Below are positions 1 through 64,000 of a stretch of DNA of 64,000 nt, one piece after another. Origin of the DNA: Asterias rubens (lineage: Eukaryota); contig NC_047067.1 in NCBI RefSeq assembly GCF_902459465.1, positions 62,001 through 126,000 of the forward strand, given 5' to 3'. Within the stretch, counting starts at the first letter, position 1, and each line of letters opens with the position of its first letter. The translations under genes were made by a program, and so were the position numbers. Below the pieces are notes generated by a model that saw nothing but the letters and a program-made list of their open reading frames with translations, was not told the origin of the DNA and did not search any database.

Positions 1-20
1 GAAAGGTGTTTATGAATGGG

Positions 21-165
21 AATCAAAGTGTGTTGAATTGGTTTTCAACCCGCCGAGGCCTGGTGCGTGATAATTTACCCCGACTTCGTCTTGGTAAAAT
101 TATCAAGAACCCGGCCTCGTTGGGTTTAAACCACTAGTTGAAAACCTCTTTGCCACACATTGATT
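21..165. mobile_element. Palindromic MITE-like element
   Basis: Imperfect terminal inverted repeats (aatcaaagtgtg..ggttttcaac / gttgaaaacc..cacacattgatt) plus an internal inverted pair (ccgaggcc / ggcctcg); non-coding. Confidence 0.5.
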
Positions 166-295
166 CTATACATTTTTGACATCTATTTTTAGACTTTGGT
201 TATAATGGCCGTTCAATGGTCATTTTACATGATGTAGAAAACTAAAAGTTTGTCATGTTTTATCCATTTTGTCAATGTTTCCTTTCTAAATACAG

Positions 296-2357
296 TTCAG
301 GAGATCCTCTTGATACATTACTAGCTCTAGACGTAAAGAAAAGTGAGATCCATAAGATGGATTCTTTAACTCCCCTTCACCGGAGTGAAATGCTGCAACA
401 ACCTTCCTCTGATATCGAAGCTAGAACCGATCCTAACCAAGAGTGTCAAATCGTAAACAGACCTGGCAACTATTGGCTTCACTCAATCAAGAGGAAACAA
501 ATTGCTTGTAGGAAGGCTTCACCGTCTGCCAAGCGTAGAGAAGGGACTGGAGGTGCTGGATCCAATTCCACCAATGAAGAAGACTTGAGGGAACTCAGCA
601 TGATTAACGAAGATCCACTCTCTTTCGTGCCCAAAAAGAAGAAAGCAAAGAAGTACGTTTATCAAATTCCCCCTGAGAATTCTGGCTTTGTTCAGGCAGG
701 TGAAATATCTGAAACTGCTGTTGATTGGCAAGAGCCCTTGGATTGTAGAATGGACAACCAAAATTCCCCTTTACAAGTTGTGAGTGATGCTACCAGCAGA
801 ATGAATGCAGAGCAGCATCATGGTAAGGTGGTACAAGTGGAGATGTCATCAGTTCTTCCTTGGGAGTTGGAGGGTCTGACAAAAATTGAGAGGAACAGGA
901 TCAGAGCTCGGGAGGGAATGAGGAGGCACAGGGAAAAGTTGAAGATGGCAAAGCTTTCTAACCAAGGTTGGCGATGCCATGAAATGCCAGGGATTTCGCC
1001 TGTTGTGGAGAAGACACCCATACCTCCAGGTTCTAAGACTGTGGTCCATAGAGGCTATTTGTCTGCCAGAGAAAAAAAAGGGGGTAAGAGGCTGAAATCA
1101 GATTCACTGAAAGGTTCCAGAGGTAATTCTACCCACAGTAAAGATTACATGATTGCGACTGATGTTAGCACCTCCATAAGAATGTCAGACCTGCCAGTAT
1201 TGTCAGGCGAGGATCTGAATAAGAAAACATTCCAGGTATTTACACCAGTTGTAGCTGAGACCGAGTCAAACATAACATCATTGCATAAAGGTTTGTTTAA
1301 GACAGAGCTCCCTGAAGTACATGTCAAGGGTCTTGGCAAAGAAGCTTTCCGTCTATTTTCGCCAGTGGCAGCTGATGCTACTGCTGTCCAAACTGTTAAT
1401 CCAGGAACACATGTCTCGCCAAATAGGAGGGACAGGAGGAGAAAAGGCTGGTTAAAATCGGAACAAAGATTTGAGAAGAATGCCACCTTGCTTGAGATGC
1501 CAACAAACTCACCAACTCATTCATTGCCAGCATCAGACCAAATTGATTTTACACAGGAACCTTACAGAAGCATGAGCTTGCGTGAACGGAATCGAGTCAG
1601 GGCCAGAGAAGGAATGAGAAGATATCGGGAACGACTAAAAATGGCTCGACAACCATCTCATCCAGCACATCAGAGGGTGGCACACATGTTGCCACGTTCA
1701 GGTAGAGGTACATTCAAACGTGGTTCTCACAAAAAGGAGTTAGACAAGGGGACTGTTTCAGTTGAGGAACCAAGTGGGGTACCTAGGGAGGTTCCCACAA
1801 AGAATCCCAACTCAATGGTGTCGTACTCTGAGATGGTAGAGTATCGAAAGACTGAAATCATGAAGAGACGACGCTCTATCCAGTTGCTTAAAACAAACAC
1901 AGTGAGAAACAAGGCAAGGTTCAGTCAAAGATACATCAAGGAAGGGACTCCACAAGGAGAATCAAGGTCTCAGGGGGTTTTCATCAAAAGGGAGACAGTA
2001 TCAGAAGAAGAATCAGAGGAGCACATGAATGATCCTAAATTAAGTCATGTGAATTTGTTTCCGATTGTGCGACAGCGGGAACAGGGGAGTACAAGTAATG
2101 AAAAAACAGACCAAGAGAAATCCGTGTGCGAGGAGACTCAAGACAACCAAAGCTTGGCAACAGTGTCGTCCATAAGTATTGCTGATGAGGTTGTGGGCAA
2201 TGCAGAGAAGGAGAGATTGGCCTACATCGAGAGGATGAAAAAACATCTTGAAGCGATCCGGAGAAGGAGGCGTATAGATGAGAAAATAGCATGTGGTATG
2301 GACAGGCACGCTGCAATCAGGTACGTACCATGTACATTATGTGTGTGTGCAAAATAA
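296..2357 (+). CDS. Large terminal coding exon of an uncharacterised basic, low-complexity, probably nuclear protein; 5' exons lie outside the window
   Basis: 700-codon ORF 255-2357 in AT-rich DNA. A pyrimidine tract + CAG acceptor at 294-295 suggests the ORF's first 14 codons are intronic. Contains NLS-like PKKKKAKK, two copies of ERNR(I/V)RAREGMRR(H/Y)RE(K/R)LKMA and a SUMO-like IKRE motif. Confidence 0.75.
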
Positions 2358-3090
2358 GAGGTCCACTCTATCTTGGAACAGTTAATGCGTCCTTGATTGT
2401 CGACCTATCTGTGAAACAATTAACTCTTTCACCCCCAGTGTTAACTTCTCTATAGTTGACTGCATTATACTACGCTTGATCCCCAATGGCAACTTTAGTC
2501 AACCAAGATATGCTCAAGCTTGGGCATAAAGGCTACTTGTTTAAAAGCTGTTGTTTTGTCAAAGTTTATCCTCCTTTACCAATTTTTTTACAAATATTAG
2601 AAAGGGAAAGATCAGATATGTTCTAATGATGGTAAAATAAAACAAGGTATTGACCCCTTGCATGCACATCACATGAGGCAACTGTGCCACGCTCACCATG
2701 TTGGTGGGCAAAGGTTTACGTGTAAATGCTGCGCACTTCACTGAATTACGTATGGTGACAGTGAGATTATTCTGATGATGACATCAGGTGAATTGGGTCA
2801 ATAGTATTATATTAACCCATCAAATTAAATCATAAACATGTAGTGTGGTACACAGTGTTGTTTAACTATTTGCTTTCCACAATGTATGTATCTTATTGTT
2901 GAGTCAAAATGAAATAAATGGTTTCTGTCTGTGACGAGGAGATTTCATTACCATACAAACAAAAATAAAAAAGGGGAATTTGAAAGATCCGAAGTGCCAT
3001 ACAGCCATGTTTACAGAACACGACAAGGAAGACTTGCCCATTTTACCTTCCACTAACTGCTTTTCCACATTTTCTTGCTCTCACAAAAAG

Positions 3091-3219
3091 TTCCTCAAAA
3101 TGTGCTGCTAAGAAAGTTATCATTGCCAAGCTAGAGTCAGAGGAGGATATCGCTACTAATGATGAGGAGACACTGTGTACCAGGCCCCAGGCACCAAACC
3201 TATGAACCAACCACTATAG
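3091..3219 (+). CDS. Possible alternative short exon of the same upstream gene (SSKCAAKKVIIAKLESEEDIATNDEETLCTRPQAPNL*)
   Basis: Pyrimidine-rich acceptor ending AAG at 3090, same phase as the 296 exon, open frame to TGA 3203-3205, donor G|gtatgt at 3219/3220. Confidence 0.3.
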
Positions 3220-3756
3220 GTATGTGGGAATTGTGTTACTGTCACTTGTTGTGTTTTATTGGGTGTAGTCAAAAGAAGGAAATGTAACTTCCCATGGTAG
3301 GAGTACAATCAAGTGAGGTTTGTAGTGACATCGTGTATAAAATACTCTCTTTATGAGTTGTGGTGGTTCTGAGAACAACCAGTGGTTTCAACTTAGCTTT
3401 TCGATCAGATGCTCTGATTGTCTTTAGAGGATTCTTATCTGTTGAAAAATTAGTGGATCACAAAACTGAATCTTTAATATCAATTTATATTTATAACAGA
3501 TCCCTGTTCACTGATGCAACCATATAAAACGCTCAATAAAGCCACCACTGTGAACCTGAAGCTCACCTCCTGACAGATGTTTTCTTATTGTTTTACTTTA
3601 TAGAGGGTCAACGATGCACCTACTTAGTTTGTTAGGAGCAAGAAGAGACAGGCCTACAGACAAGGAACAGTGAGTTTTACAACACTGTCTTGACTTGGGT
3701 TTTATTATTGTATTTAGGCATCACACATGAGCACTAGCAGATTCCACTCAATTAGG

Positions 3757-3860
3757 TAGGGATTGGAATCACACACAAGCTCCAGCCTGAGGTGGGATTC
3801 AAACCAGGGTCCACAGAGGTGAAAGGCTGATAAAGAATCCACTGACCCAATCTGATCCCT
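3757..3860 (-). mobile_element. tRNA-derived SINE head (degenerate)
   Basis: Minus strand has A-box-like TGGGTCAGTGG and B-box-like GGTTTGAATCC; a related ggtccacagaggtgaaaggc segment recurs at ~50934-50990. Confidence 0.5.
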
Positions 3861-5174
3861 CACTTTTATAAAAGTTCAACCAAATGCAATGGTTTTTCAG
3901 TTAATATAGTATACTGGGAGACTTTGGAACTCTTGGTCACAGGAATCTTACCGGGTTACGAAATTCTGCACATGCACATAATTCTGAGATTTCAGATATA
4001 ACATGATTGATAAGGATGTCGTAAAAATGTTAATCGTAATTATTGTAGGTTTTGAAGGAGAGTAGTTTTGATATTTTGCAGCAGGTGGCTTTTGCACAAA
4101 CACATCTTATCATATAACATAACGATGCGTTCATCTTTTATTTTTTTATTTTTTATATTTAAAATGATATTTTGAAGCCTTTACTTTTTTCTTCAAACAA
4201 ATTTATAGCTAAGTATTTTGCAACGGGAATATATAGCAAAATTGATCAGAATCATGAAAACCAAAATTTGGCCTTAAATTATTTGCAATAAATAATCAAT
4301 AGCTTTGCGTCTCTTTAAAGACCCAAAATGTATGTAGTGTGAGCTAGTACCCAAAGATGACACTTTACCAGAAGCATAACTACAGAGTCACCATTTATGT
4401 ATCACCATTTATAATCTGTAAAAGGGAGATGGGATGCTGATATTAATCATCAGACACTCAAACATTTAATTGGTGTCTAACAGGAACGTTCTTTGGTTGG
4501 AAATCACATGCAGAAGGTTTTATTTTCACAACTTTTAGGAAAGAAGTTTAGTTTGCCACAATTTTGAGATATGAGTTTTAATCACGGGTAGAGTATACCT
4601 CGCTTTGTGTATCATTAGTTACAACTACGATACAATTTTGTTCGTAAGTTATAGTTGAGTATCTTTGAAGTAAACGTATAACATCGCTAATTTATTGCTT
4701 AAACTTTTGTAAAATTTTGTGGGGTTTTTTTTATACAAAAAATGTTTTAAACAGTATTCATAATGGTCGTCATAATAACACATAGTTTAATGTGTTGTCA
4801 ACCATCTGGGCCAAATTTCATAGAGCGTTACAACAACTAGCTAAGCAAAATAAAGTTATACTTCCCAGAAGAAGATTACCAGCTTGAATACTATGTCACA
4901 TGTATCATTTGTGACTGGTTTCCTGCCAGTATCTGCTAAGCAACTTTGGATGATTTGTTTACCCTTGTGCCAATTGCACAGCAATTTCAGAAATTTCAGT
5001 ATCATTTTGGAGATTTTACATAAAAACAACAATTCTTAAGTACATGTACATGTATCTTGCTCTGCTTACTGTAAGCACAGCGCTTATGAAAGCAGAGAAT
5101 TCCGCACTCAAGTCAAGCACAGGTTATGGCAGCAGTTTTTTTCCTTTGTTAAGGTGTTCCTTTGGGTTCTACTT

Positions 5175-5256
5175 GAATATTTCAAGTGGCACCAAGACTA
5201 TGACCAAGGGCTTATTGGCAATTGCCTTTGTTGCCTTCGTGAAGTATCAGGCCTGC
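5175..5256. repeat. Interspersed repeat family (ggcaccaag...gttgccttc(g/a)tgaagtatca)
   Basis: Related copies at ~40590-40675, ~46500-46570 and, inverted, ~36660-36780. Confidence 0.55.
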
Positions 5257-6378
5257 ACATTTCCTTGTAAAAATACAAACAGAAAATAAGGGCCCAATTT
5301 TATGGAGTTACTCGATTGGGTAAAATAGTTCAATGATTTAAATTTCTATGCAAAATCAACGTTGGACCAGCCACCAGCTTATAGCATAAACCATGTACCA
5401 CACTTACCCTGCTTTGGATTACACATTATATGTGTGCTTAGCACGTTTTTTGAGCAGCTCTGCAAAATTTACAAATGGAAGTTCTGGACATAAGAAAGTC
5501 GAACAGTGTTTTAATATAATTTATACTGTATTCTTTCATATTTTTATAATTCTGAAATACACATACATTGTACCCTGTAACTCATACCCTGTTAAGCTTC
5601 ACTTTGGTAGTCTTGACCAATACCTTGCAGTATTGAAGTCTGGCTTATAGGTTCCGTCTGCCAGTTCGAGGACGGGCTCAAACGCTCCGCCTAAAGGTTT
5701 GAAGTCTTGACTCAAATCGCACATTTTCAAAATGTATGTGAGGAATAGTGGTTCCAGGGGGGGGGGGGCATAAAGTGACTACAAAGTCAAGACGAATACA
5801 TTATTGTTTGTGCTATTTTTAGTTTTCTTAATACATGTAATTTTTGTCGTTGGCAAAAAATGACAAAGTCCAAGTTATACATGTAGTGACATACTTTTGC
5901 AAAGAAAATAAAAACTATGCTATTGGAATTTCAAAGTACCGTTGTCATATTTTCGTTTTATAGCCGCCAAATCAACCGCCGAAAACCTTTCAGCAAAAGC
6001 TACGGCCGAAACGTAGCAACAAATGTAATAAAAAGGTATACATGTAAATGTACATGTATACAGTTACAAGAACAGTTTTATCACCGTAACAACCACAATA
6101 TTTAATATATTCAATCACATGTATCTGCAATCAAAAGTGGGTTTATTTGTACAGCAGAATGATTTTCAGCATGAAGGAAGATATTTAAGAAAATTTATAC
6201 ATTTTATTTGAGTCCCCTGAAATTGCAAAAACCGATCTCCAAAGCGCTCGACTCACAACACACCGAAAACTATTAATGTACAGAGAAAAATTTGTTTCTC
6301 AAAATTGAACGAAAACAGCACCAAGTAAGGCTGTCTCGGATTCTGATGTGAAGTTCAACCGCTATAACTAAAGCCCAA

Positions 6379-6878
6379 CGGTCGATTTCACAAAGAGTTA
6401 GGACTCGTCTTATCTCGAGTTGGGGAGTTTATCGTCCTAACTTATGAACCGTTTGTTATAAAATGCATATGGTTAGAAAGAAGATTTGTAAGTAGAATAC
6501 AAATCCACAATGATCCACACACATTTGCCTCGAAATTGGGTGGTTTTCTTTTTACTTTGCGAACTAACACTGTCGGCCATTTATGAGACTAGAAAATTTG
6601 ACTCCCATAACTGTCCGACTGTGTTTGTCGGCAAGTTAAAAGGAAAACCACGCAATTCAAGTGATACTTGTGTGGTTCATTATATTCTACTTATAAAATA
6701 TCTTTGTAATCATATGCATTTAATAACAAACGGTTACAAACGCCATTCAAAGACAAACTCGAGCGATCCAAGGCAACGGGTTCCTTTAAGGTCTGCATGC
6801 TACAGTTCAGGGTTTGGGACTCGTCCTAAGTCCTAAAGATTAGTCCTATAAGTTAGGAATAGTTTTGTGAAATCGACG
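6379..6878. mobile_element. MITE (gtcgatttcacaaagagttag TIR family) with a second, 5'-truncated palindromic MITE nested at ~6447-6785
   Basis: Outer ends gtcgatttcacaaa / tttgtgaaatcgac match the intact copy at 50783-50931; the inner sequence matches the 11075 and 20792 element family. Confidence 0.7.
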
Positions 6879-7977
6879 GCTGGTTATTTAACTTGCTAAA
6901 CTCGGTTTACAGAACTAACTACTAGAGAGGTTTGGTATCTTAAAGGTGGTAACTTTTTGGTTTTGTCATCGTCGGATTTGTAAGCAAAGGATACAATAAT
7001 TTCTAAGAAGGATATAATAATTATCAGACGAAGTCATTTAATAGCAGGATGCTTATTACTGCCATTAGCCTACCAACAAGTGCGATTTCTAAAAGAAATT
7101 ACCCCCTTTTCTTGGTCAAATGATTAGCATACCATTAAATTCACTTTACACAGCAATCACTGCCCGCTGATAAAACAAAATATGGGATCCACCTGATATA
7201 CAGAACTATATTTAAATTACAAGGAAACTATACGCATTGTAAGAAGAACCTATAAATAATAGTAAACTTGCGGGTACAACCATGTGTTTGTACTTATAAC
7301 TTCTTCTTATTTCTCCACACCATACAAAGCTTCAAACAATACTTATACGCATTGTATACACAAACAAATTCAGCTGTAAAATGAAAACCTATAAAAATTT
7401 GAAGCCTTTTTTAGTTGGATTGAAGACTGTTGGTTGGTGATGATCTGTATGGTTCAGCACTTGGGGGCCAGTGGTAAGAGTTAGGTTGTAACATTGGTAC
7501 ATGTCGGCTCCTTCTATGGATAACGGCAAGTGGGATTGCACCATCCATCTCTGTAATGCACGGATGAAACATTTTCATATTCGTTAAACCTCTGCCAGAT
7601 AAACGAAAAATGTGTTTTTCTCTAAATCAAATAAGTCATGCGCTTTGATCTACTTCTTTAGCACTGATGATACTATATGTTTTCCCAAAAGCTCTTTGGA
7701 ATATATAACTCTAGGAATTATCAAAAAGTGCAAATGCCATCATTTTGATGAGTTAATACTTTTTCGTCAGCAGTGGCTCAACCCTGGTAATGAAACAACG
7801 AATAATAGAGAAAACCTGAGGAGTCCTGTCGTAGGTCGTTGTATATTCATTGGGAGACGAGGGTTCCAATGAGAACCAAATAATATCCCATTTGGGATCA
7901 ATATAGCGTGACACAGGAACATCAACATTGGTAAAGAGGATATAAATAAGAATGTTACAATATACCGATCTTTATAA

Positions 7978-8091
7978 TTACTGTGTACCTTTCTCCAGTG
8001 AAGAAGGTCCCTGGATTCCGTTGCTTTTGATGACTGGTTCTGGCGTTGGGGCTGGAACCATATATCGTGCACTGTTCCTTTTGCGTCGCCT
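7978..8091 (-). CDS. grin1: grin1 coding exon 16 (terminal; [10 protein letters not shown]...SLEKGTQ*)
   Basis: Acceptor tttatacag|AGG, phase 0 after exon 15, stop TAA at 7980-7978; weak sequence conservation. Confidence 0.6.
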   Translation of the reverse strand, partial: RRRKRNSARYMVPAPTPEPVIKSNGIQGPSSLEKGTQ

Positions 8092-10336
8092 CTGTATAAA
8101 GACAAAGCTTGGATTGATTAGATTACTGTGTGACGCATGGACAACAGTTTAAACTTTTTAAGATTGTATAAACGTTCACGTTTGGTACTTACGGAGGCAC
8201 TGCGGGACCAACGGGACTGGGTTTCTTAAGGCAAGGAAACCATTTAAATGCCGTATGCATGGACACATCCTTCTTACATAATTCAGTGTGTTTTTATACC
8301 ATATATCTTTGTTTTTCTGTTATTCTTTTCTGGTTATTCTGAGCTGCAGTGAACCATTTGATTAGCCCATCAGAGTTCTTCTTTTAAGATCCTTCAGTCT
8401 GATTCAAATGTCATTCTGTTCATTGACCATGTCAATGTCTGTTGGGCTATTGTTCACATTTGCTCCTTACATAAAAAAAAAACAAGGGAAACGTCATCGC
8501 TTGGCTTTCGCGAAGCGAAGTCGAAACGGAGGGAACACATAGAGATGGTTTGGGCTAACGCACCTTTCACAATGTAACAATGGAGTCCCTTATTTATTTA
8601 TTTTTTCAACAATCAAGTATATGTTTTTTGAAAAGAGAGTAGTAGAACAACAATTATAGCATGATCACACAAACCGGATTTGCAAATTGCTCTTGTTCAT
8701 GGAGTCAAATGAAACGAGAACTGCCTAGGATACAAGCACTAACCCTTACTGTCCCTCTCCAGTTTGACACGGCGACCCTGGCAAGCTCACTCTGTCTTTC
8801 TTTGGCTTGCTGATGACGCTTGCAGAAAATTTCTAGGCGATTGATAACAAAACCAACCAGGAACCCACCGGCAACAAGAAGGAAGACCCCTGCACAACAA
8901 AACACACATTTCACCAGTAAATATCCCACAAAATTCACGTGGTGTGGTTAAAACTACGACTCCCGAGGTGATCCCCGGAGCGTTCTATTTTCCCGAGGCG
9001 CAGCCGATGGAAAATGGAACGGTCCGGGTTAGCACGAGTTAAAGCAGTCAATATTTGTTTTATAACGCCCCAACAGACTAATTATCATCCTCGTACACGT
9101 AACGTTCGTACACGTAACGCTCGTACGCGCGTTTCAGATACACAGATGCACAACTGATTGGGTTCGAGGTGGGTAAAAAGACGTCTGGGTACTGCACGCC
9201 GTTTGATATTCGTCGGACAATCACACGGCAAACGATGCAATATCACACGGCAAACGACGCACTATCACACGGCCGCCGTCTATTAAAACTAAGACATACC
9301 ATGTGACGCGCTCTAAACCAATGAAAAGGCAGAATATTTAATGTATGCAGGGTATAAAGAATATTCATGGACATGTAATTTGTGTTTTACCCTTAGCCTA
9401 CATGAAGTGTAGGCATATTCTCAGTATTTTGGATATAATTTACTTATAAAATAGTTATGTAATGTTACACGATCTCCTGGCATAACCTCAGAATACGTTG
9501 AGACTCGTTGGAGGTACGTCACTCATGGATTAAGGGAAACGAGGATGAATGGAAGCGGGACGATCATTGGAGGTACGTCAGTCATGGATTAGACATCAGC
9601 CGACGTACGTCAACGTATAACAACATACGAGTAACTTCCCTCTAACGTATGTCAACGTACGCCAGCGTACCACGAACTTTCGGGCAACGTTCCAGAACGC
9701 ACACGTTCAGTACGCCGATAAATTGTCAACATGCTCAATATTTTTCTCGGGTTCGACGTGTTCCAAATTTTAAAAGAGTATCACAGCGTGCTTTTTACGG
9801 AAATATCATCAACCTACCCTAACTTATGTCAGCGTACACCAACGTATTTCCTATACGTTAGCATAAGTATACGTTCAGGCGATACGCCATGGTGTGACAT
9901 ATGCCCTTAAGGGACAGATAGCTGATAGTTGAGTTGGTAGAGCGCCGCCATGTTAATCCAGCGGTCACAGGTTGATCGTCCCGCTCCCATTCATCCTCGT
10001 TTCCCTTATGGTTATTTTTTTTTTACATGAAATTTTTAAAGACGCTTCATAAATAGATTTCAGTTTTGTACTTCCTATCGTTCGCTGGATGTAAACCTAC
10101 CTCCCATACTAGAAAGCCCAAGTGTTGTTGGCTGAATGGATTTCACCCCGCATTGCTGGGAGGTGATCCATGTATTTTCCAGCCCACCGATTTTCCCTTT
10201 TTCGTGAAACTCCAAGATGCGCAAAGATACCTGAAATGAACAAGATAATTGTTTAGACGCAATTTGTTTTTATTTTAGCCCCACTCAAACATTAACAACA
10301 CAACAACAACAACAATAATAACAACAACAACAACGA

Positions 10337-10371
<35 letters not shown>

Positions 10372-13300
10372 ACAACAACAACAGCATCACAGCAACAACA
10401 ACAAAATAACAGCAACAACATCAACAGAAGAAAACCCAAAACCAATGTAAAAGGTCAGGAAACCGACCGTTGCATGCAGCTCACTTTTTGAGTCCACATG
10501 CTGTTCTTGGAGAGTCCAATACCAAATCCTGATCTACCAAATAGTTCACCAACAGTAATAAGCCCACAATCCTGAGAAACTTGGAAATCAAGCATTGCTG
10601 AATCCCAAATGAACGCATCTAGGACACTAAAAGATAAGAACAAGAGAATAGTTTTCTGAGACTTGATGCATTTAATAATTACGTTTCAGAATTTGTAGAA
10701 ATTATTAGTGGTTTAAGCTTCAGTGGATAGTATTTTGGCTCTAAAGGGACATCACACATTCATTGACTTTGCAGAGATAAATTGGCAAAAAGTATACTTG
10801 CGACAACACATTATGTGCAAATATATTTGCGACATCGTTAATATTTGAAATATATTTGCGAAAACATTTGCGACATCATAGTCGCAGCAAATATTTGCAA
10901 GACATATTGTGATAATCTTTGCGACATGGCAAATCTATGCTAATATATTTGCAATGTGTGCCTTGACGGTTCGCTTTCACAAAGAATTAGGATTCATCGT
11001 AAGATGAGTTGTCAATAATTACTGCCCTAGTGGTTTGATTGTGACAATTACAATTTACTTTTCAATTATAAAAAAGGAACACGTTGCCTTAGATCGGACG
11101 AGTTGGTCTTTGAAAAGCGTTTGTAACTTGTTTTTATAAAATGCATATCGGTAGAAAGATGTTGTAAAAGTAGAATACAATGATCCACACAAACATGCCT
11201 CGAAATTGCACGGTTTTCCTTTTACCTCGTCGACTTACACGGTCGGCCATTATGGGAATCAAATTTTTGACTCACATAAATGGCCGACCGTGTTAGTTCG
11301 CGCAGTAAAATGAAAACCACGCAATTTCGAGGCAAACTTGTTTGGATAATTGTATTCTACTTATTAAACATCTTTCCAACCATATGCATTTTATAAAAAA
11401 CGGTTACAAACGCTCAGTTATAGACCAACTCGTCCGATCCAAGGCAACGTGTTCCTTTAAGTTTAATACACAGCCGCCCCAAGGGCCACGATAGTATTAT
11501 GTTGAAATCAAATGGCTTGCGAAATTGGCGTACACGCCATTGCAGCAAGTTAAACATTATTGTGCTGTGCAACACAGCTCACATACAAAACTCTGTGCAT
11601 TCTGTCCTTTTCAGATATCCATTCGGCAAGATGTAATATTATTGCATGCCGGCATATAGTGTCAAAACCATACGGATCTGTCCTACAGGGGCAGGACAAT
11701 ATTCTAAACAGTTATCCTGTCATTAGATAACGAAAAGCTTTATCAGCATCGTTGTAATCCATGCTGGCATAGTGTCTGTCATTTCAAACCATACGGATTG
11801 ATAGTAAAGGTGCAGCCAATAAGATATTTATTCGAAACTACTGCTTACCCACTCTTGAGATCACGAATAGCGTCATCAGCATCGTCGTAATTATACTTTA
11901 ACATGAATCGATACATGGTGGACAGCTCAACTTGCCGACGAAAGTACATCTCCACTGAGCTTTTACTTACCGTTGCATACTTAAAAGAATCCGATGGATT
12001 TCGAATCTATAATGTGATAAGAACGCCTTCATTTCACTTCATTTCTTATTTCGCAAGGTTAGAAAAAGCAGATAGAAAACGGATATTCTAAGTACAACTA
12101 CGGTAAAACAATGTCTACACGGGACTACATGCAACAATTGAAACATCTGGAAACATATGTCCAGCTGGTCATTAACGTAAAACAATTTGCATACGGCCAA
12201 CGAAACGCATTTTAATTTCACTTCGTGCACATCTTGTGTAACAAACTGATTGACCAAATACCTGGATTGCAATCATTCAATCTAAATGTACCACCAAGGT
12301 CGGGAGGAAAAACAATATATTAATGACAGGACATTTTGAATAGTTGTTAACCTTTGCATCATTGATACCAGTTATGCGAGCCTCTGGTCGGTCTAAGACC
12401 AAATATGCAGCGAGGTTGGCCGTATATGACGCGACCATGATCATGGCAAACCCCGCCCAGACCACACCCAGAACTCGAGCACCGAAACTCCGTGGTGTTC
12501 CTAAAGTGGAATAAAAAGGTAAATGCATTTCAAAGCCTACTATGTATAATACAGCTGAAGAGTGTGCCCGGAGGAAGGGCGTCAGGCTCTTTACAAGAAG
12601 TAATGTTGCTGACAAAAGGTTGAAGGCAATAAAATACAGCATCACTGGGCCCTTTCGACATTTCCGCTTTCCAATTCTCATGCAGATTTTACCTTATATA
12701 TATAGTGAATTTATGATGTTGCATTGATCTGTCTGAATTTATTGTTCACTTTTCGAGTCTCATTTGTTAACTCTCTTTTTCCTTTGTTAACGGTCTCGAT
12801 ATTTAACTTTACGTCAACTCGATTTCGCTTTGTAAACTCGTTAGTTCAATAAACTCGTTATACCATTTTCATTGTCAACTCGTCGTTCAGTAATAGTCAT
12901 CTCGAACCATGAGTACGAAACGCTGATGGCTCCTTGACAATAGGAACCAAGTAACATTGCTCAGCCTACAAAAACCGTCAAGTGTCTGAGAAGACACAAT
13001 GACGCTTGGCTACAGTAACTTACTTTCTCCAACTCCACTGTTGAGCACCACTGACCATGAGAACCATACTGCCTGAGAGAGATTCAATGCCGTCTGCTCC
13101 TCATCATTCCGGCGATGTGAGAACGGACTGAACCTATCGAGTAGATAGATTACTACCGGTATGACATGGATGCAGATGCCGATAAGAATCCAGAGGGAGA
13201 TCTCAAATGGACGCATGAACGACAGAAGGTTGGTGTTCATTTCCATCTGGAAGAAGAATGACGTTTTTGTTTAAAGATATGCAATCACCAAGGTGGTAGC

Positions 13301-16300
13301 ATCTCGATTTTGTATGCTAAAAATGAGTAGGGAATGAAGTTCAATGATTTTCAGTTTATTTTAATTGATAGCAATTGGGCTACATACGTGGAACTAAATG
13401 TAGAGAGAGATACTTCATTCATTCACATTATTTACAAACGGGTTCCGCCGAATAGAGTGGGGACAAGTTCAAAAGAACTCTTTCGCCACCCACCCCCTCA
13501 TTTCACAATAGACATGATATTTAGATTAAGGAAAACACCCAACACTAACCTTTTTGACGAGTATTGTCAAGCCCTGATACTTGTACGGTTTGGAGAAGTC
13601 AACAAAACGTGCTCGCTCGTTAGTGATGGTCAGAGGGGCCATTATCATGTCTGCTTTACCGTCAAGTATTTCGCCGATCATTCCATTCCATCGCTTCTCT
13701 GTGCCGTTGATCTTGGGAAATAAAACAAACACTATGATACAAAATAATTCGTCTTTGTTAAACTCAATTTAGTTGTTTTAACGTTCTCCTTGGTATGTAC
13801 AAATCATGAAACAGAACCCCTTCTCCAGGACAGCATACAAAGCCATAACCCAGGAAGTCATTAAGACGTGTACAGCATTTGTAAAGGCGCACAAATTCTG
13901 CTAAAACAACATTCAAAGATTATCATGTGGAAGGAAAAGAAATTGTGAACAGGTACCTGCAGGTGTGTGTCTTCAGTTGCTGCTGAATAATGAGATGTTC
14001 CCCGAGATTTTCAGGAAGTAAATTCAAGAGCATGGGGTGCTGTGCTTGAAAAAGACCCCGTTGCCAACATCATAGCTCAATAGCATTACACGTTGCCAAA
14101 CACTGGCATTACACGTTGCCAACTTACACGTTGCAAACACCATATATAGCTCAATAACATTTACACGTTGCCAACACATTAGCTCCAAAGCATTACGTTG
14201 CCAACACCAAAGCTCAATAGCATTACACGTTGCAAACACATTAGCTCAAAAGCATTACGTTGCCAACCCCATAGCTCAATAGCATTACACGTTGCCAACA
14301 CCGTAGCTCAAAAGCATTACATGTTGCCAACACCGTAGCTCAAAAGCATTACACGTTGCCAACACTGGCATTACACGTTGCCAACTTACACGTTGCCAAC
14401 ACCGTAGCTCAAAGCATTACCCGTTGCCAACCCCATAGCTCAATAGCATTACGTTGCCAACACCATAGCTCAATAGCATTACACGTTGCCAACACCATAG
14501 CTCAAAAGCATTACACGTTGCCAACACCAGCATTACACGTTGGCAACTTACACGTTGCCAACACCATATTAAGCTCAATAGCATTACACGTTGCCAACAC
14601 CGTAGCTCAATAGCATTACACGTTGCCAACAACATAGCTCAATAGCATTACACGTTGCCAACACATGAGCTCAATAGCATTACGTTGCCAACACCGTAGC
14701 TCAATAGCATTACACGTTGCCAACACCGTAGCTCAAAAGCATTACACGTTGCCAACACCGTAGCTCAATAGCATTACACGTTGCCAACACATTAGCTCAA
14801 AAGCATTACGTTGCCAACACCGTAGCTCAATAGCATTACACGTTGCCAACACCGTAGCTCAATAGCATTACGTTGCCAACACCATAGCTCAATAGCATTA
14901 CACGTTGCCAACACATTAGCTCAAAAGCATTACGTTGCCAACACCGTAGCTCAATAGCATTACACGTTGCCAACACCGTAGCTCAATAGCATTACGTTGC
15001 CAACACCGTAGCTCAATAGCATTACACGTTGCCAACACCATAGCTCAAAAGCATTACACGTTGCCAAACACTATGGTGCAAAAGCATAACACGTTGCCAA
15101 CTTATACGTTGCCATCACCGGAGTGACAACATAGCTCAAAAGCCATAGCTGGATAGCATTACACATTGCCAACACCATAGCGCAAAAAAAACCCAAACAT
15201 GTTTACAAAGGTGTATACGATGTAAAAGCCACAAACGACAACCAATACCTTACCTTTTCGTAATTTCCAAACTGGTTGTCATAGACGCTATGTAGGTCAA
15301 AGGTGAAGTTTAACTCTTTGGAGAGTGAGTTTAAGAGATCAATGCAGAAACCTGAGCAGCACTGCCAGAGACCTAGATGTGGATTTTTTAAATAACACTC
15401 AAAATATAACTAATTTAGTTGAAATTCATATTTCGGACCATGCTATCAAAAGGGTTTATTACAAGGGGTGGATCACGATAATGAGTTTGACAGGGGCGTG
15501 CCGTGGAGGGGCGGGGCGTTGCCTCGCGCCCCTACTGCTATAACGGGAAAAGTAGGCCTAAGATAAGTCTATAAATTAAAAATACAAGAAATGTTTCAGA
15601 GCTGTCCTCCTTTTGTTGCCCGACTAAAATAAATTATCGCATCATTGAAAGCACGTGGCTCGGACCGGGGCTCGGTCATGCTGTATGGGGTCCTTTATGA
15701 AACAGGGTTTGTGCTTTGGCTCTCCGGCTTGGAATCCGTCAAAAGCCCCCCCCCCCCCCGCCAAAAAAAATACACGCTTTCAAGGAGACCGTCAAGCCAC
15801 CTATCGCATCGCTTATGAGGAATTCGCACTTCAATGGATCTATCAGACAAATCTTAAATAGTCCTTTATCTTTTTATCCGAATTTCAATGTTACAATATG
15901 CGGGAACTAAGGTGGAGGTTTCAGAGAAAACCCAGTGTCTTTAGATATAGTCATTAGGTTTACGGTAACATTACCGCAAACCTTTCCATTACCCAGTGTC
16001 TTCACGATACTAAATTCTTAACCAAAGAAAACAAACAAAGTATTTGAATTCGACACAGAGGGAGCGCGACCGTTGGGCATATAGATGTGTGTTTGTAAAG
16101 TATTTATGCCGTGTTCGAATTAGAGTCTAGGGCTATGGCTACAACTGTTGCTCAGGACGTCATGAATTTCAACACATAAAGACCCAATAGTCCAACCGTA
16201 GTCATGAGCTGTAGTCGCCTTATTGGACGCAGTCTGACTTACTTCCGTTTGCTGCTAAGCATGGAACTGAATCATTCCCAACGCATTTTTTGGTAACTGG

Positions 16301-19300
16301 ATCACTGTCATTTATGTAGACAAACGGAGGGTTTCTTAGCGTTACCACCTAAGAGAAAGAAAACAAACCAGAACAAGACAAATACAAATCGTGTGGTGAC
16401 ATATCAATACGAGCAGCAATATAGAGTGATGTTTTGACGTTAACCGGCTGGCACCTTTAAAGAGGTCAACCAATAATGAACCTCCGATGAACAGGATTAA
16501 CCAATGAACAAACCCATAATCACCGAAAATCCAAAGCAGTTATACCCATGTATATAAATGCCTAGAGACTAGCAGTAATAGTCCGTAATTGACACGACAA
16601 TCTGAGTTCGATTATTGTTTAATCACTTTCTCTAAAACCTCAGATACTTATACCTTATCAACAGTTGATGTGCATGTTTGTTAACAAGTAAGGTTTTTAT
16701 GGTAATTTGCTTTTCGAAGTAATTACCAAATTAATGTATCATTCCATACCACTGCGTAACAATAGTTTAGGAGAAATCACGAGATAGTTATGTTGTTAGT
16801 ATGACCAATTCATTACCGAAAACAACACCAGTCGTATGAATTGATTAATAGTTCCCTCCTCATTTATTGTTCGATAGATACCTTTGTAAATTCTAGTTCC
16901 AATAAGCATCTCATTATAAACTAAAGGCCCCAAACCATCAGTCACATACTTACCCTTAGATGAGTGGGGAGTTCGTAGCCTTCTGGTCGGTCCCGTATCC
17001 CGCCGGGCCACACTGGTGTGTTCTGGTTGGTAGCAAGCCCAGTCGCTGACAACCACTCTCCAATAGAAACTTCTTCACCGCCCTGAATGTTGATGATGTC
17101 GTAGTTGGCAGACTTACGGTCGCCATTTGCGTCAAAGTCGATCATGCCTGTTTCTCCTTGCAAAATGATTGCATCTAGGAGGTTTCTAAAACAAGATGTT
17201 GTAGATACAGATTTGTAAAATACTTCATTATAATAACCACTGTAACTTCGGTAAATTGTTTGGGGTAGAATGTTGTCCCATAGCGCTTGTCTGAATGGTC
17301 ATGTTTAGATGGTTTTTCGCATTAAGAAGACAGACCAGTGGAAGAATGTACTCCAACATTAGAAGCACTGGAAGAACCAAGTCAAACACAGAGTAAGCCC
17401 GTATAAAGCAATTTTATTAAACTGTTTTAGCAATTTGGGTGTTTTTACTGTTTATATGTTTTTTAATTATTCGGGGTTGAACAGAGACAAACTTTTCTTG
17501 TTGAAACATAGGGAACGAGTTACATACAAATGTCAGCTCCTTAAAGAACAAGGGGAAGTGAACACGAATAGTCTTAATTTTTTTTTTCAAGCCTCTTTTT
17601 CTCGAAGTACACTGAATAAAATTGCTCCGTACTTGTAATAAAGCGAACCGCTAGGCCATAAACTTTCCCCGGGTTGTCTGCAATCGGATGGTGGTGGTTG
17701 AGTCCCTTTATTCTGGACGAAGCTGTGGATCCCCTTGGCCACCACCCTTACGGAGTCCTTGATGTGGGCTTTGGTGTCTCCACCGTGTTTGAGACGCATG
17801 CCAATCACACCCTCTGGGGCTGAAACCAATGCATCTCCAGTAACTCCCTGCTCAGTAACGAGCCAGGCATAACCACTCTGTGTCATGTTAAGACGTTGTG
17901 CGTCTTGATAGACAGTACATGCGTCTTTTTCACTGTAAAGTTAAAACATTGGTGATGTAAAAGAGCTTTAGAGAAGATGAAAATGAACCCAATGTAATGT
18001 TTCAATTATAGAACAGATTAGACTATAGCTGCGTGGTAGCTTTTCTTTAACCCGAGGCCTACAATTGTTGAATAAGGTGCACGCTGGTCTAGCTAACGTT
18101 TGATCGCTAGCTAGACCAGCATGCACCTCATTCAACGCCCAATGCGCGCATACCAATGTTTGCACAATAAAAGGTCTATGGAGATTGGGGTTCAGTCTTT
18201 ACACATTGGTCAAATTCAATAATCTTGCATGCAGATTTTGATTTAAATTGGTTCGGATTGATATCAGCAATATTGTTTAGGGAAATAGTTTAAACTGAAG
18301 TCAGGAATTCGGATGATAAAAATACATTATATTTAACAGCAGAAAACATTTGCCTAAATTAATATGCGATAATCCTATCCTACCTCGCGTAGAGAAGTAT
18401 AACTCTAGCTTGGCATTTCTTGACTTCAATAAGTACATCTGTCATGTTGTTATTTCCAGGTTTATACGTAATAGATCTCTCCATCTAGAACAAAACATAA
18501 ATTATTCATCATCATCATGGACTCGTAATCATGATTGACACCCCTAGACACCCGAAGCCAACATCCCCCCAAATTCTGATAATCGGTTGGTCGAGACCAA
18601 GAGCAACGAAACAACAATAATCCCAACGGACTGCAACAACATGATTGTGAAAAGGAGACGAAATAAAACCTTTAAAATTAAAAGAAAGCACCATTTGAGA
18701 ACTAAACATTTTTGAGGGGTTCATTTTGGTTACCATTGCAGATCTACGTATCAATGGAGATCAATGGTTTACAAAAGCCTACATTTTTATGTTAACGCGT
18801 GAGTCAAGGTTGTCTGCTTGTGTCTTGTAATGTTCCCTTTTTAATGTTAAACCCAATTTTACTCTGCTGGTAATTTTCATGTTTTAACTGTTTTTTTTTT
18901 GTAAATTCAAAATTTTGCATGTGGCAACCAAATTGAATGTTTTGAAATAACCATGCATAATAATAATAAATAATAATCGCACCATTTTTGTGTACAGACA
19001 CGCACGGCTAAAGGGTTGCTCAACTGAACATCTTACGTCACACTTCGAGATCCTGCCACCTTTGCTGTATGACCTCGGCACATTGGGTGCATTCTTTTAG
19101 CTTCCCTGTGTCTCCCCCGCGGTGCTCACTCGGGTGAGCCACTGACAAGAGCTAAACGAACGACCACTCACCGCTCTCGTAGTGACGTCGTTTACCTGGG
19201 GCCAGCCCCCAAGTGACCAACTCCACAAGCAGGGCACAGGGGGCTGACCTGGTTGAGCCCCCGGAATGACGTCAAAAGCTATTCAAACGCACCGGGGCAG

Positions 19301-22300
19301 ACCGGGGATGACCCAGGGAAGCTAAACGAACGCACCCAAACATACGAAGATGCATAAAGACGACCGAAGTGCAAGCTGGCCATCATCTTTCACCTCGGAC
19401 CAATCATAACACAAGGAAAGCTTACGTCACAGCACGTTTATCCAATGAAAGCATTGTGCCTGTAAGACCGGTGCCTGTATTTTATCCGCAAGGACCAGTC
19501 TACGCGATTCCCTGCTCAGCGTAATGTCCAATTACGAATCTTACCTTGAATCTGTGGTAATCCACCATGCGTTTCCTGAACGTGCTGAGAATTGAACGGC
19601 CATCTTGGTCACTGCTAGTTATAATAACCACACTGCTCCATTCAAAATGCTCCACAATATCTGCCCATACAATGGCCTGATGGGAGTAGGCTGGTACCGT
19701 ACGGAGATACGATTTGTGGATGTGCTGTTTACCAATGGAGGGAGGAAACATAGTTGAAATGGGTGGATATATAAGTGACGATATTGAAACTAGGTATTAT
19801 GCAGTATAGATCACAACGAGGACAATGAAGAATGTTTGAGTCACGACAAGAAGTGTTTAAACAATCTTAGGTGCATTTGCTTATTTAAGATGCATACGCA
19901 CTAGCAGAGAGTCCTTGTTAAAAGGAAACGGCTGCAGATTTGATTCAGGAAGGTATACAAAATAAAGTCATGTAAACAATAAGAACGGACATATTGATCA
20001 ACACCTATATGAATATAAAGCGCATTACAATAAATAAAACATTTTTAAAGTCATGTAAACAATAAGAACAGACATATTGATCAACACCTATATGAATATA
20101 AAGCGCATTACAATATATAAAACATTTTTAAAGAAAAATAAATACCCAAAACAGATAAAAAAGGAACTAAATGAGTAAAGTAAACAAATTGTTTTTTAAA
20201 TTTGGTTAAAATACAAAAGTTAAGATGATTCTCCAATACAAAGATGGAGATTATTCCATAGTTTTGGAGCGGCGTACACAAATGCCCGATCACCCAGGGT
20301 AGCCTTTAAATTTCTTGATGGGTATGAACAAATAATTAGCATAAAGCTTGTGCGCACTAAAACATATTTTGTTTGCAAAATGGGTTAAAATTTCGCCTTT
20401 TGTCTTAGGGCTAATGGTGACGTAACGCATGCGTGTGTGCGTCTGCCTAGTGCATGCACAACTGTATGGCGTTTGTGACAGGTGAATGTAATCAGCACGT
20501 TTCATGATCAAGGCTGACTGAAAAGATATGGAGGTCGTTCAAACAAGTAAAGTCAGAAGGATTGTGAGAGATAAGATGCATAGGATTGGAGGAATCGAAC
20601 AATGAAAAAAGGTTCATGAAATTGCCACGACGAAAAAAAGTAACTGTATTTGACAGATTGATTTAAAACGCTTTATATCTGATGATGAATCTTAGCAGTT
20701 TTTCTGTAGAAATAAAAAATACCTTATCAAGAAATAAAATCGTTAGAGATCATACAAAATGTTCGAAGTGTAAGTCTTGTGTTGACTTTAAAGGAACACA
20801 GTGCCTTGGATCGGACGAGTTGGTCTATAAAAAGCGTCTGTAACCGTTTTTTAAAATGCATATGGTTGGAAAGATGTTTTAAAAGTAGAATACAATGATC
20901 CACACAAGTTTGCCTCGAAATTACGTGGTTTTCCTTTTACTTTGCGAACTAACACGGTCGGCCATTTATGGGAGTCAAAAATTTGACTCCCATAAATGGC
21001 CGACCGTGTTAGTCGACGAGGTAAAAGGAAAACCGTGCAATTTCGAGGCATGTTTGTGTGGATCATTGTATTCTACTTTTACAACATCTTTCTACCCACA
21101 TGCATTTATAACAAACGGTTACAAACGCTTTTTGTATACCAACTCGACCGATCCAAGGCAACGTGTTCCTTTTATATTTAACTAAAACTTCAACGTCCGT
21201 ATCATGAGCAAAACCATAATAACACTATTCGTTTGACAAACTGGGTATCTGTGAATGGACATCGTGAGAGAGCCTGATTTCCAGAACGGTTATGTCCACG
21301 CAGGAAGAATATTTATTTATTTTATTTTATTTTAATTCTTCGGACAAAACAATAAAACAAGCACAGGCCGTCCAGGGAAGGTAAAAGTAAAAAGTAAAAA
21401 AAAAAAAAGAATGTCATCAAAAAAAGATGTGCCCTCCCATGCCTAGCTCATAAAAAGTTCACATTTATATACTATACATTAAACACTTTAAAATATTCCA
21501 TGATTGGAAGACACAATCTGTGAAACAAATCTGACAGAAACGCTTCTCAGATTCAAATTTCGGGGGATGAATTCTGATATCTTTTTCCATAACCACAATA
21601 TTCGAAGTGAAATTATTTTTAAAATGCTTCATACTATAAATAAACGGCTTATTTGCCATTAATTGCCATACATTTTAAGAGAGATTGCCGAACTAAGGCA
21701 TGAGGTCTGCATTCGTTATGATAATAATTAATGCTGTGTTATGCTGAAATCGGGGTCTGAAAATTACATATCGTTCAAACGCAATTTATAGACAAACCAC
21801 CAATTACCCGCGGGTATGTCGCCACGTTTTAATACGTTCAGAATTATGTAGACGAATTCATGAATATTAACAGTATAATAGTGTGTTCCTCAATACACAA
21901 ATACCTTGCGTGAAGATGGCTTTAGTGGGATGTTCTGTACAACTGAGCTCGTCTATACCGAGTTGATTTTCCAGGAATGGGAATTAAGGCAATTCAAGTA
22001 ACTAAACATAATAATTATACATAATGATCATTTGAAATAGGCCTATTCATACACACATCATTATTAATGCCAATTGAGTTCTTGTTGCGTAACACAGATT
22101 AAAATAATTTCGGTTAAAACAAAACGTTACCTGCCGCATGGAACAATACTGTATACTTTATTTAGCATTCAAGAAACGGTTATAATATAGCATTCGTGAT
22201 GCTTGTAATACAAATACCTTGGTTCCAGACGGGATGTAACAAAATTGAAGAACCTCCAAAATTAAGTTCACCAATCCACTAACAACATCCTACTATTACT

Positions 22301-25300
22301 ACTTTAATAACGATTACAAATAATTACACCATATTCGTTTCTCCTTGGTCTTATTCTAGTTGTTGTGTAATACTCTGCTTCTTAATTCATTTTCAATTAA
22401 GACACATCCTGCTTTGTCTGTGTGCATCTATGATCATAAGTGACCGGTACAGACCGTGATTATCGTTGCCCCAAGCGAGAGGAAGATGATGCTCCTTCTA
22501 TACAGAAGCCTATACTGTGAAGCAAGAGATGCAGATGGACAAATAGAGGACAATATATGCCCCGATGGCTCCGGCGAGAAACAGCGGGAATACGAAATGA
22601 GGAGACTGTAAGATCGTGCAATAGAATGCCTACTTCCTCATCAGTATGAAGCTAAGGATGAACATAGAGATAAGGACAAGCAGTTCGGGGAACGTAATGG
22701 TTGTCCGTCGTATTAAACAGTCTCAGCAAATATTGTGAAGGGTATCAATGACATGTATGCCTACAGTAAGGCGCCGTTTTAAATTTATATATTTTGGAGG
22801 GGGGATGTCATGTCGATGCAATTCATTATTTGAAATAGTTGTCTAATTTTTTTTTCTTTTCGAGTACCACCATTAATAACTATAAGCGATACGTTGTCAA
22901 TTCATTCATAATACCAAACACTGAGTATAAGTGCTGAACGATTTAAAGCCATCGGACACTTTCGGTACAGATTTTTTTTTTTTAAGTTCACAGATTTACA
23001 AATAACTTACAGGGTTTACAGAAGGTAATGGTGACAGACTTCTCTTGAAATATTATTCCATGAAATGCTTATACTTTTTGAGAAAACATAAAAACAATAT
23101 AAATTCTCGATATCGAGAATTACGTATTTATTTTAAACACATGTCATGACGCGGCGAAACGTGCGGAAACAAGGGTGAGTTTTCCCTTTATTTTCTCCCG
23201 ACTCCGATGACCGATTGAACCTAAATTTTCACAGGTTTGTTATTTTATATAGAAGTTGTGATACACAAAGTGTGAGCCTTGGACATCACTGTTTACCGAA
23301 AGTGTCCAATGGCTTTAAAGCAAATAATGCGAAATCTTGACTTGATAATCACATTATATAATTTATAAAGGTCATGTTGCTATTGTTGGACATCAACTGG
23401 ATGAATCCACACTTCAGCTTTTTGTACACGACGTATACTATCACGTTAACAAGATCCATTCCTCAATGTGTTTATCCCTCCTCAGTCATCGGCCAAGAGG
23501 GCTCGAGGGGAGAGCAAGGGGGAAGACTGTCTTCTCAAACAAGGGCAAAGCAGTGGGAGAATTGGGAACAGCTACAGGACATTTTTTAACGTCGTTTTTT
23601 CATGGTTTTTTGTCTGAATCTTTGTTAAAAGTCACAAGAATCATTGGATATTAATTAATAATTAGGCCCTAGTATACCATTCACTCGACTTAGATTTGGT
23701 TTGCTTAAATTAATGCGAATAGCCAAGTCACTTCTTGTGAAATCGGTCTCGTATGAAAAGGTCTGTTGATAAAGTTCGAACACCAAGCTTTAGCAATATA
23801 TTTAAATTTATATCGGCATTTAATTTCAAAGATGGCCAGCCTTTGAGTTCAATGTGATGTCTCAAGTTACCAATATTTTTGTATAAATCACACAGTTAAT
23901 AAATAATCAAATTAACGATCGATCAAACATCACAATGACATGAACGTAAGAACCGTCAGATATCTTTTCCGATGACTGCATGATCATAGGCAAAGTATAC
24001 CTTTGGTTTTCGGAACCGCTCGACTGTAGCTTAACCCTAATATGAAATTAATGTACATCATGTTATATTAATGTCATTTCATTCGGTAGCGTTTTTGAGA
24101 TTTTGCCGGAAATTAATTGAACAAAAAGACGGGAAATTGTACGATTTCACGAGGCACTAAAATTCATCTTGACTTTAGAATGGGATGTTTGTATTGTGAC
24201 TCAGAGTGCTGCAAGATTTGCTGCAAAACAAAAGGGCTTTTTAATAAGGACTAACCTTATCCGAGAAGATGCACTCCCTAGCTGATATTCCAATCACGGG
24301 GATACCATAGAATCCACAGGTATAAGAAACAGATACCGATGACATGTACAACTCAGGAGAGTAACCCGAGATGACAGCGTATACCTGAATAATTATATTG
24401 ACCAACAAAAAAGACAAACATTCATTAAAACCGTGACATTGTGACAAATAACCTGAATATATTGACCCCAACAGAAAGACATTCATTAAAACCATTACAT
24501 TTTGACAAAAGGACAGCGTATTCCCAAATATTGACCCAAATAAAGAAAGATCTTCATTAAAACCATGACATTGTGACAAGAGGACAGCGTATACCTGAAT
24601 ATATTGACCCCAAAAGAAAGACATTCATTAAAACCATGACATTGTGACAAGAGGACAGCGTATACCTGAATATATTGACCCCAAAAGAAAGACATTCATT
24701 AAAACCATGACATTGTGACATGAGGACAGCGTATACCTGAATATATTGACCCCAAAAGAAAGACATTCATTAAAACCGTGACATGCGGACAGCGTATACC
24801 TGAATATATTGACCCCAAAAGAAAGACATTCATTAAAACTATGACATTGTGACAAGAGGACAGCGTATACCTGAATATATTGACCCCAAAAGAAAGACAT
24901 TCATTAAAACCATGACATTGTGACATGAGGACAGCGTATACCTGAATATATTGACCCCAAAAGAAAGACATTCATTAAAACCATGACATGGTGACAAGAG
25001 GACATCGTACCCAAATATTGACCCAAATAAAGAAAGATCTTCATTAAAACCATGACATTGTGACAAGAGGACATCGAACACCTGAATATTATTATTGACC
25101 CCAAAAGAAATACATCATTAAAACCATGACATGGTGACAAGAGGACAGCGTATACGTAAATATAGACCCAAACAAGAAAGACATTCATGACATCTGGGAC
25201 CGGCCTAATATCATGGAACGATCTGCTTTTGCCCATACCGTGTGTGTGTATTAGGGGCACCGTAAGTGCAGAATCGCTGAACGTGAATGTTTAGTTCTTA

Positions 25301-26336
25301 GGGAAATCGAGTCATGGGCAGTCATTAGCAGAACCACCTGAACTCATTTCTAGAGATTATCACTTCATATACACGGTGTACTTTAAGCAGTCTGTTTTTA
25401 AATGAACGGTCTTGATCGTATAACTCCAAACATGGTCCAAAAACTCCCTCTGCAATGTAAAATGTCATAATTTATAGGGTGATGTCACACTAGAAGGTGA
25501 AAAATCCTTCTTTTGTAAATTGGAAAGCAAAAGTGCGTTGGTCAATATAGGCGGTTGGATTTGAAGTCGGTGTTTTTACCCATTTCATTTGAACTGACAA
25601 TAAGTAAGGTAATGATAAAAAGTGTGAACCTGTGTTTGACTATCGTTTCTCTGGTCCGGATTCCGGATCGCACTCATTATTATTGAATGCAGCTATAGGT
25701 ACATGAGACCCAGATCTTTGTGAGCCTGGCCATGAATCATCCAAAAAATATAGTTTTGCAGATTGGGGTTAATCCGGAAGACGGATCTGGCCAAAATGAA
25801 GACTGTCGTCCGGGTACAGCCGCAGATTGGGGTTAATCCGGAAAACGGATCTGGTCGAAATGAAGGCTGTGGTCCTGGTAAAGAATTGTGTGATTTATAA
25901 GGGTTCCTGACTGGGCGAAATGAAGGCTATCGTCCGGACCACAGATTGGGGTTAATCCGGAAAACGGATCTGGTCGAAATGGAGGCTGTGGTCCGGGTAC
26001 AGTCACTGTGTATTCAGGGTTACTTACCTCATTCGGAATAATCTTTTCACACACTCTGATTGCTGACTGGATGGGATTGTTGGTCATAATAATGGAGGTA
26101 ACATTGAGCCTGTAGTTTCCCGGTAGGATCCGGCTGTTCTCATTCACCTCCCGGACCGCTACCTGTAAGGTCTCCATGTCTTCTACTGTGTTCATCATAG
26201 CACCGATGTGGATCTCACAGATATCTGTCCCCGTGGTGGCGGGAAGGACACGGGCGACGTGGAAGAGGAACGAGAAGGCCAAGGAGATGACAAAGTAGCG
26301 ATGTCCAAGTACGATACGATGGCTGTGTGGCATCAT
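7978..26336 (-). CDS. grin1: Ionotropic glutamate receptor, NMDA type, GluN1 subunit; 16 coding exons, 899 aa (whole-gene span)
   Basis: All 16 exons join with GT-AG sites in consistent phase (sum 2700 nt). GluN1 hallmarks: [46 protein letters not shown] (N-site), [32 protein letters not shown]. Confidence 0.95.
8744..8889 (-). CDS. grin1: grin1 coding exon 15 (M4 and C0)
   Basis: GVFLLVAGG...[13 protein letters not shown]; acceptor gtgcag|, donor AGG|gttagt (an alternative donor lies 6 nt upstream). Confidence 0.9.
9911..9990 (+). mobile_element. tRNA-like SINE head or tRNA pseudogene relic
   Basis: Degenerate A-box (agttggtagagcg) and B-box (ggttgatcgtccc); no intact cloverleaf. Confidence 0.4.
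10101..10230 (-). CDS. grin1: grin1 coding exon 14
   Basis: [12 protein letters not shown]...WITSQQC...TLGLSSMG; tttcag| acceptor, G|gtaggt donor. Confidence 0.9.
10292..10428. repeat. Compound (CAA/CAG)n microsatellite in grin1 intron 13
   Basis: Directly visible run of caa/cag/cat triplets. Confidence 0.9.
10485..10626 (-). CDS. grin1: grin1 coding exon 13
   Basis: [38 protein letters not shown]; ttttag| acceptor, |gtgagc donor. Confidence 0.95.
11075..11456. mobile_element. Fully palindromic ~380-bp MITE, TTAA/AGG...CCT termini (Kolobok/T2-like)
   Basis: Terminal arms aggaacacgttgcctt.gatcggacgagttggt / accaactcgtccgatccaaggcaacgtgttcct; the arms stay complementary to the centre; TTAA at the right end. 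Confidence 0.85.
11849..12006 (-). CDS. grin1: grin1 coding exon 12
   Basis: [53 protein letters not shown]; GG|gtaagc donor. Confidence 0.95.
12352..12500 (-). CDS. grin1: grin1 coding exon 11 (M3)
   Basis: [49 protein letters not shown]. Confidence 0.95.
13024..13246 (-). CDS. grin1: grin1 coding exon 10 (M1-M2)
   Basis: [13 protein letters not shown]...YLLDRFSPF...[16 protein letters not shown]. Confidence 0.95.
13550..13711 (-). CDS. grin1: grin1 coding exon 9
   Basis: [47 protein letters not shown]. Confidence 0.95.
14056..15182. repeat. ~30-32-bp minisatellite, ~1.1 kb, in grin1 intron 8
   Basis: Tandem variants of catagctcaatagcattacacgttgccaacac with no unique spacers. Confidence 0.95.
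15254..15372 (-). CDS. grin1: grin1 coding exon 8
   Basis: [39 protein letters not shown] (absent from the ORF track, found by manual translation). Confidence 0.95.
16243..16348 (-). CDS. grin1: grin1 coding exon 7
   Basis: [35 protein letters not shown]; ctcttag| acceptor, A|gtaagt donor. Confidence 0.9.
16954..17185 (-). CDS. grin1: grin1 coding exon 6
   Basis: [25 protein letters not shown]...PVWPGG...PTHLR. Confidence 0.95.
17633..17932 (-). CDS. grin1: grin1 coding exon 5
   Basis: [28 protein letters not shown]...APEGVIG...[10 protein letters not shown]...SDC. Confidence 0.95.
18384..18484 (-). CDS. grin1: grin1 coding exon 4
   Basis: [33 protein letters not shown]; phase fits both neighbours. 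Confidence 0.9.
19084..19338. mobile_element. MITE with 29-bp TIRs (GGGTGC start; PIF/Harbinger-like, tentative)
   Basis: tgggtgcattcttttagcttccctgtgtc vs the reverse complement of the right end, tgggtgcgttcgtttagcttccctgggtc (3 mismatches); no clean TSD. Confidence 0.7.
19545..19724 (-). CDS. grin1: grin1 coding exon 3
   Basis: [43 protein letters not shown]. Confidence 0.95.
19963..20114. repeat. Direct duplication, period 83 bp
   Basis: taaagtcatgtaaacaataagaac..aagcgcattacaata occurs twice, at 19963 and 20046. Confidence 0.9.
20792..21170. mobile_element. Second copy of the palindromic Kolobok/T2-like MITE
   Basis: TTAA|aggaacac..ccttggatcggacgagttggt ... ccaaggcaacgtgttcct; same family as 11075. 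Confidence 0.85.
22947..23314. mobile_element. MITE with TTAA TSD and agccat(c/t)ggacactttcggta TIRs (Kolobok-like)
   Basis: TTAA at 22943-22946 and 23315-23318; TIRs near-perfect; an inverted partial copy lies at ~27465-27650. Confidence 0.85.
24256..24384 (-). CDS. grin1: grin1 coding exon 2
   Basis: [43 protein letters not shown]; attcag| acceptor, AAG|gttagt donor. Confidence 0.9.
24372..25175. repeat. ~71-bp minisatellite (~12 units) built from the grin1 exon-2 acceptor region
   Basis: Unit ggacagcgtatacctgaatatattgaccccaaaagaaagacattcattaaaaccatgacattgtgacaaga; overlaps the first 12 nt of exon 2. Confidence 0.95.
25758..26003. repeat. Three imperfect copies of a ~60-bp unit just inside grin1 intron 1
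   Basis: cagattggggttaatccggaa.acggatctgg at ~25759, ~25823 and ~25942. Confidence 0.85.
26028..26336 (-). CDS. grin1: grin1 coding exon 1 (signal peptide and start of the amino-terminal domain)
   Basis: ATG at 26336, hydrophobic signal-like stretch, IHIGAM..., [15 protein letters not shown]; GAG|gtaagt donor; upstream acceptor gtgcag| at 26419. Confidence 0.9.
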
Positions 26337-26792
26337 TTTCTTAATCTGTTTGATTTGTTTTGCCGATTTTAGTGTATCTAACTTGTTCTTCTTTTCCCGC
26401 TTGGTTCAACTGTACGATCCTGCACATATAACAAGCGATAGCTCATTGATGCAAACTCAGCATGGTAAAATAGAGTTCCACAACTGACGGGAGCTATTAC
26501 CCCATGTTCGGAGGAGCATTTCAATTCATTAAAAAACATGATAATTTGATATCACAAACTACACTTTTTTTTTTCTTTTTTTTTTTTACTAAGCGCAATT
26601 ATGCGTTACAATATTCGAATAAATTTAACATGGAAAGCTTGAAGAATTTATTGAAAGGAATTCAAACCATGACAACGATGAGTTGAGATTTGTAGTGAGA
26701 GTGGATGACAGTGTAAATAATGGACATGGTTAAACATGGCGTCCCACGCGTCATCCATGAAACATTATAGAGAAAAATCACAATTTTCTTAC

Positions 26793-27090
26793 CTGAACAC
26801 AATGTCAGTCGTCTTCAATCAATTCTGATCATCCCGTGAAGGTGCTCATCGAAACAGATCGCCCGTAAAAGAGCCTACAGTGGCCCGACCATTAGCTATG
26901 CCACCGGTATGAAAAGACACGGCCGTTCTTATTGACGAGCTGTCCGCTTGCCGGAGACCAGCCGTAACTGCTCCCTTGCACTCTTGGCATTTGACATGCG
27001 TAATACAATCGATGCAGATTTCATCAGCGGCGCATAGTAGGACGTTATCAACAACCTCGTAGTGCGAGATGTTGGTGATCACATGCTGCT
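26793..27090 (-). other. Probable 5'-UTR exon of grin1
   Basis: Acceptor ccctttacag|cag near 27090 and strong donor CAG|gtaaga at 26793/26792, upstream of the coding-exon-1 acceptor. Confidence 0.45.
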
Positions 27091-28624
27091 GTAAAGGGTG
27101 GTGGTTTGGAAACAGTCAAGCACAAAATGTTTATTTGATTTCCTGCTAGGGGTAGGGTCTATGCTCGAAACGAGGTTAATTTGATGTTCTTTGCTCGAAT
27201 CGTACAGCACGTAATGGTGCTTAATACTTAACATTATGCCGTTGGATTAACATCTCATGATAATAATGAGCATTGCAATGATTGTCAATTTGAGTCAAGG
27301 GACTCAGTAGGCCATACGCTATTGCAGACTGTCGTCGCTATTTAAGGTGGTTGTTGTCCTGTTGACCCAGATATCTAGTAAGTGATCGTGATCGTGGATG
27401 TTTGTTAAAGCATGGAGGTAGAAATGGTTAAAGCAATCGCACAACATCGGTAAACACGCATTGTCCAAAGGCCCACACTTCGTGTATCACAACTTATACA
27501 TAAATAACAAATCTGTGAAACTTTAGGCTCAATCAGTCAGGAGTCGGGAGAAAATAACGGGAAAACCCAGCATTGTTTCCGCACGTTTCGCCGTGCCATG
27601 ACATGAGTTTAAAATAAATTCGTTATTCTCGATATCAAGAATATAGTAATTTTGATAATGTGTTGGTCTAATTGTAGAAAGATCTCCAGGCAACCCCTGC
27701 GTGTATTGCGTGCAACTTGACTCACTGCACACAAAGTATCTCAATACATGTTAAAATGAAAATTAACTCCGTACAAGATTTGAAAATAATGTATTATCTG
27801 TGGAATTGCAACAGAAACATAATGGTTTGACTGTATTTTAAGCAGTTCTCAATGCGTGCTCGTCCTTCTGCTTTTGGGGATTTTTGAACTGTTCTGAGAT
27901 TATTTGTTACATGATCTTTGTGATTTTTGTGTTTGTCTTGGCCCTGATTTCAATCTTCATCGTTTTGGGGGCATGTGGAAACATACGCCTTAAGGTGTCT
28001 TAACTTGTTACTTGTATAATCTCATGATGGGTATCCCACTGTCGTATATCGTATACAAAAGTATTATGTTTGTACCAGAATAAATATTATTATAATTACT
28101 ATTTACATTATAAATTCGCCTTTCCTTGCTTGCCGTTGCTTGCGTCTGGTCCTCTTTCTGACATCCAGTAATAGGCACTATACATTGTGTGGTCATTAAT
28201 GCCGAAGGCCCATCGCACTATTATAAATTGCTTTGTTCAATTGACCATTGTAATTATGATTATTATTCAACTGTGAATGAGTCCCGTGCACCATTAAACC
28301 TCCGTGATTCATTTTCTGTTTCATAGAGTGTTATCAAGGTTATCACTATGCAATTATTGTACTGTGTATGGACAATACAGTTTTATTGTAATGTAATGTA
28401 TTGTCTGTGCAGCACATGTGGTAAAAATAATTTTCTGACCGATTATTTGTTATTGTACCGGCCAAAGGATTAGTTGCAACAATTTTGAGTTGCATGCAGA
28501 TAAAAGTTGAATCTGTCCGTATTCTTATTTTAGCGAGGAATTCCTTCGAAGGCGATTGCCAAACCTCCTCCACCAAATTCAAAACCTTATGTGTGACGAA
28601 TAGGCCTACCCTAGCTTAAACATC

Positions 28625-28868
28625 TGACGTCATACTTCGAGGCTCGGAGCTCTGGTGTTGGATGAGCCTACGCCAATTCCCGTCCATACTTCACCTAAAT
28701 GCTTTCACATGGAGAATCGAGTCAAATTAAACCACAGCACACTGCATGTTCTGTATTTTGATTGGTCCGAGGTTATGTTTTTCAGCTGCACCCGCATCCT
28801 CTGACCAATCGAGCCGAAGATATGTAAAGCCTACGTCACTGTACAAAATCAATCAATTATTATCCAAT
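28625..28868. promoter_or_regulatory. Putative promoter cluster between the divergent grin1 and insc genes
   Basis: Full CRE TGACGTCA 28625-28632, ATTGG 28761-28765, CCAAT 28805-28809 and 28864-28868, half-CRE CGTCA 28834-28838. Confidence 0.4.
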
Positions 28869-29079
28869 GAAAACACACGGACTCATATAATGTTTTAGGA
28901 CACTCAGGTCATCATGACAACAGTCACCAGAAATTGCACTGGCTGCCTATCATAAACAGGTTGACTTCAAATTGTGTACAATGTCTTCACCATACGTTAT
29001 AATGTGACATCCTCACTTAACATTTGATAAGCATATTGCCGAAGTTTGTAAGAATGTATATTATTATCTGTTCAATATC

Positions 29080-29480
29080 CGTCATGTCCGTAAAAAATAC
29101 TTAACAACTGATCGTGACTGTACAGAAAAAAATTATCCATGCTTTAGTAACAAGCAGGTTAGATTATTGTAACAGCTTATTTTGGGGTTTGCCTGACACA
29201 CAGATTAACAAACTGCACAGGTTTCAGAATGCTTGTGCTGGACTGATATATTATGTAATTCCTCTAGATAATCTCGATGTAGTCCGTTGTTAAATGAGTT
29301 ACACTGGTTACCGGTTCGACAAAGAATAGCATTTAAAGTTCTTTTATTGACTTATAAAGTCATTCATGGTTTAGCACCAACATACATTCAAGAACTCATA
29401 ACCATGAAACCCCTCTCTCAGTATCAATCAACCTACCGTCTCAGGAGTTCTCAAGATCCCACATTGTTATTATGCATAGT
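29080..29480 (+). mobile_element. L2/CR1-group LINE ORF2 3' relic
   Basis: LHWLPVRQRIAFKVLLLTYKVIHGLAPTYIQELI...YRLRS; upstream ...SRLDYCNSL...LPDTQINKLHRFQN. Confidence 0.8.
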
Positions 29481-29579
29481 ATAAACAAAGTTTGCCCTGA
29501 ATCTATTCATAGGCCTACACTTTTGAAAAACAATATTATTAAATTTTCTCATCTTGAACTCAAGAGGGCGCTAACCTCC

Positions 29580-29814
29580 TCTGCGCGAGCTGCGAGTGGC
29601 AGACTTCCAATGCATGCTCTGTCCGCCGTCTCTCTGTGTGTGATGTAGTTTATAATGCAAAGCATGCAGCGTGCGGGACCGGTGGCTGCAGTATCATACA
29701 CGTTCTTGACAGCTGGAATCATTGCACAGTCTGTTTGCCCTCTGTTTCTTGGTTTCTTGAAGGATTAATTGAAGATATTGCAAGCTGAACAGTTGATGCA
29801 TGCTGATGCTGCTG
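29580..29814 (+). other. Candidate non-coding first exon of insc (5' boundary approximate)
   Basis: GC-richer stretch ending in CTG|gtaagt at 29814/29815, oriented toward insc; its ATGs do not join the next mapped exon in frame. Confidence 0.3.
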
Positions 29815-31329
29815 GTAAGTATACTAACAGTAACACTACAGGCATTGATAATGAGTGAAATTAACATGACGATGTTGTGGTCAAACAAGTTTCCAAATAT
29901 CTCCAACAAGTCCAAGTTTAGTTTAAAGTTTAGGCTAGGTGGGATCATAGACTCATTACTCATGACTCCAACACTACATAAATCAGAATAGAAAGGCTGG
30001 TCTTTGATTGCCGAATCATAGACTCAGAGACTGAGTTTTGTGTATGAGCTGTATTAGTCATATTAGTTTACTCAGTTACCAGGGAGCTAGCATCCTGCAT
30101 ACAGTTGGTTGAGCTCCTCGTCCAACCCGCAACTGGCAGCTAGAGCTCCAGACCAATGCACTGACTCTCACTGAGGTCCTTTCCAGGGCCTGCTGTGGTA
30201 AGTATAGCTGTGGTTCTTGTTCTGGTGAATTACTGCACATTTCGGATGTACGTGCAGATGACTGAACAGCAATGATTAACATGAAGTGGGCCCCCATGTT
30301 TCTGCTCTATGCCCTTGATGTTACCCAGTATCCATAGCTTGAAGTTTACTTAATTATTAAAAATACTAATCTGTAGTCACGCTCCATACCTGAATAACTC
30401 CATGACTTATTTTGCCAAATTGTTGATACCCGGCCAGGACCATGTGTGATGTGTGTGTTGGTTCCCTGCTGTGTCACAAGAGTTTTCCAGACCATCTGGT
30501 TTTCCTCCCTTGGCCCTTGGGAAAACTCCAACACTTTTTGATCTGTCTCTCTGTGGTTGTGCCCAGTGGTCATAATGAGTTGATGTGGCTGCCAAAGGCA
30601 CCCTTGCAGGATTGCCTACTTCTTCTCAAACATGTGTGTTTACGCTAGGCAGAAATGATTTTGTGAGCAATATTTTTGAAAAGAAGTTTGATGCCCTGCC
30701 CCCCCCCCCCCCCCTTGAAAAAAAGACAAGAATTTTGTGCAGGTCCTGGGGGCTAGTTGTACCTTTGCATGCAAATCTTTATAAAATCCTTATTTCAAGT
30801 TGTTGATGACGTACTACCCTGGGCTGGATTATACAAATCATCTTATTCTTTAAACAGAGTGATTGGTATTATTGACACAAGACTTTGCTTAAAAATAGAT
30901 TGACACATATAATTCATTTTGTAGCTTATTTTATGTAGTTTTAGTTAAAGTTGCTTGTTAAAGTCTGAAGTCTGACGGTCTTGATTGGTTTTATTGCATT
31001 TTGTGGACTTAGTGGACATGAGGGTTGAGGGATGCAAAGTTTTTTGTCAGGGATGGAAAAATGCCAAAATGAAACGCATTCTGAAATTGTATTCAGTAGG
31101 CCAAAATATACTTAAAGTTAATAATACATGATAATGAATAATGGCAAACCACAGATGTAGTCAAGACAATAACAATTTAAACGGAAGTTGAGTAAATAAT
31201 GACAAACAGGACAACATCAAGGCATAGGGTGAAGCAAGGCTTTTGTTCCTGCACCTACGGACAGACAAAAAACGAACAAACAAACAAACACACCAACAAA
31301 CTATCACAACACTGACTTACCTAAAAAAA

Positions 31330-31970
31330 CATGTACATGTATGGGTATAAAGACAAAACATCATCCGAAAAATATATCATAACTTTTCATTATTAACTAT
31401 GAATTAAGGACTGTTTTTAATTTTTTTGCAAATTCTGACAAAGTAAGTGCAGATTTAAGTGAATCACTGAGACAATTCCAATATGTAGTGCCACGTTGGA
31501 GAAGACTAATTCTAAATAAAGATGTTCTGTTGAAATGGACATAAAGATTTTTCTTACGAGTACTTTGAGTATCATACGAATGAATATTTGAAGTTAAGGT
31601 AAAGAAAGAGTTAAAACAAGAGGGTGATGCATTATGGTTGTATTTATACATAAACTTACCTAAGTTAAGGCGATAAAGATCATTTGATTTTAGAAGTTTA
31701 AATTGTTCAAAAAGTGGAGCTGAATGAACCTGATAACCAGCATAATAGAAATGATTCGAACAGCCCGCTTTTGTAAAGTAAATAGTTTCTTACACTGAGT
31801 TGAAGAACACCCCCAAATGAGAATGCAATAGTTTAAATACGGCAGAACAAAAGAATTATAGATGGTGGTCAATAAGATATTACCAGGTAGGAAAAACTTT
31901 AAACGATTCATTATACCTATATGTTTAGATATTTTAATTGATACATCTTTGATATGATTTTTCCGAGTTA
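31330..31970 (-). mobile_element. Degenerate non-LTR retrotransposon RT 3' fragment (CR1/Crack/Daphne-like)
   Basis: IYNSFVLPYLNYCILIWG...LQKRAVRII and FRISLLQRGTTYWNCL, split by frameshifts. Confidence 0.75.
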
Positions 31971-34049
31971 AATGTTCATCAATATATATACCTAAAATGG
32001 TAGGCCCCTATCCTAGTAAGTCATAAATAAATCATCAGCACTACAGAAAAAAACAAACTTGTTATCTCTTATATGCACAGTTTCCTGGATCTTGCCTCAT
32101 TTGTCATCATCTCTATTTATGTCTATTGTGTACATGATACATATTATGTGACATAATATTGCACGTGATGAACACCCCTCCATGTGTAATGATTCACTCT
32201 CATTAGCATATAACCAACACACTCTGTTGATGCTCACCAGTTGGGCTATCCCACTGCTCCCCAGGTGTGTATGGTATTGACAAAGAGACTCAATACATCA
32301 AAGGACCTGTTACCCCATTAGGACCAACAAAAGCTGAATGGGACTTACCACTTTGTGTCACCCTCTGGGTAGACCAGGGTGGCTATTGGGTTTGGTAATC
32401 TCTTCTAACAACTCCTCACTTTGTCATCTATAGGGCCTACAGGTTGGAACGTTATAAAAGAAAAGTTGTTACTGTTACCGCTGAACTTTCACCACTCTCT
32501 CTCTCTCTCTCCCTCACAATGAACGTAGGCATTCTGGTCTCGTCCCTGGGTTTGCAGTTAGGTTGCTCTATGTAGTTTGTTTTCTGTTGAGGCAGTTGTT
32601 AACGGAGGTTTATGGCCATTGGATTATTAAAAACTCTTCCTGGAGCAGATGAACGGTTGTTGGAAATATGAGTCGTGTTGGAGTCATTAGGTATGTTCAA
32701 AGAATCACTTATTATGTAATGTAACTATTAGATGTACAAGGCCTATACCCTTGACAATCCGTTTTTACAATGGCTCTTAAGTCTGCTGAGTTGTATGCAT
32801 TGTCGGTTTTAAGGACTTCTCTTGTGTACATTTTACCTTGTATATAAATATTGCTGTGCATAATTTTTAATCCATGCAAGATACATATTTTTATACCTGA
32901 TATTCTTAATTAATATTTTTATCTGTCTGTTTATTGTTATACAACTGTTAATGTTTTTGTCTGTACTGTTTGAATCATGGCCAGTTTTAATTTCCCCAGT
33001 GTGGGATAATAAAGTTCTTATATTATCTTATCTTTTCTTAATACTTCAAGGTACTTGAAATGTAGATCCAGGTTGTTATTGAGATTGGATACTTTTTGCT
33101 GCAAATGTTTTTTATCAACATTTTTATTTATCCAAATTTTTGTCTGACTTGTATAAACTATAATACATGTTTAAAAGACAAAGTGGTTTCAAACTTCGGG
33201 AAACATGCAGAAGGATTTAAGTACACCAATAAAGCTACCAGTGCAGAGCATTTTTATTGGTTGAGGTGCTTTATTTTATCTTTATGTTGTTTCGAGGCCA
33301 AAAAAGCAGTAACTTGTGACTAACTAAGTCAAATGTAACTCGCAAATTGTTTTTTGTTCAAGTACCCCCAGTAGGTTTCCACTTGAACCTAAATGATTTT
33401 CAATAAATTTTACCCCGTTTCAAAATTATGTTTGTTTTAGTGTTATGCCATGGTAATGGACAAGTAATGTAAACCTAATGTGACATCACAGAATAAATTT
33501 ATAGTTCAACTAATGAGAAGCATGTAGACTGCTTCCATCTTTTAGTACCAATTAAAAATCTTTCAGCATTTTTTATTTGTTTGCTTTTTGAAACGCTGTT
33601 TAATGATCAAAACCATACAGTGTAGGCCTACATAAAGACTGCTTCGCCATCTAATCTATTCGACAACTTTCTATATTGACTCAAGTTTTATGTATTGTTT
33701 TTGCCATGATGGTAACTGGTGTATTGTGAACCTAACATGACATAGGGAGCGTACCACTTAACACACCAGCTTATTACCAATTAAAATACTATTTTTTCAA
33801 GACTTTTCAATTTGATAAAATCCCTCCCTCCTGGAGTTTCCTTCATCACACTTTATTAAAAAAATAAATGCTTTTTCAGCATCAGTCAAGTTTGTAAACT
33901 GAATGAAAGAAAGCTTTTCTTCTGCTGTTTTGTTGTACTCGTGGTACGTTGCACCTTAACAACTCACAGAATGCCACAAGCTTGTTTGCTTTGCTTGGGG
34001 TGGCGTAATGGTACACAATAATCTGTAAACTTGATAAATTCCTAAGTTC

Positions 34050-35693
34050 TTAATAATAATAATAAAAAGACTTGTAATTCATTCATTCATTCATTCATTT
34101 TTATTAAAAAACAAACTGGCAGCACGAAGCTGAATAATGTGGCATTACAAGATAACAATATTGATAAAAATAGCATAGATAAAAAAAAAAAAATTGCACC
34201 ACCGCGGGGTACAAAGGAACATTATATAAGAAGACGACAATAAGTAAAAATAAATATTAGATAAACCACTAAAAGACACTTAAAAAAATGCACAGGATGT
34301 TGGGGGAACCCTCTTATACATTGAAACCCCACTATGGAATAAACCAGCTAAAAAAGAGAAACCCTAGCAGTTAAAAACTCTACATATGACAAAAACAATG
34401 ATAGCAAAAAAGGGAAAACAAATTTGATAAAACAGAAAAGATTAACAAACAGTTACAGGATGTGGGAGACCCTCATTTAAGAGGGCATACTAAAGCATTG
34501 AAAATAAAATTTACAGCCCACACGCACACCAATAAAACAAAAGCAAATATGGAAGCTCCAGTCTAAGAGGATTGGTTTAAAAGTTTAGTAAGGAATGGAA
34601 TTGCACTGTTGCCATAGCGCTTAGTCCTATGTTTAGGCACCATATATTTAGTAGCATTGCGAAGACCCATTCTGTGAGTGTTGTTGTTATGAGGGAACCA
34701 ACCGGCATATCTATCAGAGGTACTATATTTAACAGCAAAGTTAGTACATAATTGATCACGTCTATCTTCAAGCGTCCGGAGACCCAATGAGGTCAAGAGC
34801 ATCTGTGTATGTAGTATAGTTGTTCCCAAGGATCACGTGACACGCTCTTTTTTGAATTTTTCAATTTGATTAGTTTGCTGTTTACTGATGCAACCATGCC
34901 ACACAGGAGACGCATACTCAACTGAAGGACGCACATAGCCAACATACACAGATACCACATATGCGCACATATCCACCCTGCTGGGTGTTCAAGGCGCAGT
35001 AAAACCAAAAACAAAACAAAAACAAAACACAACACAAAGAAAAATAGACATAACAAAATTAGTCATTGAAAACCTGTGACATAAGATAAGTTTTGAGAAG
35101 AGACTTGAATTTTGCGGTACAAACACAAGATCGAAGATTAAGTGGTAGAGAGTTCCAGATGCGTGGCGCGGCTGAAGAAAAAGACCTGTCACCCCATGAG
35201 TGTCGAGACTTGGGTTCAATGAGGAGAAGCATGGAACTTGATCGAAGATTCCTTGATAGAGTGTAAACTTGTAGCAGTTCAGAAATATAGTTGGGAGCCT
35301 TGCCATTTAGAGCTTTGTGAACAATGAGCATCAGCTTGAAGATGATTCGTTGAGAGATAGGGAGCCAGTGTAGTTGTTTCAGAATGGGGGTGATAGAACA
35401 GGATTTTCTAGACAGTGTCACAATGCGGGCAGCAGTATTTTGGAGCCGTTGAAGTCGGGAAATCTGGTTGTTAGGAAGACTGTAGAGAAGTGGCACTTTT
35501 GTCCAAGTACTTGCGAATCTTACCTATATTCCTGATGTGATATGATGATAAACGATTGTTGATGTGTGGCTGAAGTGTCATCGATGAATCAAAAATAACC
35601 CCCAAGTTCCGAGCTTTCAGCGAAGGAGCTATCCGAGCATCACCGATGGAGATGTATGGCACTGAAACCTTAGTTAACTGTTGACGTGACCTG
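34050..35693 (-). mobile_element. Young 5'-truncated L2-clade LINE; body 34963-35693, tail 34050-34078
   Basis: SRQQLTKV..ARNLGVIFDS, LQNTAARIVT..LHWLPI..WGDRSFSSAAPRIWNSLP; the 3' end gtgcgc|attacaagtc..(tta)n is split by the nested LINE; nearly identical to 58898-59218. Confidence 0.85.
34079..34960 (-). mobile_element. 5'-truncated CR1-group LINE (RT C-terminus + 3'UTR + (GAAT)n tail) nested in an L2 copy
   Basis: LGLRTLEDRRDQLC...VPKHRTKRYGNSAIPFLTKLLN; tail (attc)n on the plus strand at ~34079-34097. Confidence 0.75.
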
Positions 35694-38600
35694 CATAGTC
35701 TGATGATTTTATTGATCAGGTTTTTATTGCTGCTGATGAGAAAGCTGTTGGATTATCAAGGGTCTAGCCGTGTTGAAAATTACCTTTAACCTGTCGATAT
35801 AAGATCATTATTAAATCAAATCTAGCATTATAGTAAAAAAAAAAACATAAGATCTAGTCAGTATTTGCATCAGGGATAACAAATATGTTTACCCATACAC
35901 TGATGTGTGTAAGCACTGTATACTCAGTACTTTCTTAAGTTCTGTGAAAAAATTTCCTTTAAGTACTCAGATGGGATTCAAAGCAATGATCTATTATCAG
36001 GCAGGTCTTATAGATGAGTGTGTTTCTTGAGACAGCCACACCATACCTAATTATGCCACAGTTAGTGACCTTTTGAGGCAGCTGTAAGACCCAAAGTGAT
36101 CAATTGTAATGAGATGGGGTTCTACTGAGATGAAGTTCTAAACCGTAGTCAATTTCTACAGTGGCAATCTGTGGCACTAATAATCACACATGCTCAAACG
36201 CTTGCAAATACAAAAACCAAAACAACTACAGGAAAGAATGACATTTATGGCCATTATGTGCCAAGCATAATATGTGATACTAAGAGGCAATGGGGGTATG
36301 CACAGGTACGAGGAGAGTTGAGAGATTACAAAATACAAATTTGAAGCTTCCAAGAATACAAATCAGGATCAACCTGTGTTTTTTTGTGTGTTGTTTTGCC
36401 TTCCACAGGCAAGTTAAGAAATAAATGTACTTACACAGTCTTTTCTGGAAAAGACAGCACTTCTGCAAGAAAACATTTCAAAGACTTTTGTTTTCAGAAA
36501 CAATGTATTTCCAATTTTATTTGGGTGCTTTTTGCTCAGAAATTAATGTTATTTTCTTGATGATATCAAACACTTTACCTCATTTTCCATAGGAATACAA
36601 ATTCTTGTTTATGGCTTTAAACCATCATGTCTGATACTTCATGGAGGAATAGATGCAAATATCTCCATTTGCCCCTGGGCATTGCTTTGTAGCCCCTTGA
36701 AATGCTCCACTAGATATTTGCTTTTTATTCATAAAGATTCCTTTACCAAGGAGAAAACGCCTTGGTGCCCTTGCCTATTCAGAAACGAATCATATGGGGC
36801 CTGAACCATGCAGCTACAGGTCTTAAGCTCCACACTTTTACACTTGTATACAAGAGTTATAGAAAGGTTGTGCCAATTCATTTTCTTCCGTTTAAAGGGA
36901 ATCCTTCTAAATGTGAACCTCTTTTTGTTCAGTTGAGACATTCCTGCCTAAAATCTGGCTAATGGATATTTTGTGATCATTTCACAGAAAGAGAACATGC
37001 TGTGTTTGTCTCAAGCTGCCGATCCTTTCAACATTTTTTTGTTGAGAGTAAATTGTTAAGGATGTGTTGTTATGTACAAGAAACCATACATCAGTTCCTT
37101 TAGATCTTAACCCCATTCAGAAGATGTCTCAACAATTTTTGAAGGAGGACATTCACATCTCAGACATGTTTGTCCAGCTGAGCATCCTCCAGTCAGTCAG
37201 AGTGCAGTGCAGTTTGTCAAGTTGGCATTGTCACATTTGTCTTGAACTTCTTAAAGCTAAAAAAAGAGGGAGAGGCTACATCCATAATATAAATATAAAA
37301 AAAGTATAAATAAAACGTGATTACTCTTAACTAGGCCTGGGAAACCACAGATGTTGATCAATTTTAGAAATAGCAGCAACTTGGTTTTAATTGACAGATA
37401 ACAAACAAAAGCCCTCCTTTAACAAAACAAAAAAACAAAACAAGTTTAGTTAATTACTGTGAAGATTATTGACAGGTTGAATTCAATTACATTAGTTCAA
37501 ATAGGATTTTTAAAGAAAGATTTTAGGTGTGTGATGAAGACTGTCTAAAGATTTGTGTAATTTTCTAAATATGAGTAGGTTCAAGACTACACTTCATCTA
37601 ATTAATCCCTGTCTTATCAGAACCAACCGTTTATACTGAAAGCTACGCTCAAATTGGCTGAACATTCCTAAAGACTAGTAGACTTGTACATTCAGCTTAG
37701 CATTAATTTTCACTGCACCGGAATTCTTTTACAAGACCCAAATCAATATGACAAGAGATTGTAGAAGAGATTAATTGTCTTGATTTGAAAAAAAGTATAA
37801 GAACGAAAACACAGAGAATTGTGATTCCACGTGTCTTATTGATAGGCTTTGACAGGTAGGCCTACTTACTTTGACAGGTAGGACTACTTACTTCAAAACC
37901 GAACAGAATTAGACTCAAAGGCAACATTTGATCATCACCTTTGTGTTTTTTAAAGTTGTCACACAAATTAAAGTTATCACCCCATTGTGAAACATAAATA
38001 TATAAGACCATCATACTTTACTAAAATACTGGCCCAAAACTAAAATCGTTGGCTTCGGCCTATGGTCCATTTAAATCTTGAGCCATGCCAACATTATCCC
38101 AGTAAACCTACTCAGCTCCTACATAATCCCTACACCTTGTCAAGCTTCAAATCTTACTTGTAAACTGTACTGTGAAACGACTGCATTGGTCATAAATAGT
38201 TACTGTTACTACCAACAGCTTGAACTGAAGCAAAGCTGCTGATCCCTGCAGGGAGTACATAGCAGTCACCATATGGGATCATATCACAGTCTGAATTCCT
38301 GGAATCAATGCTTTAACACTTCTTGCAAAGCTCCATATTGTCCCCAAAAAACTCCCACTGGTTTCTTGAATTGTAGCAAATCCAAAGAGTCAACAGAACA
38401 GAAGCTGGTGGTACAATGTGTGTAATCAGTATGCCAAATATGTGTTCCAGATAGCTGTTTGACTGCTGTCAAAGTCTGAAGCTGTTAATTCAAAATTGGG
38501 TTATTTGTTGACTGAGGCATATCAAATCAGGCTGGAATTACACACAGGCCATATGTATAATGCCCTCTGTTGGCCCTAATCTTGGCCATGGTGACCCTTT

Positions 38601-40769
38601 AAAGAAATCCCATCTTTCACATTTTTTTCAATGTACATGATGGAAGTTAATGTAAATGGAAATGGCCTTGCATCTTCAAGGATGGCTATTTGCAGTTAAA
38701 ATTTGTTTGAAAAGTCTGAATGTTTCTATTAACTTCTTGCATGTTTACAAACACCACCTTGTCTAAAATCACTGTACAACACTGTATACCACTGCCACAC
38801 AGGGACATTGACTCTCAAAATGGCCAAGATGATGTATCTTGATGACGTCGGGGGACTTAAAATAATGTGAGCTTTAAATGATGAGACTTTGCTGGATGGT
38901 TTGTGAAACTACTTTAAAAATGGTGTGGAACACCTGTGATTTCATTCCTGATTTTCACCCAAAGGATAAATAGGTCTCAGTGTTTGATGATAACCTCATC
39001 TTTACCTCTCCAACGACTTTATGATCAAGACAATGAAGGCTTAGGTCTCCTTTCCTACGTGTACTTCACTTACAATACAGGAGAATATAAAACACATGAC
39101 AATCTAAAACTGAGCTTGACGGGTTCGCTTTGTAAATGGGGTTCGCATTGTAAACAAAATGTTTGTTGTGAGTTTAGCAAGAAACACAGTTTGTGTTTTA
39201 AAAACATTTTACTTTTGATTAACCCTACCCTTTAAACAATCCTTTCAAACACTGAACAATGAGGGCCTCAGAGTACTTTGCAACTGACGTTTCACTTTCA
39301 AGATAATGTGTAACAACGAACTAAATCTGAACTCCACTAAGTCAGGACTAGCTTTGTGTAAAAGCTGGCAAGTGCCTAGAGACCTTGGGCTTTAATTTTG
39401 TTTTAAAGTAGTCCTATGGACTTTTAGCAGTAAACTATGCATTTTACTTGTCCCCAGAAAGTTTTAAGCATCATAAATGTATCTTTGTGATATTGTGATC
39501 ACAACCATTAAGTTTAATTAAAGTTAAATTCACACAATGGAAAAAAACAATGTATTTTTTAATGTATTATTAACATTTGCAAAGGCAAATTATGAGCACT
39601 TGAAACAAGTAGTTTGCACAGTTTTAAGTTAAACACCACTTCTCAACTTCTTGCCCCCATTAGGATCGATAAAGCTTGTTTTCTTTCACATGGAAACTTA
39701 CACCCCGGAAATGTAATTATTTGTTTACGAATTGTTTTGAGGGAGAATTTTGAACCCTGCGCCTCAATGTGTCTTGAAGGATAACAGTGCTCTTGACTCA
39801 ATGGCTAAGCAGATGTTGACTCAATGTAGTGTGTGTATTTTCTGCCCGCATCTTAACTTAACCCCAGCATCCTTCTTGTGTTGTCTTCCCTGGGGCTGTT
39901 TAATCTCTCTCAATAATAATCCCAGACCCTTTACTGATCCTCCAATCAATACTACACCTTGCCTTACCCCCATTGATTAAAATGGTCAAATGGTTGGATT
40001 AGACTTGCACCAGTCTTTCAATGAGAAATTCAACCATCGTTTTTATTTCACTTTTCCTTTGTTTTTAGAAAGAGTGCAGTAGCTGCATTACTCTTTATAT
40101 GAGGAGGGAAGAATGTTGACCATACATAGTTTAATTTAAATCTGAGTTCAATGTTTGTGTCCCTTAAATCAGGTTTTTTTTTAAGAAGCATTGAGTTGTA
40201 CATTATTTAAAAAATAGTGATGATTGACTTTTGATGAGAGATTTGTCACAAGTCTAATTTGTGATCTTGATGAGCCATTGACCTGTGTGAAAGTTGAGAT
40301 GACCTGAAAAACAAGGTGGCTATCAGGCGGCAGTAATATTTACATTGCAGAATAGTTGAGCACCCAAAGTTTAACCTTTGGATAATTCCCAAACATTGTA
40401 CACAGTGTGATCATGTGTAGAGGATGGTCCAGGTAGTTATCACGAACAACCACCCATGGAATTTTTAAAACCACGATTCTTTTTAGTACAAAATGTATCT
40501 CCAATTCATCTGTGGGTATTTATGTGCTGACATGAAGGCCTGATGTTCGCGAAAGGGCAAGGGCAGTAATGTTTCATTCCTCATTGGTAAAGAAGGGCAC
40601 CAAGATGAGGAAATTGTTAATTTATTTCGGAGCATTTCAATGGGGCACCAAGGCAATGACTTGGGTCAATTTAGGTAGTAATTACGTACCTCAAGTGGGG
40701 ACTAGATAATACAAATACTGTGTAATTTAGTATGTTTTGAGTAAAGCCAAGTTCGTGCACTAAGCAGTA

Positions 40770-41043
40770 CGCACTGTTTTCCAAAATTTGCTTTTGTTTC
40801 AGTGTTAAAAAAACCATAAATGTCAAGAAAATACGTTTGTAAATGCTTAAAATAAGTTTGGTCTCATGAGACCCAAATTATTTTCATGACATTGTTTTGC
40901 TCATTTCTCAAAAACTACAGCACCTCAGCACCAGGCGTAATATTTTCAGGAAAGCTTTTTACTATCATTATGTTCAAACTGTGTAAGTTTAGTGTAAATC
41001 TGTGGACATTGTGTTTTTTGTCCTAAAAAAGTACATACACCCT
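40770..41043. mobile_element. MITE or DNA-transposon end, terminating in ...catacaccct|TTAA
   Basis: Terminus pattern as in the other TTAA elements; the other end was not identified. Confidence 0.4.
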
Positions 41044-41974
41044 TTAAAGGTACAGCCCAGACACTTCAAGTTGCAGAGATATGTGTGAACAATCTCATTT
41101 AAAAACGAAATTTAAAATAATATTTAGAGATGAAACGAAATTTCTGGCACACTGCGTTTATTATTGGTTCCAGAAATATCACAGTCACTGACAAGCCAAG
41201 TTTTAGTCAAGGGTCTTAAAAGTAAGGTATAAGTAAGGTAAATCACTCTTAAAAATAATGACAAATTTTGTTTTACTTAGTAAGAAAGTACATCAGCTTT
41301 ATAAAGCATTCAGTGAATCATTTCAATATCAGTATTTATCCCCAAAAGTTTGAATCTGCTGAGAAACCTTACTGGCTGTATCAACTCTCAGATTGCGTTT
41401 TCAAATTAAGAATTATTTTTTCTGTTTGGACATAACCATAGGCAATGTCTGAAAGAATTTACAAAGGTTACTTTATTGTAGACTTTTTTTGTTTATAGGA
41501 TTTAATAGTATTGTATTGTCTGTATCCAGGGCCGCCAGGGAGAGCAGTTCATTGACAACTGATGGGGCTAGCCTGGTGGTAAAATAAAACAAAATAATAA
41601 ATGAAATGCCTTTCTCTTTAAAATTAGGCTGCCATGCTTTCTGAGACAGATGAGAAATGCATAGCAGATGTAGAGTGCAAGTTCAATCCATTATGTGTTG
41701 GTTACCAGTGTGGCATGTTTGTACCCACTGTGTTTATAATGTAAGCTCTGTTGAAGTCAGGCAAAACTAATAGAGTGCCTTTTCATGTTGTGGACGTGTT
41801 GGTATTGTGATTTCCTGGACATTGTTAGTAGGGTTGATGATATGGGTTTATAATTTCACCTAAACAGAGGCTGCCATTGTGAACCAGTCTAAAAGGATCA
41901 CACATGAGCAAGATGATGTGACTGTGAAGTGAACAATGACAAGATACACACACAAGTCACAAATTTAAAACTTT

Positions 41975-42440
41975 CTGGATTTGACATGCTGGCACTCCAC
42001 AAACTAAGATCAGTGTTTGACATGCTGGCACTTCACAAACTAAGATCAGTGTTTGACATGCTGGCACTCCACAAACTAAGATCAGTGTTTGACCATGCTG
42101 GCACTCCACAAACTAATTGACATGCTGGCACTCCACAAACTAAGATCAGTGTTTGACATGCTGGCACTCCACAAACTAAGATCAGTGTTTGACCATGCTG
42201 GCACTCCACAAACTAAGATCAGTATTTGACATGCTGGCACTCCACAAACTAAGATCAGTGTTTAACCATGCTGGCACTCTACAAACTTAGATCAGTATTT
42301 GACATGCTGGCACTCCACAAACTAAGATCAGTGTTTGAAATGCTGGCATTCCACAAACTAAGATCAGTGTTTGACATGCTGGCACTCCACCAACTAAGAT
42401 CAGTGTTTGACATGCTGGCGCTCCACAAACTAAGATCAGT
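41975..42440. repeat. 36-bp minisatellite, ~13 copies
   Basis: Tandem atgctggcactccacaaactaagatcagtgtttgac. Confidence 0.95.
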
Positions 42441-45400
42441 AACCCTAATGTTAGCAGTCTCCTTACTCCCTAGTAGCAAGCTGTTCTTTGTTCATACCAA
42501 AATCATTTAAAAAATTACCTTTTAATCCTATTTTGTGATTTGGAACGTTTAAATACAATGTTTATAGGCCTTTATTGTAATGACACAATACAGAATTTTA
42601 AATGACTCTATTAAACTGGGAACAACTTGTGACAATTAGTTCACTTTACTGTTGACATTGCATTAGATGTTTGAGATTGGTGTCTATTTTGTTAACAGAC
42701 TGACCCAGTATTTACCATATCTCAACAACCACCCCTTCCTATCAACAAAATCATTTATAACAACAACTTGTCACAAAAGAAAATTATGCCAGCGCTGTCC
42801 CTTTTTCCAGCAGACCAGATTATTTTTAGTGCATTGACATTGAAGAGACGTCAGCTTGAAGTGCGGTGTGCAATTTGATGAATCCTAATGCATGACTGAT
42901 GTTCACTACCCGTGGTTCAGGCAGGGTGTAACCTGGCTGCAGTGAACAGACACACAACAAAAGCTGACAAGTTATCAGACTTTTAGGGTATAATCTTTAG
43001 AGATTGATCTGTATCTGTTAATCAATAGGTCATTAAAACCTAAACTGTCATTGTTTGGGGGTGGGGATTATAGATGCTACTGTATCTAGTCACCCACTGT
43101 GAGTTTCAGGCAGCGTGGCCTGGCCTGGGTTGGTGGTGGCCAGCCAGTGTACATAATTTAGACTCTTGCTTGTCATTATGGTTTATTTATTGGGGAAAAC
43201 CTTTGTACCTTGAAAGTTTGACAGTGTTGTTGTCTGTTTTACAATTGTTGCACATTCACATTAGATTCTCCGGACATAAGGGTTGAATCAATAGTGTGAA
43301 GGTTTTAAATGCATTGTAAAACACTTTCTTTGCTCATGTATTCTTGGAAGTTGATGGTTCATCATGGCAAACCATACTAGTTTCCATAGAAATATGCAAC
43401 AAATGCCCATCTACTATATGACTTACTTCCATACTTCCATGACCTCCATTTCAAGGGTAAACAAAAACTTCCGAACGCACTATCATTGCCATTCTGGCCA
43501 AATGTCAGTTGATTTGTCAACATTATTGTAGTGAAGTCGTCACAAAATAATAGAGCAGTGGTTTGATCCATCTTGCAATATTGCAAGCTACAGTATGCAT
43601 TTAGAATCAATGTGAGAACCCCCCCCCCCCCCCCACTTCCCCCAAACGACTGACTGCTAATTTGGGCCCATTTTCAAAGAGCTGCTGATAGTTTGCATTC
43701 CCCCTCCCCCCCCCCCCCCCCAACAAATGAGAAGTCCAATCATACAATATTTGCAGGAACTCTTCGGCTGAGCAGTTGTGATCGCCTTAGTATTTCAAGT
43801 TTCTCAGATCAACTGTGCCATTTTTATTGCTGTGCCTGGCACTTTTTGTTCTTTTAAACAAACTTACATTGCATGCCTTTTCTTGAAGCAATTTTTGTGA
43901 TAATAAGATTGATTTGGGTCTGTTTGTGATTGAACCTCCCTGGTGACCTTTCACCTCCCTGGTGACCTTTCACCATGGAATGGGACTATGCTATGACCGG
44001 TTGACCTAGCTTTCATTGTCAGTAGTTGCTGATAGATCCTTTCAGCAGATAGGTAATTTGGGCTCTGGAGATGTGCAACTTGATATTGCATTCTGAATAC
44101 ACTGTACTTGGTCTGGTTTCAAAACAAAGTGCAGCAGTAGCAATTATTGGAAATACAAATTGATTAGTCTCAGTCAAAAAGGTCACAGGTTAAAAGTTCT
44201 TCAGTGAAATAATCTACAGTGAAATAATCTTGCTGAAATACTATCATTTGATAGCCCCCAAATCAAGTGCTGCCTGACATACGATCTTTCTTTGATTTCA
44301 CTAAAATTATATGAAATTTTCACAGGTTTGTTGTATTATGGTATGTGGAAACTATCTAAAATGTGAATTAAGTTACTCATGAAAGAATAATATGTGAGTC
44401 TACATGTATTACATGAGCGGCACATGTATTACATGAGCGGCAAGTGGACATAGGGGTCAATATTCGAATAACAAAAAAAATAGTTTGGGTGACTACTGAG
44501 AAGCTGAACTGATGCGGCTTAAACATGTTCAAGTTGCAGGTATGCAAAGGCACTTTTGGTACATCAGCCACATTAACCTATAATGACCCCGAAGCACAGC
44601 CAAGGAGCATAAGTGTTTCATTTTTCCAAATGGACAAAAACCAGCAGAAAAAGCAGTCCAGAGAAAAAGATTTGTGGTATAAGAAAACCAATGCACAACT
44701 CCATTCATATAATAATGGCCTTATTGGAATTGAACCCGGGCCACAGTGGTAAGAGACAAGTGCTTTTAATAAAAGCTAGTCACATGCTACCATTCTCCCT
44801 ATCCCTGCACTAGCTGTTAACTACATGTATGTCATTTTCTGTTGTCATTTTTACTGTTATGCGCCCTCGAACAGGCTGGTCATGGAGAAAGCGCAATATA
44901 AAATCAATAGATTAATATTATTATTATTGCGGATGTGAACAGTTGTCATTTATTTCAACTTTGTCAGAATTGTCATTGATGTGCCATGTTTGAAATGGAC
45001 ACCAAGATTTAATGATTGCACAAGTAATGTGTTTACATACACCATCTCTGTTCGAGCATACTCCCTCCCCCATCCCCCCCCCCCTCCATCCAAATCGTAT
45101 CCTCGTTTGCTGTATTGGTACTCATCCATGGAACTAGACAAACACTTCAGCTCAGTCAAAAGCTAGCTAAAAGCTGGTTAAACTGCAGCTTCGCAAACTC
45201 TTCAAAACCCTCCCATGTGATATTAGGGCATCTAACATAGCACCCTGAAGCTATCAATGTCTTGACTGAACCAAAAAACAAACCAACAAGGCATATGTCA
45301 CGCTAACCCACTAAGTTTCAACAACTGTTTGCACAATATGTGGTCATACCAGAAACTTATATTGTGCATAACAGTGAGGCAGTGTAATTGATACAGATGC

Positions 45401-46119
45401 GTGCTTACAAGTAGATCTGTAATCAGGTTTTTGGTCTGGAAGGAAATGAGAAACTCTTACAGGGGGAAAGAATATAATACCTTGTCAACATTGTAATTGT
45501 ATGCGAGGGGGATCTACTGCAAAGTTGATTGTACGAATGTGGAATCAAAATTAAATGAAGTGCTCCGGATCACTTCATTTAATTTTGTTTCCACTGGCCC
45601 TTAGGTTTGGAGAACAACCAAAACCACAATTCTGATGAATTTAATTGAGCGACTAGCGTATCTCCTTTTGGCTGGCTGGGGAAATCTAAAACCAGAACAC
45701 ACACACGAACCTCTCTGGTTTATTAAAAGTGCTCTTGACTATATCAGAAAAGAACATTCCCTCTAAGAGAGCTGCTACAGTCGCTTTGCTTGACCCCGAA
45801 TGAAAAATAAAGTACATTTGGTTGATGACATAGTCTTGTGTTTAAATCCCTAAACAGGGGAGGTTGGAGATCGCTTTTGCTGAATTTAATATGCATTGTT
45901 GGATGATAATGAAAGACAATGAAGTGTTTTATTATTTCTTTATTTATCTTTCTCTGATTGTCTTAAATTTGTTACTTAAAATGACAAACTTAAAACTTTC
46001 AATTCTTTAAAATGTATGAACACACCTTGGGTTCTAGGGTTGTCTGAATTGATTTTCCATAATACTAAACAGCTTTTGGTTACAGAACTACAGTCATGCT
46101 CCTTTTAATTACATCCCTC

Positions 46120-46320
46120 ATTCTAAACACACTTGAGGAGACTGTTCTTTTTCACATGCTGGACCATCTCTTTGGAATATTCCAAGACTAGTAGACACTC
46201 TCTCAAGCTTCAAAAATAGCTTTAAATCTCACTTGTTCAGTCTTGGCATTAAGTAACATCTTTTTTGATTTGCCAAGAGTGTCTTTTTTGACAGATATGG
46301 TGCACTATAAAGTTCATCAG
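46120..46320 (+). mobile_element. Old L2-like LINE 3' relic
   Basis: FSHAGPSLWN...LSSFKNSFKSHLF followed by an L2-like 3'UTR end (ggtgcactataa). Confidence 0.5.
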
Positions 46321-48248
46321 TTTGCTGGAAAGTAACAAACTGTTACGCCCTACTGACCAGGTTTTTGTTTGGGTGGGTGGGGGGGGGGGGTAGGGGTTTG
46401 AAGTAATGCCCCAAAGAACAGGCCCAAGTCACATTGTTCTGAAGGCTTGGCATTTTTTTATTTTTTTTATTACAAAAATATTGATTTTTATATGCACATT
46501 TTCAAGGGCACCAAGGCAATGACTAGGGGCATGTAGGTAATTGCCTCTGTTGCCTTCATGAAGTATCATCATATTATGTAATGCATCATCCTTTTGTCCA
46601 CACTTTACTGAAGAAGTGACCATCTAACCAGTTAAAAACACAGTTTTGTATCATAATAACCTTTTCCTTGTGTAGCATGTGTGCTAATACATAAGTGAAC
46701 CGTAAACTAATAAAACACAACTTTTGGATCTTAATAAACTACATTCTGATTCACGCTTTTATAAGAGACAATGGCAGTAGCACTCGAAGTACAGCTCCAA
46801 TAATTCAAGATGAGTGCTCAAAAATCATAAAGAGGTCACCAGTTCCTAACAAGTACACTAAGTGTGCCTTCTTTAGAAAACAAAATGCCCTATTTTAAAT
46901 AAAAGATGTCATTGGGGGTACTATTAGCTACTAAGCTAGATGAATTCTGCCAATCATCATCTCCGAATGCTGTTAATTGTTGGGACGCTGCCTGAGTTTG
47001 TCTGGACTTTGGATGGACTGATACAATACAACATTAAAGAGCCGCCCGGCTAGAAAAACGTCATTCCCATCAATTATTTTGTATTTAATCATCTTCCCTC
47101 ATTCATACATCGCTGCTACTACAGAGTGGAGAAGTTAAGCCCAAAGGTTTGATGTACCTGCAGTTGTTTGTTATTCCAGGCAGCGTACTTTGCAGAGGTT
47201 GCATAGCAACATAGTTAAATTTTGATCGGATTATATAGTGGATAAGAAGTGCTTTTATCTAGCGACTGTTGGGGGCATTGTTCAAGTGAAAAGAGAAAAA
47301 GGAAAGCAATCGTGAGTAATGAAGCCTGAGGATTGTGGAGATATTACATAGGTGGACCTTTATTTAGAGTCCACTGATTGAATTATTTGTATTGTGTGCT
47401 GTTTTTCTAGTTGTAAAAAGGATTTTACATGCGTACGTATACATTCAAATTGCTTGACATTAAACTCTATCTTTATATCAACGCGGTAAACAAATTTTGA
47501 ATTGCTCAACTTGTAATTTTGTGTGAAATGTCTATTGTTGGACTCGCATGTATCAATACAATAACAAAACATTTGCTTTTCAGTCTTATAAGCTCTAACC
47601 TTTTAAACAATTAACTTCAAGTATTATTTAAAGAATCTCACAATAATCATATTTTTATTTATTTTTTCTGCAGGGGAATGAATGGTTTCAGTGAAACGAG
47701 TGCGCTGAGAATTTGGCTGTCTGATGATGTTATTGAGTAAGTGTCTTAACCCTATAGAACACTCAACCTTTGTGTTTACTGGCAGGCAAGACACAGGCAT
47801 GATACCCAATTCCTACTGTAGTCAGTCTGTCTCTTTATATCTTTGCCAATCGAAAAATTTGACAAATTGTTAGTAACAAGGCCTGACAAGTTCTTTAGAG
47901 CCTTCACCATTATGTAGGTAACCCTTGTTTGTACTTGATCAAGGATTATTGGGGACCAAATATCATGCATAAAGACACCTTACTGGTCACATGGGGAATT
48001 TAACATTTGGTCTCAAACTTTATTCATATTAAAACTTAATAACGATCAGACAGTGCGAATGCCATTTCATATGCTCATTCATAAAACCAAGGCTCAATTT
48101 GCCATATTATGTCTTTGATAAATTCTTCTGTCAATAAACATTTGGGTTTCTTCGTCAGTTTTAGCTCTTAATATTAATGATTCAATGTTATAACCTCCCC
48201 CCCCCCCCCCCGACCTCCTCTTCCATTAATCCCTTCTCAATCTTTAGG

Positions 48249-48393
48249 ATGCATCTGACAGAGGCTGACTCGGTGGAACGGTGGTTGCAGGATTTGAGAA
48301 TGATGACAGATTGTGAATGTATGTGCATACTGCAGGGCAAACCTATCAGGACATCGGCCCATAACATTGCCAAAGTCACCTCCAGTGCAAGAG
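48249..48393 (+). CDS. insc: insc coding exon 1 (LGN-binding motif)
   Basis: tctttag|g ATG CAT CTG...; donor AGAG|gtttgt. Confidence 0.9.
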
Positions 48394-48972
48394 GTTTGTC
48401 AAACTCTAATAACTAATACTGGGTTCTTATGTAGCACTTTATTACACCCTTTGGTGTGTATTAAACTGCCCATTAACTGTTTTTCTTATATATTTTGAGT
48501 AATGAGACCCGTGTGAGAACCAAGAGCTTAAGTTCAGAGTGTTTGACCACTCAACCACGCCACAATATTTATTTGCTCTTATAAACATAGTTTCCCAAGT
48601 CTGTAGCCAGCCTCTGCCTGTTTTACAGATATTTCCATGGTAAATGTTCCACCAGTCTATCCAACCTTGTTCCTCCTGTCAGGGTGTTTGAGCGCGAGAC
48701 CAGGCTTTCTGCTTGTTCTCATCCTTATACTGTGGCTATGCCAAGATGTAGAACAAAGAGCTACTCCAGTAGCTTTTTCCCTCGTACTGCATCTCTTTGG
48801 AACTCCTTGCCTGGTGCATGTTTCCCTTCATCCTATGATCTTCCATCTTTTAAGAGGAATGTCAATTCCTACCTTCAGCTCCACTGAGTTTCTGCATGTT
48901 TATGTTTTCTTCCTTGTAGCCCTTAACCTAGAGTGGCTTTTAGCCTTGTTTGGGGCGACTTGCATAATAATA

Positions 48973-49010
<38 letters not shown>

Positions 49011-52000
49011 TCTCAAATATTCAGTACTGAAGTATGATGGTTCTTTTTGAATACCTGCAATTTGTATAATTAAAGCACCATGTTGCAATGTTTCAGTGTT
49101 TTCCTGTGGAGCTTTATACTTCTTTTGTATTTCTTCAATAGCTTTTTGCAACAAAGACCTTTCATGTTATTGGTGTCTTGATATTCTTATTGTTATTCTT
49201 TATTTGGCCATTAAACAATTACAAACAGACAGTATGTAAAGTGAATATACAAATAGAAAAGTAAATCAAAAAGCAACCTGAACTGTAAGAGCACAAGAAA
49301 TTTACAAAAAAAAACAACCCAAATGTGATGGCCAGGATCAACAAAAGTGTAACTAACATTGTAGCTTGAAGCCTTTGGAGCCAGTCACATAGGGAGGCAA
49401 AAACAATTCATACATGTATGATACTCTCTATGGAAAACTAAATGGAAATTTAGGATGAATATAATTTATAATCTGTATAAAGAAAGCACAACATTAAAAA
49501 AAATATGGAAGGTCAGCAAAGGTGGAATACAACATGGGCTATTCAGTAACTCAAAAAGGCTTCATAATATTCAGTCACTTTTAAGATTGAGAGCACTTTG
49601 CGAAAATTGACAAACCGTCTTTCAAATACCTTCCATTAGATTGTTTTTTTTGACACAGAATACTGGTTTGAATTAAGCCAAGGTGGGTCAAGGTAAGACG
49701 AGACTGGTAGCCTATTCATTAACTCAAAAGGCTTAATATTCAATCTTTTTGAAGCTTTAATGGAGGAGTTCTTTGTACAAACTGGAAATGTCTTTTGGTA
49801 GTTGCCTTCCAAAGTATTGGTCTTTTGATTTGGTTCCTTGCTCTATGGTCACACGTAATGGTCTGAATTGAGCCATGTTGGGTCAAGGGAGGTCAGTAAG
49901 GGCAAATGAGACTATTACAGTAACTTTCTGGCTGAACAATATTTAATCGATTTGAAACATCGCTAGATTAACGCCAATAAACCTGATGTGACCTTTTTTG
50001 TTCAGATCAGACCTGCGGTTGGGGAGTAGCTCATTTGTATCAAGTGTAATTAGTTGATACAGAAGGGTTTTCAGAGATGTGGCAGTCTTACACACCCTGG
50101 TTAGAATAGTGCGATTGTTAAGAACATGGTTCAGTGCTGATGGTTTTTTATTTACAAAAGCGTGAACGAGTTTTTAGACTGTATCAATTTATATCTACCA
50201 AATCAAATTTTGTTTATGGCTTTTTTTATCACTGATATGGCTGAAATGTGTATACAATGTTACTCAGCAACTCTTCCAGTTGGTTGTACAAAGACTGTGT
50301 TTATAAAAGTGTCTCTAATGCACCAAGCACCTATCCCTAGCATAAACGACAAAGTCCTATTTTGTTCTTGGGGAAAAATGTTGTCAGAGTAGAAGGTTAC
50401 AGTAGTTTTTTGTAATTCATGTACCTGTTTTATAATGTAACATTTTAAGCAAACCATACTAGCATTTAAAGGCAAAAAACAAAAAGCAAACAAACACCCC
50501 GGCGAACAAACAAAGACCAAATCCACCTGTGTTCGAACCATATCACAGATGAAAATCCACAGATCTATGAACATATGTTCATATAACCAAAAAAGAATGC
50601 AAGTCAACTGAATACTGGATTAGCACTGACAAACATCTGAATCAACTTTTTGTTAAGAAGACAATGAAGAAGTTTCAGTTTTAGATGTGGGAGGAAAATC
50701 CCTTCAGGGAAAACCCAAGCAGTCAGGTAGGGACTGAAAACCCCAATCATGCAATGCAAGGCAACGGTCCAGAATTGAGCCAGGGGTCGATTTCACAAAG
50801 AGTTAAGACTACTAGGACTACTAGGACTAGTCCTAGGAGATATACAAATTGCATGGATAACCTAAGTTAAGACGTGTAACTGGTCCTAACTGGAGATAAG
50901 ACTAGTCCTAACTCTTTGTTAAATCCACCCCATGGTCCACAGAGGTGAAAGGCAGAGCAAGAAATCACTGTGCCAACCTGACTACCTTCTAATGCATTTT
51001 CCAGACATTTTGCAGACTCGTTTGTGCAGAACCGCCATGCACCAACAAGTGAAGCAAGCATTATGCAACCCTCCGAAATCAAGAAGTTATAAACCCTACA
51101 AAATCCAGGTATAAACCCTCCAAAATCCAGGTATAAACCCTCCAAAATCCAGGTATAAACCCTCCAAAATCCAGGTATAAACCCTCCAAAATCCAGGTAT
51201 AAACCCTCCAAAATCCAGGAATAAACTCTCCAGAATCTGCTTTGGGATGATGTTTGATTGCAGAGGGTTGAAAACTGCAGTCACAAATAAGAATGGATTA
51301 TCACTGACTAGGCCAGGCAATAACAATCTGATCTAAGACTGTCCGTTACGGTGTCGAGTGATCATTGTTGAGTGGTAGATAGCGTAAGATTGAGCAAGGA
51401 GCAAATGCTATTGGGGGATTGTGCTTTTTCTATTGCTGCAGTATGTATGATCGAGAATAATCTTCCTGAGAACAAACAAACATTCGCTTAGCCATAGGTC
51501 CAGTTTGAAACCAGTAGTCTCCTCAGGATGGTGTACCACTGCCATGTGTCCTATGGTCTTGTAGATTTTCCCTAAAAATGCAAACCCTTTGTGTATAAAT
51601 CATCTGTCTAAAAAGTCTTTTTTTCTAATGTGCTGTATGTGGTTGATCCTGTATGAAAACCTTAATCTCAATTGTTATCTGGATTAACAGTTTTTCTCTT
51701 TGTGATCCTGATGTTATCTCATACTTCACCCAGAGTGATGTGCTGTTTATAAGGATAGATTACTGTAACAGTGAGAGGTTTAACCAATTGTCTTTTTGAT
51801 GCTCATCTTAAAGATTCAGCTGATTAGCATGATCTTGTCACTGACTAAGACCCCATCAAGGACACAGTCCTTATTGATCACGTCATATAATTAGATTTAT
51901 CTTGTCAAAGACAGCATTAGATTGATCTGATCAAGGCCAAAGATGGTAAGCCTTTGCTCATCTCTTTGTTGATATTAGTTGTTTTATTTTTACTTGAGTA

Positions 52001-55000
52001 TATTTTGGCTGTTTGTCCTGGCCGAGCTATAATTCACCGGACCCAAGCTCTGGTGTTGTCGGTTCAAATCCCAGTCATAACACTTGTGCACTTAACCATG
52101 CTTCGTAACAGTTAGAAAGGTAGTGCATTCTGTTTTCATTGTTAAAGTTCCCTGTTGGAGGGACAGACGTATCCCAATACTTTTGTTTGGGCACTGGCCT
52201 GGCGACCAGTCTTTTTTCTTTGTCTTTTTGTCTACTCTGTGCTTTTTAACATGTGTTCTGCGCCTTTGATCATTTTGTAAGTTAGGGGGCAACATAAATT
52301 TTAGATATTACTACTATTATTGTTTGATCCCCTTACAGACTGAATGGGTCACCCTGTTTCAGCCCCATGAGTACATAGGTGGGAACATGTTTGGGGCAAC
52401 ATTCCAAATTGGTTAGGTGTAGCCTTCACCTTGAAGTGGTTGTCCAGCCTTGTCGTATTGTTCAACAATGTCTCATCCAAAAAATGTTGATATAATTATT
52501 TTCTTTTTTAAATGTGAAATGTTTGTTGATAAGTTCCTGCTGAGTGTTTTTTTAACTATTTAAATAATTCAAATTCTTTAAAGTGCTAAACGAAGCTTAA
52601 TTATGTAGATTTCTCTCTGTTTACCATCTTTCCCATAGATAATATCTACATCCTTAGACAGCGGGCGAGTTCAATATCAGCAGACTTTGCCAAGCTTTAT
52701 TGGTAAGTTATAGACAGACGATGGTGAGCCTAACAGGCCTCCTAGCCCAATCATATTCATCATACAGTCTAATAAAAATAAACTGTTTTGGACTGTACTA
52801 CATAGGCTATGAGGGTGTTCCAGTAGGTGATGGTTCCATGATATTAAGATTGTAGTATTTCTTCCTGAAATTTGTAGCCAGCTAAAAGAAGACATGTCTT
52901 GTAATGTCTGTCTCTTTTCCCAGTCATTATTGTGTACGCCTCAAAAGTAGTGTATCGGGTACATGTAGTACCAGTGTTTAATCTTAGATAGACTTTCTGT
53001 CTGTTTTACTTTTGCTATGTATTATTACAAGTAAGTTCTTTGCACTTCATGTTATTTCTTTGCAATTTTGCCAAGATTATACAAATATTTCATAAATCTT
53101 GCATTAGCCATGACTGAAAGTAGGCTTGTAATACTAGTTAATATTGTGCAAATTTGTCCTTGATCGTGTACCAGTGAAATAACCTGAGTGCTTGACTCGG
53201 TACAAAGCAATGTTGATATAAAATGGGACATTCGCTGCTGGATAAACACTTCAGTTTTACATTTATGAAGGGTTTTAATAACATTTGTACTGAAGTGATT
53301 GTTTACAGTGATCTTCCAACCAACCACGATCTGTTTGTTATGTTGACTTTGGGTTCTTGACTTTGAGACCTCAGAATTAGAATTTGAGGTCCTGAAATCT
53401 AGCATCTGAAAGCATGCAACGTTGTGTGATGAAAGTGTTTTTTCTTCCACTATTAATCTTGCAACTTGGACGACCAATTGAGTTAAAATTTTCACAGGTT
53501 TGTCTTGTTATATGTTGAGATACAGCAAGTGGGAAGACTGGTCTTGACAATTACCAATATTGTCCAGTGTATTTAAATGTTGCATTTTAATACAAGCTGT
53601 CTGCTTCTCATATTGTCTCAAAAGGGTTACAAATAATTTATTGCCTCATATAAACCAATCCAATGTTTTGACTGTCTCGCTATTCTTTCCTCCACAGTAA
53701 ACTTGATTCTGGTGTATGGGATCAGATTCATTGGTTATGTCTTTCATTGACGATACGCCTGCGCACATTCCTTCATGACTGCACCTCGTTTGTTCCTTCA
53801 ATGCCTTTGCATCTGTTTCAGGTATGTGGTTTCTTTGTTGGTCATGCTAGATTGAACTACTCGCAAGATTAGATTTTCTATTATCTGCTCTGTTAATTCT
53901 TAGATGCCCGACTGACTTTCCATAATGATCTTTATGATTCAGGAATTCAGCTGATCAGATGATTTCATCTTTAATTTGGGTTATTATTACACAGTATTTT
54001 AAGGGAATATATACATGTACAGTGGGTAATCACTCTTAAAACTAATGGCAGTAAAAACCTTTTGTAAGAAGCCTACAGCTGCTTTCAGTAGAAAGTATTT
54101 TGATAGTAATAAAAATCAGTCTTTATGCCCCAAAATTTGAATTTGAGAAGCGTTAATGTCAGTAATGTTTCATAGATTGTGTATTCCTAGTAGGGATTTC
54201 CTCTGCATGGACATAGTCGCTCAGGATTTCCTGCACTATCTTTTGTAGTGACAACCTTTTGTAGTGTGTGCTCCTGCAATTTCCTTTTGTTTTCAATAAA
54301 GATATTGCACCTCTGATGAATGAGTTAGAATGACTGTGGCAAAGTTTTGGAAATTTGGGCATTCCAGTTACTCCCCTTATCTGGTACTTGAATAGTGTAT
54401 GTCTGGTCTTCAAGGAATGTACATCAATATTACTTGGACTTCCCTTAACCCCTCAGAAGTAAATGGGTGGAATGAATGTCTCAAGTGTCACCTCTAGCCA
54501 ACCTTGTTCTGGTTCAATACCTGTCTAGGGCCATGTATCGGTTCTCTCTTATACCATAAATGGTTTACTGTTAGGCTCTCTGGTTTCCCTCCCTTTGCAA
54601 AATCAAACATTTTCAATGTCTGGTTATATATTCTACAGTCATATATGGGTCAATGTGGCTGGCTGCCAAAAGGTGCCCTTACATGCCTACAGCTAGACCT
54701 ACCGCATCCCATGCATTTCAGCTTCTCAGCTCTGGTAAAGGATGATTATTAGCCTCCCTCATTATAATTACATTGAGCTTCAGTATTTCATTGAAAGTGA
54801 TGACAAGTTTAGACAACCACAAGCAATTAGGAGAAAACAGCCTTCTTTCCAACATAGGTTAATAAACTTGTACAATGATTTCATAGCCTGGGTTTACCTT
54901 CTTACACTTTTCTTGTTTCATACAGCAACAACACACAGTCTTACAGGAGTGCGCCAGGCTAGTCAAGCATGCTGAGAGGTACGCTGCCAAGTGTGGAATA

Positions 55001-58000
55001 ATTATTTTGTGATATGGATCTACATCTCAACTTCATAATTTGTGATATGGATCAATATCTTGTCTTCATCATCTCAATGATGATTAAATTACAAAAGTCA
55101 AAATGTTGAGAATCAATCAAGTTTGTTTCATCTCAGATCCATCGTCCCTCCTCAAGAAATTAATCACATGACATGCATGGTGTACAGTAAGATTTAAGTA
55201 ATATCTACATGGTCTGCTTCACTCTACTTACCTGTAGAGCGAATACTACAATTGCATTGATGGGGTGGGGTACTATGACTTCAAATCAGACCGTTGTTAC
55301 TGTTGAAACCGAGGCCTTAGTTGCTATAGATCTGTATCATACAGCAACAATTTTATAGAGTATTTACTTATCTATGACCCTACATTCATAAATACCCCAG
55401 ACAGTTTCGCTACACTCCTATTGGTGCAGAGCGTGTCACGTTGGGGGCTGTTTAAACGGTTGATAATGACAAGCTGGAGCTATTTATAATTGGCTGTACC
55501 TGTATAGTTCATTCTTTATTTTGACAATGTTCTTCTGTGTTGTTTAGCTTTGAGGGTATGAATGGGACCCTGCCCCCAGCTGTGCCTACATTGAAAGTCT
55601 TGAGTGGTCTTGGCAAGACATTTAACGGGTTAGTCCACATGGTGCAAGCAATCCTGATTCAGGTACTGTACAGTTAATTTGGGTTTTTATCAAATGGAAA
55701 TGGTGTGAGTTAAAACGAATAGAATACCTAAGTTAATCGGTCCTTTGTTCCTTAAAATAAGTTATGAATTAATCATAATTATGCTTGTTTATTATATAGC
55801 ACACTTATGTAGTAACTAGATCAAGGCGATTAACAACATTATTATCCTTGTTTATCGGGCATACTTTTAGACACTGCCAACTCCATGGGGAGCATACAAC
55901 CCAAATGTTAAGAGAAGCTAGGGAAGTTAAGAGAAGTACCTTGCCCAAGAATGAAGTGTCATGATCAGGAGTTTTAAAGTTAGATGGAATATATGTTTGT
56001 TGTTATTTTAACTTATTCTAGACCATCGTGAAAAGTATTCAAGATTCTGCCAGTGAATACAACATAAAAATTGCAGTCAACTCAGTGCATTGTTTGTCAG
56101 AGGATGGGAATGAGATGTGCCGGTTATTAGCAAAGGTGAGTGTACATGTAGTTGACTGCTTTTACTTGTTCCTTTCTGTATTATTCACATTCTCTTCATT
56201 CCCCTTATTTCCCCATACACTTGACTTATCTAATTATAGATTGGGAGGTCAGGTTGAAATGTCCATTCAAGAAAGCAACTCTTTTGATGTAACAATAGAT
56301 CAATGACCATTGCTCTTAAATGTTTGGTGATCACTCCTAAAAATTAGTGCCAATAAAAACTTAAGAATTATGAGAATCATTTCCTTTTGAAGTAATGTGG
56401 TTATAGAAAAATATATCAGTTTTTATCCCCAAAATATGAATCTGAGATACATTACGAATCATTCTTCCTGCTCTGGATTTGTAACAATCACATTTTGAAT
56501 CCAAATTTTCACAGGATAGTATTGTTGTTATGTTTTTACAGGATTAAAATAGTTGAATGGTTCCAAAAGGTAAATACTTTGCCTTGTATGAATAATGAAA
56601 TATTTGTTTTCTGAAAGGGCATTCATGATCATTTCTCGTTCCAATATGAATCAGTTCCCCTACTTGTGCTTTCAAGGCTCAGTAATCTCTGGTTGTGTAT
56701 TGGGTGCGAGTCTTTCTTTAACAAGTAGCGAAAAACATTGGCAGTCAGTGGATCAGCAAATTAGATTCCATATACACCCTCCCAAGGAAAATACCTGGGC
56801 AGGAAAACATTTTCTAATAATGAGTATTGACTTTTGTTTTCTTGTCACAGGAGGGCGCTATACAATCTCTTCTTGAACTCTGCCAGCAGGCATCTCTTAA
56901 TTCCATGAAGCCAGTTGCTCTAAGAACGGTGGCTAATTTATGCAATGTTGCCGAGGGAAGGCAAGAGCTAGAAAGAGTGAGCGAGAAACTTTGTGTTAAT
57001 TGACAAGTCTTAATCAACAAGTTTTACGTTTACCTAAATATGCATTGTTTCATATAACCTCAAGATGTCCAACCCATCTAAATCCAGCTGCATATTTTGT
57101 ACGATTTTGTTGGACTGTGAGGACAGCATTAAACTGATTATTTGTTGCAGGGTACCAGGCTTACCAGGAGCACCATCAGAGTCAAACTCATATTCAAATC
57201 CTCTAACATTATATTTTAATATTTCAACAAGTTTTACGTTTACTTAAATATGCATTGTTTCATATAACCTCAAGATGTCCAACCCATCTAAATCCAGCTG
57301 CATATTTTGTACGATTTTGTTGGAGTGTGAGGACAGCATTAAACTGATTATTTGTTGCAGGGTACCAGGCTTACCAGGAGCACCATCAGAGTCAAACTTA
57401 TATTCAAATTCTCTTACATTATATTTTAATATTTCAATTGTGCACATGATTATGTTGAAATTATGCAGGTATTACCAATTTATTTAACTGTGGTAAAGTG
57501 AGTTATGTACGACTGACTCTAAACCAAGGACACTGATTGGAAAGGTTTGACCTCCCTATAGTACACACCATACGCTGTTGCTTGACAACACAACATCAAC
57601 GATGGAACATCACTCAATTCCCCATTGCTTGATCTATTGAGTGAGAAAGTATCCTTTCATTCACTAAAGAGATTTGGGGTTGTAAAAATACCCTGTTTTG
57701 GGGTTTCTTATGACACAAGGAGACAACTATTGAACAACCAAACTATTTTACCGTATTATTCTTAATTTAATAAACAGTGGTACATATGTGTTTTTTAGCT
57801 GTGCAAAACAGTTTTTATGTAAAATGTATCTTAAAATTTGGTTGAATAGGCCTACTTGTAGTCAATAGGCCTATACTTGTAGGAACGTTGTAGTCTTTCT
57901 TGTCAAGTGATAATAGTTTCCCATAATAAAGAAAAGTTTGTTGAGATTTTAGGTCAAAATGTTTATTTCCACAAACTTCAGAATATTTTTAACTTTGTTT

Positions 58001-59186
58001 TGTTATAAATTTGCCAGTTGTAAAATTGATATAGGCAAATTTCTCTAGAATGTGACTTTTACTTTTAACAAAAACAGTTATTTCTGACAGTTGCTTATAG
58101 TACAGTATGTTAATTAAACAGTGTTACTTATATCAGTGGAGGTTTAGAAAGTGTTAGGCCTATTCTTTGCCCTGCTGTACAATTAATGACAATCATCCTG
58201 TTCATTGTGAATGTTTTACAGCCCAGTGGGGTAGGGTATGTTGGAGAATGACAAGTTGTTTGTTATGATTGTTTTACAGGCCAGTGGGGTAGAATACCTG
58301 AGTGAAATTTTATCATCTCCAACATCGACAGAGTCGGTGAAGGCGGAGGCAGCCTCTGTCATAGCCCAGATCACATCTCCAAGTATTGACAACTATCATC
58401 ACTTACTGGGCTTCATTGAATACATGGAGGACCTCCTTAAAGAATTAACCGGTAATAAACATTTTTATGGCTCACGATTCTCATGTTAACTATAACAGTA
58501 ATAATAACTAGTTCTTATATAGCATTTTTTACAATAATGCACTACAGTACCCTGGACACTGGGCCAATACCATTTCTTTAATCTTTCTCAGCTCCCTTGA
58601 GGTATACGTACAGCCCCTGGCTTCCATGGAGCTCAAAGCTTTTTCAAACACAATATCAACCTCAGAAAGTTTTTCCCAGAAGGACATGAGGTTTCGCGAG
58701 GGCTTGGCTCAAAGGCAGAGTTTGTCACATTTCATTTTTAATGTTAAATTCATCATATGACAACAAAATATTGTTAACTTAAAATTTTAGGAATAAAAAC
58801 CACAGTTGATTTATTTATTTCTTCTTTACCTTGGGGAAACCTTCAGTAAAACACTGATTTCCAGAGGTGCTCAGCAACTACATACACAGTTACACCTTCA
58901 AGTTCCATGCTTCTCCTCATTGAACCCAAGTCTCGACACTCATGGGGTGACAGGTCTTTTTCTTCAGCCGCGCCACGCATCTGGTACTCTCTACCACTTA
59001 ATCTTCGATCTTGTGTTTGTACCGCAAAATTCAAGTCTCTTCTCAAAACTTATCTAATGTCACGGGTTTTCAATGACTAATTTTGTTGTGTCTGTTTTTC
59101 CTTGTGTTGTGTTTTGTTTTTGTTTTGTTTTTGGTTTTACTGCGCCTTGAACACCCAGCAGGGTGGATATGTGCGCATTACAAGTC

Positions 59187-59218
<32 letters not shown>

Positions 59219-62200
59219 TCATTTTATCACAGCATGCAAAAGAAAGATCTCATTTTCCTTTGTGCCGGTAACTCCTCGAGCCGGGCTACGTCCCGTAGCC
59301 TTAGATCTCAAGGGTCTTTCTCAGGATCCTCGCTGTTCCCAAAAGCGCTGCCTTCTGTAATAGATCTACCCTCACATTTGTCCCTATTTCATCTAGATGT
59401 TTCCCCAGTGCTTTGGGAATGGTGCCAAGTGCTCCAACCACCACGGGGACTACTTTTACCTTTACCTGCCAAATCTTACGAAGTTCCCTGGCCAGGTCCT
59501 GGTACTTCTCGATCTTTTCCATCTCCTTCGAAGCTACCCTTATATCACCTGGCACCGCTATGTCAATGAGATGACACATCTTCTTCGTCTTATCTAATAG
59601 CACAACATCCGGACGCCTATGTTGTATAACATGATCGGTCTGAATGTTAAAGTCCCATAGGATCTTGACCTGGTCGTTCTCTACAACTTTCTCCGGAACA
59701 TGGTCATACCATTTCGCAAGTACTTTGACACCATACTTCTTACACAGATCCCAGTGAATCACCTTGGCCAGCTTGTCATGTCTTCCTTTGTACTCCGTCT
59801 GGGCCATCTTACTGCATTCGCTAACAATATGAAATACAGTCTCCTCTGCTTTATTGCACATTCTACACATAGGAGAGACGTTTGCTTTCTCTATCCTTGC
59901 CTTCATTACATTTGTCCTTAGAGACTGGTCTTGCGCCGCAGTAATCAAGCCCTCTGTTTCCTTCTTTAGTTCTCCACTCTTTAACCAATTCCATGACTTG
60001 CTGCTGGCCACTTCCTCAGTACACCTCAAGAACCGGCCATGAAGTGGTTTGTTCCTCCAATCTTGATGTCTTTCCTCCTTCCTTTCCCTCTTGTACTCTT
60101 TCGGCCCAACTTCGTCTGCCCTCGTGTACCTTTGTGCAACTTTCAACAAGCTCTCCTCGGTCCTCCTGACATGACAATGCAAGCTTCTTCGCTCGATGTT
60201 AACACTGTCCGCCACGCTAAGCAACCCCCTTCCGCCCTCTGACCTCGGAAGATAGAGTCTACTAACATTTGACCGCGGGTGTAGCATGCCATGCATGGTC
60301 ATTAGTTTTCTTGTCCTCCTGTCAGTGACATCTAGATCTTCCTTAGTCCACTCGACAATACCCGCACTGTACCTCATCAAAGACACGGCCCATGTGTTAA
60401 TCGCCTTAATCATGTTCCCCCCGTTTAGTTTAGACTTCAAACATTTCTTTACACGCCTGATGTATTCTGCCTTCAGCCTTACCTTTGATTCCTTGTGAAG
60501 GACATGGTCCGATTCAAGTACACCAAGATACCGATAACTCTCCTCCTCACCCAAAGCCCTCAACTGTGCACCATCTGGCAGAGCAATGCCATCGGAATGT
60601 ACCCTCTTCCCCCTCTTCATGGACATTGAAGCACATTTCTCCAGACCGAACTGCATCCCAATGTCATCACTGAAAATCCTGACGGTCTGCACCAAAGAGT
60701 CGATCTCGGCCTCATTCTTCGCAAACAACTTCAAATCGTCCATAAAAAGCAGATGGTTGATCTTACATCCGTCCTTCTTCATTACATAACCTGCACTCAC
60801 CTTCCTTAGAATCATCGACAGGGGCATCATCGCAAGAACAAACAGCAGCGGAGACAGAGAGTCACCTTGGAAAATACCTCTTCTTATGCATACCTTGCCC
60901 AGATTATCATCGTTGGCTGTCAGATTTGTTCGCCACGTCTTCATGCTCTCACCTAAAAGACGTTTTACTGCATCAGCCACTCCAACCATATCCAGACATT
61001 CCATTATCCATGTGTGCGATACCATGTCATACGCCTTCTTGTAGTCAATCCACGCCATTGCCAAATTAGTCTTTCTGCTCCTGCAGTCCTTCAGTACAGC
61101 CTTATCGATGATAAGTTGATCCTTCGTACCTCTGGACCGCTTCTTACAGCCTTTCTGCTCCTCCGGAAACAACTGCTGGTCATCCATATGGCGATATAGG
61201 TCTTCTGCAATCATACTGGTCAAGAGTTTATACATCACAGGTAAGCACGTGATTGGTCTATAATTACTGGCAATGTTACCTTTCTTGACATCCTTCATGA
61301 TCAGCACTGTTTTTGCCTCAGTCATCCAAGATGGGACCTTACCCTGTACTAGACAGTCTTGCAATTGTAGGGCCATTCGCTCATGCAAACTACGGAAGTT
61401 CTTCAACCAGTACCCATGCACATGGTCCATACCCGGGGCTTTCCAATTTGGCACCTTCTTTATCTGTCTCTTAACCTTGTCCACGTCAATCTGGAACCCT
61501 TCTTGCTGTTGTACCCCTCTCAATTCATCTTTCACATCTGTTAGCCATTCCGCTTGTCGGTTGTGTTTTACTGGTTTGTCCCAAATACCACCCCAGAAAG
61601 TTTTTGCCTCTGTTGGTCTCGGAACCGCTTGCGTGCTGTCAGCCTTCCCATCCAATTCCTTAAACAACTGACGCTGATTGGTGTTAAATAATCTATTCTG
61701 GTGAAATTGTCTAACCCTGTCGTCATACCTCTTCACTTTTGCAGCCTTAGCCTTAACCCTTTGCTTAATCTCCTCTATTACAACACTCACACCCTTACGT
61801 TTGACGTTGTACTTTGTCATAATTGTATTCCTTAAGTCTGAACTATTCAATAAACCCTTATTCATTTGTTCTATTCTACTGAGATCTCTTCGCAAATCTT
61901 TAATTTGACCCTCCAGCCGACGTTTCCACCATGGTGTACTGTTCCCTTGTTGAGACACCTCTACCCCTAACTTTTCCCCTACTACAACTGCCCCTGCAAA
62001 AATAAGACGGTTAGTTTCCGATAAATTATCCGTACTTACCGACCCAAGGACTTTACTTACCACGGCTGACATTTCTGTCAGCCTTTTCCTTGGGACCCGG
62101 CGCAAAGCTGGAATACTCCACCCGTTTGACCCCTTCGCCGCTTCCATCACCTCTTGAAGCCTAGCCTTAATCTGCACTTCCTCCTCCGTGAACTCTACGC

Positions 62201-63978
62201 CCTCCTCATCGTCGATGCCATCATCATCCTGACCATTTCGCAACCCTGGCTGGTTCACCTCATCTTCACTCTGTGAGCTAGCAGCAGCCGCCTCCTCCGG
62301 TATTTGGTGGTTAACAATATCTGTTCCATCACTTTCAGCTTGTACTATCCTCCTCATCTCCTCAATTTCCACATTGGTTAACCACTGGTTCCGTTTGATA
62401 GTACTTATCTGGTCTGCAAGCCGCTGCTCACTAATCTCAAACATTCCTTTATCTTGCCATAGGCTTATCATTCTCCTTCTGTATCCTCTCTTGTCCGGTT
62501 CACTCTTAATATAACAGTCCATCGCAATTTTGTTATCGTTCTTACTCCATTTTCTCCTGGTTCCACCACGAATCCCGTTGTGAGCAGTTTGGATACGATC
62601 TGGTAGCACCTGCTCAGGCATACCAACCAGATCGGGTGAAGGACTTCCTCTCTGGGAGTTTGTCACTCTTTCACCGTTGAATTGATGCTCCATAGCACTC
62701 ATTATTAACATCACAAAATTGTGAGAAAGTTTATAGTTTCAGGGAGAATCACATACAGCAACGCTGTAGAATATCCAACCCTACGAAGACTTAACACTGG
62801 TTGTAATCAAGATGTTCCAAAGGACGCGGATGATGCGCGTGTCCGTTCACTGATTCAATGCACACGGTGCGGTCTACGTTGTAGAAAGTTTTCCGAATAC
62901 GAAAAAAATCCAACCTTTTTCCACCAAAAATAGCAACAAGGTGTTAACTAGTTGCCTTCAAACTTACCCTGCGGTGTCTACCAAGTAGTACCAACAAGGA
63001 GTTAACTTTTGGTGCAAAACAAACAGCGGGAAACAATATTTATCTTCTATAGAATCGAGAGCCGATCTGAAGCAGTGTTNNNNNNNNNNNNNNNNNNNNN
63101 NNNNNNNNNNNNNNNNNNNNNNNNNNNNNNNNNNNNNNNNNNNNNNNNNNNNNNNNNNNNNNNNNNNNNNNNNNNNNNNNNNNNNNNNNNNNNNNNNNNN
63201 NNNNNNNNNNNNNNNNNNNNTAATGAACCTTTTGTTTTTTCAGCATTGTGTGAAAATGCCTCATCAAGTTCTGTTTTTGTCATCTCAACATCTGCAATAG
63301 CCAATATCACCTTCATGGACAGTATGGCCTGTGAATGCCTGGCCAGTTACCACACCACAAGGGCGCTAGTCAAAGGTTGTAAAGGAGGCAAAGCCAGCAC
63401 TCTGTACTGTCAAGATCAGGTAGGAGTTATAAACCATTAAGGAAGTAGATTTACTTACTTTATTTCTTGTGCTAATGTGCCGTTACATAGACTGTTCATA
63501 GATTGGCTGAAAACATAAATCTGAAGTTTAAAGTAGTTTGTTCAATGATTTACATGGTTTGAGTAATGGCACTTAAAGAAACAAAGCTGCAAGATTTGTA
63601 CTTAAGCTTGTAAATACCAATAATTATTTAGTATTATTAATATGACTCAAGATGAAAGACTTGTGAGCAAAAACCATAACGCTGTAATGTTGCATTTATC
63701 TTCAAAAATGTAGGTAGCAACAATATTAGCCAATATGGCCGTCACAGAGCAGTGTCGAAAAGAAATAATTGAATCCGGCGGTACAAGACTCCTGGTGAGT
63801 TTCCTGAGCGCGAGGGCGCCATCATATTCAGGGAAGGAGAGTCCACAGAGTAGTGATAGCGGAGACGTTCAGCAAGCGGCTTTATTATCCTGTGAAAAGG
63901 TGCTTCAGAAAGCTGCAATTGCCTTGGCTAGATTAGCCAGGGATCAGACCAGTGCAGAACACATTCTAGATTTAGAAG
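48249..63978 (+). CDS. insc: Inscuteable homolog (armadillo-repeat spindle-orientation adaptor); 10 coding exons in the window, 3' end outside (whole-gene span)
   Basis: N-terminal LGN/Pins-binding motif DSVERWLQDLRMMTDCECMCILQGKPI; ARM-region AEAASVIAQITSP, SAIANITFMD, DQVATILANM, QKAAIALARL; all junctions GT-AG and in phase. Confidence 0.92.
48630..49006 (+). mobile_element. 5'-truncated CR1/Jockey-group LINE 3' end with (TAA)n and poly(A) tail
   Basis: RCRTKSYSSSFFPRTASLWNSLP..FKRNVN*, followed by a 3'UTR and a long A run at ~48975-49006. Confidence 0.75.
50783..50931. mobile_element. MITE (ggggtcgatttcacaaagagtta TIR family)
   Basis: TIRs with 2 mismatches, internal ctaggacta repeats; same family as the 6379 outer element. 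Confidence 0.75.
51088..51230. repeat. 22-bp minisatellite, ~6 copies
   Basis: Tandem taaaccctccaaaatccaggta. Confidence 0.95.
52018..52210 (+). mobile_element. tRNA/CORE-like SINE relic
   Basis: B-box-like ggttcaaatccc followed by ..acacttgtgcacttaaccat; related inverted relics at ~48500-48560 and ~55790-55970. Confidence 0.45.
52639..52702 (+). CDS. insc: insc coding exon 2
   Basis: (D)NIYILRQRASSISADFAKLY; cccatag| acceptor, TG|gtaagt donor; phase fits. Confidence 0.85.
53698..53821 (+). CDS. insc: insc coding exon 3
   Basis: KLDSGVWDQIHWLCLSLTIRLRTFLHDC...LFQ. Confidence 0.85.
54926..54978 (+). CDS. insc: insc coding exon 4
   Basis: QQHTVLQECARLVKHAE; catacag| acceptor, AG|gtacgc donor. 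Confidence 0.75.
55548..55662 (+). CDS. insc: insc coding exon 5
   Basis: FEGMNGTLPPAVPTLKVLSGLGKTFNGLVHMVQAILIQ. Confidence 0.85.
56022..56135 (+). CDS. insc: insc coding exon 6
   Basis: TIVKSIQDSASEYNIKIAVNSVHCLSEDGNEMCRLLAK; AAG|gtgagt donor. Confidence 0.9.
56851..56976 (+). CDS. insc: insc coding exon 7
   Basis: EGAIQSLLELCQQ...ALRTVANLCNVAEGRQELER. Confidence 0.9.
57016..57437. repeat. 210-bp near-perfect tandem duplication in insc intron 7
   Basis: Identical ORF starts at 57065 and 57275; only a few substitutions between the copies. Confidence 0.95.
58280..58451 (+). CDS. insc: insc coding exon 8
   Basis: ASGVEYLSEILSSPTSTESVKAEAASVIAQITSP...MEDLLKELT. Confidence 0.92.
58898..59218 (+). 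mobile_element. Short young L2 3'-end copy with (TTA)10 tail
   Basis: Near-identical (by eye) to the reverse complement of ~34963-35240; tail at 59187-59218. Confidence 0.9.
59219..62706 (-). mobile_element. R4/Dong-clade-like non-LTR retrotransposon with restriction-like endonuclease; 5' boundary uncertain
   Basis: Single long ORF, short 3'UTR, (TAA)n at the 3' junction and TAATAA next to the ORF start. Confidence 0.85.
59301..62714 (-). CDS. Retrotransposon polyprotein: Myb-like N-terminus, RT, CCHC zinc knuckle, RLE endonuclease
   Basis: Uninterrupted 1137 codons; WKAPG.D, NYRPITCL, GIFQGDSLSPLLF, LFMDD; CRMC...HIVSEC; RPD...IDIAVP...K...KY. The track starts at GTG 62714; ATGs at 62711, 62702 and 62693. 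Confidence 0.95.
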   Translation of the reverse strand: MMLIMSAMEHQFNGERVTNSQRGSPSPDLVGMPEQVLPDRIQTAHNGIRGGTRRKWSKNDNKIAMDCYIKSEPDKRGYRRRMISLWQDKGMFEISEQRLADQISTIKRNQWLTNVEIEEMRRIVQAESDGTDIVNHQIPEEAAAASSQSEDEVNQPGLRNGQDDDGIDDEEGVEFTEEEVQIKARLQEVMEAAKGSNGWSIPALRRVPRKRLTEMSAVVSKVLGSVSTDNLSETNRLIFAGAVVVGEKLGVEVSQQGNSTPWWKRRLEGQIKDLRRDLSRIEQMNKGLLNSSDLRNTIMTKYNVKRKGVSVVIEEIKQRVKAKAAKVKRYDDRVRQFHQNRLFNTNQRQLFKELDGKADSTQAVPRPTEAKTFWGGIWDKPVKHNRQAEWLTDVKDELRGVQQQEGFQIDVDKVKRQIKKVPNWKAPGMDHVHGYWLKNFRSLHERMALQLQDCLVQGKVPSWMTEAKTVLIMKDVKKGNIASNYRPITCLPVMYKLLTSMIAEDLYRHMDDQQLFPEEQKGCKKRSRGTKDQLIIDKAVLKDCRSRKTNLAMAWIDYKKAYDMVSHTWIMECLDMVGVADAVKRLLGESMKTWRTNLTANDDNLGKVCIRRGIFQGDSLSPLLFVLAMMPLSMILRKVSAGYVMKKDGCKINHLLFMDDLKLFAKNEAEIDSLVQTVRIFSDDIGMQFGLEKCASMSMKRGKRVHSDGIALPDGAQLRALGEEESYRYLGVLESDHVLHKESKVRLKAEYIRRVKKCLKSKLNGGNMIKAINTWAVSLMRYSAGIVEWTKEDLDVTDRRTRKLMTMHGMLHPRSNVSRLYLPRSEGGRGLLSVADSVNIERRSLHCHVRRTEESLLKVAQRYTRADEVGPKEYKRERKEERHQDWRNKPLHGRFLRCTEEVASSKSWNWLKSGELKKETEGLITAAQDQSLRTNVMKARIEKANVSPMCRMCNKAEETVFHIVSECSKMAQTEYKGRHDKLAKVIHWDLCKKYGVKVLAKWYDHVPEKVVENDQVKILWDFNIQTDHVIQHRRPDVVLLDKTKKMCHLIDIAVPGDIRVASKEMEKIEKYQDLARELRKIWQVKVKVVPVVVGALGTIPKALGKHLDEIGTNVRVDLLQKAALLGTARILRKTLEI
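63080..63220. other. Assembly gap (N run)
   Basis: 141 N characters. Confidence 1.
63244..63419 (+). CDS. insc: insc coding exon 9
   Basis: LCENASSSSVFVISTSAIANITFMDSMACECL...LYCQDQ. Confidence 0.92.
63714..63978 (+). CDS. insc: insc coding exon 10
   Basis: VATILANMAVTEQCRKEIIESGG...CEKVLQKAAIALARLARD; G|gtacgt donor. Confidence 0.92.
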
Positions 63979-64000
63979 GTACGTCTTGTATTTGGGTTTT

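What the first reader, a model, noticed from the sequence alone, without database searches (positions are those of the whole stretch)
24372..25175. A minisatellite made of splice acceptors: decoy 3' splice-site array in front of grin1 exon 2
Seen: read on the minus strand, each 71-bp unit contains the pyrimidine-rich tract, the AG and the first 12 nt of exon 2 (..atattcag|GTATACGCTGTC, VYAV). Six perfect copies have exon-start positions 24594, 24665, 24736, 24799, 24870 and 24941; two more keep the AG (~24452, ~25081) and three have lost it. All lie upstream of the true acceptor (24384), so the spliceosome meets them first. All perfect copies except 24594 give a frameshift or premature stop. 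Inference: either strong exon definition rescues the real site, or array length tunes the fraction of productive GluN1 mRNA through NMD, i.e. a VNTR splicing rheostat.
Basis: partly seen in the sequence, partly recalled or inferred. Interest (0 to 1): 0.7.

Follow-up and report, generated by a model that had tools for sequence, protein, structure and literature searches.

The report
Silent splice-acceptor minisatellite in GluN1 intron
An intron of this marine invertebrate's NMDA-receptor (GluN1) gene ends in about eleven tandem 71-bp copies of its own intron-end-plus-exon-start. Assembled transcripts use only the last, true copy, so this is one more "mirage" minisatellite of a kind already known, not a shown splicing regulator.

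Summary
On the minus strand, a 71-bp tandem array (24385-25188) copies the last 59 nt of the intron plus the first 12 nt of a GluN1 exon. Six copies are identical to each other from -41 to +14 around the AG. Two more keep the AG and three have lost it. Only the copy at 24594 would stay in frame.

The regulatory reading is not supported. Transcript contigs from two studies join donor 26028 to the true acceptor 24384 at depths 104 and 20. No contig joins the donor to a decoy. Contigs cannot exclude rare, NMD-cleared forms, and two raw RNA runs had no reads on the gene.

- **Origin:** the array occurs only at this locus in the 417.6-Mb genome.
- **Age structure:** it has a young core (97-100% identical units) and old, decayed edges.
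- **Length variation:** an independent contig of the same species lacks exactly 487 nt, including all six perfect decoys, so the array probably varies in length.

This matches the "mirage" minisatellites of amphioxus and mirrors the human F7 intron-7 donor VNTR. Earlier notes of this scan report many such arrays elsewhere in this same genome.

Verdict: a new member of a known kind. It is most likely a neutral by-product of a minisatellite-rich genome, kept silent by exon definition.

The parts
26793..26829 (-). 3' end of an upstream 5'-UTR exon (donor ...TTCAG|gtaaga at 26793|26792)
   Evidence: The loose ends of the mRNA contigs of X1 and X7 map here with 1 mismatch. The sequence was read.
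26028..26419 (-). Acceptor cag|G at 26420|26419, ATG at 26336, donor GAG|gtaagt at 26028|26027.
   Evidence: The translation shows a signal-peptide-like start followed by GluN1 amino-terminal-domain sequence.
24385..26027 (-). Intron of 1,643 nt (GT..AG) that hosts the array
   Evidence: A joint skipping 1,643 nt, with ends CT..AC on the + strand, appears in contigs of X1 (depth 103.9) and X7 (depth 20.4).
25758..25999 (-). Second, unrelated 64-bp x 4 tandem repeat, 29 nt downstream of the donor. It does not include the splice site.
   Evidence: It occurs only at this locus in the genome. An X1 contig 'goes back 237' here, which suggests copy-number variation.
25001..25188 (-). Old upstream edge of the array. 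Units U0 (AG lost), U1 (AG kept, exon-like start 25081, exon part diverged) and U2 (AG lost).
   Evidence: 53-84% identity to core units.
24583..25000 (-). Young core of six units, U3-U8. They are identical from -41 to +14 around the AG, with exon-like starts at 24941, 24870, 24799, 24736, 24665 and 24594. U6 is a 63-nt unit.
   Evidence: 97-100% pairwise identity; 87-90% for U6, which has an 8-nt deletion. A 101-nt cyclic contig of X7 matches 24620-24720 with 0 mismatches.
24444..24582 (-). Old downstream edge. Units U9 (AG lost, 24523) and U10 (AG kept, 24452, exon-like part deleted).
24373..24443 (-). Last unit, U11, holding the true 3' splice site. It spans a candidate branch site (TTAAT), the pyrimidine tract, AG 24386-24385 and the first 12 nt of the exon.
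   Evidence: It is about 73% identical to core units.
24256..24384 (-). GluN1 exon of 129 nt (43 codons, VYAV...FSDK), with donor AAG|gttagt at 24256|24255
   Evidence: PDB search. The contig loose end at 24256 continues into the next exon, [10 protein letters not shown], near 19745.
24587..25073 (-). 487 nt (7 units, including all six perfect decoys) absent from an independent contig of the same species. This is the putative short allele.
   Evidence: L006 aligns 99.2% and 100% on either side of one clean 487-nt gap.

Best explanation
This is a 'mirage' minisatellite. A 71-bp piece spanning the intron/exon junction (59 nt of intron end plus 12 nt of exon start) was duplicated in tandem. It was then amplified by slippage or unequal exchange, so the intron now ends in about eleven extra copies of the gene's own 3' splice site. 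The array is spliced out with the intron. The spliceosome uses only the last copy, the one continuous with the real exon body and 129 nt from the next 5' splice site, which is what exon definition predicts. The perfect decoys sit 339-686 nt from that 5' splice site and are followed by intron-like sequence. Any leak would carry a premature stop, except use of 24594. The array most likely has no function of its own. It is a by-product of a minisatellite-rich genome and probably varies in length between individuals. Shown here: the anatomy, the single-locus origin, the young core with old edges, and use of the true junction in assembled mRNA. Inferred: exon definition as the reason, and neutrality.
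For: The array is unique to this locus in the 417.6-Mb genome, so it is a local duplication and not a dispersed element. Core units are 97-100% identical, edge units 53-87%, and three of the five edge decoys have lost the AG. This is the tandem-repeat turnover pattern described for amphioxus mirages (PMC3087553). Contigs of 1,997 nt (X1, organism A, depth 104) and 2,932 nt (X7, organism B, depth 20) join 26028 to 24384 and continue into the next exon. No joint reaches any decoy. The only array RNA seen is X7's 101-nt cyclic contig at depth 14.2. That equals the intron background (1.7-4.4) times the mean 31-mer multiplicity of 3.9. No database protein of 70-222 aa joins the upstream-exon peptide to array peptide. 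The window holds seven separate minisatellite arrays in 64 kb. An independent contig lacks exactly seven units. Precedents where copied splice sites stay silent are amphioxus Adh3, TnC, globin and PGBD5 mirages and human F7 intron 7.
Against: By local signals the perfect decoys are as good as the true site. They are identical from -11 to +12, share the same candidate branch site, and have a 10-nt pyrimidine run against 8 for the true site. Predicted accessibility is no worse. Some leak is therefore expected and could matter. Contigs drop rare variants, and NMD would remove most decoy products. The two raw RNA runs gave zero reads on the gene, so minor use is unbounded. Tissue and stage of the RNA runs are unknown. 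Exon definition is inferred, not tested.
Confidence: 0.75

Rival explanations
1. VNTR splicing rheostat. A fraction of pre-mRNAs splice to decoys, give frameshifted mRNAs that NMD removes, and array length therefore sets the yield of productive GluN1 mRNA.
For: Six decoys are locally equal to the true site and lie upstream of it. All but one give premature stops. A probable 4-unit versus 11-unit length difference exists. Nothing here excludes a low-level leak.
Against: No decoy junction appears in two transcriptome assemblies at depths 104 and 20. Array RNA depth is explained by intron background. No matching truncated product is in the protein database. In the known relatives of this structure, splicing is undisturbed. 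Earlier notes of this scan list the same kind of array in many unrelated genes of this genome (unverified), which points to a mutational process and not gene-specific regulation.
Confidence: 0.07
2. Sequential (recursive-like) splicing. Decoys are used, but each junction GAG|GTATAC re-creates a weak 5' splice site. This is re-spliced to the next acceptor until the true one is reached, leaving no trace in the mRNA.
For: Every unit has the juxtaposed AG|GTA arrangement typical of recursive sites. The final mRNA would look exactly as observed.
Against: GTATAC lacks the +5 G and the +4 A of a good 5' splice site. The gene's real donors here are GTAAGT, GTTAGT and GTAAGA. The intron is only 1,643 nt, whereas known recursive splicing serves very long introns (general knowledge). 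The same re-created site at the true junction would have to stay unused.
Confidence: 0.04
3. Source of a protein isoform. The in-frame decoy at 24594 adds 70 residues to the GluN1 amino-terminal domain in some tissue.
For: Use of 24594 gives an open, in-frame read-through.
Against: No such junction or protein was found. The inserted peptide is repeat-coded and has no similarity to GluN1. The putative short allele lacks this copy.
Confidence: 0.03
4. Assembly artefact: the array, or its length, is a mis-assembly.
For: Tandem arrays are error-prone, and an independent contig shows a shorter version.
Against: The units carry individual variants, including a 63-nt unit, decayed edges and a 205-nt higher order. 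The assembly is highly contiguous, with 150 contigs for 417.6 Mb. An unrelated RNA run holds a perfect 71+30-nt cyclic contig of the core.
Confidence: 0.03

Closest known systems
'Mirage' minisatellites of amphioxus (Adh3, troponin C, globins BflGb6/BflGb9, PGBD5). First named by Canestro et al. 2002, cited here second-hand from PMC3087553 and PMC3902484.
   Same: These are tandem repeats whose unit spans an exon-intron boundary. BflGb6 copies the 3' end of an intron plus the start of exon 2, as here. Many but not all units keep the AG/GT signal. Normal splicing is undisturbed. Haplotypes differ in copy number. The core is homogenised while the edges are excluded.
   Different: The phylum differs: earlier notes of this scan call the organism a sea star, which I did not verify, and in the searchable literature the term is used only for amphioxus. 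The unit is 71 bp, against 150-160 bp in BflGb6. The host gene is the essential synaptic receptor GluN1. The array length polymorphism rests on a single metagenome contig.
Human F7 intron-7 37-bp VNTR (PMC1557585)
   Same: It is a minisatellite whose terminal unit spans the exon/intron boundary, so the authentic splice site sits beside 5-9 identical pseudo-sites that stay silent. In both cases the copy adjoining the exon is the one used.
   Different: In F7 the copied sites are donors, and the authentic one is the first transcribed. Here they are acceptors, and the authentic one is the last transcribed, so a simple 5'-to-3' first-come scan cannot explain the choice.
NAGNAG and other tandem acceptors; decoy or pseudo 3' splice sites
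   Same: Several acceptor AGs compete for one donor.
   Different: NAGNAG sites lie 3 nt apart, share one branch site and are commonly both used (titles). Here whole 3' splice sites (branch site, pyrimidine tract, AG) are repeated every 71 nt, and only one is seen in use.
Recursive splice sites (AG|GTAAGT ratchet points in long introns; from general knowledge)
   Same: An AG sits immediately before GTA in every unit.
   Different: The re-created 5' site is weak (GTATAC), the intron is short at 1.6 kb, and no intermediates were tested.

Membership tests
Mirage minisatellite (exon-boundary tandem repeat) | Minisatellite-type tandem repeat with a unit of tens to about 160 bp | tested here: met
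   Period 71, 10.5 copies, score 1087.
Mirage minisatellite (exon-boundary tandem repeat) | The unit spans an intron-exon boundary, and the terminal unit is the authentic junction | tested here: met
   The unit is 59 nt of intron end plus 12 nt of exon start. The last unit carries the junction used in mRNA.
Mirage minisatellite (exon-boundary tandem repeat) | Many but not all copies keep the splice dinucleotide | tested here: met
   Eight of eleven decoy units keep the AG, six of them perfectly.
Mirage minisatellite (exon-boundary tandem repeat) | Regular splicing is not disturbed | tested here: met
   The only assembled junction is 26028|24384, in two studies. Rare forms are not excluded.
Mirage minisatellite (exon-boundary tandem repeat) | Copy number differs between haplotypes or individuals | tested here: inconclusive
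   One independent contig (L006) lacks exactly 487 nt, or 7 units, with flanks 99-100% identical. An assembler collapse through the 62-nt shared segment cannot be fully excluded.
Mirage minisatellite (exon-boundary tandem repeat) | Concerted evolution in the core, with edges excluded | tested here: met
   Core units 97-100% identical, edges 53-87%.
Alternative splicing coupled to NMD (regulated unproductive splicing) set by a VNTR | PTC-bearing isoforms from the alternative sites are detectable | tested here: inconclusive
   None in the contigs of X1 and X7, and none in the protein database. The raw RNA runs had no coverage, and contigs drop rare forms.
Alternative splicing coupled to NMD (regulated unproductive splicing) set by a VNTR | Isoform share or mRNA yield depends on repeat number and rises on NMD block | not testable with these tools
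   This needs genotyped individuals and NMD inhibition.
Recursive splice site | A strong 5' splice site is re-created directly after the AG (AG|GTRAGT) | tested here: not met
   The sequence is AG|GTATAC. The +4, +5 and +6 positions do not match.
Recursive splice site | Lies in a very long intron, with splicing intermediates observed | tested here: not met
   The intron is 1,643 nt. Intermediates are not testable here.
GluN1 (NMDA receptor subunit 1) gene | The exon sequence is homologous to the GluN1 amino-terminal domain | tested here: met
   All top PDB hits are GluN1, E 2e-6 for a 43-aa exon. Downstream motifs [14 protein letters not shown] and SGFGIG lie on the same strand. Relatives carry PF01094.

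The most novel reading that the evidence does not exclude
The array is a natural length polymorphism, with a short allele (4 decayed decoys) and a long allele (11 decoys, six perfect). Its leaky decoy use plus NMD would measurably lower productive GluN1 mRNA from the long allele. That would make it a cis-acting expression variant of an essential synaptic receptor, created purely by copying a splice acceptor.
Probability: 0.07. Interest if true: 0.7.

Novelty: new member of a known kind. Interest (0 to 1): 0.3.

Why it matters
As it stands, the finding is one more example of a described repeat type, in a new phylum and in a well-known neuronal gene. Its value is as a natural experiment in 3' splice-site choice. 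Six acceptors identical from -41 to +14 lie upstream of the real one, yet the last is chosen. This is the mirror image of the F7 donor array. It argues that sequence outside the copied unit (the exon body and the nearby 5' splice site) decides the choice, not local signal strength or order of transcription. If long and short alleles both exist, heterozygous animals would give a clean in vivo test of whether copied acceptors cost anything.

Tried and rejected
- **Raw RNA reads.** X18 and X19 (about 1.9 and 1.6 billion letters read) gave zero reads on the GluN1 exons, only on a 40-nt dispersed element at 23988-24027. There is therefore no quantitative junction count.
- **Dispersed repeat or transposon origin.** Rejected. 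The array, the 64-bp repeat and the unique middle of the intron each match only this locus in the genome.
- **RNA structure masking the decoys.** The predicted unpaired probabilities of branch site, pyrimidine tract and AG are similar for the decoys and the true site, so this gives no support.
- **Weaker pyrimidine tract in the decoys.** Rejected. The decoys have a 10-nt pyrimidine run against 8 for the true site, and equal pyrimidine content near the AG.
- **Intron born by tandem duplication of an AGGT-containing exon piece.** This was prompted by relatives whose gene has no intron here. I found no similarity between the upstream-exon end and the intron end, or between the exon start and the intron start (p 0.44-0.84). 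A distant relative (L011) has an intron at the identical position. The position is therefore probably old with losses elsewhere, not a fresh gain.
- **Rfam scan of 23700-26900.** Nothing significant.
- **Canestro et al. 2002.** The original mirage paper is not held in the library, so I cite it second-hand.
- **First attempt at a metagenome scan.** Failed because the alignment was too sparse, and was repeated with a closer alignment.

Full report
**What is there**

Read on the minus strand, the region is part of a GluN1 (NMDA receptor subunit 1) gene. The 129-nt exon at 24384..24256 translates to VYAV...FSDK. In a sequence search of the PDB it matches only GluN1 chains (E 2e-6, residues 65-106). 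The exon upstream ends GAG|gtaagt at 26028 and carries the start codon at 26336. GluN1 motifs continue downstream on the same strand.

Tandem Repeats Finder reports an array at 24451-25188 with period 71, 10.5 copies, 86% matches and score 1087. Put in register, there are twelve units (U0-U11). Each is 59 nt of intron end plus the first 12 nt of the exon. The twelfth unit (U11, 24373-24443) is the real intron/exon junction.

The 17-mer TTCAG|GTATACGCTGTC occurs seven times, against none in 100 shuffles. Six decoys are identical to each other from -41 to +14, with exon-like starts at 24941, 24870, 24799, 24736, 24665 and 24594. Two more keep the AG (25081, 24452) and three have lost it. Only 24594 would give an open in-frame product (+70 residues). 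All others meet a stop after 9-80 codons.

**Where it comes from**

The array, the separate 64-bp repeat next to the donor, and the unique middle of the intron each match only this locus in the 417.6-Mb, 150-contig genome. The array is therefore a local duplication of the junction, not a dispersed element.

Core units U3-U8 are 97-100% identical. Edge units are 53-87% identical to them. The true unit is about 73% identical to the core. A young homogenised core flanked by old decayed edges is the usual turnover pattern of tandem arrays. The same pattern is described for the amphioxus globin mirage.

The window holds seven independent minisatellite arrays in 64 kb, so the genome is rich in such repeats.

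**What the RNA shows**

I could lay reads once.

- **Spliced contigs.** Two contig sets behave as spliced mRNA. X1 (organism A) gave a 1,997-nt contig at depth 104. X7 (organism B, another study) gave a 2,932-nt contig at depth 20. Both skip exactly 1,643 nt with GT..AG ends, joining 26028 to 24384.
- **Neighbouring junctions.** Both contigs run on into the next exon ([10 protein letters not shown], near 19745). Both also run back into a 5' exon ending at 26793.
- **No decoy junction.** No joint to any decoy was reported.
- **Array RNA.** The only array sequence in RNA is X7's 101-nt contig at 24620-24720, with no mismatch and depth 14.2. Its length is 71+30, the length a perfect 71-nt cycle gives with 31-mers. 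Its depth equals the intron background (1.7-4.4) times the mean 31-mer multiplicity of 3.9. It is collapsed pre-mRNA or DNA background, and at the same time it is independent proof that the core exists.
- **Raw reads.** Two raw-read RNA runs had no reads on the gene, so minor isoforms are unbounded.
- **Protein database.** A search of 5.8 billion proteins with the array-plus-exon reading frame found no product that joins the upstream-exon peptide to array peptide.

**Length variation**

That search did return P0001. Its 1,525-nt contig (L006, an ENA metagenome assembly) is 99.2% and 100% identical to the window on either side of one clean 487-nt gap at 25073..24587.

This version has only U0, U1, a U2/U9-type unit, U10 and the true unit. 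All six perfect decoys are missing. The breakpoint lies in a 62-nt segment shared by U2 and U9, as unequal exchange would give. An assembler collapse is possible, but I judge it less likely.

X1 shows intron flanks at depth 3-4 but nothing on the core, which would fit a short allele there. That is weak evidence.

**Why the decoys are silent (inference)**

Local signals do not favour the true site. The decoys share its candidate branch site (TTAAT at about -37) and are identical to it from -11 to +12. They have a longer pyrimidine run, 10 nt against 8. Their predicted accessibility is no worse.

The difference lies outside the unit. Only the last copy is followed by the exon body and by a 5' splice site 129 nt away. 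The perfect decoys lie 339-686 nt from that site and are followed by more intron. I therefore commit to exon definition as the mechanism, with NMD clearing most leaks.

In human F7 intron 7, a 37-bp VNTR whose first unit spans the exon/intron boundary gives 5-9 identical donor pseudo-sites. These are functional but unused, and the exon-adjacent copy is chosen. Here the exon-adjacent copy is the last transcribed. A first-come scan cannot be the reason.

**Comparison with what is known**

[quoted passage not shown] They are also reported in amphioxus troponin C, globins and PGBD5. Many units keep the AG/GT signal, splicing is normal, and copy number differs between haplotypes.

All defining features I could test are met here. 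Length polymorphism is likely but rests on one contig. In the searchable literature the term is used only for amphioxus.

I reached the F7 case on my own. The word 'mirage' came from earlier notes of this scan, and I then checked the papers. Those notes list 13 'mirage' and 27 'decoy splice' findings in this same genome, which they call the common starfish. They are unverified AI notes. If right, this array is one instance of a genome-wide mutational habit, which argues against a gene-specific regulatory purpose.

**A side lead, followed and closed**

Relatives' genomic contigs have the two exons fused, with no intron at this spot. These are P0002-P0005, L007-L009 and L010. In L007-L009 and L010, whose DNA I could read, the next intron's donor is conserved.

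This raised the idea that the host intron is new and repeat-born. Two results speak against it. The intron ends show no similarity to the neighbouring exon ends. A more distant relative (L011) has an intron at exactly the same position, cag|GTT TAT GCA. The position is probably old, with losses in some lineages.

**Verdict**

The structure is a splice-acceptor mirage minisatellite and a new member of a known kind. The rheostat idea is unsupported but testable, thanks to the probable long and short alleles.

Noticed in passing
window 25758-25999: A 64-bp x 4 tandem repeat (71% matches) starts 29 nt downstream of the donor at 26028 without including it. It is unique to this locus. An X1 intron contig 'goes back 237' nt here, which suggests copy-number variation between individuals.
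   Followed up: partly
window 23988-24027: A 36-40-nt element in the next intron has very high RNA depth (about 500 to 1,970 in contigs, and the only place hit by raw reads of X18 and X19). It has several different flanks, so it is the core of a dispersed, widely transcribed repeat. It has no Rfam match.
   Followed up: partly
window 24385-26027 compared with L007:1227-1571, L010:4001-4306, L011:528-665: The intron hosting the array is absent from several related GluN1 genes, where the two exons are fused in genomic contigs. It is present at the identical codon boundary in a more distant relative (L011). This is an intron presence/absence difference among taxa that I could not name.
   Followed up: partly
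   Followed up: yes
window 14147-15101: A large 32/62/94-bp minisatellite (about 955 bp) lies in another GluN1 intron. Further arrays lie at 19963-20155, 41980-42441, 51067-51237 and 57014-57437. That makes seven arrays in 64 kb.
   Followed up: no
window 24337 and 26390: In X1's mRNA contig, 24337 (inside the GluN1 exon) reads T instead of C, and 26390 (5' UTR of the first coding exon) reads G instead of T, both at full depth. Both could serve as allele tags.
   Followed up: no
window 24437-25164 in run X1: X1 has intron contigs at depth 3-4 on both sides of the array but none on the array itself, and one contig ends at 25172, at the array's edge. This could mean a short or different array in that sample. 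Unexplained.
   Followed up: no
window 63080-63220: A run of 141 N (gap or masked).
   Followed up: no

What the first reader, a model, noticed from the sequence alone, without database searches (positions are those of the whole stretch)
58898..62714. Intact R4/Dong-like site-specific retrotransposon at the (TTA)n tail of a young L2
Seen: an unbroken 1137-codon ORF with Myb-like N-terminus, RT (FMDD), CCHC knuckle and RLE nuclease (RPD..D..P..K); its 3' end abuts the (TAA)10 tail of a near-intact L2 copy, and TAATAA remains beside the ORF start. Knowledge: R4-clade Dong elements target TAA microsatellites by target-primed reverse transcription. Inference: a potentially active, compact single-protein integrase system that uses another LINE's tail as a renewable landing pad. 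With the 34-35 kb case, both young L2 copies here were hit at their 3' ends.
Basis: partly seen in the sequence, partly recalled or inferred. Interest (0 to 1): 0.75.

Follow-up and report, generated by a model that had tools for sequence, protein, structure and literature searches.

The report
Dong-like retrotransposon in LINE tail
This is a young, probably still mobile jumping gene of a starfish that inserts only into (TAA)n repeats, a behaviour already known from the insect "Dong" elements, and here it uses the (TTA)n tails left by another jumping-gene family as frequent landing sites.

Summary
An unbroken 1137-codon frame lies on the minus strand at 59301-62714. It encodes a reverse transcriptase (FMDD), a CCHC knuckle and a PD-(D/E)XK nuclease, and its predicted fold matches R2 proteins end to end. 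An 82-nt 3' UTR and (TAA)10.7 follow.

The genome (an Asterias starfish, 417.6 Mb) holds at least 281 such 3' ends and at least 16 full-length copies with an open frame at 99-100% identity. Every sampled copy ends in (TAA)n. About 32 of 36 true 5' junctions of truncated copies also abut (TAA)n. Five RT blocks hand-compared with a published alignment give 61-65% identity to Dong/R4 and about 33% to HERO or R2. So this is a Dong-like, (TAA)n-specific element: a new member of a known kind.

The landing-pad idea is supported. The neighbour is an abundant RT-bearing LINE that always ends in (TTA)4-30. Eighteen such tails genome-wide carry the element, antisense, against 0 in the control.

Four points need correcting:
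- The LINE copy here is a 289-bp fragment, not near-intact.
- The TAATAA at the ORF start lies inside the element.
- The element runs at least 365 nt beyond the ORF into a masked N run.
- The 34-35 kb case is a different LINE.

Activity and a 5' ribozyme could not be tested.

The parts
58898..59186 (+). It ends ...GCATTACAAGTC.
   Evidence: 97.9% identical to window 34961-35241. At least 1655 candidates in the genome at about 98% identity. Copies show variable 5' truncation from 211 to more than 1699 nt. Longer copies carry RVT_1.
59187..59218 (.). Shared microsatellite. Read on + it is the (TTA)10.7 tail of the LINE. Read on - it is the (TAA)n at the 3' end of the RLE element, the site where reverse transcription was primed.
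   Evidence: TRF 100% match. All 29 sampled LINE copies end in (TTA)n. All sampled RLE-element copies end in (TAA)n.
59219..59300 (-). 82-nt 3' UTR of the RLE element
   Evidence: 100% identical in more than 25 other copies, up to the repeat. The exact 27-mer spanning UTR end plus TTA occurs 281 times in the genome.
59301..62714 (-). Single ORF of 1137 codons including the stop (ATG at 62711)
   Evidence: At least 16 other genomic copies have the same frame open at 99-100% amino-acid identity.
62328..62558 (-). N-terminal helical domain (residues 53-129), possibly Myb-like, the presumed DNA-binding part. There is no zinc finger.
   Evidence: Four helices at pLDDT about 90. W56, W86 and others are nearly invariant. 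Atlas leads to Myb families at 0.80-0.86. No Pfam hit.
60519..61286 (-). Reverse transcriptase domain (residues 477-732; FMDD at 60735-60746)
   Evidence: Pfam RVT_1, E 2.3e-29. R2 proteins in the PDB: E 3e-28 with the single sequence, 1e-65 with the profile.
59814..59867 (-). CCHC zinc knuckle (residues 950-967), with the conserved Arg between the first two Cys
   Evidence: C950, R951, C953, H962 and C967 are invariant in 36 homologues. zf-RVT hit.
59439..59687 (-). Restriction-like (PD-(D/E)XK) endonuclease (residues about 1010-1092; D1036, D1051, K1067)
   Evidence: Invariant residues. The fold aligns with R2 through the C-terminus. Weak hits to the PD-(D/E)XK family L_protein_N in 7 of 36 members.
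62715..63079 (-). 5' UTR, unmasked part (365 nt). The element continues into the masked run.
   Evidence: 17 other copies match 62650-63079 at 97-100% right up to the edge of the N run.
63080..63220 (.). 141-nt N run that hides the element's 5' terminus and its 5' junction.
   Evidence: In tandem arrays elsewhere, full-length copies begin 17-18 nt upstream of the point equivalent to 63079 (seen by accident; letters not used).

Best explanation
The feature is a full-length or nearly full-length copy of a young non-LTR retrotransposon. It belongs to the restriction-like-endonuclease (R2) group, Dong/R4 clade, and sits in an Asterias starfish genome.

Its single protein carries four parts: an N-terminal helical (Myb-like?) domain, a reverse transcriptase, a CCHC knuckle and a PD-(D/E)XK nuclease.

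The inferred mechanism, by analogy with R2 and Dong, runs in four steps:
1. The protein binds its own RNA, whose 3' end carries (UAA)n.
2. It nicks the (TTA)n strand of a (TAA)n microsatellite.
3. It uses the freed 3' end, which base-pairs with the RNA tail, to prime reverse transcription.
4. The second strand is then cut and the copy is joined, often 5'-truncated.

Because the target is recreated on both sides, new copies can land next to old ones and build head-to-tail arrays.

In this genome a large share of (TAA)n tracts are the (TTA)n tails of other LINEs. The element is therefore often found tail-to-tail and antisense to such a LINE, as it is here.

What is shown: the domain content and fold, the copy number and near-identity, the (TAA)n flanks, and the recurrent LINE-tail occupancy.
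What is inferred: the cleavage and priming chemistry, current activity, and how the 5' end of the RNA is formed.
For: - Anatomy.
- Fold: the model has pLDDT 85. The top Foldseek hits are R2 target-primed reverse transcription complexes (9nl3, 9nl2, 9dou, 8gh6) at E 1e-33 to 1e-36 over 870-1080 columns. The profile against PDB R2 proteins gives E 1e-65 from the RT through the RLE.
- Clade: identical residues in five RT blocks (97 positions, hand count against PMC5678591 Additional file 7) are Dong 59, DongAa 63, R4 59, HERO-1_SP 32 and R2Bm 33.
- Youth and number: there are 281 exact 3' ends. At least 16 other full-length copies have an open frame at 99-100% aa identity. Many 3' ends are 100% identical.
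- Target, 3' side: all 35 distinct 3' junctions lie in (TAA)n.
- Target, 5' side: of 43 alignment starts, 24 have a perfect (TAA)n directly upstream and about 8 more have one within 12 nt. Most of the rest are internal breaks.
- Tandem copies: 14 of the 35 junctions are followed by another copy of the element.
- LINE tails: the neighbouring family always ends in (TTA)n. There are 1051 exact tails, and 18 of them are occupied, on 13 contigs, against 0 in the control. The truncation points of both partners and the tail lengths differ between loci.
- Other families: four other flanks are termini of dispersed repeats.
- Literature: Dong elements target (TAA)n (PMC3812793).
Against: - No formal RT phylogeny was run. 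Named reference sequences could be read in a paper but not fed to the tools, so the clade call rests on a hand count.
- The window's 5' terminus and 5' junction are masked. Neither full length nor a (TAA)n on that side can be shown for this copy.
- Pfam does not recognise the N-terminal domain as Myb.
- A few 5' junctions lack (TAA)n: L052 has (CAG)n upstream, and L063 and L089 are joined directly to unique DNA.
Confidence: 0.85

Rival explanations
1. (TAA)n is simply the element's own templated tail. The element inserts more or less at random, and its position next to the LINE end is chance.
For: LINEs of several clades carry their own short-repeat tails, and the neighbouring LINE does exactly that. 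The element's RNA very probably ends in (UAA)n as well.
Against: 5'-truncated copies are preceded directly by (TAA)n, including solitary copies where unique DNA lies beyond the repeat. Eighteen composites place the element exactly at the LINE's terminal nucleotide plus tail, always antisense, against 0 in the reversed-pattern control. All four other neighbouring flanks tested also end at the repeat boundary.
Confidence: 0.04
2. The LINE-tail/element composites are not independent insertions. They are copies of one ancestral composite, spread by segmental duplication or by read-through (3' transduction) of the LINE.
For: One array on C1 at 26.58-26.61 Mb repeats the same element-plus-flank unit several times, so duplication does occur. 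L063 and L089 carry only 23 and 73 nt of the element after the LINE tail, which could be taken for transduced pieces.
Against: Across the loci the LINE part is 41, 47, 289, 495, 1119 or more than 1697 nt long. The element part is 23, 73, 375, 490, 1420 nt or full length. The tract between them varies from 4 to more than 30 units. The places lie on 13 different contigs.
Confidence: 0.05
3. The element recognises the conserved 3' end of L2-type LINEs itself (sequence or structure next to the tail), not merely (TAA)n. On this reading it would be a true parasite of LINE tails.
For: About 16 of 21 non-self 3' junctions abut the reverse complement of a retroposon terminus. Several of these share an AGCGC...CAAAGCGC-type motif close to the repeat. 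The only two (TAA)5+ tracts in the 64-kb window are both LINE tails.
Against: Several copies sit in (TAA)n next to unrelated, non-repeat-looking flanks (L005, L015, L029, L030). Copies also land in the tails of their own family (14 of 35). The distance from the LINE end to the element varies from 12 to more than 100 nt of repeat, which argues against a fixed recognition site. No census of all (TAA)n tracts was possible, so enrichment beyond availability is untested.
Confidence: 0.1
4. The element belongs to the HERO clade (some HERO families are microsatellite-specific) or to another RLE clade, and only mimics Dong in its target.
For: HERO is known from sea urchin (HERO-1_SP in the published alignment). 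Some HERO families are reported to target microsatellites (PMC4640811). No formal tree was built here.
Against: The signature blocks YRPITCL, IDYKKAYD, GIFQGDSLSPL, FMDDLKLFA and ETEGL..AQDQ are shared with Dong and R4. They are absent from all HERO, NeSL, Utopia, CRE and R2 rows of that alignment. The hand count is 59-63 identities out of 97 for Dong/R4 against 32 for HERO-1_SP.
Confidence: 0.05

Closest known systems
Dong (Bombyx mori) and DongAg, DongAa, DongBg, DongFr; R4 clade of RLE-type non-LTR retrotransposons
   Same: Single ORF in the order RT, CCHC, RLE. Insertion into (TAA)n microsatellites (PMC3812793). RT signature blocks 61-65% identical in five blocks. The conserved Arg between the first two Cys of the knuckle, noted for Dong in PMC5678591, is present as R951.
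   Different: The host is an echinoderm. There are hundreds of copies, with at least 17 open full-length ones. LINE tails are used often and the element forms head-to-tail arrays. Whether it has the 5' HDV-like ribozyme shown for Dong and R4 (PMC3774820) could not be tested, because the 5' terminus is masked.
R4 (Ascaris lumbricoides)
   Same: Same clade by RT signature (59 of 97 positions). Same domain order.
   Different: R4 inserts into a specific site of 28S rDNA. This element inserts into (TAA)n.
R2 (Bombyx mori, zebra finch, turtle; solved TPRT complexes 8gh6, 9dou, 9nl2, 9nl3)
   Same: The whole-protein fold matches (TM 0.57-0.75 over 870-1080 columns). The RT, linker, CCHC and RLE are homologous (E 1e-65 with a profile). 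The mechanism is presumed to be the same target-primed reverse transcription.
   Different: Only 16-18% identity. There is no N-terminal zinc finger (a single Cys in the first 130 residues). The target is a microsatellite, not 28S rDNA. RT signature blocks are only about 34% identical.
HERO clade (for example HERO-1_SP of sea urchin)
   Same: An RLE-type LINE with a single ORF, present in echinoderms. Some families are reported to be microsatellite-specific (PMC4640811).
   Different: RT signature blocks differ (32 of 97 positions). HERO has MDD(L/V/I)T instead of FMDDLKL, and LDL.NA(Y/F)G instead of IDYKKAYD.
R1-clade microsatellite-specific LINEs (Waldo, Mino, Kibi, Koshi)
   Same: They insert into simple repeats in one orientation (PMC3812793).
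   Different: They use an APE-type endonuclease and have two ORFs. No APE domain is present here.

Membership tests
RLE-type (R2-group) non-LTR retrotransposons | Single ORF with RT followed by a CCHC knuckle and a C-terminal PD-(D/E)XK nuclease; no APE domain | tested here: met
   The fold matches R2 through the C-terminus.
R4/Dong clade | RT domain groups with R4 and Dong references rather than HERO, NeSL, CRE or R2 | tested here: met
   Hand comparison with the named rows of the published RLE-LINE alignment (PMC5678591 Additional file 7). Identities out of 97: Dong 59, DongAa 63, R4 59, HERO-1_SP 32, R2Bm 33. This is not a formal tree, because the reference sequences could not be passed to the tree tools.
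Dong | Orientation-specific insertion into (TAA)n, with the repeat on both sides | tested here: met
   35 of 35 distinct 3' junctions. 24 perfect plus about 8 near-perfect among the 5' junctions of truncated copies. For the window's own 5' junction this could not be tested, because it is masked.
Dong / R4 | HDV-like self-cleaving ribozyme at the very 5' end of the element (PMC3774820) | not tested
   The first ~17-18 nt of the element fall in the masked run 63080-63220, and the operators forbid looking those letters up in other copies. Rfam on the unmasked part (58800-63079) found nothing, which is uninformative without the 5' strand of P1.
R2 sensu stricto | Insertion at the conserved 28S rDNA site; N-terminal zinc finger(s) plus Myb | tested here: not met
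   All flanks are (TAA)n. There is no Cys/His motif in residues 1-130. Rfam finds no rRNA nearby.
HERO clade | HERO-type RT motifs | tested here: not met
   32 of 97 identities with HERO-1_SP; the signature blocks differ.
L2 clade (the neighbouring LINE) | APE plus RT ORF2 grouping with L2; short-repeat 3' tail | tested here: inconclusive
   RVT_1 is present in longer copies. The (TTA)n tail and variable 5' truncation are shown.

The most novel reading that the evidence does not exclude
The element and the (TTA)n-tailed LINEs may form a two-tier system. The LINEs seed thousands of short (TAA)n tracts. The Dong-like element colonises them, and while doing so it lengthens the tract and regenerates it on both sides. 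In that way it would make better targets for itself, drive head-to-tail arrays, and drive local (TAA)n expansion. (TAA)n tracts at its 3' ends have a median of 66 nt, against 24 nt for unoccupied LINE tails (p = 1.6e-6), and tracts beyond its 5' junctions often exceed 150 nt. If so, it would be a retrotransposon that manufactures its own landing pads, and a measurable cause of microsatellite growth.
Probability: 0.35. Interest if true: 0.6.

Novelty: new member of a known kind. Interest (0 to 1): 0.4.

Why it matters
The element extends the (TAA)n-specific Dong lineage to echinoderms, with an unusually clean data set: hundreds of near-identical copies, many with open frames, in a chromosome-scale assembly.

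Three uses follow:
- It is a good natural system for asking how an R2-type protein without zinc fingers reads a 3-bp repeat.
- It allows a test of how one retrotransposon family's by-product (LINE tails) becomes another family's niche.
- It allows a test of whether such elements drive microsatellite expansion.

R2-type proteins are currently being developed for site-specific DNA insertion (PMC13580325, PMC12222951), so a relative with a different and simple target is of practical interest for comparison. It does not reveal a new kind of system.

Tried and rejected
- **5' terminus and 5' junction of the window copy.** These are hidden by the N run 63080-63220. A genome fetch of the same place (L031) shows no N directly upstream of the anchor. 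I did not print or use those letters.
- **Accidental sight of masked-equivalent letters.** While tabulating the flanks of other copies, searches printed the 17-18 nt that precede the equivalent of window 63079, for three tandem arrays (L033, L045, L051). I use only the distance. I wrote none of the letters into the window or the report, and I ran no ribozyme fold on them.
- **Rfam** on 58800-63079 gave only a chance-level snoRNA hit at E 0.85.
- **Myb test.** Pfam on 36 homologues at E up to 1 found no Myb family. A single-sequence fold of residues 45-135 was poor (pLDDT 62) and contradicted the full-length model, so it was discarded. The atlas gave Myb-type leads only below 0.9.
- **Formal RT phylogeny.** No named R4, Dong or HERO sequences are reachable by the sequence tools. 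Cluster look-up gave only 'uncharacterized protein' names (Asterias amurensis, Diadema, Lytechinus).
- **R4 and Dong papers.** The original papers (PMC307436, PMC309301) are not held.
- **Pattern length.** A shorter one worked.
- **The 34-35 kb case as a second Dong hit** is rejected. The element matches the window only once.

Full report
**What is there**

On the minus strand an open frame runs from 62714 to 59301, 1137 codons. The listed start is GTG, and the next codon, at 62711, is ATG. Pfam finds a reverse transcriptase at residues 477-732 and the 'zf-RVT' knuckle at 933-971.

- FMDD at residues 657-660.
- A CCHC knuckle (C-x2-C-x8-H-x4-C) at 950-967.
- RRPD at 1033-1036, followed by D1051, P1055 and K1067.

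In an alignment with 35 homologues of 31-53% identity these residues are invariant. The stop codon is followed by an 82-nt 3' UTR and then (TAA)10.7 on the element's strand, at 59218-59187.

**Fold**

A full-length AlphaFold model built on that alignment has mean pLDDT 85. Its best structural matches are the solved R2 retrotransposon proteins caught in target-primed reverse transcription (9nl3, 9nl2, 9dou, 8gh6). The E-values are 1e-33 to 1e-36 over 870-1080 aligned columns. Human LINE-1 ORF2p comes next and spliceosomal Prp8 after that. By sequence, R2 proteins are also the best PDB hits, at E 3e-28 with the single sequence and 1e-65 with the profile. The profile match runs from before the RT to the end of the nuclease. 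No apurinic-type endonuclease is present.

The N-terminal 52 residues and residues 129-172 are predicted disordered. Between them lies a four-helix domain (53-129) with nearly invariant tryptophans. It has a single cysteine, so it is not a zinc finger. Pfam does not call it Myb in any of 36 members. The protein atlas lists Myb-type clusters as its nearest named neighbours, but at 0.80-0.86, which is below the tool's reliable range. 'Myb-like' is therefore plausible but not shown.

**Boundaries**

That is wrong. Those letters are codons 3-5 of the ORF. Seventeen other genomic copies match window 62650-63079 at 97-100%, right up to the edge of a 141-nt run of N at 63080-63220. The element therefore has at least 365 nt of 5' UTR and continues into the masked stretch.

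I did not read them in the genome's own copy of this place (L031). Tabulating the flanks of other copies did print, by accident, the start of three full-length copies that follow another copy's tail. I use only the distance from that: full-length copies begin 17-18 nt upstream of the point equivalent to 63079. The window's own 5' terminus and 5' junction remain unverified. For the same reason I ran no ribozyme fold.

**Copy number and age**

The genome is 417.6 Mb in 150 contigs. It is an Asterias starfish.

- The exact 27-mer spanning the 3' UTR end plus two TTA units occurs 281 times, and 0 times for the reversed control.
- Among the 41 candidates scored out of 1627, at least 16 further copies carry the full frame open at 99-100% amino-acid identity. 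Three more have a single stop.
- Many 3' ends are 100% identical over 234 nt.

This is a very young family, and the window copy is one of many equivalent ones. 'Active' is therefore an inference from near-identity.

**Target**

Every one of 35 distinct 3' junctions in the fetched loci ends in (TAA)n, from 3 to more than 75 units.

On the 5' side I left out full-length copies, to stay clear of the masked-equivalent zone. That gave 43 alignment starts inside the element:
- 24 have a perfect (TAA)n directly upstream.
- About 8 more have it within 12 nt, separated by a few extra or duplicated bases.
- Most of the rest are internal deletions or rearrangements, not junctions.
- The exceptions are L052, which has (CAG)n upstream, and L029 and L009.

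Solitary truncated copies such as L050 show unique DNA, then (TAA)n, then the element. So the upstream repeat is not always the tail of a preceding copy. Fourteen of the 35 3' junctions are followed by another copy of the element, giving head-to-tail arrays. This is the behaviour described for Dong elements of silkworm, mosquito and snail (PMC3812793).

**Clade**

HERO elements occur in echinoderms and some are microsatellite-specific (PMC4640811), so the target alone does not decide the clade. No named reference sequences can be reached by the sequence tools. However, the RLE-LINE alignment published with PMC5678591 (Additional file 7) could be read.

I compared five conserved RT blocks (97 positions) by hand. 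Identical residues:

| Reference | Identical of 97 |
|---|---|
| Dong (Bombyx) | 59 |
| DongAa | 63 |
| R4 (AAA97394.1) | 59 |
| Sea-urchin HERO-1_SP | 32 |
| R2Bm | 33 |

The blocks YRPITCL, IDYKKAYD, GIFQGDSLSPL, FMDDLKLFA and ETEGL..AQDQ are shared with the Dong and R4 rows only. This supports Dong/R4 membership, but it is not a tree.

**The neighbour**

Window 58898-59186 (+) is the 3' end of an abundant repeat, with at least 1655 candidates at about 98% identity. All 29 other sampled copies end ...GCATTACAAGTC followed by (TTA)4-30 and then unrelated DNA. The (TTA)n is therefore that family's own tail. Copies are truncated at variable 5' points, from 211 to more than 1699 nt. An ORF ends about 110 nt before the tail, and it holds an RVT_1 domain in longer copies.

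So the neighbour is a LINE. I did not test whether it is L2. The window copy is a 289-bp stump, not 'near-intact'.

**Landing pads**

The exact pattern [LINE end + (TTA)n up to about 100 nt + reverse complement of the element's 3' end] occurs at 18 places on 13 contigs, against 0 for the reversed control. The exact LINE tail 23-mer occurs 1051 times. At least 1.7% of this subfamily's tails are therefore occupied, and at least 6% of the element's 3' ends lie in them.

The composites are independent events:
- The LINE part measures 41, 47, 289, 495, 1119 or more than 1697 nt.
- The element part measures 23, 73, 375, 490, 1420 nt or full length.
- The tract lengths differ between loci.

The orientation is always antisense and tail-to-tail, as a strand-specific (TAA)n target requires.

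Of the 21 3' junctions not followed by another copy of the element, 6 abut this LINE family or older subfamilies of it. About 10 abut other sequences that look like reverse-complemented retroposon ends. Four of those were tested. All four are dispersed repeats with 80 to about 2000 candidates, whose homology stops within 0-18 nt of the repeat boundary. The only two (TAA)5+ tracts in the 64-kb window are both LINE tails.

The simplest reading is that LINE tails are hit because they are where (TAA)n is found, not because the LINE itself is recognised. I could not run a census against solitary (TAA)n tracts, so that distinction is open.

**Tract length**

(TAA)n at the element's 3' ends has a median of 66 nt, against 24 nt for 26 unoccupied LINE tails (Mann-Whitney p = 1.6e-6). 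Beyond the 5' junction in L002, L004 and L019 the repeat runs for more than 150 nt. Either the element prefers long tracts or it adds repeats when it inserts. This is unexplained, and it is the most interesting loose end.

**The 34-35 kb case**

The second LINE copy (minus strand, roughly 35660 down to 34961) is broken 8 nt before its tail by an 880-bp fragment (34960-34081). That fragment is from a different LINE, with the C-terminal part of an ORF and an (AATG)n tail. The rest of the LINE end, plus TTTT(TTA)4, follows at 34080-34051. The Dong-like element matches the window only once. So this is not a second example.

**Verdict**

The finding is a real, well-supported Dong-like (TAA)n-specific retrotransposon. 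It is new for echinoderms but of a known kind. Its frequent use of LINE tails is real and follows from its target. What remains untested: a formal tree, the 5' terminus and a possible HDV-like ribozyme (known for Dong and R4, PMC3774820), expression, insertion polymorphism and the biochemistry.

Noticed in passing
window 34081-34960 (minus strand), with 34051-34080 and 34961-~35660: An 880-bp 5'-truncated fragment of another LINE interrupts the second copy of the (TTA)n-tailed LINE 8 nt before its tail. The fragment carries the end of an ORF2-like frame and an (AATG)n tail. This gives a nested LINE-in-LINE in the same orientation.
   Followed up: partly
window 63080-63220: The 141-nt N run falls exactly on the element's 5' terminus and 5' junction. 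The genome fetch of the same place (L031) shows no N directly next to the anchor, so this is masking rather than an assembly gap. The letters were not read.
   Followed up: no
loci L001-L060 versus L062-L090: (TAA)n tracts at the element's 3' ends have a median of 66 nt, against 24 nt for unoccupied LINE tails (p = 1.6e-6). Tracts beyond 5' junctions often exceed 150 nt. This could be a preference for long tracts or repeat addition by the element.
   Followed up: partly
G000 C1:26584829-26611550 (L020-L025): At least six copies of the element lie in the same orientation within 27 kb. Several are followed by the same repeat flank at 90% identity. This looks like tandem or segmental duplication of an element-plus-flank unit, on top of retrotransposition.
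   Followed up: no
L063:1697-1732 and L089:1697-1847: Only 23 nt and 73 nt of the element's 3' end sit after a LINE tail and are joined directly to unique DNA, with no repeat on the far side. These are either extreme 5' truncations or a different end-joining outcome.
   Followed up: partly
L052 (G000 C16:9508055-9508232): A copy truncated at element position 253 is preceded by (CAG)n instead of (TAA)n.
   Followed up: no
window 57014-57437: Two tandem copies of a 210-bp unit at 97% identity.
   Followed up: no
window 255-2357 (+): A 700-aa open frame with no Pfam match at E up to 0.01.
   Followed up: partly
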